Positions 1 to 64,000 of a stretch of DNA of 64,000 nt are shown here, piece by piece. The position numbers and the translations under genes were made by a program. Numbering within the stretch: position 1 is the first letter of the stretch; each line of letters opens with the position of its first letter. The DNA lies in assembly GCA_040954595.2 (NCBI GenBank), contig CM082577.2, positions 16,809,903-16,873,902 of the forward strand, in the 5' to 3' direction. The stretch comes from Balanoglossus misakiensis (Eukaryota; Animalia; Hemichordata). A model generated the notes under the pieces. The model worked only from the letters and a program-made list of their open reading frames with translations. It made no database searches and was not told where the DNA came from.

Positions 1-3000
1 TGTTAAGTTCCCATTTAGGGTGAAACGTTTACCACATATTTTGCACTCATGTAGTCTTTCATTGGTATGGACTCTCATGTGTGCTGTTAAGTTCCCATTT
101 AGGGTGAAACGTTTACCACATATTTTGCACTCATATAGTCTTTCATTGGTATGGACTCTCAAATGTGCTTTTAAGTTCCCATTTCGGGTGAAACGTTTAC
201 CACATATTTTGCACTCATATAGTCTTTCATTGGTATGGACTCTCATGTGTGCTGTTAAGTTCCCATTTCTGGTGAATTGTTTACCACATATTTTGCACTC
301 ATATAGTCTTTCGTGGGTATGGACTCTCAAGTGTGCTGTTAAGTTCCCATTTCGGGTGAAACGTTTACCACATATTTTGCACTCATATAGTCTTCATTGG
401 TATGGACTCTCATGTGTGCTGTTAAGTTCCCATTTAGGGTGAAACGTTTACCACATATTTTGCACTCATATAGTCTTTCATTGGTATGGACTCTCATGTG
501 TGCTGTTAAGTTCCCACTTAGGGTGAAACGTTTACCACATATTTTGCACTCATATAGTCTTTCGTGGGTATGGACTCTCAAGTGTGCTGTTAAGTTCCCA
601 TTTCGGGTGAAACGTTTACCACATATTTTGCACTCATATAGTCTTTCATTGGTATGGACTCTCATGTGTGCTGTTAAGTTCCCATTTAGGGTGAAACGTT
701 TACCACATATTTTGCACTCATGTAGTCTTTCATTGGTATGGACTCTCATGTGTGCTGTTAAGTTCCCATTTAGGGTGAAACGTTTACCACATATTTTGCA
801 CTCATATAGTCTTTCGTGGGTATGGACTCTCAAGTGTGCTGTTAAGTTCCCATTTCGGGTGAAACGTTTACCACATATTTTGCACTCATATAGTCTTTCG
901 TGGGTATGGACTATCCAGCGTGCTATTAAGTTCCCATTTAGGGTGAAATGTCTACCACATATTTTGCACTCATATGGTCTTTCGTGGGTATGGACTCTCA
1001 AGTGTGCTGTTAAGTTCCCATTTCGGGTGAAACGTTTACCACATATTTTGCACTCATATAGTCTTTCATGGGTATGGACTCTCAAGTGTGCTTTTAAGTT
1101 CCCATTCTCGCCAAAACATTTACCACATATTTTGCACTCATATAATCTTTCGTGGGTATGGACTCTCAAGTGTGCTGTTAAGTTCCCATTTAGGGTGAAA
1201 CGTTTACCACACATTTTGCATTCAAAAGGTTTTTCATTGGTATGGACTCTCAAGTGTGCTGTTAAGTTTCCATTTCAGGTGAAACGTTTACCACATATTT
1301 TGCACTCATATAGTCTTTCGTGGGTATGGACTCTCAAGTGTGCTGTTAAGTTCCCATTTAGGGTGAAACGTTTACCACATATTTTGCACTCATATAGTCT
1401 TTCATTGGTATGGACTCTCATGTGTGCTGTTAAGTTCCCATTTAGCTATAGGGTGAAACGTTTACCACATATTTTGCACTCATATAGTCTTTCATTGGTA
1501 TGGACTCTCAAGTGTGCTTTTAAGTTCCCATTTCGGGTGAAACGTTTACCACATATTTTGCACTCATATAGTCTTTCATTGGTATGGACTCTCATGTGTG
1601 CTGTTAAGTTCCCATTTAGGGTGAAACGTTTACCACATATTTTGCACTCATGTAGTCTTTCATTGCTATGGACTCTCATGTGTGCTGTTAAGTTCCCATT
1701 TAGGGTGAAACGTTTACCACATATTTTGCACTCATATAGTCTTTCATTGGTATGGACTCTCAAATGTGCTTTTAAGTTCCCATTTCGGGTGAAACGTTTA
1801 CCACATATTTTGCACTCATATAGTCTTTCATTGGTATGGACTCTCATGTGTGCTGTTAAGTTCCCATTTCTGGTGAATTGTTTACCACATATTTTGCACT
1901 CATATAGTCTTTCGTGGGTATGGACTCTCAAGTGTGCTGTTAAGTTCCCATTTCGGGTGAAACGTTTACCACATATTTTGCACTCATATAGTCTTTCATT
2001 GGTATGGACTCTCATGTGTGCTGTTAAGTTCCCATTTCGGGTGAAACGTTTACCACATATTTTGCACTCATATAGTCTTTCATTGGTATGGACTCTCATG
2101 TGTGCTGTTAAGTTCCCATTTAGGGTGAAACGTTTACCACATATTTTGCACTCATATAGTCTTTCATTGGTATGGACTCTCATGTGTGCTGTTAAGTTCC
2201 CATTTAGGGTGAAACGTTTACCACATATTTTGCACTCATATAGTCTTTCGTGGGTATGGACTCTCAAGTGTGCTGTTAAGTTCCCATTTCGGGTGAAACG
2301 TTTACCACATATTTTGCACTCATATAGTCTTTCATTGGTATGGACTCTCATGTGTGCTGTTAAGTTCCCATTTAGGGTGAAACGTTTACCACATATTTTG
2401 CACTCATGTAGTCTTTCGTGGGTATGGACTCTCATGTGTGCTGTTAAGTTCCCATTTAGGGTGAAACGTTTACCACATATTTTGCACTCATATAGTCTTT
2501 CGTGGGTATGGACTCTCAAGTGTGCTGTTAAGTTCCCATTTCGGGTGAAACGTTTACCACACATTTTGCACTCATATAGTCTTTTGTGGGTATGGACTCT
2601 CAAGTGTGCTGTTAAGTTCCCATTTAGGGTGAAACGTTTACCACACATTTTGCATTCAAAAGGTTTTTCATTGGTATGGACTCTCAAGTGTGCTGTTAAG
2701 TTTCCATTTCAGGTGAAACGTTTACCACATATTTTGCACTCATATAGTCTTTCGTGGGTATGGACTCTCAAGTGTGCTGTTAAGTTCCCATTTAGGGTGA
2801 AACGTTTACCACATATTTTGCACTCATATAGTCTTTCATTGGTATGGACTCTCATGTGTGCTGTTAAGTTCCCATTTAGCTATAGGGTGAAACGTTTACC
2901 ACATATTTTGCACTCATATAGTCTTTCATTGGTATGGACTCTCAAGTGTGCTTTTAAGTTCCCATTTCGGGTGAAACGTTTACCACATATTTTGCACTCA

Positions 3001-6000
3001 TATAGTCTTTCATTGGTATGGACTCTCATGTGTGCTGTTAAGTTCCCATTTAGGGTGAAACGTTTACCACATATTTTGCACTCATATAGTCTTTCGTGGG
3101 TATGGACTCTCATGTGTGCTGTTAAGTTCCCATTTCGGGTGAAACGTTTACCACATATTTTGCACTCATATAGTCTTTCATTGGTATGGACTCTCATGTG
3201 TGCTGTTAAGTTCCCATTTAGCTATAGGGTGAAACGTTTACCACATATTTTGCACTCATATAGTCTTTCATTGGTATGGACTCTCAAGTGTGCTTTTAAG
3301 TTCCCATTTCGGGTGAAACGTTTACCACATATTTTGCACTCATATAGTCTTTCATTGGTATGGACTCTCATGTGTGCTGTTAAGTTCCCATTTAGGGTGA
3401 AACGTTTACCACATATTTTGCACTCATATAGTCTTTCGTGGGTATGGACTCTCATGTGTGCTGTTAAGTTCCCATTTCGGGTGAAACGTTTACCACATAT
3501 TTTGCACTCATATAGTCTTTCATTGGTATGGACTCTCAAGTGTGCTGTTAAGTTCCCATTTCGGGTGAAACGTTTACCACATATTTTGCACTCATATAGT
3601 CTTTCATTGGTATGGACTCTCATGTGTGCTGTTAAGTTCCCATTTCGGGTGAAACGTTTACCACATATTTTGCACTCATGTAGTCTTTCATTGGTATGGA
3701 CTCTCATGTGTGCTGTTAAGTTCCCATTTCGGGTGAAATGTTTACCACATATTTTGCACTCATATAGTCTTTCATTGGTATGGACTCTCATGTGTGCTGT
3801 TAAGTTCCCATTTCGGGTGAAACGTTTACCACTTATTTTGCACTCATATAGTCTTTCGTGGGTATGGACTCTCAAGTGTGCTGTTAAGTTCCCATTTCGG
3901 GTGAAACGTTTACCACATATTTTGCACTCATGTAGTCTTTCATTGGTATGGACTCTCATGTGTGCTGTTAAGTTCCCATTTCGGGTGAAACGTTTACCAC
4001 ATATTTTGCACTCATGTAGTCTTTCATTGGTATGGACTCTCATGTGTGCTGTTAAGTTCCCATTTCGGGTGAAGCGTTTACCACATATTTTGCACTCATA
4101 TAGTCTTTCATTGGTATGGACTCTCATGTGTGCTGTTAAGTTCCCATTTCGGGTGAAACGTTTACCACATATTTTGCACTCATGTAGTCTTTCATTGGTA
4201 TGGACTCTCATGTGTGCTGTTAAGTTCCCATTTCGGGTGAAATGTTTACCACATATTTTGCACTCATATAGTCTTTCATTGGTATGGACTCTCATGTGTG
4301 CTGTTAAGTTCCCATTTCGGGTGAAACGTTTACCACTTATTTTGCACTCATATAGTCTTTCGTGGGTATGGACTCTCAAGTGTGCTGTTAAGTTCCCATT
4401 TCGGGTGAAACGTTTACCACATATTTTGCACTCATATAGTCTTTCATTGGTATGGACTCTCATGTGTGCTGTTAAGTTCCCATTAAGGGTGAAACGTTTA
4501 CCACATATTTTGCACTCATATAGTCTTTCGTGGGTATGGACTCTCAAGTGTGCTTTTAAGTTCCCATTTCGGGTGAAACGTTTACCACATATTTTGCACT
4601 CATATAGTCTTTCATTGGTATGGACTCTCATGTGTGCTGTTAAGTTCCCATTTAGGGTGAAACGTTTACCACATATTTTGCACTCATGTAGTCTTTCATT
4701 GGTATGGACTCTCATGTGTGCTGTTAAGTTCCCATTTCGGGTGAAACGTTTACCACATATTTTGCACTCATATAGTCTTTCATTGGTATGGACTCTCATG
4801 TGTGCTGTTAAGTTCCCATTTAGGGTGAAACGTTTACCACATATTTTGCACTCATATAGTCTTTCGTGGGTATGGACTCTCATGTGTGCTGTTAAGTTCC
4901 CATTTAGGGTGAAACGTTTACCACATATTTTGCACTCATGTAGTCTTTCATTGGTATGGACTCTCATGTGTGCTGTTAAGTTCCCATTTCGGGTGAAACG
5001 TTTACCGCATATTTTGCACTCATATAGTCTTTCATTGGTATGGACTCTCATGTGTGCTGTTAAGTTCCCATTTAGGGTGAAACGTTTACCACATATTTTG
5101 CACTCATATAGTCTTTCATTGGTATGGACTCTCATGTGTGCTGTTAAGTTCCCATTTCGGGTGAAACGTTTACCACATATTTTGCACTCATATAGTCTTT
5201 CATTGGTATGGACTCTCATGTGTGCTGTTAAGTTCCCATTTAGGGTGAAACATTTACCACATATTTTGCACTCATATAGTCTTTCGTGGGTATGGACTCT
5301 CAAGTGTGCTGTTAAGTTCCCATTTCGGGTGAAACGTTTACCACATATTTTGCACTCATATAGTCTTTCGTGGGTATGGACTATCCAGTGTGCTATTAAG
5401 TTCCCATTTAGGGTGAAACGTTTACCACATATTTTGCACTCATATGGTCTTTCGTGGGTATGGACTCTCAAGTGTGCTGTTAAGTTCCCATTTCGGGTGA
5501 AACGTTTACCACATATTTTGCACTCATATAGTCTTTCATGGGTATGGACTCTCATGTGTGCTGTTAAGTTCCCATTTCGGGTGAAACGTTTACCACATAT
5601 TTTGCACTCATATAGTCTTTCGTGGGTATGGACTATCCAGTGTGCTATTAAGTTCCCATTTAGGGTGAAACGTTTACCACATATTTTGCACTCATATGGT
5701 CTTTCGTGGGTATGGACTCTCAAGTGTGCTGTTAAGTTCCCATTTCGGGTGAAACGTTTACCACATATTTTGCACTCATATAGTCTTTCATTGGTATGGA
5801 CTCTCAAATGTGCTTTTAAGTTCCCATTTCGGGTGAAATGTTTACCACATATTTTGCACTCATATAGTCTTTCATTGGTATGGACTCTCATGTGTGCTGT
5901 TAAGTTCCCATTTCGGGTGAAACGTTTACCACTTATTTTGCACTCATATAGTCTTTCGTGGGTATGGACTCTCAAGTGTGCTGTTAAGTTCCCATTTCGG

Positions 6001-9000
6001 GTGAAACGTTTACCACATATTTTGCACTCATATAGTCTTTCATTGGTATGGACTCTCATGTGTGCTGTTAAGTTCCCATTAAGGGTGAAACGTTTACCAC
6101 ATATTTTGCACTCATATAGTCTTTCGTGGGTATGGACTCTCAAGTGTGCTTTTAAGTTCCCATTTCGGGTGAAACGTTTACCACATATTTTGCACTCATA
6201 TAGTCTTTCATTGGTATGGACTCTCATGTGTGCTGTTAAGTTCCCATTTAGGGTGAAACGTTTACCACATATTTTGCACTCATGTAGTCTTTCATTGGTA
6301 TGGACTCTCATGTGTGCTGTTAAGTTCCCATTTAGGGTGAAACGTTTACCACATATTTTGCACTCATGTAGTCTTTCATTGGTATGGACTCTCATGTGTG
6401 CTGTTAAGTTCCCATTTCGGGTGAAACGTTTACCACATATTTTGCACTCATATAGTCTTTCATTGGTATGGACTCTCATGTGTGCTGTTAAGTTCCCATT
6501 TAGGGTGAAACGTTTACCACATATTTTGCACTCATATAGTCTTTCGTGGGTATGGACTCTCATGTGTGCTGTTAAGTTCCCATTTAGGGTGAAACGTTTA
6601 CCACATATTTTGCACTCATGTAGTCTTTCATTGGTATGGACTCTCATGTGTGCTGTTAAGTTCCCATTTCGGGTGAAACGTTTACCGCATATTTTGCACT
6701 CATATAGTCTTTCATTGGTATGGACTCTCATGTGTGCTGTTAAGTTCCCATTTAGGGTGAAACGTTTACCACATATTTTGCACTCATATAGTCTTTCATT
6801 GGTATGGACTCTCATGTGTGCTGTTAAGTTCCCATTTCGGGTGAAACGTTTACCACATATTTTGCACTCATATAGTCTTTCATTGGTATGGACTCTCATG
6901 TGTGCTGTTAAGTTCCCATTTAGGGTGAAACATTTACCACATATTTTGCACTCATATAGTCTTTCGTGGGTATGGACTCTCAAGTGTGCTGTTAAGTTCC
7001 CATTTCGGGTGAAACGTTTACCACATATTTTGCACTCATATAGTCTTTCGTGGGTATGGACTATCCAGTGTGCTATTAAGTTCCCATTTAGGGTGAAACG
7101 TTTACCACATATTTTGCACTCATATGGTCTTTCGTGGGTATGGACTCTCAAGTGTGCTGTTAAGTTCCCATTTCGGGTGAAACGTTTACCACATATTTTG
7201 CACTCATATAGTCTTTCATGGGTATGGACTCTCATGTGTGCTGTTAAGTTCCCATTTCGGGTGAAACGTTTACCACATATTTTGCACTCATATAGTCTTT
7301 CGTGGGTATGGACTCTCAAGTGTGCTGTTAAGTTCCCATTTCGGGTGAAACGTTTACCACATATTTTGCACTCATATAGTCTTTCGTGGGTATAGACTCT
7401 CAAGTGTGCTGTTACGGGTGAAACGTTTACCACATATTTTGCACTCATATAGTCTTTCATTGGTATGGACTCTCATGTGTGCTGTTAAGTTCCCATTTAG
7501 GGTGAAACGTTTACCACATATTTTGCACTCATATAGTCTTTCGTGGGTATGGACTCTCATGTGTGCTGTTAAGTTCCCATTTCGGGTGAAACGTTTACCG
7601 CATATTTTGCACTCATATAGTCTTTCATTGGTATGGACTCTCATGTGTGCTGTTAAGTTCCCATTTAGGGTGAAACGTTTACCACATATTTTGCACTCAT
7701 ATAGTCTTTCATTGGTATGGACTCTCATGTGTGCTGTTAAGTTCCCATTTAGGGTGAAACGTTTACCACATATTTTGCACTCATATAGTCTTTCGTGGGT
7801 ATGGACTCTCATGTGTGCTGTTAAGTTCCCATTTAGGGTGAAACGTTTACCACATATTTTGCACTCATGTAGTCTTTCATTGGTATGGACTCTCATGTGT
7901 GCTGTTAAGTTCCCATTTCGGGTGAAACGTTTACCGCATATTTTGCACTCATATAGTCTTTCATTGGTATGGACTCTCATGTGTGCTGTTAAGTTCCCAT
8001 TTCGGGTGAAACGTTTACCACATATTTTGCACTCATATAGTCTTTCATTGGTATGGACTCTCATGTGTGCTGTTAAGTTCCCATTTAGGGTGAAACATTT
8101 ACCACATATTTTGCACTCATATAGTCTTTCGTGGGTATGGACTCTCAAGTGTGCTGTTAAGTTCCCATTTCGGGTGAAACGTTTACCACATATTTTGCAC
8201 TCATATAGTCTTTCGTGGGTATGGACTATCCAGTGTGCTATTAAGTTCCCATTTAGGGTGAAACGTTTACCACATATTTTGCACTCATATGGTCTTTCGT
8301 GGGTATGGACTCTCAAGTGTGCTGTTAAGTTCCCATTTCGGGTGAAACGTTTACCACATATTTTGCACTCATATAGTCTTTCATGGGTATGGACTCTCAT
8401 GTGTGCTGTTAAGTTCCCATTTCGGGTGAAACGTTTACCACATATTTTGCACTCATATAGTCTTTCATTGGTATGGACTCTCATGTGTGCTGTTAAGTTC
8501 CCATTTAGGGTGAAACGTTTACCACATATTTTGCACTCATGTAGTCTTTCATTGGTATGGACTCTCATGTGTGCTGTTAAGTTCCCATTTCGGGTGAAAC
8601 GTTTAAGACATATTTTGCACTCATATAGTCTTTCATTGGTATGGACTCTCATGTGTGCTGTTAAGTTCCCATTTAGGGTGAAACGTTTACCACATATTTT
8701 GCACTCATATAGTCTTTCGTGGGTATAGACTCTCAAGTGTGCTGTTACGGGTGAAACGTTTACCACATATTTTGCACTCATATAGTCTTTCATTGGTATG
8801 GACTCTCATGTGTGCTGTTAAGTTCCCATTTAGGGTGAAACGTTTACCACATATTTTGCACTCATATAGTCTTTCGTGGGTATGGACTCTCATGTGTGCT
8901 GTTAAGTTCCCATTTAGGGTGAAACGTTTACCACATATTTTGCACTCATGTAGTCTTTCATTGGTATGGACTCTCATGTGTGCTGTTAAGTTCCCATTTC

Positions 9001-12000
9001 GGGTGAAACGTTTACCGCATATTTTGCACTCATATAGTCTTTCATTGGTATGGACTCTCATGTGTGCTGTTAAGTTCCCATTTAGGGTGAAACGTTTACC
9101 ACATATTTTGCACTCATATAGTCTTTCATTGGTATGGACTCTCATGTGTGCTGTTAAGTTCCCATTTCGGGTGAAACGTTTACCACATATTTTGCACTCA
9201 TATAGTCTTTCATTGGTATGGACTCTCATGTGTGCTGTTAAGTTCCCATTTAGGGTGAAACATATACCACATATTTTGCACTCATATAGTCTTTCGTGGG
9301 TATGGACTCTCAAGTGTGCTGTTAAGTTCCCATTTCGGGTGAAACGTTTACCACATATTTTGCACTCATATAGTCTTTCGTGGGTATGGACTATCCAGTG
9401 TGCTATTAAGTTCCCATTTAGGGTGAAACGTTTACCACATATTTTGCACTCATATGGTCTTTCGTGGGTATGGACTCTCAAGTGTGCTGTTAAGTTCCCA
9501 TTTCGGGTGAAACGTTTACCACATATTTTGCACTCATATAGTCTTTCATGGGTATGGACTCTCATGTGTGCTGTTAAGTTCCCATTTCGGGTGAAACGTT
9601 TACCACATATTTTGCACTCATATAGTCTTTCGTGGGTATGGACTCTCAAGTGTGCTGTTAAGTTCCCATTTCGGGTGAAACGTTTACCACATATTTTGCA
9701 CTCATATAGTCTTTCGTGGGTATGGACTATCCAGTGTGCTATTAAGTTCCCATTTAGGGTGAAACGTTTACCACATATTTTGCACTCATATGGTCTTTCG
9801 TGGGTATCGACTCTCAAGTGTGCTGTTAAGTTCCCATTTCGAGGGAAACGTTTACCACATATTTTGCACTCATATAGTCTTTCATTGGTATGGACTCTCA
9901 TGTGTGCTGTTAAGTTCCCATTTAGGGTGAAACGTTTACCACATATTTTGCACTCATGTAGTCTTTCATTGGTATGGACTCTCATGTGTGCTGTTAAGTT
10001 CCCATTTCGGGTGAAACGTTTACCACATATTTTGCACTCATATAGTCTTTCATTGGTTTGGACTCTCATGTGTGCTGTTAAGTTCCCATTTAGGGTGAAA
10101 CGTTTACCACATATTTTGCACTCATATAGTCTTTCATTGGTATGGACTCTCATGTGTGCTGTTAAGTTCCCATTTCGGGTGAAACGTTTACCACATATTT
10201 TGCACTCATATAGTCTTTCATTGGTATGGACTCTCATGTGTGCTGTTAAGTTCCCATTTAGGGTGAAACGTTTACCACATATTTTGCACTCATGTAGTCT
10301 TTCGTGGGTATGGACTCTCAAGTGTGCTGTTAAGTTCCCATTTCGGGTGAAACGTTTACCACATATTTTGCACTCATATAGTCTTTCGTGGGTATGGACT
10401 CTCAAGTGTGCTGTTAAGTTCCCATTTCGGGTGAAACGTTTACCACATATTTTGCACTCATATAGTCTTTCGTGGGTATGGACTATCCAGTGTGCTATTA
10501 AGTTCCCATTTAGGGTGAAACGTTTACCACATATTTTGCACTCATATGGTCTTTCGTGGGTATGGACTCTCAAGTGTGCTGTTAAGTTCCCATTTCGGGT
10601 GAAACGTTTACCACATATTTTGCACTCATATAGTCTTTCGTGGGTATGGACTCTCAAGTGTGCTGTTAAGTTCCCATTTCGGGTGAAACGTTTACCACAT
10701 ATTTTGCACTCATATAGTCTTTCATTGGTATGGACTCTCATGTGTGCTGTTAAGTTCCCATTTCGGGTGAAACGTTTACCACATATTTTGCACTCATATA
10801 GTCTTTCATTGGTATGGACTCTCATGTGTGCTGTTAAGTTCCCATTTAGGGTGAAACGTTTACCACATATTTTGCACTCATATAGTCTTTTGTGGGTATG
10901 GACTCTCAAGTGTGCTGTTAAGTTCCCATTTCGGGTGAAACGTTTACCACATATTTTGCACTCATATAGTCTTTCATTGGTATGGACTCTCATGTGTGCT
11001 GTTAAGTTCCCATTTAGGGTGAAACGTTTACCACATATTTTGCACTCATATGGTCTTTCGTGGGTATGGACTCTCAAGTGTGCTGTTATGTTCCCATTTC
11101 GGGTGAAACGTTTACCACATATTTTGCACTCATATAGTCTTTCATGGGTATGGACTCTCAAGTGTGCTTTTAAGTTCCCATTCTCGCCAAAACATTTACC
11201 ACATATTTTGCACTCATATGATCTTTCGTGGGTATGGACTCTCAAGTGTGCTGTTAAGTTCCCATTTAGGGTGAAACGTTTACCACACATTTTGCATTCA
11301 AAAGGTTTTTCATTGGTATGGACTCTCAAGTGTGCTGTTAAGTTTCCATTTCGGGTGAAACGTTTACCACATATTTTGCACTCATATAGTCTTTCATTGG
11401 TATGGACTCTCAAATGTGCTTTTAAGTTCCCATTTCGGGTGAAACGTTTACCACATATTTTGCACTCATATAGTCTTTCATTGGTATGGACTCTCATGTG
11501 TGCTGTTAAGTTCCCATTTTGGGTAAAATGTTTACCACATATTTTGCACTCATATAGTCTTTCGTGGGTATGGACTCTCAAGTGTGCTGTTAAGTTCCCA
11601 TTTCGGGTGAAACGTTTACCACATATTTTGCACTCATATAGTCTTTCATTGGTATGGACTCTCATGTGTGCTGTTAAGTTCCCATTTAGGGTGAAACGTT
11701 TACCACATATTTTGCACTCATATAGTCTTTCGTGGGTATGGACTCTCAAGTGTGCTGTTAAGTTCCCATTTCGGGTGAAACGTTTACCACATATTTTGCA
11801 CTCATGTAGTCTTTCATTGGTATGGACTCTCATGTGTGCTGTTAAGTTCCCATTTAGGGTGAAACGTTTACCACATATTTTGCACTCATATAGTCTTTCA
11901 TTGGTATGGACTCTCATGTGTGCTGTTAAGTTCCCATTTAGGGTGAAACGTTTACCACATATTTTGCACTCATATAGTCTTTCGTGGGTATGGACTCTCA

Positions 12001-15000
12001 AGTGTGCTGTTAAGTTCCTATTTCGGGTGAAACGTTTACCACATATTTTGCACTCATATAGTCTTTCATTGGTATGGACTCTCAAGTGTGCTGTTAAGTT
12101 CCCATTTCGGGTGAAACGTTTACCACATATTTTGCACTCATATAGTCTTTCATTGGTATGGACTCTCATGTGTGCTGTTAAGTTCCCATTTAGGGTGAAA
12201 CGTTTACCACATATTTTGCACTCATGTAGTCTTTCATTGGTATGGACTCTCATGTGTGCTGTTAAGTTCCCATTTCGGGTGAAACGTTTAAGACATATTT
12301 TGCACTCATATAGTCTTTCATTGGTATGGACTCTCATGTGTGCTGTTAAGTTCCCATTTAGGGTGAAACGTTTACCACATATTTTGCACTCATATAGTCT
12401 TTCGTGGGTATGGACTCTCAAGTGTGCTGTTAAGTTCCTATTTCGGGTGAAACGTTTACCACATATTTTGCACTCATATAGTCTTTCATTGGTATGGACT
12501 CTCATGTGTGCTGTTAAGTTCCCATTTAGCTATAGGGTGAAACGTTTACCACATATTTTGCACTCATATAGTCTTTCATTGGTATGGACTCTCAAGTGTG
12601 CTTTTAAGTTCCCATTTCGGGTGAAACGTTTACCACATATTTTGCACTCATATAGTCTTTCATTGGTATGGACTCTCATGTGTGCTGTTAAGTTCCCATT
12701 TAGGGTGAAACGTTTACCACATATTTTGCACTCATGTAGTCTTTCATTGGTATGGACTCTCATGTGTGCTGTTAAGTTCCCATTTCGGGTGAAACGTTTA
12801 AGACATATTTTGCACTCATATAGTCTTTCATTGGTATGGACTCTCATGTGTGCTGTTAAGTTCCCATTTAGGGTGAAACATTTACCACATATTTTGCACT
12901 CATATAGTCTTTCGTGGGTATGGACTCTCAAGTGTGCTGTTAAGTTCCCATTTCGGGTGAAACGTTTACCACATATTTTGCACTCATATAGTCTTTCGTG
13001 GGTATGGACTATCCAGTGTGCTATTAAGTTCCCATTTAGGGTGAAACGTTTACCACATATTTTGCACTCATATGGTCTTTCGTGGGTATGGACTCTCAAG
13101 TGTGCTGTTAAGTTCCCATTTCGGGTGAAACGTTTACCACATATTTTGCACTCATATAGTCTTTCATGGGTATGGACTCTCAAGTGTGCTTTTAAGTTCC
13201 CATTCTCGCCAAAACATTTACCACATATTTTGCACTCATATAGTCTTTCGTGGGTATGGACTATCCAGTGTGCTATTAAGTTCCCATTTAGGGTGAAACG
13301 TTTACCACATATTTTGCACTCATATGGTCTTTCGTGGGTATCGACTCTCAAGTGTGCTGTTAAGTTCCCATTTCGGGGGAAACGTTTACCACATATTTTG
13401 CACTCATATAGTCTTTCATTGGTATGGACTCTCATGTGTGCTGTTAAGTTCCCATTTAGGGTGAAACGTTTACCACATATTTTGCACTCATGTAGTCTTT
13501 CATTGGTATGGACTCTCATGTGTGCTGTTAAGTTCCCATTTCGGGTGAAACGTTTACCACATATTTTGCACTCATATAGTCTTTCATTGGTTTGGACTCT
13601 CATGTGTGCTGTTAAGTTCCCATTTAGGGTGAAACGTTTACCACATATTTTGCACTCATATAGTCTTTCATTGGTATGGACTCTCATGTGTGCTGTTAAG
13701 TTCCCATTTCGGGTGAAACGTTTACCACATATTTTGCACTCATATAGTCTTTCATTGGTATGGACTCTCATGTGTGCTGTTAAGTTCCCATTTAGGGTGA
13801 AACGTTTACCACATATTTTGCACTCATGTAGTCTTTCGTGGGTATGGACTCTCAAGTGTGCTGTTAAGTTCCCATTTCGGGTGAAACGTTTACCACATAT
13901 TTTGCACTCATATAGTCTTTCGTGGGTATGGACTCTCAAGTGTGCTGTTAAGTTCCCATTTCGGGTGAAACGTTTACCACATATTTTGCACTCATATAGT
14001 CTTTCGTGGGTATGGACTATCCAGTGTGCTATTAAGTTCCCATTTAGGGTGAAACGTTTACCACATATTTTGCACTCATATGGTCTTTCGTGGGTATGGA
14101 CTCTCAAGTGTGCTGTTAAGTTCCCATTTCGGGTGAAACGTTTACCACATATTTTGCACTCATATAGTCTTTCGTGGGTATGGACTCTCAAGTGTGCTGT
14201 TAAGTTCCCATTTCGGGTGAAACGTTTACCACATATTTTGCACTCATATAGTCTTTCATTGGTATGGACTCTCATGTGTGCTGTTAAGTTCCCATTTCGG
14301 GTGAAACGTTTACCACATATTTTGCACTCATATAGTCTTTCATTGGTATGGACTCTCATGTGTGCTGTTAAGTTCCCATTTAGGGTGAAACGTTTACCAC
14401 ATATTTTGCACTCATATAGTCTTTTGTGGGTATGGACTCTCAAGTGTGCTGTTAAGTTCCCATTTCGGGTGAAACGTTTACCACATATTTTGCACTCATA
14501 TAGTCTTTCATTGGTATGGACTCTCATGTGTGCTGTTAAGTTCCCATTTAGGGTGAAACGTTTACCACATATTTTGCACTCATATGGTCTTTCGTGGGTA
14601 TGGACTCTCAAGTGTGCTGTTATGTTCCCATTTCGGGTGAAACGTTTACCACATATTTTGCACTCATATAGTCTTTCATGGGTATGGACTCTCAAGTGTG
14701 CTTTTAAGTTCCCATTCTCGCCAAAACATTTACCACATATTTTGCACTCATATGATCTTTCGTGGGTATGGACTCTCAAGTGTGCTGTTAAGTTCCCATT
14801 TAGGGTGAAACGTTTACCACACATTTTGCATTCAAAAGGTTTTTCATTGGTATGGACTCTCAAGTGTGCTGTTAAGTTTCCATTTCGGGTGAAACGTTTA
14901 CCACATATTTTGCACTCATATAGTCTTTCATTGGTATGGACTCTCAAATGTGCTTTTAAGTTCCCATTTCGGGTGAAACGTTTACCACATATTTTGCACT

Positions 15001-18000
15001 CATATAGTCTTTCATTGGTATGGACTCTCATGTGTGCTGTTAAGTTCCCATTTTGGGTAAAATGTTTACCACATATTTTGCACTCATATAGTCTTTCGTG
15101 GGTATGGACTCTCAAGTGTGCTGTTAAGTTCCCATTTCGGGTGAAACGTTTACCACATATTTTGCACTCATATAGTCTTTCATTGGTATGGACTCTCATG
15201 TGTGCTGTTAAGTTCCCATTTAGGGTGAAACGTTTACCACATATTTTGCACTCATATAGTCTTTCGTGGGTATGGACTCTCAAGTGTGCTGTTAAGTTCC
15301 CATTTCGGGTGAAACGTTTACCACATATTTTGCACTCATGTAGTCTTTCATTGGTATGGACTCTCATGTGTGCTGTTAAGTTCCCATTTAGGGTGAAACG
15401 TTTACCACATATTTTGCACTCATATAGTCTTTCATTGGTATGGACTCTCATGTGTGCTGTTAAGTTCCCATTTAGGGTGAAACGTTTACCACATATTTTG
15501 CACTCATATAGTCTTTCGTGGGTATGGACTCTCAAGTGTGCTGTTAAGTTCCTATTTCGGGTGAAACGTTTACCACATATTTTGCACTCATATAGTCTTT
15601 CATTGGTATGGACTCTCAAGTGTGCTGTTAAGTTCCCATTTCGGGTGAAACGTTTACCACATATTTTGCACTCATATAGTCTTTCATTGGTATGGACTCT
15701 CATGTGTGCTGTTAAGTTCCCATTTAGGGTGAAACGTTTACCACATATTTTGCACTCATGTAGTCTTTCATTGGTATGGACTCTCATGTGTGCTGTTAAG
15801 TTCCCATTTCGGGTGAAACGTTTAAGACATATTTTGCACTCATATAGTCTTTCATTGGTATGGACTCTCATGTGTGCTGTTAAGTTCCCATTTAGGGTGA
15901 AACATTTACCACATATTTTGCACTCATATAGTCTTTCGTGGGTATGGACTCTCAAGTGTGCTGTTAAGTTCCCATTTCGGGTGAAACGTTTACCACATAT
16001 TTTGCACTCATATAGTCTTTCGTGGGTATGGACTATCCAGTGTGCTATTAAGTTCCCATTTAGGGTGAAACGTTTACCACATATTTTGCACTCATATGGT
16101 CTTTCGTGGGTATGGACTCTCAAGTGTGCTGTTAAGTTCCCATTTCGGGTGAAACGTTTACCACATATTTTGCACTCATATAGTCTTTCATGGGTATGGA
16201 CTCTCAAGTGTGCTTTTAAGTTCCCATTCTCGCCAAAACATTTACCACATATTTTGCACTCATATGATCTTTCGTGGGTATGGACTCTCAAGTGTGCTGT
16301 TAAGTTCCCATTTAGGGTGAAACGTTTACCACACATTTTGCACTCATATAGTCTTTCATTGGTATGGACTCTCAAATGTGCTTTTAAGTTCCCATTTCGG
16401 GTGAAACGTTTACCACATATTTTGCACTCATATAGTCTTTCATTGGTATGGACTCTCAAATGTGCTTTTAAGTTCCCATTTCGGGTGAAACGTTTACCAC
16501 ATATTTTGCACTCATATAGTCTTTCATTGGTATGGACTCTCATGTGTGCTGTTAAGTTCCCATTTTGGGTAAAATGTTTACCACATATTTTGCACTCATA
16601 TAGTCTTTCGTGGGTATGGACTCTCAAGTGTGCTGTTAAGTTCCCATTTCGGGTGAAACGTTTACCACATATTTTGCACTCATGTAGTCTTTCATTGGTA
16701 TGGACTCTCATGTGTGCTGTTAAGTTCCCATTTAGGGTGAAACGTTTACCACATATTTTGCACTCATATGATCTTTCGTGGGTATGGACTCTCAAGTGTG
16801 CTGTTAAGTTCCCATTTAGGGTGAAACGTTTACCACACATTTTGCATTCAAAAGGTTTTTCATTGGTATGGACTCTCAAGTGTGCTGTTAAGTTTCCATT
16901 TCGGGTGAAACGTTTACCACATATTTTGCACTCATATAGTCTTTCATTGGTATGGACTCTCAAGTGTGCTGTTAAGTTCCCATTTCGGGTGAAACGTTTA
17001 CCACATATTTTGCACTCATATAGTCTTTCATTGGTATGGACTCTCATGTGTGCTGTTAAGTTCCCATTTAGGGTGAAACGTTTACCACATATTTTGCACT
17101 CATGTAGTCTTTCATTGGTATGGACTCTCATGTGTGCTGTTAAGTTCCCATTTCGGGTGAAACGTTTACCACATATTTTGCACTCATATAGTCTTTCATT
17201 GGTATGGACTCTCATGTGTGCTGTTAAGTTCCCATTTAGGGTGAAACATTTACCACATATTTTGCACTCATATAGTCTTTCGTGGGTATGGACTCTCAAG
17301 TGTGCTGTTAAGTTCCCATTTCGGGTGAAACGTTTACCACATATTTTGCACTCATATATTCTTTCGTGGGTATGGACTATCCAGTGTGCTATTAAGTTCC
17401 CATTTAGGGTGAAACGTTTACCACATATTTTGCACTCATATGGTATTTCGTGGGTATGGACTCTCAAGTGTGCTGTTAAGTTCCCATTTCGGGTGAAACG
17501 TTTACCACATATTTTGCACTCATATAGTCTTTCATGGGTATGGACTCTCAAGTGTGCTTTTAAGTTCCCATTTAGGGTGAAACGTTTACCACATATTTTG
17601 CACTCATATAGTCTTTCATTGGTATGGACTCTCATGTGTGCTGTTAAGTTCCCATTTAGGGTGAAACGTTTACCACATATTTTGCACTCATATGATCTTT
17701 CGTGGGTATGGACTCTCAAGTGTGCTGTTAAGTTCCCATTTAGGGTGAAACGTTTACCACACATTTTGCATTCAAAAGGTTTTTCATTGGTATGGACTCT
17801 CAAGTGTGCTGTTAAGTTTCCATTTCGGGTGAAACGTTTACCACATATTTTGCACTCATATAGTCTTTCATTGGTATGGACTCTCAAGTGTGCTGTTAAG
17901 TTCCCATTTCGGGTGAAACGTTTACCACATATTTTGCACTCATATAGTCTTTCATTGGTATGGACTCTCATGTGTGCTGTTAAGTTCCCATTTAGGGTGA

Positions 18001-21000
18001 AACGTTTACCACATATTTTGCACTCATGTAGTCTTTCATTGGTATGGACTCTCATGTGTGCTGTTAAGTTCCCATTTCGGGTGAAACGTTTACCACATAT
18101 TTTGCACTCATATAGTCTTTCATTGGTATGGACTCTCATGTGTGCTGTTAAGTTCCCATTTAGGGTGAAACATTTACCACATATTTTGCACTCATATAGT
18201 CTTTCGTGGGTATGGACTCTCAAGTGTGCTGTTAAGTTCCCATTTCGGGTGAAACGTTTACCACATATTTTGCACTCATATATTCTTTCGTGGGTATGGA
18301 CTATCCAGTGTGCTATTAAGTTCCCATTTAGGGTGAAACGTTTACCACATATTTTGCACTCATATGGTATTTCGTGGGTATGGACTCTCAAGTGTGCTGT
18401 TAAGTTCCCATTTCGGGTGAAACGTTTACCACATATTTTGCACTCATATAGTCTTTCATGGGTATGGACTCTCAAGTGTGCTTTTAAGTTCCCATTTAGG
18501 GTGAAACGTTTACCACATATTTTGCACTCATATAGTCTTTCATTGGTATGGACTCTCATGTGTGCTGTTAAGTTCCCATTTAGGGTGAAACGTTTACCAC
18601 ATATTTTGCACTCATATAGTCTTTCATTGGTATGGACTCTCAAGTGTGCTGTTAAGTTCCCATTTCCGGTGAAATGTTTACCACATATTTTGCACTCATA
18701 TTGTCTTTCATGGGTATGGACTCTCAATTGTGCTGTTAAGTTCCCATTTAGGGTGAAACGTTTACCACATATTTTGCACTCATATAGTCTTTCGTGGGTA
18801 TTGACTCTCAATTGTGCTGTTAAGTTCCCATTTAGGGTGAAACGTTTACCACATATTTTGCACTCATATAGTCTTTCATTGGTATGGACTCTCAAGTGTG
18901 CTGTTAAGTTCCCATTTCCGGTGAAATGTTTACCACATATTTTGCACTCATATTGTCTTTCATGGGTATGGACTCTCAATTGTGCTGTTAAGTTCCCATT
19001 TAGGGTGAAACGTTTACCACATATTTTGCGCTCATATAGTCTTTCGTGGGTATTGACTCTCAAGTGTGCTATTAAGTTCCCATTTCCGGTGAAATGTTTA
19101 CCACATATTTTGCACTCATATTGTCTTTCATGGGTATGGACTCTCAAGTGTGCTGTTAAGTTCCCATTTCCGGTGAATTGTTTACCACATATTTTGCACT
19201 CATATAGTCTTTCATGGGTATGGACTCTCAAGTGTGCTGTTAAGTTCCCATTTCCGGTGAATTGTTTACCACATATTTTACACTCATATTGTCTTTCATG
19301 GGTATGGACTCTCAAGTGTGCTGTTAAGTTCCCATTTAGGGTGAAATGTTTACCACATATTTTGCACTCATATAGTCTTTTGTGGGTATTGACTCTCAAG
19401 TGTGCTGTTAAGTTCCCATTTCCGGTGAAATGTTTACCACATATTTTGCACTCATGTAGTCTTTCATTGGTATGGACTCTCATGTGTGCTGTTAAGTTCC
19501 CATTTCGGGTGAAACGTTTAAGACATATTTTGCACTCATATAGTCTTTCATTGGTATGGACTCTCATGTGTGCTGTTAAGTTCCCATTTCGGGTGAAATG
19601 TTTACCACATATTTTGCACTCATATAGTCTTTCGTGGGTATGGACTATCAAGTGTGCTGTTAAGTTCCCATTTAGGGTGAAACGTTTACCACATATTTTG
19701 CACTCATATGGTCCTTCGTGGGTATGGACTCTCATGTGTGCTGTTAAGTTCCCATTTCGGGTGAAATGTTTACCACATATTTTGCACTCATATGGTCCTT
19801 CGTGGGTATGGACTCTCATGTGTGCTGTTAAGTTCCCATTTCGGGTGAAATGTTTACCACATATTTTGCACTCATATAGTCTTTCATTGGTATGGACTCT
19901 CATGTGTGCTGTTAAGTTCCCATTTCGGGTGAAACGTTTACCACATATTTTGCACTCATATAGTCTTTCGTGGGTATGGACTATCCAGTGTGCTATTAAG
20001 TTCCCATTTAGGGTGAAACATTTACCACATATTTTGCACTCATATAGTCTTTCGTGGGTATGGACTCTCAAGTGTGCTGTTAAGTTCCCATTTCGGGTGA
20101 AACGTTTACCACATATTTTGCACTCATATAGTCTTTCGTGGGTATGGACTATCCAGTGTGCTATTAAGTTCCCATTTAGGGTGAAACGTTTACCACATAT
20201 TTTGCACTCATATGGTCTTTCGTGGGTATGGACTCTCAAGTGTGCTGTTAAGTTCCCATTTCGGGTGAAACGTTTACCACATATTTTGCACTCATATAGT
20301 CTTTCATGGGTATGGACTCTCAAATGTGCTTTTAAGTTCCCATTCTCGCCAAAACATTTACCACATATTTTGCACTCATATGATCTTTCGTGGGTATGGA
20401 CTCTCAAGTGTGCTGTTAAGTTCCCATTTAGGTTGAAACGTTTACCACACATTTTGCACTCATATAGTCTTTCATTGGTATGGACTCTCAAATGTGCTTT
20501 TAAGTTCCCATTTCGGGTGAAACGTTTACCACATATTTTGCACTCATGTAGTCTTTCATTGGTATGGACTCTCATGTGTGCTGTTAAGTTCCCATTTAGG
20601 GTGAAACGTTTACCACATATTTTGCACTCATATGATCTTTCGTGGGTATGGACTCTCAAGTGTGCTGTTAAGTTCCCATTTAGGGTGAAACGTTTAAGAC
20701 ATATTTTGCACTCATATAGTCTTTCATTGGTATGGACTCTCATGTGTGCTGTTAAGTTCCCATTTAGGGTGAAACATTACCACATATTTTGCACTCATAT
20801 AGTCTTTCGTGGGTATGGACTCTCAAGTGTGCTGTTAAATTCCCATTTCGGGTGAAACGTTTACCACATATTTTGCACTCATATAGTCTTTCATTGGTAT
20901 GGACTCTCATGTGTGCTGTTAAGTTCCCATTTAGGGTGAAACGTTTACCACATATTTTGCACTCATATGATCTTTCGTGGGTATGGACTCTCAAGTGTGC

Positions 21001-23237
21001 TGTTAAGTTCCCATTTAGGGTGAAACGTTTACCACACATTTTGCATTCAAAAGGTTTTTCATTGGTATGGACTCTCAAGTGTGCTGTTAAGTTTCCATTT
21101 CGGGTGAAACGTTTACCACATATTTTGCACTCATATAGTCTTTCATTGGTATGGACTCTCAAGTGTGCTGTTAAGTTCCCATTTCGGGTGAAACGTTTAC
21201 CACATATTTTGCACTCATATAGTCTTTCATTGGTATGGACTCTCATGTGTGCTGTTAAGTTCCCATTTAGGGTGAAACGTTTACCACATATTTTGCACTC
21301 ATGTAGTCTTTCATTGGTATGGACTCTCATGTGTGCTGTTAAGTTCCCATTTCGGGTGAAACGTTTACCACATATTTTGCACTCATTTAGTCTTTCATTG
21401 GTATGGACTCTCATGTGTGCTGTTAAGTTCCCATTTAGGGTGAAACATTTACCACATATTTTGCACTCATATAGTCTTTCGTGGGTATGGACTCTCAAGT
21501 GTGCTGTTAAGTTCCCATTTCGGGTGAAACGTTTACCACATATTTTGCACTCATATATTCTTTCGTGGGTATGGACTATCCAGTGTGCTATTAAGTTCCC
21601 ATTTAGGGTGAAACGTTTACCACATATTTTGCACTCATATGGTCTTTCGTGGGTATGGACTCTCAAGTGTGCTGTTAAGTTCCCATTTCGGGTGAAACGT
21701 TTACCACATATTTTGCACTCATATAGTCTTTCATGGGTATGGACTCTCAAGTGTGCTTTTAAGTTCCCATTTAGGGTGAAACGTTTACCACATATTTTGC
21801 ACTCATATAGTCTTTCATTGGTATGGACTCTCATGTGTGCTGTTAAGTTCCCATTTAGGGTGAAACGTTTACCACATATTTTGCACTCATATAGTCTTTC
21901 ATTGGTATGGACTCTCAAGTGTGCTGTTAAGTTCCCATTTCCGGTGAAATGTTTACCACATATTTTGCACTCATATTGTCTTTCATGGGTATGGACTCTC
22001 AATTGTGCTGTTAAGTTCCCATTTAGGGTGAAACGTTTACCACATATTTTGCACTCATATAGTCTTTCGTGGGTATTGACTCTCAATTGTGCTGTTAAGT
22101 TCCCATTTAGGGTGAAACGTTTACCACATATTTTGCACTCATATAGTCTTTCATTGGTATGGACTCTCAAGTGTGCTGTTAAGTTCCCATTTCCGGTGAA
22201 ATGTTTACCACATATTTTGCACTCATATTGTCTTTCATGGGTATGGACTCTCAATTGTGCTGTTAAGTTCCCATTTAGGGTGAAACGTTTACCACATATT
22301 TTGCACTCATATAGTCTTTCGTGGGTATTGACTCTCAAGTGTGCTGTTAAGTTCCCATTTCCGGTGAAATGTTTACCACATATTTTGCACTCATATTGTC
22401 TTTCATGGGTATGGACTCTCAAGTGTGCTGTTAAGTTCCCATTTCCGGTGAATTGTTTACCACATATTTTGCACTCATATAGTCTTTCATGGGTATGGAC
22501 TCTCAAGTGTGCTGTTAAGTTCCCATTTCCGGTGAATTGTTTACCACATATTTTGCACTCATATTGTCTTTCATGGGTATGGACTCTCAAGTGTGCTGTT
22601 AAGTTCCCATTTAAGGTGAAATGTTTACCACATATTTTGCACTCATATAGTCTTTTGTGGGTATTGACTCTCAAGTGTGCTGTTAAGTTCCCATTTCCGT
22701 TGAAATGTTTACCACATATTTTGCACTCATGTAGTCTTTCATTGGTATGGACTCTCATGTGTGCTGTTAAGTTCCCATTTCGGGTGAAACGTTTAAGACA
22801 TATTTTGCACTCATATAGTCTTTCATTGGTATGGACTCTCATGTGTGCTGTTAAGTTCCCATTTCGGGTGAAATGTTTACCACATATTTTGCACTCATAT
22901 GGTCCTTCGTGGGTATGGACTCTCATGTGTGCTGTTAAGTTCCCATTTCGGGTGAAATGTTTACCACATATTTTGCACTCATATAGTCTTTCATTGGTAT
23001 GGACTCTCATGTGTGCTGTTAAGTTCCCATTTCGGGTGAAACGTTTACCACATATTTTGCACTCATGTAGTCTTTCGTGGGTATGGACTATCCAGTGTGC
23101 TATTAAGTTCCCATTTAGGGTGAAACATTTACCACATATTTTGCACTCATATAGTCTTTCGTGGGTATGGACTCTCAAGTGTGCTGTTAAGTTCCCATTT
23201 CGGGTGAAACGTTTACCACATATTTTGCACTCATATA
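1..23237 (-). repeat. 84-bp tandem array encoding C2H2 zinc fingers (about 276 units), downstream part; runs off the window start
   Basis: The unit translates on the minus strand as YECKICGKRFT(R/L/G)NGNLTAH(L/M)RVHT(H/N)ERL (C-x2-C-x12-H-x3-H, 28 aa). The longest uninterrupted ORF is 12530-20743 (2737 aa, about 98 fingers). Lesions: 1-bp deletions near 393 and 20777, TGA near 1276 and 2710, 6-bp stop-containing insertions near 1445, 2880, 3221 and 12529, and 11-bp deletions near 7414 and 8747. Confidence 0.97.
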
Positions 23238-24725
23238 CAGTCCCAACAGAATAGAACAACTATTTGTACATTTCTGAATACGGCAAGTAGTACGTCAACC
23301 CTACGGGAACTATTGTTAGTTGTAGCAGAGTTTGCTGCAACAATTGTCTAAGGCCCATTTCCTTTTGTTACATTTCCGTAAAAACTACGGCAACTCCTTT
23401 ACGGCAAGCCATTAACAAGGGAAGCTTAACACCTCTACCCGTAAATACTGCTGCAACACCTGTCAATTAGCCCCCACAGGGTGATGCCTTTTGTTCAAGG
23501 TGTTGATTATTTTGCTACAACTAGAGTGATTGACAGGTCTAGAACTAGAGTGCAACATTTTTGCAACAGGTCACTGCAACATTGTATCACAAAGTTTACA
23601 AAAGAAGCTCTGTCTAAAAATAAAATGGCAAAGGGCTGACATCAAATACCAATGAAGTCAGTTTTGGAATGATGTTATGATCATCGACAAAGTCTGAACT
23701 CTCTTGGTAACAGAACAGTCTGTGGACATGAACAGAGGTCAACACATCCCTACCCCAGTGTTGTATAATGCACATGTTTTGCTGGGGTTTCTTTTCTTTC
23801 AAGGAGCTGGACCAATTAATATTTGAGAGATACAGCATGACCAATGGAAAATCAAACACAATGACGCATTTCAAAATTGGGTTTAGCTTAAAAGACATTG
23901 GCTTTCATTTTTTTTGACCTGCTGCCCCCCCCCCCCCCCTTACATGAAGACCCTGATAATAAATAGTAGGCTTGTTTACAAAATAATGTTGGCCTGCAGT
24001 ACCACGATCCGCTGCAGTTTGATCTTTAGAACAGACAAGTTTTGAGAGTCTTGACTATAATTTTGAAGGGTTTCATAAGTAGTAATGGTCTGTATTATTT
24101 CAATATTCTATTATTACGGCAATGGATATACACTCATTTTCCGACGGGCAGTGCTTGAACATGATGGGAAGTGACTGGCAGCAATTAGTTGGCCGGTTTG
24201 GGATGAATGACCTACATGTTTACTCATTATATATTCACGCAATTTGTTTAGTCTAAGCAAGCCCCTGCACTTGGCAGAATTTGGAAACAATTTGCCTGTC
24301 AATCATTGCCTGGCTACCTCTTGCCCCCAAAGTCCGCGCCTGATAAAATACATTCAATGAGCGACCTTTATATCCAGACAGAGAGGGGGTGGCCGCAGTG
24401 AATGAATTGATGGTAAGTTTCAAATTCACATGTAAAATTTTAACATTTTCTGTTCAAATCCAGCCAGTTCAATGTATTGTTTAATCAACATTCCTGAAAT
24501 AAAAAAGTTGACAACAAAGTGATTACTACGAGCGGGCATGCATGACAGTATTGATCGCTGAACTTTCAACAAAATACACTGGTATAGTGGTTTAGTCCAA
24601 ATGCGTCTTTGTCAAGCTCTCGGGTGCGTGAATATTTATGAGAAACTTATTACTGCGAACGTACATTCACAATGTGAAACTAGTCCTATTATTTCAGAGC
24701 ACTTGCCAAATGGTCAAATCATGGT

Positions 24726-24956
24726 GGTAAAAGATGAGTGGCCGGCAAGACCGGGCCTAGACGTCCTCCACCTGTGTCAAACGGCTTTTGATGTGAATAA
24801 TACTTTGCATAAATTACGAGGTCAACATGTGTGGTAGTGCCGGTAGTATCCATCGATCGACCTGGTAAAAAGATGAGCGGCTAGACTTCCTGCTGCCGTG
24901 TCTAACGGCTTTTGACGTGAATAATAATTTGAATAAATTACGAGGTCAACATGTGG
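24726..24956 (+). repeat. Imperfect direct repeat of about 100 bp (2 copies)
   Basis: tggtaaaagatgag...aacggcttttga(t/c)gtgaataata...taaattacgaggtcaacatgtg occurs at about 24726-24835 and 24863-24956. Confidence 0.8.
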
Positions 24957-25310
24957 CCGATTTCATCATGTAAATAAAAAGCACATGGGTCCGAAAGTTT
25001 CAGGCACTCTGATATGCATAGTGGTGTCAGAGGTGTTTCCCACACCAAAACTTAGAAGACAGTCATTTCAATTACGGCCTCCTGCCAAACTCAACACATG
25101 CGCACAAAATGGAACTGCAACTTTATTCACAAATCTGCAGAATTCTAGTGCAAAAAACAGACAAACTCAAAATACACATCGCACCATGGTTCACTCTGAA
25201 TTATTTGGACTTTCACTGGGCCATGTCTCTGCTTGATAGCGTCAGGTTTGCAACACATTGTTGCCAAATTTACACATATTGACAAGGTAATCAAAACAAC
25301 AGGTGTTTTA

Positions 25311-26565
25311 CCACGAAATTCTTTTTACCAGCACCAAACGGCAAACTGGCAACATCGTATTTCTTTCATGCCAGCAACGCGTTATCTCTAAAATTGTAAC
25401 AACGTCACAATGTACTAGACAAAGAGGCGTCCCCCCATCCCAATTGCGCAGTTGAAGTACGTGCGTGTTGAGAGAGAGAGACGTGAACAGAAAGGGGTTG
25501 GAGACTGACTTGAACACGGACGACGAGAGTTGTTTAGCGTGTCGAACGCTGCTCTACGAAGCTCGTAGTTACCTACTGACAGGGACATTTGCGCTGGAAC
25601 GGACTGGGTTCCTCCAGATTGCCGCACGCCGGCGGGTATGAAAGTGTAGGCTAAGACGTCGATCCACCGGCCGGCTGCACTGTTCCCAACATTACCAGCT
25701 CCACGCCACTTTGAGCTGCACCGCGGTCGGATATCCCACCCCGGCTGCCGGACAGCATATGAAGGTGTCTGAGGCCTTTTCTAGTCAAAACTTTGGGGTT
25801 TTCGGAATGGGAAATAGCGGAACAAGAACATGGATATATACTAAATCATGAACGCCAAACAAACACGTTGAAAAAGCCAGATCTGAAAAATTCATGTGGC
25901 GTCCGCCGCTGGGCGCATTGACGCGTCAACGTTTTTTTCAAACAACGTAACCTGTCACGATTGCTGCCACAAACAACAAGTTCATGCGTACGTCGAGAAA
26001 GTTCTCAAGCGGCCGGGTGATCGCGGCAAGGTTAGCGGCAGCCTCGGACGCCCGAATTTGCCACAAAACTATCAGTCCACACAGCAATGCCGTTCAAACT
26101 CTTCCGTCGTATTTATTTCAACACAAATTCAGAATACAACACGACAGTTTGGTACGTCGTCTCTATCCTACACTGCTAATTCTCATCTCAATCTCTAAAA
26201 AAGTTCAACAGACGGGATACACTGCAACCCGCGGCACTAGGAACGGCAAAATTCACGTCTCTGCTTCACAGGAATCTACCGACCTGAAGTGGGAGGAACC
26301 CAGTCCGTTCAAGTACAAATGTCCCGGTAAGAAGGTAACTACGAGCTTCCTAGAGCAGCGTTCGAATCGACACGTCTCTCTCAACACGCACGTACTTCAA
26401 CTGCGCAATAGGGATGGGGGGGGCGCCTATTTGTCTACTAAATTGTGACGTTGTTACAATTTTAGAGATAACGTGTCGGGCCCCCTCAAAGAAAGCCGGT
26501 GGCCCCCTCAAAGAAAGCCGGTGTTGCTAGTTTGGCATTTGTTGCTAGTATTCTGAATGTTGTAG
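25311..26565. mobile_element. MITE/foldback-like element with long (about 230-260 bp) imperfect inverted repeats, flanked by TA
   Basis: 25311-25575 is the reverse complement of about 26333-26565 (gttatctctaaaattgtaacaacgtcacaat vs attgtgacgttgttacaattttagagataac; gttgaagtacgtgcgtgttgagagaga vs tctctcaacacgcacgtacttcaac). TA is at 25309-25310 and 26566-26567. The right arm has a 22-bp tandem duplication at 26479-26522. No coding capacity is evident. Confidence 0.8.
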
Positions 26566-27932
26566 TATTACTCAGGGTATCACTAATGCCAGGGAGGTCC
26601 GTCTGCGTCTATTTGGTCACCAGCATGGCACACGTCCTGTAATTATAATTGCTGTTTTGAGTGCGTCTTTACCTAATTTGAATATCCTGATCAGGTTGTT
26701 GGCCTTGCCCTAGTTGTCTCAAAATGTACATTGATACAAACAATTGCAACATATTAGTCAATACCCTGCCAACTTACGCCAAGTGTACATGTTGTTATGG
26801 AAGTTTATTTTTAGAACCGCTTGCGTTCTGCATAGGTCACAACACAAAACTTTGAAGCCCGTCAGCTAGCCCTGCATAGCGTATGTAAAGCTACTGAGAC
26901 AGGGGAAATATTAGTAAGGTTGACAACTGACTTGCTCGCTATCAAGATTTAGAAGGAATTTATTTGCTTAGTGAGGCCAGGACATTAATTGCCCCCACCC
27001 AAGCAAAATCCACGTGGGTGGAGCTCATTATCACACATAGACATTGCTACAACTATTGTTCACATCAGGGTGATAATCACCTCCCCATTAGCCCTTCTTG
27101 CCGTAACACCTGCCCCAAATTGCTGTAATGGAGCACACATTCTTTTGTTTCAAACTACGGGAACCTTTGTAGTTGCCGTAAACCATGGAGGTACTAGAGA
27201 GAAGGAGCGAGGACGGATTTAAGCGGATTAAATCCCTTTCTTCTGAAGTGTGATAAGCTTCTTAAGTCTTTGTGTTTCTGTGTCGATAGCGTCCTTTGAA
27301 CCCACTGTGTGTTGCCGTCGATTTTACAGTTAGGTTTGCAAGATCTACGGGGTAATATTTCTATGATATTAAAAACGTTATGCGCACATCGCGGACGAGG
27401 GTACTACATATGCGCGGTGACTTTTAAAACATCCAGGGGTCACAGTTTGCGCGTCACCACTACCGGAAGCGTGTCAAGCGGACGTCTGTGAAGGTTTGTA
27501 GCGTTATTTCTCTTGTTTGTACAACCAAAAAGTATGATTTTGAAATGAATATTTTGGGTTTTCCTCAAATTTCCGCAAAAAACAACAAATTCATAGGTTT
27601 TATTTGAAAACCAATCTTCCCGATGCAAGCTATTTTGTTAGTGTGGGATGGTGTGGGATGCCCGATATTCACCATTGTAATTGCCAGTGTAGAGACGTTC
27701 GGCACAGCATTTTGGTCAGGTTTGTCGTGAAAATCATCTCTCAAGGCTGTCCATATAGCATACCACTATGTTTTGGGGGTTTAATTTTTTTTATATGAGA
27801 TAACATGTAGTAACTTCTAGAAAAGGCGAGATTTCATGTTCAGGTCTTTGTTCGTGAACATGTTACGTAAACTGTTCTGGTTGGTACCCATTGTTGTGTA
27901 TTGTCCACAGGCATTGTTACCTCCCGATCCCG

Positions 27933-27958
27933 CATGGAGGTACTAGAGAGACCTCCAT
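27933..27958. other. Internal partial TIR copy forming a small hairpin upstream of the transposase
   Basis: CATGGAGGTACTAGAGAGA (first 19 bp of the TIR) runs directly into ACCTCCAT, the reverse complement of ATGGAGGT. Confidence 0.85.
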
Positions 27959-28149
27959 CGTCTGACTTCAAGGGTTATTATTATTGTTAGCTTCTAATCA
28001 AAGAGCAATCGAAGCATAGTTATTTTTAATATAATAGAATAAACAAGATATGACAAAATTGCTATGTGACAGGAGAACAGTTTCGTATTGTATCGTATGA
28101 AATATGGAGTTTAATTAAGAGAGTATGGTTATTTTTTCCTCCACAGAAA

Positions 28150-31100
28150 ATGGAACATCACAAAGCAAACCTTGAGTGTTTGTGTAGATTGTGTGGTGCC
28201 GAAAAAGCCATACGACGTAACAACCTTCCTATAAAGAAAGAAGCGCATTCCATCACAATAAAGAGGGCATTGTCTATAGATGTCCTTGATGAAAATGGGG
28301 AAATATTCCCACCTTTTATATGTATGCCGTGTTCGTTAAAATTAAACCGGTGGAAAGAGAAGGTGCGTCGGAATAAATCTAAGGATTATCCAATTAACAT
28401 CAACCCTACCCCATTTGTGGAGCACACAAGCAGTTGTAGTTTGTGTACAAGTGACGGAAGTGACCAAGAACCAACACTCATATCTGTGATTGCTGACAAG
28501 GCAGACGAATATGGTTACATCAAGGTTGTTGGTGAACAGTCAAACAGTATTTGCTGTTTGAAGATTTGTAATCACACCAAGAAGATCTCCATCAGCATTG
28601 AAGTGCAAGAATCCGGGGTATGGACTGTGGGAGTGTTTGGAAGAGCAGCAAATGCCTCCCCAGTGTTTACTGGCATTCCTACAAGAATTGATGCGGAGTC
28701 CTGCTGTCATCTCTTCAAATTGTTGGAAACAACAGTCCCGTGCCCCGGAAACGTTGGCTTCAACGAGTTATGTCGGCTGAGATCACCCCACCAAAACTGT
28801 GTACTTTTTAACAAAGACAAAGATGTAATTGCAAATGAAGAAGATGGGCCATGCTGCAAGACAATAAGACACATTAAATGTGAACTTTTGTCTCCAGACA
28901 GTACATCACGGTGTACTGTTTGCTCTGTGTATCGCAACAATTTGAATGCATTAACAAAGAGGGAAATCAAAAAGAAATCGTCAGCTGGTCCTTCGGACAA
29001 GTACTCCTGCATCAGAAATGATGCATTGAGCCGGTCCACACTTGAACAGAAGACGAGAGACCTCCAAGGAGAGAAGCGAGCTTTGAAGAGAAGAGTACGT
29101 GATTTGAAAAGTCGCTTACGTAATGTGATCGAAGAAAAGGGTGAGGTTCTGAATGATGATCTCACGAAATCATTTTCAGCGATCATGGAAGAAAAGAATG
29201 AAGAGATTCTTTCAACATATCCACCAGGGAGCCCACACCATTTATTTTGGCAGCAGCAAAGGGAAGCCTTGTCGAGATCGAGTTGTCAAAGAAGATGGCA
29301 CCCTTTAATGGTTAAATGGTGTATTGCGCTGCATTCCAAATCACCAGCAGCATATCGATTTCTTCGAAAGACCAAAACTCTAGCCCTGCCATGTGAGACT
29401 ACTCTGACTATACCCGCATCACTTCATCCACTGAAGGAGTGATCACAGAAATCATCGAGAATATCGTGGACACAGCCGATAATATACCTGAATACCAAAG
29501 AAACGTGTCCCTGGTGTTTGATGAGATCAGGATAAAGAGTGGACTTGTGTACAAGAAGGACACAGGAAATCTTCTTGGTTTCTGTAAACTTGGAAATATC
29601 AATGACGAGATCATGAAGTTTGTTGAGAAGTTAAAGGAGGCTGGTGAGGATGATGACATGTATCAAGGTGATGATGGTGGCCCATTGGCCACTCATGTTC
29701 TAACCTTTATGGTTAGAGGTTTGTGTTCCCCACTTCATGAAGTTTTTGCCTGGTTTCCCTGTTGTGGCTTCAACAGCCAACAACTGTACTGGGCAGTGTG
29801 GGATGCCGTTGCAGTGCTGGAATGGGCCAATTTTAAGGTCAGGGCATTTGTCTCCGATGGAGCCTCACCAAACAGGAAGTTTTACAGACTTCACGAGAAT
29901 GGTGATGGTATAATTACACACTGCACTGAAAATCCGTACGACAAATCTCGTCTGATCTATTTCATATGTGATGTGCCACATTTGATCAAAACGACACGAA
30001 ACAACTGGGAAAATTCGGGATGGCACAACAGAACAAGACATCTTGAAGTAAGTATTCTTTAAAACATGGATAATTATTGCTTGTGTCAAATAATTTGGAT
30101 GTGAGGGAGATTAGTATTTATTCATGCGAATGATATAAATGAGCATCATTACAATATTAAAATTTAATGATGAGGAGTCGTTATCTATTGTGAATCAAAT
30201 ACGTCGGAGCGGTCACTGTATAGCGTGTGTATGATTTACATTAAAACTGACAAAGTTCACTGTGTCAACTTTACTTTTCAATTTCACTATCATTTTTTCA
30301 CTCAATGTGGTGGACTCACTGCATATGTGTTGTGTGTCTTTCATCAACAATTGTACATGTACTAATTATCTTTTTTTATTGTCAGTACCAAGGACAACAA
30401 ATCACCTGGGTCCAACTTGCCAACCTGGTTGAAGACGAAATTGGAAGTGGTACCACTGCACCCCTTCGAAAATTACCCCGTATTACCTATGAACACGTCC
30501 ATTTGACACCTTCACTCAGGATGCGGGTGAAGCTTGCAGCTCAGGTAATTTTGTCACATATATTCTATGAAAGACAGCATAAATTACCTATAAAAGCATT
30601 TCTGGTACATATTTTTCTACTCTCACAACAAAGCCTTCAGAGAAGTCTTCAACTTTCATCGTGTAGAAGTAAACAAATAATGTATGTGTTAATTGTAGAT
30701 GGGTCAGAATAGCAGTGATATTTACAATGTACATGTAGGCTATTGTTAAAAAAAGGTATGAATCATATAGCCTATTTTATTTTTAAATTGTTTTATTTCA
30801 TATTGGGGAAAAATTACAGGTCTTGAGTAGCAGCGTGGCAAAAGCACTGGAATCAAATGGCCGACAAGATACTAAATCAACAGAGAAGTTTATTTCAATG
30901 ATAGACCAGTTTTTTGATTGTCTAAATGTATCAAGATTAGGCCAGGGTCAGCGGTCCAGGAAACCTTGTTTGGAACCATACCGTGATGTCGAAGACTGGC
31001 GCTTTGAGGTGAGTTTAACCTTTCTACAACCATGGCTGGTCCCAAATCCATTGTTTTCATGGTAAAGTTGGACTTCCACACAGGGAACAGGGGCGAAATT

Positions 31101-32090
31101 GATAAAATGCTTTTGCAGATATAATTACGTGTTGTTCAAGTTAATCTGTAATCTCATTAATATTTATGGTTTCAGCATTTTCATTTGTATGTTGAAATTA
31201 ATATTATTAAAGTTTAACAATCTCAAAAATGTGCAAGTATCTTTAGCCAATCTAACAAATTTAACTTGGGCAAAAAGATAACTAAACTATTTGATTACCC
31301 ATTGCAATTTTTTTTCAAGGGTTTATATTTATTTTCTGTTAGATATTATTTTGGTCTCAACCTTCATTTCTCATTTATAGTGTTACAATCATAATAAGTA
31401 TTCAATATTGATTTGCAGTGGCTGGAGAAAGAATTTTTAGGATTCCTGAATGAGTGGGAAGAAGAGTGCATGGCGAGGGTAAACATCTCTCCAGTTGAAA
31501 GACGTAAGATGTGCCTTAGCAGAGAGACTCTAGAAGGCTACAGAATAACAGGTCTGTTTCTTTTTTTACTATTACTATATGGTTATTCACAAGACATGGC
31601 CAATACTTCTCGTACAATCCCATTGCATGCACTAACATATGGACAATTATACTGCATTTATCAAATCTTAAAGCTGCTTTCCCTTTTATTTAGTAAAAAA
31701 GATTAGCCTCAGTCAAGAGCATTTTGCATAAATGACAGTTTGACTTATCAAACTCCAGTTGTTGCCAATGAAGTGAATAACAAGTCTTGCTTCCTTTTTT
31801 CAGTGAAGTCTTTCGTGGCTCTGGGCAAGGAGTTGCTGACTATTGATGGTGTCAACTACCTATTGAGCGAAAAGCTGTCACAAGACCCCCTTGAGGAATA
31901 TTTCGGTCGGCAGCGTGGTTGTGTTGGCCGAAACGACAACCCAACATTTGCAGAGTTTACAAGAAATGCACTTTCCTTGCATGTTGCCGGCACGTATTCC
32001 TCAGCGATGAATTCCCGTGGTAATTGCCAGAATCTAAATAGGGACGATGGAGCTCCATGGACACACATGTTACATCACCGGCAGCGCTAA
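28150..32090 (+). pseudogene. P-element/THAP9-type DDE transposase (about 890 aa, 5 coding exons) with RAG1-N-like zinc domain; one frameshift
   Basis: Exons 28150-30047, 30386-30544, 30820-31008, 31419-31551 and 31804-32090 are joined by GT-AG introns that keep frame. P motifs: RWHPLMVKWC..LHSKSPAAY..LR...LALP, LVFDEIRIKSGLVY (D1), VSDGASPN (D2), FICDVPHLIKTTRNN, MRVKLAAQVLS, DQFFDCLN, LSQDPLEEYFGRQR..GRNDNPT (E), RGNC. There is a frameshift near 29405 in the expected TL(R)DYT motif. Confidence 0.92.
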
Positions 32091-32223
32091 CATGATTTAC
32101 TGTATAACCCAGTGCTTGTCAGGTTAAGGTTTTAGCTTTTTACAAAATGCACTTTCTGTTCAAACAGCTTATTCCTGCAAGTGTCCCAGAGATGTCAATC
32201 ACATGAATCTTGACACAATTTTT

Positions 32224-32781
32224 AGGTCGCATTTGGTTTATATATATATACCGGGTATAAACCATGGGACATTATGGGATCGGTTGCGTCTGTATGGATG
32301 GACGGATGTATGTCTGTATGTCTGTCCACATCACAAAGTTGAAAACCACTGTGTATATCACCTTGATATTTGGTGTACAGATGCAGGCTGGGCTGTAGAT
32401 GGGAGTTTGTTCAAATGAAGTTGTCATTGCCAAAATATGCAAATTAGCTGGAAAAATATGAATTTGGTCAAAACTCAGTAACTCAAGAAGTACCGGTCAG
32501 ATTGCTTTGCAAAGTGGTGTGCATTTACTTTGTGTTCTTTTAATTAGGGAGGAACCCCCACCATACACAGCAAATTCCTGCATGAGTACATAACTGGCTA
32601 AGTTTTAAAGAGACAAGCTGTTCTATTTAGTGTATGCAGCTTATGGGTCAGTCAGTGTTTGCCCATTGATCTCTCTCTCTATGTGTGTGTGTGCATTTGT
32701 CTGTATGTTTTCTGTATATGTACTCCGGTGAAGACTTTTTCTTGTGTAATCCCTCAATGGGACCACTGTGTCCTTGAGGCG
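32224..32781 (+). mobile_element. Non-autonomous Helentron/HINE (DINE-1-like) element, copy 1, between the two convergent genes
   Basis: Starts in a T-run with AGGTC(G/C)CATT, followed by a short inverted ATGGGAC and a GTAT/GTCT microsatellite. It ends with the subterminal inverted AATGGGACC, a short tail and a T-run. It is highly similar to 58631-59210 and to the start of 60274. Confidence 0.7.
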
Positions 32782-33587
32782 TTTTTAATGTTTAACATTG
32801 GCTTCCATGAAAGATGGTAGCAATGAAGCATTTTGAGAGTATGTAAAACCTGTAAATGCAAAAACTTATTAATCTGAGTGTATAATTTTAAGTAACAAGC
32901 CAAGATCACATTAGTATTCTTGATGCACATTTTCTTGGACATTGTTTTTATTAAGATTTTTCAATTTACAATTTCAGTTCATTGCAAATGCTTTTGAGGC
33001 AATTATCTGAAACGTCTCAGGTCTCGCAATATTTTTTTATATATATATTGTGTCATTTACACTTTTGTAACAAACTGAGCTATTTACTGTACCATTTTTG
33101 AGACAATTATTCTTGCCAACCTGTCCAGTGAGTCTTGCCAAGGTGTGTTGTCTTTATTTATATTTGTTCACACTGTCCAGAAGGACAGTATATGAAACAG
33201 TTTGAATTGATGAACAAATCCATACTTAATCCGCACCTTCAACAGTTAAAAGAGAAATTGCACCAATAAGTGTATGACACAAACAAGTCACGACTTCATG
33301 GTGTATAATTTATAATACATGTTGTTTATTTCTGAACATTTCCAAACTGTCAAGCTGCCACAAACAGAATAAGCATGGTACATATGCATAAAGGTGGACT
33401 GAAAGAAAAGGTAACTGCACTGATTCCCAGTTAAAGTACTTGTAAATTAGCAAAACATTAAATTCTTATGCAGGGGAACTTGAACAGACATCTCAGTACA
33501 GAACTTTATTGTGAAATTTTTACTGAAAATGATAAGATTTACACAAAGTCAACTTTCCATGGACACAGCTTTTACTGCTCATTACCT

Positions 33588-35302
33588 TTATTTACAAAGT
33601 TTCTTCCTCAAACTTTTCTCTCCTTTTTGTGACATATTTTTATCTTTTTTCTTGCGTAAGTACATCAATATGTTCACAAAGGAACGGCAACGTATCTCTA
33701 CATACATTTCAAGTACCCTTAGGTACAGGGAACCACCTAAATCATGGTCAAGATCTTGCGATATAATATGCCAACCACTTACTACAGAGGGCGACTTCTG
33801 AAGTGCCTCTAAAATTGCCAACTTAAGGTTGCTGTCTCGGTAAGCTCCAACATTCTTTACTGAAAGAAAACTCCTTGTAACCATCTCTACTCTCCTCAGA
33901 AAAAGATAGAAATCATCACTTACGAGAAACAATCCTCCCCTGTTTACTGCATCAACCCACTTTTTGGTGTACGTCAAAAATGAATACCGTAGGTCACTCT
34001 GTTGTGGATTTAATTCCCATTTACTCAGGAAAGCTAAACAAGCTGCTGCAGATGTATTGCTGGGGAATCTGCTGTAAAAACGTTTCAATTTGTGAGGAAT
34101 AAACCCTGCTACATAGCGCAACACCTGTTCCTCGCCTTTAGTTAGCTGTACATCATCCTGTTTGTTCACATTGGTACAGTCGACGCCATTACATTTTCCC
34201 TGAACCAATAGTTTTACAAACTCACTCACTACAAACTGGACAATGAAGGACAATACTCTACTTGAGACATTCATATTTGTACATGTGAGAAAATCAGCAA
34301 AGTAATTGTCAATAGTATTGTTCAATCTCAGACGATGGAATAAACTGCAGACACCTTCGAGAGACCTTGATGAAATATCTTCTATTGAAACACATGGCCA
34401 AACTTCCCTGATGACTTTGCATGACAATTCCTCCACACTGGGACATGGTGACTGCAGGAGACTAAACACTGGTTCCATTTCGGCTCCAAGTTGTCTGTTC
34501 AGTCGTAGCTTCCCACTTCTTTTAATGTTGTCAACAGCAACCGACATTAGCTGGAGGCTACACTGCAGCGCCATATCAATGGTATATGATGATGTACATG
34601 TTACTGTAAATAATAGAGACATACAAAGACATGTGGAGTTAGATACATATTTTAAAGTCAAAATGTATGCTAAAAAGTAAAAACCAGCTCTTCTTACCTC
34701 CATGCCAACAAAAACATATGCAATGTAATTTTCTGGCAAATTTGACAAGTAAAAAATATGTATTTTGGGGATTGCTGTATCCATGGAGATATGTTTGTAA
34801 TTTTCAAAACAAATAAAATGACTGAATTATCAACACATACCTTTTATCTTCTGCACATTTCTTTTTTTCTCCGGGGCATTCCTAGAATTCCTTGGTGCAT
34901 CATTTATACTACTGAATTCCTTACCTGTGGACAAAAAAAAAAAAAAATTGCACATAAACGCTTAACAATAAGTATTTGAAATAAAATGACCATCATAATC
35001 AAAGGATCGACGAACTAACACCAACCACACTAAAGGACACCGGAAAATGTAGTTTGAAACTCACCTAAACATTTAGGGCAGTACCACTTGCCTTCCGGAA
35101 TACTCTCACTTGAGACGCCAACACAAACATAGTGGTACCATTCCATGCTACAACTGCTATTGTCGCATGCGATCATCTCGTCAGTTTCTGGCCCTTCGCA
35201 GACACAAAAGGTTTGCGTAGATAATAATACAGAATGCTCTTCGATCGACGCTAAGTTTTCAGACTGATCGAAATCTCCAAGATTTTCAATGTGTGGATCC
35301 AT
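33588..35302 (-). CDS. Second gene of the P element: N-terminal ING-type PHD finger plus P-transposase C-terminal-domain-like region (445 aa, 3 exons, intact)
   Basis: Exons 35302-35065, 34924-34841 and 34603-33588 have phase-1 GT-AG introns (TTAG|gtgagt, ccacag|G, AAAG|gtatgt, ttacag|T) and total 1338 bp with no stop. The PHD is FCVCEGPETDEMIACDNSSCSMEWYHYVCVGV...GKWYCPKC. The C-terminal half has EEQVLRYVAGFI..KL, W.DAVNRGGLFLVSDDFY.F...E and YVEIR. Confidence 0.85.
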
Positions 35303-35662
35303 GTTTTCGCAAAGGATTTGTAATCATGGAGACGCGACGCCAGCTATAATTTGTATATCTACGCATGCGCTCAGCTTGTACGATTGTTCCCGAAGTACAC
35401 CGAATTCTCCCGAACGCCTATCAGTAGATAAGAGGATTAGGGCCGTAATGTTTATCTGCAAACAGATAAAAACGCACATGGGGTTCGAAGGAAACAATAG
35501 CGTCCTCGCTCCTTCTCTCTAGTACCTCCATGCGTAAACTAAGACAAAAAACATCAATTAACCAACAAAAGAGGTGTTGCCGTAACATCTCTGCTACAAC
35601 ACTGCTACAACTAGTGCGGGAACTTTCCCGTACAGTTTAGTTGTTGTACGGTGTTGGGACTG

Positions 35663-38600
35663 TAGTCTTTCGTGGGTATGGACTATCCAGTGTGCTGTTA
35701 AGTTCCCATTTCCGGTGAAACGTTTACCACACATTTTGCACTCATATAGTCTTTCATTGGTATGGACTCTCAAATGTGCTTTTAAGTTCCCATTTCGGGT
35801 GAAACGTTTACCACATATTTTGCACTCATGTAGTCTTTTTGTGGTATGGACTCTCATGTGTGCTGTTAAGTTCCCATTTCGGGTGAAACGTTTAAGACAT
35901 ATTTTGCACTCATATAGTCTTTCGTGGGTATGGACTCTCAAGTGTGCTGTTAAGTTCCCATTTCGGGTGAAACATTTACCACATATTTTGCACTCATATA
36001 GTCTTTCATTGGTATGGACTCTCATGTGTGCTGTTAAGTTCCCATTTAGGGTGAAACGTTTACCACATATTTTGCACTCATATGATCTTTCGTGGGTATG
36101 GACTCTCAAGTGTACTGTTAAGTTCCCATTTAGGGTGAAACGTTTACCACACATTTTGCATTCAAAAGGTTTTTCATTGGTATGGACTCTCAAGTGTGCT
36201 GTTAAGTTTCCATTTCGGGTGAAACGTTTACCACATATTTTGCACTCATATAGTCTTTCATTGGTATGGACTCTCAAGTGTGCTGTTAAGTTCCCATTTC
36301 GGGTGAAACGTTTACCACATATTTTGCACTCATATAGTCTTTCATTGGTATGGACTCTCATGTGTGCTGTTAAGTTCCCATTTAGGGTGAAACGTTTACC
36401 ACATATTTTGCACTCATGTAGTCTTTCATTGGTATGGACTCTCATGTGTGCTGTTAAGTTCCCATTTCGGGTGAAACGTTTACCACATATTTTGCACTCA
36501 TATAGTCTTTCATTGGTATGGACTCTCATGTGTGCTGTTAAGTTCCCATTTAGGGTGAAACATTTACCACATATTTTGCACTCATATAGTCTTTCGTGGG
36601 TATGGACTCTCAAGTGTGCTGTTAAGTTCCCATTTCGGGTGAAACGTTTACCACATATTTTGCACTCATATATTCTTTCGTGGGTATGGACTATCCAGTG
36701 TGCTATTAAGTTCCCATTTAGGGTGAAACGTTTACCACATATTTTGCACTCATATGGTCTTTCGTGGGTATGGACTCTCAAGTGTGCTGTTAAGTTCCCA
36801 TTTCGGTTGAAACGTTTACCACATATTTTGCACTCATATAGTCTTTCATGGGTATGGACTCTCAAGTGTGCTTTTAAGTTCCCATTTAGGGTGAAACGTT
36901 TACCACATATTTTGCACTCATATAGTCTTTCATTGGTATGGACTCTCATGTGTGCTGTTAAGTTCCCATTTAGGGTGAAACGTTTACCACATATTTTGCA
37001 CTCATATAGTCTTTCATTGGTATGGACTCTCAAGTGTGCTGTTAAGTTCCCATTTCCGGTGAAATGTTTACCACATATTTTGCACTCATATTGTCTTTCA
37101 TGGGTATGGACTCTCAATTGTGCTGTTAAGTTCCCATTTAGGGTGAAACGTTTACCACATATTTTGCACTCATATAGTCTTTCGTGGGTATTGACTCTCA
37201 ATTGTGCTGTTAAGTTCCCATTTAGGGTGAAACGTTTACCACATATTTTGCACTCATATAGTCTTTCATTGGTATGGACTCTCAAGTGTGCTGTTAAGTT
37301 CCCATTTCCGGTGAAATGTTTACCACATATTTTGCACTCATATTGTCTTTCATGGGTATGGACTCTCAATTGTGCTGTTAAGTTCCCATTTAGGGTGAAA
37401 CGTTTACCACATATTTTGCACTCATATAGTCTTTCGTGGGTATTGACTCTCAAGTGTGCTGTTAAGTTCCCATTTCCGGTGAAATGTTTACCACATATTT
37501 TGCACTCATATTGTCTTTCATGGGTATGGACTCTCAAGTGTGCTGTTAAGTTCCCATTTCCGGTGAATTGTTTACCACATATTTTGCACTCATATAGTCT
37601 TTCATGGGTATGGACTCTCAAGTGTGCTGTTAAGTTCCCATTTCCGGTGAATTGTTTACCACATATTTTGCACTCATATAGTCTTTCATGGGTATGGACT
37701 CTCAAGTGTGCTGTTAAGTTCCCATTTCCGGTGAATTGTTTACCACATATTTTGCACTCATATTGTCTTTCATGGGTATGGACTCTCAATTGTGCTGTTA
37801 AGTTCCCATTTAGGGTGAAACGTTTACCACATATTTTGCACTCATATTGTCTTTCATGGGTATGGACTCTCAAGTGTGCTGTTAAGTTCCCATTTAGGGT
37901 GAAATGTTTACCACATATTTTGCACTCATATAGTCTTTTGTGGGTATTGACTCTCAAGTGTGCTGTTAAGTTCCCATTTCCGTTGAAATGTTTACCACAT
38001 ATTTTGCACTCATGTAGTCTTTCATTGGTATGGACTCTCATGTGTGCTGTTAAGTTCCCATTTCGGGTGAAACGTTTAAGACATATTTTGCACTCATATA
38101 GTCTTTCATTGGTATGGACTCTCATGTGTGCTGTTAAGTTCCCATTTCGGGTGAAATGTTTACCACATATTTTGCACTCATATAGTCTTTCGTGGGTATG
38201 GACTATCAAGTGTGCTGTTAAGTTCCCATTTAGGGTGAAACGTTTACCACATATTTTGCACTCATATGGTCCTTCGTGGGTATGGACTCTCATGTGTGCT
38301 GTTAAGTTCCCATTTCGGGTGAAATGTTTACCACATATTTTGCACTCATATGGTCCTTCGTGGGTATGGACTCTCATGTGTGCTGTTAAGTTCCCATTTC
38401 GGGTGAAATGTTTACCACATATTTTGCACTCATATAGTCTTTCATTGGTATGGACTCTCATGTGTGCTGTTAAGTTCCCATTTCGGGTGAAACGTTTACC
38501 ACATATTTTGCACTCATGTAGTCTTTCGTGGGTATGGACTATCCAGTGTGCTCTTAAGTTCCCATTTAGGGTGAAACATTTACCACATATTTTGCACTCA

Positions 38601-41600
38601 TATAGTCTTTCGTGGGTATGGACTCTCAAGTGTGCTGTTAAGTTCCCATTTCGGGTGAAACGTTTACCACATATTTTGCACTCATATAGTCTTTCGTGGG
38701 TATGGACTATCCAGTGTGCTATTAAGTTCCCATTTAGGGTGAAACGTTTACCACATATTTTGCACTCATATGGTCTTTCGTGGGTATGGACTCTCAAGTG
38801 TGCTGTTAAGTTCCCATTTCGGGTGAAACGTTTACCACATATTTTGCACTCATATAGTCTTTCATGGGTATGGACTCTCAAGTGTGCTTTTAAGTTCCCA
38901 TTCTCGCCAAAACATTTACCACATATTTTGCACTCATATGATCTTTCGTGGGTATGGACTCTCAAGTGTGCTGTTAAGTTCCCATTTAGGGTGAAACGTT
39001 TACCACACATTTTGCACTCATATAGTCTTTCATTGGTATGGACTCTCAAATGTGCTTTTAAGTTCCCATTTCGGGTGAAACGTTTACCACATATTTTGCA
39101 CTCATATAGTCTTTCATTGGTATGGACTCTCAAATGTGCTTTTAAGTTCCCATTTCGGGTGAAACGTTTACCACATATTTTGCACTCATATAGTCTTTCA
39201 TTGGTATGGACTCTCATGTGTGCTGTTAAGTTCCCATTTTGGGTGAAACGTTTACCACATATTTTGCACTCATGTAGTCTTTCATTGGTATGTACTCTCA
39301 TGTGTGCTGTTAAGTTCCCATTTAGGGTGAAACGTTTACCACATATTTTGCACTCATATAGTCTTTCATTGGTATGGACTCTCATGTGTGCTGTTAAGTT
39401 CCCATTTAGGGTGAAACGTTTACCACATATTTTGTACTCATATAGTCTTTCGGGGGTATGGACTCTCAAGTGTGCTGTTAAGTTCCTATTTCGGGTGAAA
39501 CATTTACCACATATTTTGCACTCATATAGTCTTTCATTGGTATGGACTCTCAAGTGTGCTGTTAAGTTCCCATTTCGGGTGAAACGTTTACCACATATTT
39601 TGCACTCATATAGTCTTTCATTGGTATGGACTCTCATGTGTGCTGTTAAGTTCCCATTTAGGGTGAAACGTTTACCACATATTTTGCACTCATGTAGTCT
39701 TTCATTGGTATGGACTCTCATGTGTGCTGTTAAGTTCCCATTTCGGGTGAAACGTTTACCACATATTTTGCACTCATATAGTCTTTCATTGGTATGGACT
39801 CTCATGTGTGCTGTTAAGTTCCCATTTAGGGTGAAACATTTACCACATATTTTGCACTCATATAGTCTTTCGTGGGTATGGACTCTCAAGTGTGCTGTTA
39901 AGTTCCCATTTCGGGTGAAACGTTTACCACATATTTTGCACTCATATATTCTTTCGTGGGTATGGACTATCCAGTGTGCTATTAAGTTCCCATTTAGGGT
40001 GAAACGTTTACCACATATTTTGCACTCATATGGTCTTTCGTGGGTATGGACTCTCAAGTGTGCTGTTAAGTTCCCATTTCGGGTGAAACGTTTACCACAT
40101 ATTTTGCACTCATATAGTCTTTCATGGGTATGGACTCTCAAGTGTGCTTTTAAGTTCCCATTAAGGGTGAAACATTTACCACATATTTTTCACTTATATA
40201 GTCTTTCGTGGGTATGGACTCTCATGTGTGCTGTTAAGTTCCCATTTCGGGTGAAATGTTTACCACATATTTTGCACTCATATAGTCTTTCATTGGTATG
40301 GACTCTCAAGTGTGCTTTTAAGTTCCCATTTCGGGTGAAACGTTTACCCCATATTTTGCACTCATATGGTCCTTCGTGGGTATGGACTATCCAGTGTGCT
40401 GTTAAGTTCCCATTTCCGGTGAAACGTTTACCGCATATTTTGCACTCATATGGTCCTTCGTGGGTATGGACTATCAAGTGTGCTGTTAAGTTCCCATTTC
40501 AGGTGAAACGTTTACCGCATATTTTGCACTCATATGGTCCTTCGTGGGTATGGACTATCCAGTGTGCTGTTAAGTTCCCATTTCCGGTGAAACGTTTACC
40601 GCATATTTTGCACTCATATGGTCCTTCGTGGGTATGGACTATCAAGTGTGCTGTTAAGTTCCCATTTCGGGTGAAACGTTTACCGCATATTTTGCACTCA
40701 TATGGTCCTTCGTGGGTATAGACTATCAAGTGTGCTGTTAAGTTCCCATTTCGGGTGAAACGTTTACCGCATATTTTGCACTCATATGGTCCTTCGTGGG
40801 TATGGACTATCCAGTGTGCTGTTAAGTTCCCATTTCCGGTGAAGCGTTTACCACATATTTTGCACTCATATAGTCTTTCATTGGTATGGACTCTCATGTG
40901 TGCTGTTAAGTTCCCATTTCGGGTAAAACGTTTACCACATATTTTGCACTCATATAGTCTTTCATTGGTATGGACTCTCATGTGTGCTGTTAAGTTCCCA
41001 TTTCGGGTGAAATGTTTACCACATATTTTGCACTCATGTAGTCTTTCATTGGTATGGACTCTCATGTGTGCTGTTAAGTTCCCATTTCGGGTGAAACGTT
41101 TACCACATATTTTGCACTCATATAGTCTTTCGTGGGTATGGACTATCAAGTGTGCTGTTAAGTTCCCATTTCGGGTGAAACGTTTACCACATATTTTGCA
41201 CTCATATAGTCTTTCATTGGTATGGACTCTCAAGTGTGCTGTTAAGTTCCCATTTCGGGTGAAACGTTTACCACATATTTTGCACTCATATAGTCTTTCA
41301 TTGGTATGGACTCTCATGTGTGCTGTTAAGTTCCCATTTAGGGTGAAACGTTTACCACATATTTTGCACTCATATAGTCTTTCGTGGGTATGGACTCTCA
41401 AGTGTGCTGTTAAGTTCCCATTTCCGGTGAAACGTTTACCGCATATTTTGCACTCATATGGTCCTTCGTGGGTATGGACTATCAAGTGTGCTGTTAAGTT
41501 CCCATTTCCGGTGAAACGTTTACCGCATATTTTGCACTCATATGGTCCTTCGTGGGTATGGACTATCCAGTGTGCTGTTAAGTTCCCATTTCCGGTGAAA

Positions 41601-43598
41601 CGTTTACCGCATATTTTGCACTCATATGGTCCTTCGTGGGTATGGACTATCCAGTGTGCTGTTAAGTTCCCATTTCGGGTGAAACGTTTACCGCATATTT
41701 TGCACTCATATGGTCCTTCGTGGGTATAGACTATCAAGTGTGCTGTTAAGTTCCCATTTCGGGTGAAACGTTTACCGCATATTTTGCACTCATATGGTCC
41801 TTCGTGGGTATGGACTATCCAGTGTGCTGTTAAGTTCCCATTTCGGGTGAAGCGTTTACCACATATTTTGCACTCATATAGTCTTTCATTGGTATGGACT
41901 CTCATGTGTGCTGTTAAGTTCCCATTTCGGGTAAAACGTTTACCACATATTTTGCACTCATATAGTCTTTCATTGGTATGGACTCTCATGTGTGCTGTTA
42001 AGTTCCCATTTAGGGTGAAATGTTTACCACATATTTTGCACTCATGTAGTCTTTCATTGGTATGGACTCTCATGTGTGCTGTTAAGTTCCCATTTCGGGT
42101 GAAACGTTTACCACATATTTTGCACTCATATAGTCTTTCGTGGGTATGGACTATCAAGTGTGCTGTTAAGTTCCCATTTAGGGTGAAACGTTTACCACAT
42201 ATTTTGCACTCATATAGTCTTTCATTGGTATGGACTCTCAAGTGTGCTTTTAAGTTCCCATTTCGGGTGAAACGTTTACCACATATTTTGCACTCATATA
42301 GTCTTTCATTGGTATGGACTCTCATGTGTGCTGTTAAGTTCCCATTTAGGGTGAAACGTTTACCACATATTTTGCACTCATATAGTCTTTCGTGGGTATG
42401 GACTCTCAAGTGTGCTGTTAAGTTCCCATTTCCGGTGAAACGTTTACCGCATATTTTGCACTCATATGGTCCTTCGTGGGTATGGACTCTCAAGTGTGCT
42501 GTTAAGTTCCCATTTCCGGTGAAACGTTTACCGCATATTTTGCACTCATATGGTCCTTCGTGGGTATGGACTATCAAGTGTGCTGTTAAGTTCCCATTTC
42601 CGGTGAAACGTTTACCGCATATTTTGCACTCATATGGTCCTTCGTGGGTATGGACTATCCAGTGTGCTGTTAAGTTCCCATTTCCGGTGAAACGTTTACC
42701 GCATATTTTGCACTCATATGGTCCTTCGTGGGTATGGACTATCCAGTGTGCTGTTAAGTTCCCATTTCGGGTGAAACGTTTACCGCATATTTTGCACTCA
42801 TATGGTCCTTCGTGGGTATAGACTATCAAGTGTGCTGTTAAGTTCCCATTTCGGGTGAAACGTTTACCGCATATTTTGCACTCATATGGTCCTTCGTGGG
42901 TATGGACTATCCAGTGTGCTGTTAAGTTCCCATTTCGGGTGAAGCGTTTACCACATATTTTGCACTCATATAGTCTTTCATTGGTATGGACTCTCATGTG
43001 TGCTGTTAAGTTCCCATTTCGGGTAAAACGTTTACCACATATTTTGCACTCATATAGTCTTTCATTGGTATGGACTCTCATGTGTGCTGTTAAGTTCCCA
43101 TTTAGGGTGAAATGTTTACCACATATTTTGCACTCATGTAGTCTTTCATTGGTATGGACTCTCATGTGTGCTGTTAAGTTCCCATTTCGGGTGAAACGTT
43201 TACCACATATTTTGCACTCATATAGTCTTTCGTGGGTATGGACTATCAAGTGTGCTGTTAAGTTCCCATTTAGGGTGAAACGTTTACCACATATTTTGCA
43301 CTCATATAGTCTTTCATTGGTATGGACTCTCAAGTGTGCTTTTAAGTTCCCATTTCGGGTGAAACGTTTACCACATATTTTGCACTCATATAGTCTTTCA
43401 TTGGTATGGACTCTCATGTGTGCTGTTAAGTTCCCATTTAGGGTGAAACGTTTACCACATATTTTGCACTCATATAGTCTTTCGTGGGTATGGACTCTCA
43501 AGTGTGCTGTTAAGTTCCCATTTCCGGTGAAACGTTTACCGCATATTTTGCACTCATATGGTCCTTCGTGGGTATGGACTATCAAGTGTGCTGTTAAG
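35663..43598 (-). repeat. 84-bp C2H2 zinc-finger tandem array, upstream part (about 94 units)
   Basis: Same unit as 1-23237, resuming exactly in register after the TA duplication. Stops at about 40190 and 40500. An EGPY-linker variant is enriched in 40350-43598. The array ends abruptly at a poly-C run. Confidence 0.97.
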
Positions 43599-44116
43599 CC
43601 CCCCCCCCCCCCCCCCCCCGGAAATCCTCCACCCCTGGAAGTATTTTCTAAGCAATCCCTAGCAGACAGTGGCCTAAATACACGACACATCTTTTGCATA
43701 TGCATCACTACAATGTTGAATGAAACAAGTCATTGCAAAATCAATCAGATACAAATTGCTTCTCGGTAATGAAGATACATCGTGTACAGACCTCGCCGAC
43801 TTAGCCTGTTTTTTTTTCTTATATTTACCGTAAAGAAAGGTTTTGGTGTGATAGTCATGACAGACACTACTTGTTAGCGCTATGTCTGAATTCGCCTCAT
43901 CGACGGTAGAAACACCACTTTCCGCTTGCACGTGCTCGCTCGACTACAGTCTCGTATTTTCCGGAGAGTATGGTTGACCTTGCAACATGGCGGGCGAAGA
44001 TGTAGCAAAACTATTGGCATTTCTCTGGATACGTGTACTCTGGGCACCGTACTCCTCACGGGATCTGATTCACTCAGATCAGTACACGTCCTCTGGTGTT
44101 AATGCCACATCAGTTT
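43599..44116 (+). repeat. About 520-bp dispersed direct repeat, copy 1 (starts with poly-C)
   Basis: Near-identical to 46095-46627 (gacagtggcctaaatacacg ... caacatggcgggcgaagatgta ... tgccacatcagttt). Confidence 0.9.
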
Positions 44117-46094
44117 TGGAGCGCATAGCTGGGGTGAAATGACATGACCGTTTATTATCAGTCAGTACACAGCATGACATTTTCCGCCTAAATTTGGCTG
44201 TAAATGAGTTCTTAAACCTGTTGGTCGCTAGATTAGTATGTGTGTGTGCAGGCGGCGAGGCCAATAAATAGAGGGAGACGGTGTTTGGGTCCAGTAGGGG
44301 TAGCTTACTTTATTACTAAATAATACTAAAACTAAAGTTGCCAGTGCCCTCCCCTGGCGGCTGGCTGGTTGTACATCAAGATTAAGACTAAGGGGAGGGA
44401 CACTGGCTCAACAATACTAAATATGAACTAATAAAATACAACTACTTAAATGTACAAACTAGACTAAAGCTGCTCGCACTAGCAGCGGCAGGAAGCGACT
44501 GACTCACAATTGAAACTTCCCCCCACACCGCAACTCTGTTTACATACGCAATAAACATTGGGTAATCCCTCTCTGGATGAGCGTGATTGGTCAGAGATAG
44601 AGGGATTACCCAAGTGGCTATGCTCCCCAATGTTTAAACTTCATTAAAGATTTTAATGACGTCTTTTATAAGCTTTAGGCCGCCACCCCTCTCAGCGAAA
44701 GAGGCACAATACAGAGCTAGGCTTCGGCATGGCATATTATTATTAGTTATAGTACAGTTTCGAATGACGTTTTGTTAAATTAAGAGCTAGGGTTAAAGCC
44801 CCACACTCGCAGTGTAAATTTCTATTTAGGCTTGTAGTAGAAGCACGCAGGCAGAGATAGAGTATAGAATTTGCTTCGGAAAGAGCAGAGGAAATCAATA
44901 CTGTAGCTTTATGTAAAGAAGTGGAGTCCGTTTTGTTCTTTGTTGAGTATATTCCTTACAAACTGTCTTTATCTGCAATTTTGTACTTGGTAAGAATAAG
45001 CTGTTTGCCTGCTTTTTTGTTGTATACTGTTTTAGTTTGTCCCTTGGGAATGCTTTTTCTTAGGAAATCTTTACACAGTAGCCACCAAACATAACCAACA
45101 TGTTTCTTTATTCACTGAGAAGAAAAAAAGCCTGGAACAAAAAATGATTTGTAAGAGGTAGCTATCTTTATTGTGTATAAAGGCCTGATATGTTTGGAAG
45201 CTATTTAAAGGTGCATTTGGGGAATGCAGAACAATTATTAAATTGTTGTTTGACTGCCTCATTATATGGAAGTGATTTCAAGATTCATCTAGAGAATGCA
45301 CGAAAAAGAACCAAATAACTGTTTCACTGCCTAATGATGTGGATCGTTGGGAATACAAATAAAATCATTACACACAATCCAAGAAAGATTACAAATAGGT
45401 TGTTTCTCTGACGTATTAAATGGAAGCTTTAATTTGAAGCACACAATTTATGGATGGATAATAAACTAATTTACTTTTCAAGTTGCTCAATATAAGCTGC
45501 TGCTTATTGTAGCCCCAGGCAGCCTGTAATATGTCATATATTGTTTTTTGTTTAACCCTTTACGCTACTGGATGTCATAGCCAGTTGGTGTCCCAAGTCT
45601 ACAAAAATACGTATGGCACTGGTATACCAATTTGGTATCTTTGCTTAGTTGCTATGTGTGTATTTTGAAGGGGTTGGTTGCCTCAATTTACCTGTATCCA
45701 CTGTTTATGATCATTGTGGCCTGATCAAATTACTCAGCAGTGGCGGTTTAGTATGTACTCAGCTCTCCAAATTTCTGACATCACATAGTCTGATACCAAT
45801 TCATTCTCGCCATGGTGAAGTAACGTTCAAGTATACCAAACATTCCTAGGCGGTATGAAAATGACTATGTGACTCGGCAATGTTAGGGACATACATTTCG
45901 TCACTTGTATGTGTTTTTATTAATAATCTTTTATATTTTAATATATAGCATCACTGCCATTTTTACCCATTCATCTTGTCCAAGCTCGTTCCCCAAAATG
46001 TAGAAATTTTTAAAAAGACAGTTTGACACACAAATGTACCACTGAAAACATTCCTTCACATTGAGGCATAAGAATTTTCATGCAAAAATCTATG

Positions 46095-46627
46095 CCCCCC
46101 CCCCCCGGAAGTATTTTTTTAACAATCCCTTAGTCGACAGTGGCCTAAATACACGCCACATCATATGCATCACTCGCATCACTACAATGTTGAATGAAAC
46201 AGGTCATCCGCGAACGAGGCTGTAAGGCGTGGCTTCCTGAACAGTATGCAAAATCAATCAGATACAAATGTCTTCTCGGTAATGAAGACACGTCGTGTAC
46301 AGACCTCGCCGACTTAGCCTGTTTTTTTCTTATATTTACCGTAAAGGACGGTTTTGGTGTGATAGTCATGACAGACACTACTTGTTAGCGCTATGTCTTA
46401 ATTCGCCTCATCGACGATAGCAACACCACTTTCCGCTTGAACTTGCTCGCTCGACTACAGTCTCGTATTTTCCGGAGAGTATGGTCGACCTTGCAACATG
46501 GCGGGCGAAGATGTATCAAAACTATTGGCATTTCTCTGGATACGTGTACTCTGGGCACCGTACTCCTCGCGGGATCTGATTCACTCAGATCAGTACATGT
46601 CCTCTGGTGTTAGTGCCACATCAGTTT
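46095..46627 (+). repeat. About 530-bp dispersed direct repeat, copy 2
   Basis: Matches 43599-44116, with an extra segment of about 40 bp near 46207-46246 and a shorter start. Confidence 0.9.
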
Positions 46628-46649
46628 CAATATCTTGAGAGAAAAATTA

Positions 46650-47106
46650 ATCATGTGTAAAATTATAAATTCATGGTATGTGCTGAATACAAAATTTCTT
46701 GAAGGGCCAGTAGATGAGAACTCTTGATGATTTTCTTTACTATTTTTGTTTTTTATGTCAACTCCAGCTTCTTGTTCTTCCCCCAAAGCATGTTGAGATG
46801 CACACCATTCAATTTGTCAACTTACTCTGTACATTTTTAAACTGAATGTTAATTAATTGGGTCTAAACAAGAAGTCAAATGTAAATAATAAGACAGCATT
46901 CTAAACAAACATATGATGTACTGTTGGCAAGCTATTCAGTGGGTGTTTCAAAAATGCTTTGTGGAGTAGAAATGGATCATGTGTAAAATTATAAATTCAT
47001 GGTATGTGCTGAATACAAAATTTCTTGAAGGGCCAGTAGATGAGAACTCTTGATGATTTTCTTTACTATTTTTGTTTTTTATGTCAACTCCAGCTTCTTG
47101 TTCTTC
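46650..47106 (+). repeat. 131-bp direct repeat (46650-46780 and 46976-47106)
   Basis: atcatgtgtaaaattataaattcatgg...caactccagcttcttgttcttc occurs twice, 326 bp apart. Confidence 0.9.
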
Positions 47107-48129
47107 TTTGTTTTTTATGTCAACTACAGCTTCTTCATTTTATTATTTAGGCAACGGCACTGTGATGATAATGAGGGTTAGGGTTAGGATCGATGCATGG
47201 TTACAATGGATACTATAGGGTCTATTTTTAACAGCATATCGTATCAATGACAAAACATTTTTAGTCGAAATCGCTCAAGATAACATGGTAAACGTGAAGC
47301 TTCTCAACGTCCTTTCCTCTAAAGATCAGAGGTCAAATGGCACACAGCTGTTGTTTACATTTTGAGCGCCCTCGGCCCATAAACAAAGCAAATCTTTCAC
47401 TAACCTTCACACAACGAATGTCATCGTAGAATTTGGTGAATTCTCTCTTTGATGGTGCTATGCTTACACAATTTTCACAGAAACGGGATGTATTGTGTGC
47501 ACCCAACTTTCTAAATGCCTGCCGCATTGGCTTTCAGACATATTTCGCCAACTTGACCCGTTCTGCCGGTGTTGCAGTCCAACGGAAATGTAGTGGGTTT
47601 CCACATTTTTTGGCGAAAACTGATGACCTCCAAATGCATTGTTGGCCGATGAAAAATAACGCAACAATTAAAATAATTACAAAAATAAAAGTTAAATAAT
47701 CATGAATGTTATCATCGTTTGGTCTGAGAGACTGCATCCTAATACTGTAAGGCTGTACCGTGTACATGCAGATATTGTCGTCTGCCCATGTCTCGCGCAA
47801 GATTTGACAACTTTGACGTCGGTCAAAATCAAAGGACGGTGGTAAAGCGATAACATATTATTCATTGGTTACTTTATTGAAAATTTTACAATTTTCTGCT
47901 AAAACACACAAATTTCCGATAATTTTAAAGGACGATGATTGGTTCTGGACTGTATATTGACAGCTGCTCTTGAACTGTCCTTGACATGCTTGACCTGATT
48001 CGACAATACGGTATATGCTCCATGGCAATGTCTCGAAATGAATATTCATATATTTAAATAAGCCTAGCCTTTTGTGGCGATCGGGTAGACTGTACTTTTA
48101 TAGTAGTGTGGCATTTAATGTATGTCACC

Positions 48130-48320
48130 TTTTTATTGGTAAGACCAAGAAATAGAGCAGCATGAAAGATGAAATTATCAGGCAGCATGTATGATAGTTG
48201 TACTTTGATTCTAGATATGGAAGCATTCGTCTGTTCACAGATTTGACTGTTCAGATTTGTTATCTCTTTGTTTCCTGTGTATCTGTGCATGTTATAACCA
48301 TTGGAGCATCTGTTGAAGAG
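48130..48320 (-). pseudogene. Fragment resembling the C-terminal catalytic region of KDZ (Kyakuja-Dileera-Zisupton)/CxC-associated transposases
   Basis: CSNGYNMHRY...NLNSQICEQTNASISRIKVQLSYM...NF matches the recalled NSQ..EQ.N...SYM...F motif. Fragment only. Confidence 0.4.
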
Positions 48321-49199
48321 AACAAATCTTTTAGATATCATCAAAACAAATTAGTTTGAAGTAGTTTGAGAGACAAACTGCATGTACTCAACATGGCTAT
48401 TAGAATGCTGTAATCTGATAGCCATTTCAACAGTGAGCAAATAATCCTCTATGTCTTCAGGATCTGTGAGCAGGTGCGATTTATTGATGCTTCTCAAGAA
48501 ATCATCCATAACTGAATGGGGAACATTGAATTTCATGTCGTTTGTATTTTAATAGTCACGTGTGGTAAAAGACTCTTGGCATTTTTGTTTCATTTTACAC
48601 GATTCACATCTGATAACAGTAGCACAGGGGGGCACATTGGAAATGATTCTTTTACATGGTGTACAGTGGTAATTGAAGTTAGCATGGACTGAGAGTGTAC
48701 CACCAACTGTACTTTGGTTACAGGTTTGTTCTGCTGTATGGTCTTGTACATGTCCAATATCACTAATTTCAAGAATCTCTGTTCTCTTTGACAGAACTTG
48801 AGAAGCATATTTTTCGTGTCATCAAATGATTTCATTGTGGCATATTGGAATTTGTAAGAGCTACCTGTCTGCAAAGCAGTATCTGAATCTCGCGTGTTTG
48901 CCTCGATTGTGTTGTTTTTATCAGCAATAATATGTTTGGTTAAACACAGCTGTTTGCCATCTTTTGTAGTCTTCTCAGTTTTTGTTGGACCATGTACGAC
49001 TTTGCCCAGGACAGTTACCTAATAGATGGCGAATGTAAAGAAGATGCATTATATTAACATAAGCAGATTTGTTGGCGAAGTTAAATGATATCACCAGGTT
49101 GAATTCTGTATACTCTTGTGTTGGTGTGAAGCACATTATGGGTGGCAGCTACATTAACAGAGATTTATAATTTATAGTTGAGACATCTTGCGTTCGAGT

Positions 49200-49720
49200 A
49201 GTAGCGGAATAAGGAATGTTATATGAAATGAACTAAATGTAGTTTGCATTGTCGCCTCAGTAGTTTCAGGGTCAACATCAGTCAGTTTCATTATCCTGTT
49301 CTTTAACCTTACCATGCTTGCTTCCACTGTAGCTGTGCGCCATTGTGATGTTGAAACCACAGTGATGTGATGAACAATTTCATTTGCTTCATTTAGGCTG
49401 GTACAGCTCTGTAACAGGCCTGTAACAAATAACATGAACTTCTGTAGAGCGTTTTCAGGGCTTTTCTTCTCCAGATTTTGGCTGATGGCATGGGATAAAA
49501 CGGGCAGCACAGATGTGTGTTACCATGAATGATGTGAGGGTCTTACATTTACGATTAATTATGTCCCAAGACTTCTGTAGATAGTTTTTGATATCTTCAG
49601 CATTGAACGCCAATAAGACAGCCCAGCTGAAATCCATTTCAACTCTTTCAGGTGTAGCAAGTGTGCCAGTAGCAAGTGTGCCAGACATTTTCTTGGCAGC
49701 TCTCTGAAATTTCACGATGG
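49200..49720 (-). pseudogene. Degenerate Mutator-like (NOF-FB related) transposase fragment
   Basis: PERVEMDFSWAVLLAFN...KNYL..SW...THICAA resembles the D-FSWA...FN...YL...HIC..H core of NOF/MULE transposases. It is frameshifted into ORF 49172-49510. Confidence 0.55.
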
Positions 49721-49846
49721 TATTGAGTGATCGCTTGTAAGTTCAGAACATGCATACAACAGACACCGTGTTGCCAGCCTTTTAAAGATAAGTAAATAAA
49801 AAATAAGTGAAAATAGTAAATATAAATATATATATATATCACCTAC

Positions 49847-50195
49847 CTTGCATTTTCACCCGAAGAATAGTTGGCAGAGCACAAGAACATAGTAATAGAA
49901 GTGTATGTTCCATGCGAGTCTGTTTGATTGCCCAATTGAAGTATCTGACTGCTAACTTTTTGACTCTGTTTTTCGAATCCATGTCATCAACAACACATGG
50001 TAATGTCAACATACTCCGGACTTATTTCATGACACCTTCAGATATACTAGTAACCTTCAGCCGAACCGAAAAGGTGGCATAGGATGTTAAGGCTTGTAGT
50101 CTTCCCAGCATCAACCTCTTTTGAAAGAGCAAATATTACTGGGCAACTGCCAAATGTCTACACTATGGTGGTGTAATGAAGACACATTAGGCCAC
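49847..50195 (-). pseudogene. Decayed exon of a P-loop NTPase
   Basis: Manual translation gives GLMCLHYTTIV*TFGSCPVIFALSKEVDAGKTTSLNILCHLFG, then after a frameshift SMLTLPCVVDDMDS (Walker A-like GKTT, Walker B-like hhhDD). It is bounded by ttcttgcag| and AAG|gtaggt. Confidence 0.5.
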
Positions 50196-51132
50196 CTGCA
50201 AGAATTCCTACTGCTGGTATGAAGTTATGTCATTTAAAGTATGTCAAATATATGCATATAAATTGACGTTGGGGTATTAATTAGTCTTGTAAAATACCGT
50301 CTATCTGAACGAATACCTAGAACAACAGGGATTTATTTGGTATCAAAAGAAAGCTTAATAAACAAGGTTTCCATTAATTACAAAATAAAAGTGATATGAC
50401 AAATCATGACATCATAGTGACGTCATAAGTCAAAATACCCTTACGTAAAATGGTGTCCTGTTCACCTATAAATGCGAGGTTGAAAAACAGGTCTCTGTGC
50501 AATTGTACTGATGAAAACTGTAAAACATCTAATCATTAACGTCATCATTATGTCATACTTCCAAGAACCTTTACGAAAATTGAGCTGTTCTCCAATCTCT
50601 GCGGAATTGTTTTGGTATCAACTAGTGACTATGATGACAAGTTATGTCATTATGTCATTGTAATTTTCACTAAAGATCACAAAGGGATTCTGTTGCACTA
50701 TAAACACGGTTTTGTGAAAAATTATACTGATGACAACTTGGGTGGTTTTGGTACTAATAATGCAGACAAGAGTTCAGATTCACCTTAACAATACCACACA
50801 CCCGATGAACCGACTCTGACACGTGAATGTGTTAAACAACAGTTTAGTTTTGATGCAAAATGAGAGAAAACTGCAATGTTAAATGTTTAAGAACGCACGC
50901 AGGGCAATTGGTTTTAGATGAATGATGAAGAAAATAGATAATAATTATATGTTCACAGCTATATATTAGTAGTGCTAAGTATGTTTCTATAAATAAACAA
51001 CATTTACTATGGATGAAAGCTGCTCAACATCAAAAACAACAATTTCACAACAATTAGATTTATACTCCATCAGCACACTAAAAGGTATTATTAGCTCAGA
51101 TATATGTCTCCAGATGTCAACTATACGGTAGA

Positions 51133-53135
51133 TTAAAACAAATCATGGCATTGGATATATACTTGGTGAGCTCTGCTACCCTTTTGGAGCCACTCCCTTC
51201 CTCTTTCTTCTTCTACACTCTCACTGAGTGGTCCATGGTAGCATTGATTAGACTTTTCCATTCCAACATCCAATATCCAGCTGTGTTCATTGACAACATT
51301 GTGAATGAGACCATCCCACATCCCTGCAAAGAACATGTGCGGTGGTATGTATAAGTTTATGTATGGAGCTTACTCTATTTAATTGCTCATTTATAGGTTT
51401 TATAGGTACATATAATGCATTCAAAAAGTTAGGCAAACAATATTGTGAGGTTCAGATAACCTGACCCTACCTTGGTTTTCATGGCTGACCTTGACACTTT
51501 AATTTAATGTGACTGCACAATATCACATGAGAAAAGTTGGCATTTGATGACACAGTTCTTGTTTTTTTTAGTCTAGGCTAAATGCCATTAAAACAATAAA
51601 AAAACATTAGGAAAAAAAAACACCGACCATCCTACCCTATTTTGAAATTGCCCATCATCAGAATCACACAGTTATTTGTTGTATGCCTTATACATACATA
51701 CATGCATACATACATACATACATACATACATGCATACATACATACATACATACATACATACATACATACATACATACATACATACATACATACATACGTA
51801 CCATTACAATTTTCTTTGCAGATTTCTTGGAACAATGCCAGATATCGTAAGAACATTCCATGTTTGGGTGTACAGTCTCTGTGTTGGGTAAAACGAGAAA
51901 CAGTCTTTCGTCTTTCAACTCTTCCTGCTGTGTCTGTACTTGTTCAAATTGTTCTTCTGCTACAGATATTTTATTTTATCTCTTCTTGCACGCTTTTTAT
52001 TTGTATTTCTTGCATCGAGCAGCCTTCCTTGAACACAATCCAGTTCTTTTGGTTTTCTTTCGAACTCTTCTTTCAGTTGGTGCAGTTCTTGTCTCTGTTC
52101 TTCTTTTGTTATTTCTTGCTGTTCGAGTAAATCTTGCATTCTGATTGGAATGCTCAATTTATTGACGACTCTTGGCTTTTTCGGCGGTGGTTTGGTTTCA
52201 CCACCACTACTGCTACTAAACGCTGAGCCCACCGTGTGGCTGCTTGTGTCATCTTGGGTTTCACCGCTGCAGTCACGACATCGCCGTCCCACAAACACTG
52301 ACGGTCGAGAGCAGACTTTCATCATAGCAGTACCAGCAATACATCTGATGGAGGGAACAGCATCTTTTCTAAGGTGCAGACGACTTTTATACCCCGCATT
52401 CCATCTGAGGGAAAAAATGCAGAAAGCTATCAGGCAGGGCTATCACCCCAATTTATAATCTAGAGATATAGGCCTTTCCAAAAAACAACATGAGGCTTTG
52501 TCCATCTTTCTGATACCAATTCATGAAAAATCGGGTCCTGGCCCATGGACTAAGGGAACAGCATCTTTTCTCGGGTGCAGATGACTTTTATACCCTGCAG
52601 TCCAGCTGTAATATCCCTCAAAGTCGTCCGGCACAACGAAATGGGCCCCGCAAATAACACTGGCTTCGCTGGCATGATGCCAGTCTCTCCGTGTTAATCA
52701 AACAAAACGCTCCCATTTTGCACGTAGAACCTTGTCTTTTGGGAAAAGATGCTCGGAAAACCCATTACAGTTTGTATTGCTGCAAACTCCAACCACACAC
52801 TGCTTGTGGAAAATTGCGCTATATTAAAAATGGCCGACTGCCTCTCCGTAGTACACGATTCGCGCTGAACCCTGATGAGATCTACGTACGTAGGTCTCAC
52901 CTAGTACCTGCTGAACGGTTCCGGTACCCCTTATGACGTCATGTTACATGACAAAAACGCGGCAATTATGAACTCGGGTTATTCAGTTTGGGGTCGATTT
53001 TGAAGCATTTTATGAAGAAAAAATAAATATTGTAGAAATCAATACACAAAAATATTGTTATTTTTGGAAAATATTATAGTTATATTGAACATTTTGTTAA
53101 CTTCTGCTAAATTTTAAAAGGGCATGATATTCTCT
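51133..53135 (-). mobile_element. Kolobok-like transposon remnant (THAP domain, coiled coil, transposase core exon)
   Basis: 52810-52550 translates as a THAP domain: CVVGVCSN...HLFPKD..LRAKWERFV*LTRRDW....SVICGAHF...DF...KDAVP (one stop). 51960-52325 is a linker/coiled coil. 51150-51330 W..LIHNVVNEHSW...CYHGPL...WLQKGSRAH resembles Kolobok transposases. A candidate terminus TTAA|AG lies at 53135-53139; the other end was not found. Confidence 0.6.
51690..51797 (+). repeat. (CATA)n microsatellite
   Basis: About 27 tetranucleotide units with two CATG variants. Confidence 0.98.
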
Positions 53136-55403
53136 TTAATTTAAGGCAATATGTTATCCATAAGAACATACATTTTCCAGCCAAGCAACAAAGTGAGTAT
53201 GCAGTCAATGTGGATAGTTTTCTTCTGGTTTACTGTTTTGATACAATAATGCTTCCACAAGCCTGAATATCTGAATATTTCGCCCAACATGCTTTTTATG
53301 ATAATTTTATTTTGTTTTCTTTCAGTGGGGCCAATGGTCAATATGAGTATCATTTTTACCATCTAAACCAGTACTGACCATTTCAAAAGACAATTCAGAT
53401 GACAGGATAATAATTGTATGATACTCAAATACATATACTTTGTTGACAATCTGAATACCTTGCGTTGGGTCCCCAAGCTGTCTAGCCAGCTGCATTAATT
53501 GTTTAGTATTTGAGCATGTAAATTGGCTTCTTGATTTGAAATGCATTGGGCGACATTTTACAAATTCTGCAGTTTAAAGTCTTTTTGATCAATCATCAAT
53601 AAATTTTATAAAAATTCAACAACAATATGTGAGTTAAACAAATTTATAATCAAAAGTTACACATTGTATGATATATTATTTTTATACAAACATTAAAATA
53701 TAAGTAGATTCCTAAAATGTATTGTTTTATCTTCTGAAGCATATGATACAGGCAAATGTTAGGAGCCCCCTCTAGGGAACTATAGAAGGTTTGTTACCAT
53801 AGAAACATTAACATACATGTATTCTTTGACATCAAATGACATCAGATGCAGTTGCGCCCAAATGACGGAATTTCTAATAGCATAACTGCTTATTTCCATA
53901 ACAGTGTAAACAATTGTTATGTTAATTAAGTTATATTGTCTACTAAAATTAAAGAGTAGTGGCCATTATGCTTTAATTGCTCTGGGGAAAACACTGCTGA
54001 TGAAATACACTATTTTTTATACCGGTGTGCATGTACATGTACAATCTCTACAAGCTTCATGATTGAGCATATTTGTATACTGGAAAAAAATAATGTCATT
54101 CGGCTGTAATTTTAAAACAGTATCTACTTTATTACAGAAAAGCAACAGTTTTAGCATATGTACAGGAATACTGCTGTCACTAAAATATAAATATAAAAAT
54201 TAATAACTGAACACATAACATAAATTTAACTTAAATGAATATAACAAACTGTAAATTGAATAAAGTAAATATAAAGCTATTGTTTATAAGAAAAATAGTA
54301 CTTGACAAAACCCGGCTTGGTATTAGCAGAGATGTAAATTGTAGAAAGAAAGTTTATCAAAATAATGATGACCCTTTCAAAGCAAAACAATAGTTGACTT
54401 TTTAATAGCTAATTAAAACAACATCATTCGTAGACAATAAATATGAATGAACCAATGTAGCATTGGCTGCTTTTACTCGGACTCCAGAAGTGTGATAGCC
54501 ATCATCGGAGATTCTACTCAATTACACATATTAAAGACCACTTGCTATATGTTGATTGCACACACAATAGTACATCAGACATGTACTGGATATCATGGCG
54601 TAAAATATCCTGAAGTGGTGGGATGGGGGGGGGGGGGGGTCAGGTTTTACAATATCGGACAAGGGGAAGGGTCACATTTTAGAGTCCAGGTGTACGCTGA
54701 ATCAACCCCCCCCCCCCCTACCCCCCTTTAATGAAGGCTCCCTAGGATGGAAACTGAAAGTGAATTTTTTTTTAATCAAAAATCCTGGTTTTTAGAAAAG
54801 CTGTCAGGCTTTTAAGCCAAATGGTGATAAATGGTTCCTCAATGACCAAAAAATGACTGTAATTCCAGCTTATAGCTACCTTGGTGTTATATTGTTTTCC
54901 AGCTCTGGCCTATAACACAATATAAACAGCTGGCAATCAAGGTATTAAAGCACTTTTTTCTATGATTTATAAAGAGTTTGTTTTATATTCAGTTCACTTG
55001 ACAAAAGTTGGCATTTGAAATCTTTGATGGGCAGATTTTACTAGTGATGATGTATGGTATTGAAATATGGGGACTATACTATATATGTAAAGCACTGTGT
55101 ATTAAAACTTTTTACAAAATGCACCAAGTCTGGCAATCAAAGCTGAATGTGTATTCAGACTGACAGGAGTCATTAAATATATACTGGTTTGTTTAAATTA
55201 CTGCCTATGCCACAGCACTGTCTGGTATATGTTATAAATATAAATGAAAAAGTGTAAAAATAAAAGTGTAAAAATTATTGGTCTCTTGGGGTCACTTCCA
55301 CCTTGTTCCTAAAACACCCTTTATCCCGATCATCATGAAATCTACCATTAGCAATTCTCAATCCAGTACGTTTATAACAAGTGACCATGGTATTGCTGGC
55401 TAA

Positions 55404-57383
55404 TCAACACTTGCTTCAAACAAAGTCATTCTTTGGATCTGACCATACAGTCTCTGGAACCTGTTCACATGTCCCATGGTACCATTCCCCACACTTATTG
55501 CAGCAGACCATATATCCTCTTCCCCTGTATCTGGCTGTCGGCAGTGACAGTAGACATTGATCTTCTTCACTTTACATTTACCATTTAGGACGTCGTCTTC
55601 TTGAGCTGGGAAACAGCCTCATTACACCATGCTGAAAACAGTCAGACAGATGACGCCTCATCTCACCCGGGTCCCAGCAATACTCTGCTGGGTTAAGTCC
55701 CTGACATAGTGCGGTAGCATTGGCCACTGCCAAAAGTCCGCAATCATCACAGCCAACTTGCTTGTGAACTTGCTTAATTCAACAATATATGGGCATTTCT
55801 ATTTATGTCATGCCATAACAATTTAAACTCCAAAAGGAAATGCTCTGTCCTACAATAGACATGTTAATATTTTACACAAACTCACCTCAGAAGGTAGACG
55901 TGCTGTTCTGTTAAACATGAGCTGGAATGGCGTGTTCTTCATGGTTGTCTGTTGGTAGGCCCTTAACCCAAACATGACTGGCTCCAGGAGTTCATCCTGA
56001 TTTTCATTTACCAGTTTGCTGATTGCCCTCTTGATGTTGCAGTTTGAACTCTCAGCAAGACCATTTGTTTGCGGGTGGTAGGCAGCTGTTATGCGGTGTT
56101 TTACCCCAAACTTCTCACAAATTAGATCATTTACCTGTTCAGTAAAATTGGAACAGACCGGTTTTATTCAAAAGTTTGAAAATAACAATGTACTTCTCAA
56201 CTCTATTATTTCCTCATCGGATAGCCAGTAAATTGCTTTTGGCTGTGTCAACAGGATTAAGGAATGAACAGTAATGCAAATGTTCAAAATAATTTATGAA
56301 TAAACTGAAATGTGTATCAACTTATCTTCTTGTTCTGCTACCTCAAGAATGCTGTCTGTGCGCAGTACATAGTGTTGTTATATTAGTGTTAACTTAGATT
56401 TTGCTTTTAAAAACAACCGCACTTGAGAGTAGGACAGTCTCTACGATTTCCAAGATCGAGCTGATGCACGAAGCACATACACTGAGAAAATTACATTGCT
56501 CACCACAAAACTACATAAAATATTTTACATTAGCAATGTACCAATCTTACTCACCTGATTTACAAATTCTCTGCACTGATCCGTCAAAATATTCAGCGGA
56601 ATACCAAACCTGCAACAATGCCAGAATAAGACAATTACTACAAAAACTGTATCATTTTTAAGTCCATAGAGAGAATGACACGTGGCAGTATTGCCACATA
56701 ACCAAAATCCACTCATTTACAAATTAATAAGCATTCATTTTCCACTTAAGTTCATTTTTCATCCAGAAAGTATCCTGTATTTACCGGTATATTGGTAAAT
56801 TAAGGTGTCATTGCATGAAAAGTTGTGATTTTTGCCAAATTTTACTTTTTTACATAAATCAGTAGGTCTAATACTGATCCACATCCTGACTAATACGTCT
56901 TGGCGGAAATGGTGCATAATCATCCCAAAATAGCACTTTTCTGAATGTAGGCCTCTGAATAAGTCTCGACGGTTTCATGCAATGCCACCTTAAGACATGA
57001 TGTGTGAATTAATCAGAACAGCACCTTGGAGTTTGACTTGTCTTTGATCACAAGAATAGTGTAACACATATTCAGTTCTTGGTACTTCAAACTAATACGA
57101 ATGACAAGAAAAAAATATCCGCCAGCTTATACCACTAAAACACAGAACAAATGCACTTGGCCACGCAAGCTGCTGTCTGCTGTTGGATAGGAAAAGTATC
57201 TGGCCACTTCGTAAAATAATCGGTAAGTGTAAGGACATATTTATCTCCACTTCTGGTTGTATTCAGAGGACCAAAAAGATCTAATCCCAGCATGTACCAT
57301 GGTTCTTTCACCTTGATTGGCTGCAGTTCTGGTGCCAATGTCTTAACTTTGACAAATCGCTGACATTTGTCACAGTTAACAAT
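55404..57383 (-). pseudogene. Ginger-type (Gypsy-integrase-related) DNA transposase with introns and C-terminal Ulp1-like protease and PHD finger; decayed
   Basis: Integrase exons are 57383-57133 (CDKCQ...PW..LGLDLFGPL..T..G.KYVLTLTDYFTKW), 56609-56555 (FGIP..ILTDQ.REFVNQ) and 56134-55886 (HRITAAYHPQTNGLAE...TPFQLMFNR.ARLP). 55775-55610 reads Q.G.DDCGLLAVANATALCQG..P..Y.WD...MRRHL..CF (C48/Ulp1-like). 55560-55404 reads VYCHCRQP...MVCCNKCGEWYHGTC (PHD). Stops and frameshifts are present and TIRs were not located. Confidence 0.8.
56804..56989. mobile_element. 186-bp MITE with TTAA target duplication (Kolobok type) in a Ginger intron
   Basis: TTAA|GGTGTCATTGCATGAAA ... TTTCATGCAATGCCACC|TTAA; 17-bp TIR with one mismatch. 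Confidence 0.85.
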
Positions 57384-58106
57384 CTGTAAATGAAAAATGC
57401 ACATAAACATAAAATGTTTGGTCAGTGCTCCAATCTAAAGAAGTATGCCCTACTACACACGACATTGCATGTTAACAAAGCTATATACTGGTAGAATGGC
57501 TTCACCCCAACATGTTAAAATCAGATAGCATAGTTCCAAACGTCTCCTTAGGAAAATTTATCACCGATATCAAGTATAACAAGAATTCAACTGAGTTTTA
57601 TTTCTATTTATCAGTTCGACCTCCTGAATTTAGTTTACGTGTTGAACATTAGCAAAAACTAAATGTTTTAGCAAAAATTAGCATTAGCAAAAACGTAAAG
57701 ATTTTAAGTAAGTACGCGACATGCAATGGCATTGGCATGTCACTTGGTGCGTACTTGTGTTGACCGTTGAACAGACCAAGCAATCGAACCATTTCCGTAT
57801 TTCGATAGCATTCTAACTCGTGTTAAAAGTCATTCGCATTATATATAACCAGATAAACGATTTCTTCAATTTGAGACACATTTTACCGTATAGTTCGTTG
57901 TTCCTTCGCTTTTGCTAAAGTTAAAGCATGGTCGTGTGTTTGTCTCATCAGCCAGATAGGAGTGTGATTGATAGCGTACTCTATGAACGTAACGTCAAAT
58001 AAGCTTGTCTCCGTTCTACAACTTAATAGACCAGCCTATTCGACCTTCAAATAGAGCTTGTAGTTTCTTGCCTTTCAACATTAGTTTTTGTCATTTCAGT
58101 CTGCAG

Positions 58107-58616
58107 ACAAATTTCAAACCCAAAGAAGTTTCCAGAAGAGTAAAGTATGGAAAAAAGAAGTTAAAAATTGAATATCTGGCCGATAAACATAGACAGAGTA
58201 GTTTTGGCAGTAAGCAAAGAAAGGGATTCCTAAAGAAGGCAAGTTTATTCTTGTGGGACAGTACATTTGTACAATTGCATTGTTATACTTTTCAAACAAC
58301 AAATGATAATGCAGATACTAATTAATAAATTGTCCTGCTTACTGATAGAAAAATAAACACATCTATGAGGTTTTATATTGTAGAAAGTTTTATGTTGTTA
58401 TAGTAAAACTAAACTTTCACAATGAAATTTTGTTGTCATTCATATGATATTTTTTGAAAATTTATTTGTCCAAATTTTCATTTTGATTTTGTGTTGTATT
58501 CATTATCATAAGCCTATAATAATGTTATCAATTTTATTTGCTTTTAGGTAAATGACTACCATGTGTGTACAGGAGAAGAAATTTGTGGAGTTCTGAATGA
58601 AGCTCTTCAAGAATGA
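58107..58616 (+). other. Divergent MADS-box (SRF-like) coding fragment in two exons joined by a GC-AG intron
   Basis: GKKKLKIEYLADKHRQSSFGSKQRKGFLKK|VNDYHVCTGEEI, with donor AAG|gcaagt at 58238/58239 and acceptor ttttag|G at 58547/58548. It aligns without gaps to the SRF MADS core as recalled. Confidence 0.55.
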
Positions 58617-58630
58617 GAAATGTCCTTTTT

Positions 58631-59210
58631 AGGTCCCATTTTTATAGGTATATATACCATGGGACCTTATGGGATCGGTTGCGTCTGTATGTATGTATGG
58701 ATGGATGTATGGATGTCTGTATGTCCGTCCACATCAAAAACTTGAAAACTGCTGCGTGTATCACCTTGATATTTGGTGTGCAGATGGAGGCTGGGCTGTA
58801 GATGGGAGTTTGTTCAAATGAAGGTGCCATTGCCAAAAATATGCAAATTAGCTGGAAAAATGTGAATTTGGTCAAAACTCAGTAACTCAAGAACTACTGG
58901 TCAGATTGCTTTGCAAAGTGGTGTGTATTTACTTTATTGAGTTGTTTTAATTAGGCAGGACGTTCCCTGGTGTGATTGATTTACACAGGAAATTCCTGAA
59001 TTACATAACTGGCTAAGTTTTAAATAGGCCAGCTGTTCTATTTAGTGTATGTACAGTACATATGCCATTGGCAGCTTATGGGTCAGTCAGTGCTTGCCCA
59101 TTGATCTCTCGCTATGTGTGTGTGTCTGTCTGTCTGTATATGGCCATGTACTCCGGTGTAGACTTTTTCTTGTGTAATAACTCAATGGGACCCCTGTGTC
59201 CTTGACGTGA
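58631..59210 (+). mobile_element. Non-autonomous Helentron/HINE-like element, copy 2
   Basis: tttttAGGTCCCATT...ATGGGACCT, GTAT/GGAT microsatellite, 3' AATGGGACC, tail and T-run. Collinear with 32224-32781. Confidence 0.72.
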
Positions 59211-59887
59211 TTTTTTCATTACTTTTTTGAACCAAATTCTGTTGTTTTGTTCCTATTATTCCCTGCAAAAATTTAACTTTTGGCCTCATTCCATGTGTAA
59301 TGAATTCTCCTGATCCATTTTACGGGTAGTCTCTGAAACCTTTTGCGTTCTTTATTTAATACTTCATAGATCCATTGCCTTGTCATCACATCATGACCAG
59401 GGGGTAGGTTTGTGTTACTAAGGACTCAGCTTTTGAAGGTCGAGCAATATTTTTCTATTTGAGACAGAAATATTGTGGTATTTACACACAAAATAATTTT
59501 TGTACCGTGTAAAAAAATTATATTTATATTAGACACACTTTATAACAGAGTTTAAAATTGATATGTATTATTTATTTGTTCAAATAAATATATTATCTGT
59601 GTTTACAAAGATTGAGTTGTTTTGTATTTGTAGCACACCAAAAATATACTACATCTTCCATTGACACTTGGTAATCACTATACAGTGCTCTTTGCATACA
59701 CACACTACCGGTACATACACTAGGTTTGTTGAGAGGCAGAATTTGAGCTTGGGGACCCTGTGCTGCTACATAAAAACAAAAATTGAAAAAAACAAGTGTT
59801 TATTTGTGGTACGAGCCTTTGTTATGAAACCCATCAGTTTGAACAAATTTTCGGCACTGTATGAAATTTGGACTACATGTAGTTTGT

Positions 59888-60270
59888 TCATTCAATACTT
59901 TCAGGTTCAAGTTCATCTTTTGCCAACTCTTCTGCTGCTTGTAAAACATTGACTTCCTCAAGTTCCCTATAAAATTCAACGAGTTTCTCCTTCTTGGCCT
60001 TTCTTACAGTTCTAAACGTCTCAGAAAATTCAAACTTTAAGTCACTGTCACTGACTTTCTTGATAGCTGCCTGAACAAGTTTTATTAGTTGCGCCTTTGT
60101 TTGCTTTTCTAGTGATTCACACTTGTTCTGTTTCTCGACTGTAACATAGACAGGAGTCAACTCATGGCGAACACTGGCTTTTGAAGCCCCACCCAAGACA
60201 ACTTTGTCTAGCACTATTTTCTGATTTACTTCACAAATGGCTGTGAGATTTTTCAGGCCAGCATCCAGTT
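59888..60270 (-). pseudogene. C-terminal fragment of an unidentified, probably transposon-encoded, helical protein, cut by the HINE insertion
   Basis: An open, protein-like frame (AICEVNQKIVLDKVVLGG...ELTPVYV...KQTKAQLIKLV...) ends at 59888. The ORF's apparent N-terminus is HINE sequence. Confidence 0.35.
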
Positions 60271-60273
60271 TTG

Positions 60274-61180
60274 AGGTCCCATTGGTACCGGGTATGTACC
60301 ATAGGACCTTATGGGATCGGTTGCGTCTGTATGTATGTATGGATGGATGGCTGGATGGATGTACCGGTATGTCCGTCCACATCAAAAACTTGAAAACCGC
60401 TGAGCGTATGACATCGATATTTTGTGTGGAGATAAAGGCAGGGCTGTAGATGTGAGTTTGTTCAAATGAAGTTGTCATTGCCAAAAATATGCAAATTAGC
60501 TGGGAAAATGTGAAATTGGTCAAAACTCAAAAACTCGACAACCACTGGTCATATTGATTTGAAAATTTGTATGCATGTACCTTATGTCAACCTCATACAG
60601 TCCTGTATGTTTGAGCTAATATTATCGATTTCCTATTTTTTGAGCTTTTTTTGTATTTTTCCATGTTATTGGTAAAAAGTCTTTATTTCTGAAAGTGATG
60701 GGCTTACTTCTTTGAAATTTAATATGAAGCTTCCTAATGAATGTCTGAGTAACCATAGTTTTGTTCAAATTGTTGCAAAATTTGCATATTTATAATTTTG
60801 AGCTGCAATATTTGCCATTTTTGGTCAAAAATGTTTTTCTTTAAAATCGCATGCCAGATTGCTTTGCAATTTGGTAGGCATGTTCGTAGGGGTAACCTAA
60901 GTAATATGTTGTAAAAAAATGTGATATTTGCATAAATGTGTCATCGGGGAAACTTGCAATTTGTGTCAAAAATTGTTTTATCTGAAAACCTCTTGTCATA
61001 TTGCATTGAACTTTGGCAGCATGTTCCTTGTAGTGATTGAAGTAAGATATTGTACAATTTTGGTGATATTTGCATATTTGTGTTTTTGCCACTTTTGAAC
61101 AAATATTTTCTGTGAAACTGCTTGTTGGATTGCTTTGAAATTTGTTTTTTCTCTGATTGCTTTGAAATTTAGGATATAAT
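60274..61180 (+). mobile_element. HINE-like element, copy 3 (longer subfamily, 3' end not seen)
   Basis: The first 290 bp or so match copies 1 and 2, followed by internal repeats of gattgctttgaaattt(gg) and ttgcatattt. Confidence 0.6.
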
Positions 61181-61214
61181 TTTATAACACACACATGTAT
61201 ATGTGCATGTGACC

Positions 61215-61379
61215 CTTCATGACAGACTGGAAAACGTCATGTTTCTCCGGAGAGAAACAAATGAGATCCTGGTACTTTTCTCGATCACTCTGGATCACTC
61301 CATTAAAATACTTATTGTTCTTCGCCGATGTCTTCACCGGGCTCACGTCCACTATGTACCCCCAAATAGACTCCATCGT
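61215..61379 (-). pseudogene. Possible OB-fold (RPA-like) N-terminal fragment
   Basis: MESIWGYIVDVSPVKTSAKNNKYFNGVIQSDREKYQDLICFSPEKH has a beta-strand pattern like OB folds and is truncated at the HINE-like insertion. Confidence 0.35.
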
Positions 61380-62610
61380 TCTCACAACTTCTACTGACAA
61401 AAACTTTCTTTACACCCTTTCTTAACTCATTAACAACGAGGCCGAGGCCACACTAATTAAAATATTGGTTTTCTTTAGTTTATTCATATGTAAAATAATA
61501 AATATAACAATGAAGAATGAGCTGTGTTGTAAATCTACTAAACAAATAATAATGAAAAACTGAGGCGTAAAAAAGCACAGTCAAATGTGCAAGTAAAATG
61601 CAAAAGCTAACTTAATACTGGAATGTTGTTGAGTCCCTCCTTAAGGTAGTAAATATATTAAAGCGCGTAGCTCGTCTCACACGCATGTTCCAACTGTAGC
61701 CGCTGGTTACAGACATTTAGTGATTGGTCAATCCCATAAGGCAGTGCTCTGTCCTAACAACAGATGTCCAGTCAAATAAAGAAAGTAGTAATGACATGTC
61801 AACTGTAATAAAAAAATAGTGAAGAAAATGTCAAATTAAATAAGAGAAGTAGTCAAAAATTGATTAATCAAAAAAGAAAGCAGTAAAAGAATGTCAATAT
61901 CACATTGAATAAAGAAAGCAGAAAACATGTCAAAATCGGAAACTGCTATCTATGAACTGTAAGTAAAAAATCAAAAGTAATAATAGAATCGTTGATAATG
62001 TAAAAAGTCAGCAGGTGATCTAGAAATATATTGTGATGCTCTCTATGAACTGGATGTGAAAAATCAAAAGTAATAACTACAATCAATGAGTACTAATGGC
62101 TGTGATGTTTTGGTCGAGGTGGCTTGGAATTTGATCGTGCGATGTCACAGATGTCTGTGACGGCCTGTCGGAGGTGTTCATTGTGCGGGTTTGCATATGT
62201 TGTAGGAGCAATTTTGACTGGCATGGATAGATTCTGTACATGTCTGTGCTTCCGTTACATTCTATGATGAGCGTCATGGTGCTTGTTTTTTTTTTTGCAG
62301 AAGGTGCATCTGGCGAAGTATGAGCATGTTGTTCGTCGAGAGGGAGGTTAGGGATAAGGGTTAGGGTAAGCGACATACCCGGTACAGAGACATTCAATAT
62401 GAGGTGCTGTCATATTTTATTTATCATACATGTTTGTGTCAATTACATTTCAACAATTAATACGTTTGTGAAGAATCAGAGGAAATCTCAATGACATCGC
62501 TGTTGTTTTCATCACTGCTATCATGTAAGTATATTGGTCGTGGTGGTCGGCTTCTTCTAGAGTTAGTGGTTGCGTCCTTGTCTTCTGATTCGCTTGTGAT
62601 GTGAGCGTAC

Positions 62611-62802
62611 TGTTGTGAAAGCCGATTTGCTCACCTTAGGTTATAATAAAGGATACTGAAGTTGTAGTTGGGTTGGTAATTTCGCTAGGAGGTCAGTAGA
62701 AGCGTGTTGCTCGTTGCTGCTCTCAAAGTAGAAGGGTCGAACTATTTCCGCCCAGGGGGTGAGTGGGGTCGGTGACGTCATCACGGATGTAGATTCACAA
62801 CA
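62611..62802 (-). mobile_element. 3' LTR (192 bp) of an LTR retrotransposon running off the window end
   Basis: On the minus strand a purine-rich tract (AAAAATATGGTAGAGAAGAG) is followed directly by TGTTGTGAA...TTCACAACA: TG..CA ends with a 9-bp terminal inverted repeat. Confidence 0.75.
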
Positions 62803-63174
62803 CTCTTCTCTACCATATTTTTGAAGGGCGTCGTCTTCTTCCCCCAAAACACCGGGGGATAACACAACATTGAACACAACAATAACAAAAATCGAAAAAT
62901 AGAAGGTCCAGCTGGGCTTTACTAGGTATGCTCCACTGGTCGGCCGGTTCGTTTCTTTTGTTCCCCTTTTAGATAAAAATTCCCTCCAGCTGGGCGTTAC
63001 AACATATGCCCCACTGGTCCATTTGCTGGATTTTTTCCTTTTGTTGAATATCAATTCCCTCCAGATACAAATTTCCCAGGTGGTTCCCGTCCTTCCCCTA
63101 TATTTGGCCTTTCTGGTAAAACCCCTGGTACCCCCATCCCAAACAGTAGGTTCCCAAAATCCTCTTTCCTTCCT

Positions 63175-64000
63175 TTAAAACAGGAATAGGCGACTGGTGT
63201 TGTTGGCGGCGGCCTCCAGCAACTCTTCTGCCGCAACCCCTCGCACCTGGGCTGCTTCCCGAGCCACCTCACCCAGAAAAACAGGGGAGTTGAATCGCTG
63301 ACTCCCCCGCAGGGCTAGATGTGGGGCGTCCGTCTCCAACAGGATTCGGTCCTCGTGAACTTCCCTCAGCGCTTGGGCTTGGGCTTGTCGAAGCAGGCCA
63401 CGCTGGCAGAAAAGCTGAAATAGCAGTTCTGGAATGCCTGGGTCCATCTATTTAGGGTGCGTCTGTCCCCCCCCCCCCCCTGAAGGTGTGCAGCTGGATT
63501 GGTTGGGTTGAAGGGCAGGTTTCAGACACCAACATCAGGGCCAGGGCATGTACGTCACTGGCGTGTGGATCTCTCCTCGCGCCTCTGATGTGAAGCACGA
63601 TTAGTTTGTCTTCGGGTGCCACTTCCAACAGGCGTTGGAGGGCTTCCTCCTGCTGACCCCATTTCTGGACTGGTGCGGTCCTGTCCAGGCCTATCTCGCC
63701 CATGGCCGCTACCAGGGGGTGGGTTACTAGTCCCTTAATCCGCTGCAACAGCTCCTCTGTCATTTTCTTGGCCTTTTTGGGGTGAAGCCCAACCGCAACT
63801 TTCCACCCCGGCTCCCTTAGCAGGATCTTTGGATATTCTTCGGGGTCGCAATAAATCTCCACACCCCCCACCACTTCCACTGGCACTTCCGGCTCTCGCC
63901 CTGGCGACAATTGCAACAGTTCACGGGAAGTGGTGGCTCCTTCACTTTGGGGAGCCTTGGCTCTCATGCGGTCCGGGTGAAAATGAGCGTCTATAGCCTG
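63175..64000 (-). pseudogene. TatD-family metal-dependent nuclease, intronless, two frameshifts, just upstream of the PPT and 3' LTR
   Basis: IDAHFHPDR (DxHxH, 63995-63968), VAVGLHPK, AAMGEIGLD, LIVLHIRG, IQLHTF.G, W...FQNCYFSFS (in a third frame), DRILLETDAPHL, NTSRLF. Frameshifts are at the poly-C 63467-63480 and near 63385. Confidence 0.9.

Follow-up and report, generated by a model that had tools for sequence, protein, structure and literature searches.

Introduction

In the published record, the two-zinc domain at the N-terminus of RAG1 (NZD, also CND or Chapa) is limited to RAG1, RAG1L and Chapaev. A 2015 paper states that the Chapa domain is present in no other known transposable element (PMC4411706), and a 2026 preprint names Chapaev as the only other lineage besides RAG1/RAG1L (bioRxiv 10.64898/2026.01.24.700457). 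The same preprint provides the mouse ligand numbering and the two zinc sites of the NMR structure 21WB, reports a relation between the first NZD site and the ZAD, and describes helix H2 as missing in invertebrate RAG1L and type I Chapa. Three motifs define RAG1-like N-termini (Kapitonov and Jurka, 2005; PMC1131882). The mouse domain is a monomer with two zincs that binds double-stranded DNA without RSS specificity at a Kd of 0.8-3 uM (PMC3124419).

The second system of relevance is the P superfamily. The view that THAP is the ancestral N-terminal domain of P transposases is based on Drosophila P, THAP9 and Galileo (PMC10983969, PMC3688188) and not on the core tree presented below. P elements usually create an 8-bp target-site duplication (TSD) and their transposase makes a 17-nt staggered cut (PMC10983969). 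THAP9 and Drosophila transposase without their CTD still excise and integrate in cells (10.64898/2026.08.31.747927).

Here, we describe a P-superfamily transposon in a 64,000-nucleotide stretch of Balanoglossus misakiensis DNA (the window), the first gene of which opens with an NZD. Similar to Drosophila P, THAP9 and zebrafish Pdre2, the element combines an HTH, a split RNase H domain with GTP-binding insertion and D-D-E residues, terminal inverted repeats (TIRs) starting with CAT, a short TSD and CTD motifs. Unlike these elements, it has an NZD in place of THAP and an extra middle Cys/His domain; the CTD is encoded by a gene of its own, convergent to the first and with either a PHD or a C2H2 finger, and the TSD measures 7 instead of 8 bp. 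With the NZD of RAG1/RAG1L (21WB) it shares eight ligands, the spacing of the second site, motifs 1-3 and a basic H4, yet it lacks the H2 insertion, has no RING after the domain and continues into a P core, not a Transib-type core. RAG1L and RAG2L are likewise convergent and some RAG2L carry a PHD; as gene 2 encodes no kelch protein, however, the resemblance is an analogy only. Where RAGL/ProtoRAG elements have a Transib-type core, a kelch RAG2L and a 5-bp TSD, we find a P-type core, a helical PHD gene 2 and a 7-bp TSD. Chapaev, known here by description only, differs by its CMC-type core, a TSD of 2-4 bp (10.64898/2026.08.26.747230) and often a RING.

Results

A mobile element bounded by perfect repeats

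The element is an 8,349-bp DNA transposon (27184-35532) bounded by TIRs and a TSD (Table 1). Its 32-bp TIRs and 7-bp TSD fit the P superfamily, in which TIRs start with CA(T) and TSDs range from 7 to 8 bp. Contigs from two sequencing runs of one sample were examined. In both runs the element-free joint 27176-35533 is found, the seven letters of the duplication fitting either side; the insertion target is itself a repeat, so that this joint may stem from a different target copy. A form with an internal deletion (27722-35322) reaches depths of 1632 and 4731, compared to about 29 and 53 within the genes. Because the depth of the deleted form lies far above that of the genes, tens of non-autonomous copies are suggested, depth not being equal to copy number. 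Perfect TIRs and TSD, the joint without element and the deep deleted form are all signs of mobility. In one contig, 19 bp of the left TIR are joined to 20 bp of the right TIR, a hint of the footprint that is expected from the 17-nt staggered cut of P (PMC10983969). Beyond the TIRs, the two element ends have only a few words of 9-10 bp in common.

The element also carries an internal, footprint-like copy of its TIR start, which could be an old excision footprint, and a second high-copy repeat in intron 3 (about 30760-31350). Giant tandem C2H2 arrays built of near-identical 84-bp units occupy the minus strand at 1-23500 and 35594-43729; a strict pattern counts 251 and 82 fingers in them, and about 60 bp separate the stop codon in the frame of the second array from the element. 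Long nested inverted arms of 74, 60 and 47 nt mark a stretch of 1.1 kb (25377-26476), probably another non-autonomous DNA transposon. An open frame on the minus strand (63452-64000) may encode a TatD-type nuclease.

Table 1. Coordinates of the transposon and its parts within the window.
Feature	Position	Strand	Basis or remark
Left 7-bp TSD, CGTAAAC	27177..27183	.	joint 27176-35533
Left TIR, 32 bp, starts CATGG	27184..27215	+	100% complementary to 35501-35532
Internal copy: first 19 bp of TIR, then 8 bp resembling right end	27933..27959	+	footprint-like, without TSD
Two-zinc domain (NZD/CND/Chapa), residues 1-101 of the gene 1 protein	28150..28452	+	Pfam, profile, alignment, shuffles, THAP-profile scan
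Putative ligand codons	28159 (H4), 28183, 28192, 28321, 28330 (C4 site), 28423 (H92), 28435, 28444	+	
Middle domain, no Pfam name; conserved W158, C198-x-G, R240-H241, C244, C255, C258	28477..28953	+	
Coiled coil and P-element HTH	29017..29409	+	PF12017 E 9.6e-5, 23.2 bits (cut-off 23)
Frameshift in the present copy	29400..29410	+	WHP to first Asp 224 nt (74.7 codons) vs 76-78 residues in 5 relatives
Remainder of exon 1 with the N-terminal part of RNase H, D (29520), D (29856)	29409..30047	+	PF21787 E 6.7e-19
Exon 2, GTP-binding insertion region	30386..30544	+	tblastn of relatives, GT/AG sites
Exon 3, GTP-binding insertion	30820..31008	+	PF21788 E 8.3e-6
Exon 4	31419..31551	+	
Last exon with the C-terminal part of RNase H and catalytic E (31893), then a short tail and stop; no CTD	31804..32090	+	PF21789 E 6.5e-7
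Unrelated high-copy repeat between the genes	32219..32786	.	80% copies at 58626-59214 and 60286-60587; very high depth
Gene 2 exon 3, helical domain and P-type CTD (LRYVAGFIPHKL, VNRGGLFLVSDDF)	33588..34603	-	
Gene 2 exon 2, linker	34841..34924	-	
Gene 2 exon 1, PHD finger	35065..35302	-	PF00628 E 8.1e-8
Right TIR, 32 bp	35501..35532	-	
Right 7-bp TSD	35533..35539	.	

Gene 1 encodes a P-type transposase

Gene 1, the splicing of which was derived from relatives and GT/AG sites, encodes an NZD, a middle Cys/His domain, a coiled coil, the HTH and an RNase H fold interrupted by the GTP-binding insertion. All four Pfam families of the P core (PF12017, PF21787, PF21788, PF21789) score at or above their cut-offs and the catalytic D, D and E are in place. 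A profile of 26 P-type sequences matches Drosophila transposase chain 6P5A_A (E 1.2e-18). A canonical P transposase has an N-terminal THAP and a fused CTD; since THAP is absent and the CTD is located on gene 2, the element is filed as a variant of the superfamily. Gene 1 of the present copy is broken by one frameshift (near 29405), which is also found in a contig of run X1, possibly a run of the source sample. The middle domain is common to NZD, THAP and zinc-less relatives and is a candidate for the true end-binding domain.

The N-terminal domain is a RAG1-type NZD

The ATG at 28150 opens MEHHKANLECLCRLCG...IFPPFICMPC...FVEHTSSCSLC. A sequence-only reading had recognized RAG1-like Cys/His blocks in the same order as in RAG1, without a THAP signature in gene 1, and both observations hold. 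In the profile alignment, eight putative ligands (H4, C12, C15, C58, C61, H92, C96, C99) map one to one on H102, C110, C113, C175, C178, H206, C210 and C213 of mouse. The C4 site of ZFa is composed of C12, C15, C58 and C61 and is invariant in the 26-row P-only alignment; in ZFb, H4 stands eight residues before the first Cys and H92, C96 and C99 form the H-x3-C-x2-C motif. The eight-ligand pattern occurs in 0 of 100,000 shuffles of the domain. Motif 1 of the RAG1-like N-termini (PMC1131882) is present exactly and motifs 2 and 3 with small substitutions, and residues 59-80 form a basic helix with eight K/R.

The profile comparison proposed by the earlier reading points in the same direction. In Pfam, RAG1_imp_bd is the top match of residues 1-105 (E 2.7e-4; 21.1 bits, 2.2 under the cut-off of 23.3), followed by zf-AD (E 1.1e-3; 19.6 bits, cut-off 28), while no THAP match appears up to E 1. 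Several relatives exceed the RAG1_imp_bd cut-off, and some of the proteins with the same fusion (NZD-P proteins) already bear automatic Pfam labels. The P-only profile of 26 sequences matches 21WB with E 3.5e-7 and full-length mouse RAG1 with E 5.5e-6, compared to E 1.2e-3 for the M1BP ZAD, and THAP is not among the PDB matches listed for it. Profile A1 included RING-bearing rows, and its stronger RAG1 match was set aside in favor of this P-only profile. The single domain sequence finds no match in the PDB, and a word-index search with residues 1-110 among proteins of 724-2065 aa returned 20 candidates, none significant. A THAP profile made from seven sister elements reaches at best E 12 in the six frames of the whole element (positive control 1e-28), so that no THAP exon lies hidden behind the splice-acceptor-like site before the ATG.

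The domain model (pLDDT 90.5) has helices matching H1, H3 and H4. The vertebrate helix H2 is missing, since C15 and C58 are 43 residues apart compared to 62 in mouse. 21WB is not among the matches of either fold search and may postdate those libraries. THAP structures are not among the fold matches listed either, an absence that carries no weight here, and a viral fold library gave no match.

Gene 2 carries a separate C-terminal domain

Gene 2 (35302-33588) is convergent to gene 1 and its spliced model is an open protein of 445 aa. That the CTD is detached from the transposase is a feature of the family. Among the matches listed, 114 of 119 related transposases extend over the whole C-terminal end of the core profile, with their stop a median of 22 residues farther on, and the gene-2 (CTD) profile matches none of these 119, i.e., the two are never fused. 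The sole significant PDB chain for a 23-row gene-2 profile is the C-terminal chain of Drosophila transposase (6P5A_B, E 3.4e-5); a 5-row profile did not detect the CTD. When compared with the three P-CTD consensus blocks of 10.64898/2026.08.31.747927, the C-terminal part of gene 2 shows 6/13 identities with one block (42 of 2000 shuffles being as good) and 8/13 with another (0/2000); for the third block, the 9-residue motif in gene 2 is not above chance. Pfam scores for Tnp_P_element_C are weak in three of the 14 locus homologues, with a best E of 0.0031, and neither gene 2 of the window nor any of its four named homologues gives a match. A precomputed PF22824 label, which we take to be the THAP9 C-terminal family, on two amphioxus gene-2 homologues was not reproduced when Pfam was rerun. 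The structure model of gene 2 is poor (pLDDT 56): Foldseek found no match for it, and the ESM Atlas gave generic helical matches or none. A complex prediction for the L001 core and its gene 2 product, made without alignments, scored 0.00 and carries no weight either way.

The four named homologues comprise one Ptychodera protein with a PHD, which has the same layout as gene 2 of the window, and three Branchiostoma proteins with a C2H2 finger. In metagenomes, 80 of 434 loci were kept. The first gene-2 profile (5 sequences) detects a partner in 27 of these 80, and in 15 of the 21 loci whose downstream flank is 2 kb or longer; an enlarged profile, partly built from the same loci, detects it in 30 and 18, respectively. 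In the matching loci gene 2 is always located on the strand opposite to gene 1, in L008 upstream of it. All three NZD loci with a downstream flank of at least 2 kb have gene 2, L071 repeats the layout of NZD-P and PHD, and the THAP sister L032 contains the same two genes between 32-bp TIRs with a 7-bp TSD. In B. floridae, the locus numbers of an NZD-P gene and a gene-2 homologue differ by four and the contigs that carry them are identical in length, so that the two genes are probably neighbors. Across 21 elements the identities of gene 1 and gene 2 co-vary (Mantel r 0.73; 0/5000).

NZD-bearing transposases form one group of the P superfamily

The domain search yielded 86 relatives at E up to 1e-3. 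The middle domain is present in 40 of them, the P HTH or core is reached by 19 and THAP occurs in none, while a RAG1-type core is found in five, a RING in eight and a DUF6589-type body in two. The catalytic-core search produced 348 proteins; among the 120 matches listed, 119 were classified: 25 have an NZD, two a degenerate NZD, nine a THAP and 68 are too short to call; 15 have neither domain, a class that may partly reflect incomplete gene models. NZD and THAP are never found together in these 119. Scanned viral contigs contained no relatives. The full ligand set is present in 17 of 26 NZD-P proteins, the other nine lacking ligands in the alignment, mostly of the second site; several members thus retain only the first zinc site, and some RAG1L are likewise devoid of the second. 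Among the named carriers are Apostichopus, Holothuria, Antedon, Anneissia, Patiria, Acanthaster, Strongylocentrotus, Lytechinus, Diadema and Amphiura, in addition to Branchiostoma, Hydractinia and Clytia, so that NZD-P cores span echinoderms, amphioxus and hydrozoans.

In the 71-row core tree, built without a canonical P outgroup and with a chosen outgroup that does not form one side of a branch, the NZD rows fall into a single group (29 rows, 100/100), and the THAP rows into a separate one (10 rows, 99/98). Six loci adjoin the NZD group (91/86) and contain neither NZD nor THAP in the DNA covered. In a superseded 45-row tree, P0114, a protein without NZD and with a low-complexity N-terminus, fell inside the NZD group; later core trees left out P0114 and 67 other proteins called too short. 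Judged from these sequences, NZD-P elements are a real and widespread group of the P superfamily, in which the N-terminal slot holds an NZD, a THAP or nothing. The idea that the zinc domain replaces THAP in this lineage is thus correct as to the slot, and this group-wide. A direct swap of THAP for NZD is unsupported, since the six loci next to the NZD group have neither domain; the gain may fall in a lineage already without THAP.

As a separate observation, L036, L044, L078, L020, L047 and L077 encode deep-branching P transposases without CTD, three of them with very divergent gene-2 partners.

Discussion

In this study, we propose that the element is a two-gene P transposon in which the RAG1-type NZD in the THAP slot is likely an accessory, largely sequence-independent DNA grip or regulator and not the reader of the element ends, a reading to which we assign a probability of roughly 0.68. 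A two-gene P lineage, probably already without THAP, would have gained the NZD once, from a pool in common with RAG1L and Chapaev. The gene 1 protein would pair the ends via its middle domain, coiled coil and HTH, and its GTP-binding RNase H core would cut in P fashion, staggered inside the TIR, resulting in a 7-bp TSD. The basic helix of the NZD would raise DNA affinity or handle localization. Gene 2 would supply the CTD in trans, its PHD or C2H2 finger tying the CTD to chromatin or DNA. Because P transposases without CTD stay active (10.64898/2026.08.31.747927), the gene 1 protein can plausibly cut on its own, and gene 2 would then serve to modulate or target it.

The alternative that survives best is that the NZD functionally replaces THAP, i.e., that it recognizes specific sites within the TIRs or close to them and starts the pairing of the ends. 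The THAP domain of Drosophila P contacts internal binding sites (PMC10983969), and the NZD precedes the same middle domain as THAP does, excludes THAP in the 119 listed proteins, has been kept across hydrozoans, echinoderms and amphioxus and carries a strongly basic helix. Nevertheless, we consider this role rather unlikely. The zinc-domain slot is dispensable, as neither domain is present in the 15 listed proteins and the six sister loci, the nearest sisters included; the mouse domain has no sequence specificity (PMC3124419), and beyond the TIR the two ends have only a few words in common. Given that relatives exist with neither zinc domain, recognition of the ends most likely resides in the middle domain, the HTH and the core, and the NZD is best read, by analogy with the mouse domain, as an accessory DNA grip or regulator.

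The NZD-P group contradicts the published limit of the RAG1 N-terminal domain to RAG1/RAG1L and Chapaev. A full-text literature search, with Repbase and subscription journals outside its scope, revealed no NZD-P fusion and no two-gene P element, and neither is present in the available text of PMC1131882, PMC7204232, PMC10462144 and 10.64898/2026.08.26.747230. The main text of 10.64898/2026.01.24.700457, as far as accessible, mentions neither THAP nor P elements, and the uncharacterized entries of its Supplementary Table 1 might include such proteins. The zinc domain is likely a module swapped between otherwise unrelated transposons, and its gain by a P group means that it can move between unrelated transposase superfamilies. 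Therefore, the presence of an NZD alone proves no shared ancestry of the cores. The sequence-only reading had suggested a mobile module that is also used by P elements, which is now extended to a whole family, and had linked this to the way in which RAG1 acquired its N-terminus, for which the domain phylogeny that it called for offers no support. That tree, with 97-99 columns and without vertebrate RAG1 or named Chapaev rows, has an unsupported backbone and does not settle the direction; in an AU test a single origin of the P-type NZDs is not rejected (p 0.64). Confinement of the NZD to one group of P cores makes it more likely that P received the domain than that it donated it. It is very doubtful that the split two-gene P branch, with its exchangeable N-terminal slot, acted as donor of the NZD to RAG1L, or as a relay, and that its convergent pair of transposase and PHD partner reinvented the RAG1L/RAG2L layout independently, the partner steering a RAG1-like-capped transposase to chromatin.

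The ZADs deserve attention since they provide all top matches of the domain model among solved folds (M1BP, Grauzone, Pita, ZNF276; Z 5.2-6.5), and the zf-AD score on the window sequence is close to that of RAG1_imp_bd. Together with the family members that have only the first zinc site, this could indicate a generic ZAD-like dimerization module resembling RAG1 merely by a common ZAD-related ancestor. The overlays, however, cover the first zinc site and its helices (residues about 10-77) and end at residue 77, and Foldseek matches of the model have E above 0.03. A ZAD holds one zinc and dimerizes, whereas in the window domain, as in 17 of 26 relatives, a second site (H...H-x3-C-x2-C) is predicted. 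The P-only profile favors 21WB over the ZAD by more than three orders of magnitude and all three motifs of PMC1131882 are recognizable, which makes a mere ZAD highly improbable. A one-off chimera or assembly artefact, in which a Chapaev or RAG1L fragment precedes a P transposase in a repeat-rich locus with a frameshifted copy, is refuted by the same fusion in dozens of proteins from many species and by the intact, intronless sister L001 of 910 codons, and at the locus itself by the single open frame from NZD to HTH and a single contig over 27646-29252 without difference.

The function of the RAG1 NZD is stated as undefined. P elements with an NZD, a THAP or an empty slot, intact intronless ones included, allow it to be tested in excision assays, and the split CTD gene is a natural test of the uncharacterized role of the P CTD.

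Some proteins with an NZD lie outside this transposon group. P0009, P0028, P0040, P0052, P0024, P0056 and P0073 comprise host-like proteins with two to three NZD copies as well as NZD proteins of the crustacean type, whose RAG1 core is degenerate, all possible domestications; amphioxus P0009 combines three NZD copies with the P-type middle domain. P0051 and P0082, from an oyster-associated cluster, join an NZD to a DUF6589-type body and may be Chapaev-like or represent a further transposase type.

Follow-up and report, generated by a model that had tools for sequence, protein, structure and literature searches.

The window analysed here, a 64,000-nucleotide stretch of the Balanoglossus misakiensis genome in whose coordinates all positions are given, carries a P-superfamily transposon whose transposase appears to be divided between two genes. 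In the present copy, gene 1 is frameshifted and encodes the catalytic core, and the facing gene 2 encodes a C-terminal domain (CTD) protein that is likely to be a required second subunit; we assign this reading a probability of about 0.7. The element occupies 27184-35532 (~8.3 kb), contains both genes, and is bounded by perfect 32-nt terminal inverted repeats (TIRs) starting with CATGG and by the 7-bp target-site duplication (TSD) CGTAAAC. Gene 1 on the plus strand and gene 2 on the minus strand are convergent, and each of the six introns in their models is of the GT-AG type (Table 1). The window is animal DNA and contains spliced genes and long C2H2 zinc-finger arrays.

Members of the P superfamily have TIRs beginning with CA, TSDs of 7-8 bp, a helix-turn-helix (HTH) and an RNase H-type DDE domain split by a GTP-binding insertion, and they move by GTP-dependent cut-and-paste transposition with 17-nt staggered ends. 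The ends of the present element (32-nt TIR, 7-bp TSD), its HTH and its split DDE core with the GTP-binding insertion agree with this description, while two traits of the canonical single-chain P/THAP9 transposases, the N-terminal THAP domain and the CTD within the catalytic polypeptide, are absent from it.

Table 1 Features of the two-gene P element (positions in the window)
Feature	Position	Strand	Remark
Left TSD, CGTAAAC, 7 bp	27177-27183	.	Identical to 35533-35539
Left TIR, 32 nt, starts CATGG	27184-27215	+	100% complementary to right TIR
Internal copy of TIR nt 1-19, exact	27933-27951	+	
Gene 1, P-type transposase without CTD, five exons	28150-32090	+	
Gene 1 exons	28150-30047, 30386-30544, 30820-31008, 31419-31551, 31804-32090	+	
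N-terminal Cys/His finger resembling zf-AD / RAG1 N-terminal region	28150-28360	+	Pfam, sub-cut-off
First predicted catalytic Asp (FDE)	29520-29522	+	Alignment to Drosophila transposase; role predicted from homology
Second predicted catalytic Asp (SDGA)	29856-29858	+	Role predicted from homology
Predicted catalytic Glu (QDPLE)	31893-31895	+	PF21789; role predicted from homology
RGNC motif, 20-codon tail, TAA stop	32016-32090	+	
Unrelated repeat nested in the gene 1/gene 2 spacer	32219-32786	.	
Gene 2 residues 256-445 and stop, P-transposase CTD homologue (very likely) with basic C-terminal helix	33588-34160	-	
Gene 2 residues ~109-255, conserved all-helical domain, no family assigned	34161-34603	-	
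Gene 2 exon 2, basic linker	34841-34924	-	
Gene 2 exon 1: ATG, short acidic stretch, ING-type PHD finger	35065-35302	-	
Right TIR, 32 nt	35501-35532	-	
Right TSD, CGTAAAC	35533-35539	.	

Several other features were noted in and around the element. The repeat nested in the spacer is non-coding, has T-rich flanks and a GTAT/GGAT-type microsatellite, and recurs with 80% identity at 58626-59214 and 60286-60587; we take it to resemble Helentron-associated elements. The internal copy of the TIR forms a short hairpin (ATGGAGG...CCTCCAT, 27933-27959), and an internal TIR copy also lies between the two genes of a related element (L006, 11509-11534). Very long minus-strand C2H2 zinc-finger arrays with 84-bp units occupy 1-23240 and 35594-43729 and contain open frames of 1531 and 1076 aa; the insertion site of the P element lies 62 bp beyond the stop of one such array. 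A MITE-like element of ~1.1 kb with imperfect terminal inverted repeats of ~240 bp (25377-26476) lies 700 bp upstream of the P element, and a short open frame on the minus strand (55850-56167) resembles, by eye, a retrotransposon integrase core. A search of 23000-36000 gave no Rfam match.

Gene 1 carries a P-type core. The N-terminal part of the RNase H domain (PF21787, E 7e-19), the GTP-binding insertion (PF21788, E 1.4e-6) and the C-terminal part of the RNase H domain (PF21789, E 9.8e-7) were all matched over the cut-off, and the HTH fell just under it (PF12017, E 1.1e-4, 22.9 bits vs a cut-off of 23). A relative of gene 1 from a sea star (P0051) matched 6p5a_A with E 2.2e-15. The N-terminal finger gave matches under the cut-off to zf-AD (E 0.022) and RAG1_imp_bd (E 0.1), with RAG1_imp_bd matches down to E 1e-8 among the relatives, and no THAP match was obtained with Pfam in gene 1 or in any of its ten complete relatives. 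The reading frame shifts between the HTH and the RNase H regions (near 29400-29410), at a place where it is continuous in four intact relatives; the present copy is thus defective, unless the shift is an assembly error, and consequently gives no evidence of activity.

The last exon of gene 1 (31804-32090) encodes ...SQDPLEEYF...RGNC; after this motif come exactly 20 codons and then a TAA at 32088-32090, which agrees with the preliminary description, where the stop had been placed about 20 codons after RGNC. This short tail is a clade trait. All ten complete relatives, from amphioxus, echinoderms, a hydrozoan and others (14 of the 70 matches were read at their ends, and four of these were incomplete), stop 33-68 residues after PF21789, and in 10/10 elements read the stop follows the QD in the catalytic motif by 69-82 residues. 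P0051 aligns up to residue 559 of the Drosophila transposase and ends 36 residues later, and a CTD profile matched none of the 70 relatives (best E 0.18). Within the window, a six-frame search of its whole length with two gene-2 profiles, together with tblastn using all fetched proteins, located CTD-like sequence on the minus strand only (33591-34826) and none on the strand of gene 1; for a splice of gene 1 to another CTD-encoding exon, which the earlier reading had named as a finding that would count against it, the window thus contains no exon on that strand. A further 3' exon of gene 1 in the 1.5-kb spacer was considered and rejected, since the nested repeat is found there, with no CTD match.

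Gene 2 consists of three exons and 445 codons and encodes, in order, a PHD finger, a linker, a helical domain and a CTD-like domain. The motifs of its C-terminal part start with EEQVLRYVAGFI at residue 265, WVDAVNRGGLFLVSD at residue 323 and YVEIR at residue 408; Y271, G274, W323, R329, G330, L332, E347, W385 and R412 each show 96-100% conservation across the 145 rows of a family alignment, so the motifs are not due to chance. The proposal that this part is a P CTD was borne out by structure and by profile. An AlphaFold2 model of the stretch (pLDDT 83.7, pTM 0.82) was aligned by VIA-align to 6p5a_B over 118/118 residues, i.e., the whole resolved CTD of the Drosophila P transposase (residues 617-734), with an rmsd of 2.2 A, 25% identity and Z 12.1, a value to be read with the caution that for helical folds a Z under ~13 may reflect a common arrangement; the second-best Z was 5.6 among the 1000 chains ranked highest by Foldseek. 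In the Foldseek search with the same model, 6p5a_B ranked first (probability 0.90, TM 0.63 by target, E 0.57), and all other listed rows had probabilities of at most 0.18; with a two-domain model of gene 2 it ranked 28th by E-value, yet with a probability of 0.87.

Additionally, a sequence profile of the last 190 residues (A2, built from 11 sequences) ranked 6p5a_B first of 177,635 PDB sequences (E 0.0068) and aligned, in order, YVAG to YIAGY and NRGGL to SHGGL of Drosophila. Where the preliminary description had given RGGL for single-chain P/THAP9 transposases, the Drosophila CTD, which has YIAGY, reads HGGL..PS. Tnp_P_element_C (PF12596) is the family matched by most gene 2 members, 13 of 145 at E<=0.05, over the YVAG stretch (best E 0.0019, none over the curated cut-off of 22.6 bits). 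No sequence-only match of the domain is individually strong: the gene 2 protein of the window had no PF12596 match by itself, a single-sequence search with exon 3 found no match in Pfam or PDB, the longer profiles A1 and A3, which include the N-terminal helical domain, missed 6p5a_B, and the ESM Atlas offered no usable match for the window domain. Because sequence and structure agree on the one domain that gene 1 lacks, homology of the gene 2 C-terminal domain to the P transposase CTD is very likely.

A captured passenger gene, with a likeness to the P CTD produced by a coincidence of helical folds, would be compatible with the weak E-values of every sequence comparison and with the all-helical nature of the domain. 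This explanation is already largely refuted, and we regard it as highly improbable: the independent sequence and structure searches rank the same PDB chain first, the structural match covers the whole domain at 2.2 A, and the position and orientation of gene 2 within the element are constant.

Ahead of the CTD homologue, the helical domain (~150 aa, 34161-34603) is confidently modelled as all-helical and had no sequence match in Pfam or PDB. The PHD finger of exon 1 was recognised by PF00628 (E 7.9e-8); its sequence is nearest to the PHDs of ING1-5/Yng (top PDB matches, best E 8e-17), and by alignment it has F/M/W at the positions of the ING aromatic cage. The CTD had been described as a fusion to a PHD, which is correct for the present copy but does not extend to the family. 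Among 27 relatives of gene 2 of at least 400 aa, 11 have a PHD, six a C2H2 finger and 10 neither (isoforms included, pattern-based calls), and the three kinds are scattered over the family tree. In 8/8 fetched loci read at the 5' end, gene 2 starts within a few hundred bases of the TIR, which leaves hardly any space, or none, for a finger. The constant unit of gene 2 is the helical domain plus the CTD, and the PHD is optional. Relatives of gene 2 are stand-alone proteins as far as the best 150 of 3925 clusters (E<=0.001) are concerned, all of 133-535 aa, although some share of the 3925 may be single-chain relatives; no fused gene 2/transposase form was seen among the proteins of 840-2395 aa, which is weak evidence.

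The two-gene layout is a clade feature. Six loci were fetched by transposase alignment alone, all on intron-bearing contigs, probably of host-animal DNA, within prokaryote-labelled bins; five of them have a short-tailed transposase facing a full CTD gene, with CAT-ended TIRs and exact 7-bp TSDs in 5/5, and the sixth has decayed to a fragment, in which a piece of the CTD is still convergent. Ten further regions were chosen by gene 2 matches, seven with a convergent gene-1 remnant (TIRs with exact 7-bp TSDs in three) and three with gene-2 fragments only (TIRs with such TSDs in one), and exact 7-bp TSDs were found in nine related elements overall. Among the elements examined, a complete gene-1 3' end is always accompanied by gene 2, in 5/5 and in 6/6 cases, the latter being gene-2-selected. 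Six regions chosen by transposase fragments (L056-L061) are without the 3' half and say nothing on linkage, and three metagenome loci are not long enough to cover gene 2. No loci were obtained when metagenome and viral contigs were scanned with gene 2, or viral contigs with gene 1. In Acanthaster, a gene-1-like and a gene-2-like gene (LOC110988468 and LOC110988470) have neighbouring accession numbers and contigs of equal size. Over 10 pairs, the identity of gene 1 is correlated with that of gene 2 (Spearman 0.76, p 1.5e-4 by permutation; L009, with its core in pieces, is omitted, and 4/10 pairs are joined only by equal contig size); correlated divergence is expected from linkage alone, so co-inheritance is shown by this result, not contact.

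Some of these loci deserve separate mention. The intron-containing, eukaryote-like P-element contigs L004-L009 and L050-L065 come from bins labelled bacteria or archaea and are likely host contamination. The two-gene element of L005 (7511-13003) is nested in a second, CATAG-ended element (7018-13903), which is likewise flanked by an exact 7-bp TSD. In L050, a CTD fragment follows the transposase tail on the same strand; a fused gene was considered and rejected, as the copy has decayed and been rearranged and contains pieces of gene 2 in either orientation. Two-gene P elements that have undergone internal deletion but retain intact TIRs and a 7-bp TSD were seen in L051 (8330-11444), L052 (6862-10125) and L062 (6588-8385); the first two kept gene 2, open in L051 and with a stop in L052, and lost most of gene 1.

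Trans-splicing of exons from opposite strands is known in insects. Joining of both transcripts into a single-chain transposase was considered here because a donor-like GT in phase 1 lies in the RGNC codons (32020) and exon 3 of gene 2 has a compatible phase-1 acceptor. We nevertheless find this route very improbable. The donor-like GT at the Gly codon is present in only 2/10 elements, the rest having GGC, GGG or another residue, and in relatives the residues after RGNC form a conserved, basic (PLPKR-like) tail, as would be expected of translated sequence. Moreover, a separate ATG of gene 2 lies close to the TIR in 8/8 loci read, the gene seemingly consists of one exon in L007 and L050, where no acceptor would be available, and the NCBI models are separate proteins.

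With gene 2 as a separate CTD protein, a two-chain transposase is plausibly feasible, given the attachment of the P CTD within the complex. [quoted passage not shown] According to PMC7776569, the CTD of Drosophila touches both transposon and target DNA at many points, including those of a target-contacting helix; the last ~33 residues of gene 2 are net basic in 140/140 scored members of the family alignment (median +8), as expected for such a helix. The extra helical domain might, as a guess, offer a surface for docking or dimer formation in place of the covalent linker, and the PHD or C2H2 finger could be an exchangeable accessory that biases the complex to particular chromatin or DNA. The present copy would move only with transposase supplied in trans.

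Alternatively, gene 2 could be a regulator or stimulator: the core would cut, and might also integrate, without a CTD, while the free CTD protein would tune or repress it, or act at target capture only. We consider this unlikely, though the exchangeable chromatin- or DNA-reading modules at the gene 2 N-terminus speak for it, as do the extra domain that is not in the resolved Drosophila CTD and the retention of gene 2 in the deletion derivatives L051 and L052, which also fits ordinary internal deletion. On the other hand, elements that share 15-30% identity still have the full CTD fold and its basic helix, the corresponding Drosophila domain contacts both DNAs extensively, and gene 2 accompanies every complete gene-1 3' end examined. 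A role of gene 2 as a subunit is therefore favoured over that of a regulator. The division into two genes may have come about by fission of a fused ancestor, as the 'moved' of the earlier reading implies, or by a change the other way. A wider proposal, that a widespread THAP-less P clade uses an obligate two-subunit transposase, with target capture by the free CTD, steering by the ING-type PHD to H3K4-methylated chromatin and an independent arrival at the RAG1/RAG2 design, is put forward tentatively, as a possibility well short of even odds.

P transposases have been described as single six-domain chains. To our knowledge, the role assigned to their CTD rests mainly on one cryo-EM structure, and a natural clade with a separate CTD protein would make excision and integration testable with and without this domain. 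The swap of N-terminal modules may provide a built-in handle for controlling or retargeting a transposase. Moreover, a probable function can be suggested for many 'uncharacterized' proteins of marine invertebrates, which form a large family (3925 clusters at E<=0.001, of which some may be single-chain relatives).

In the abstracts and accessible texts searched, no P element was described as split or as having two genes; a two-ORF P consensus may be catalogued in Repbase Reports, Dfam, subscription journals or supplements. Two candidate prior names were set aside: 'Pangu' is a PHIS group, and 'N-RAG-TP' is described, in the accessible part of its source, only as RAG1-N-like sequence. Kolobok is a two-gene DNA transposon, and the transposition machinery of PIF/Harbinger is likewise distributed over two genes; the second proteins of both belong to unrelated accessory families, whereas here the second protein is a domain of the transposase chain of other superfamily members.

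The Drosophila melanogaster P element (87-kDa transposase, PDB 6P5A/6PE2), vertebrate THAP9 and zebrafish Pdre2 share with the present element the CAT-ended TIRs of ~30 nt, the HTH, the split RNase H DDE domain with its GTP-binding insertion and a CTD that is all-helical and has the same fold. Here, in contrast, the CTD is encoded by a separate convergent gene with its own ATG and is preceded by an additional helical domain and, in some members, by a PHD or C2H2 finger, and a zf-AD/RAG1-N-like finger replaces THAP; the TSD is 7 bp, not 8 bp. In the accessible text of the respective papers, zebrafish THAP9 is modelled with a fused CTD (PMC10983969) and the C-terminal domain of human THAP9 is placed at 681-865 (PMC10824691). 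The 7-bp TSD and a P-type transposase are common to 1360/Hoppel and Galileo, which are described as intronless in PMC3698922, where the accessible text does not mention a second gene, unlike the two spliced genes found here.

In organisation, the element parallels RAGL/ProtoRAG (RAG1L + RAG2L), in which, according to the accessible text of PMC7204232, two convergent genes also lie within TIRs, with a RAG1-N-like finger on the large catalytic gene and a PHD on the small partner. The core here is P-type, not Transib/RAG1; the partner carries a helical P CTD, as in the all-helical model of exon 3, and not a kelch propeller; the PHD is N-terminal and ING-like; and the TSD is 7 bp and not the 5 bp given in the accessible text of PMC8355894. 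RAGL/ProtoRAG is thus a parallel in layout, not in membership, and the element described here would represent, beside RAG1L/RAG2L, a second case of convergent two-gene transposon organisation.
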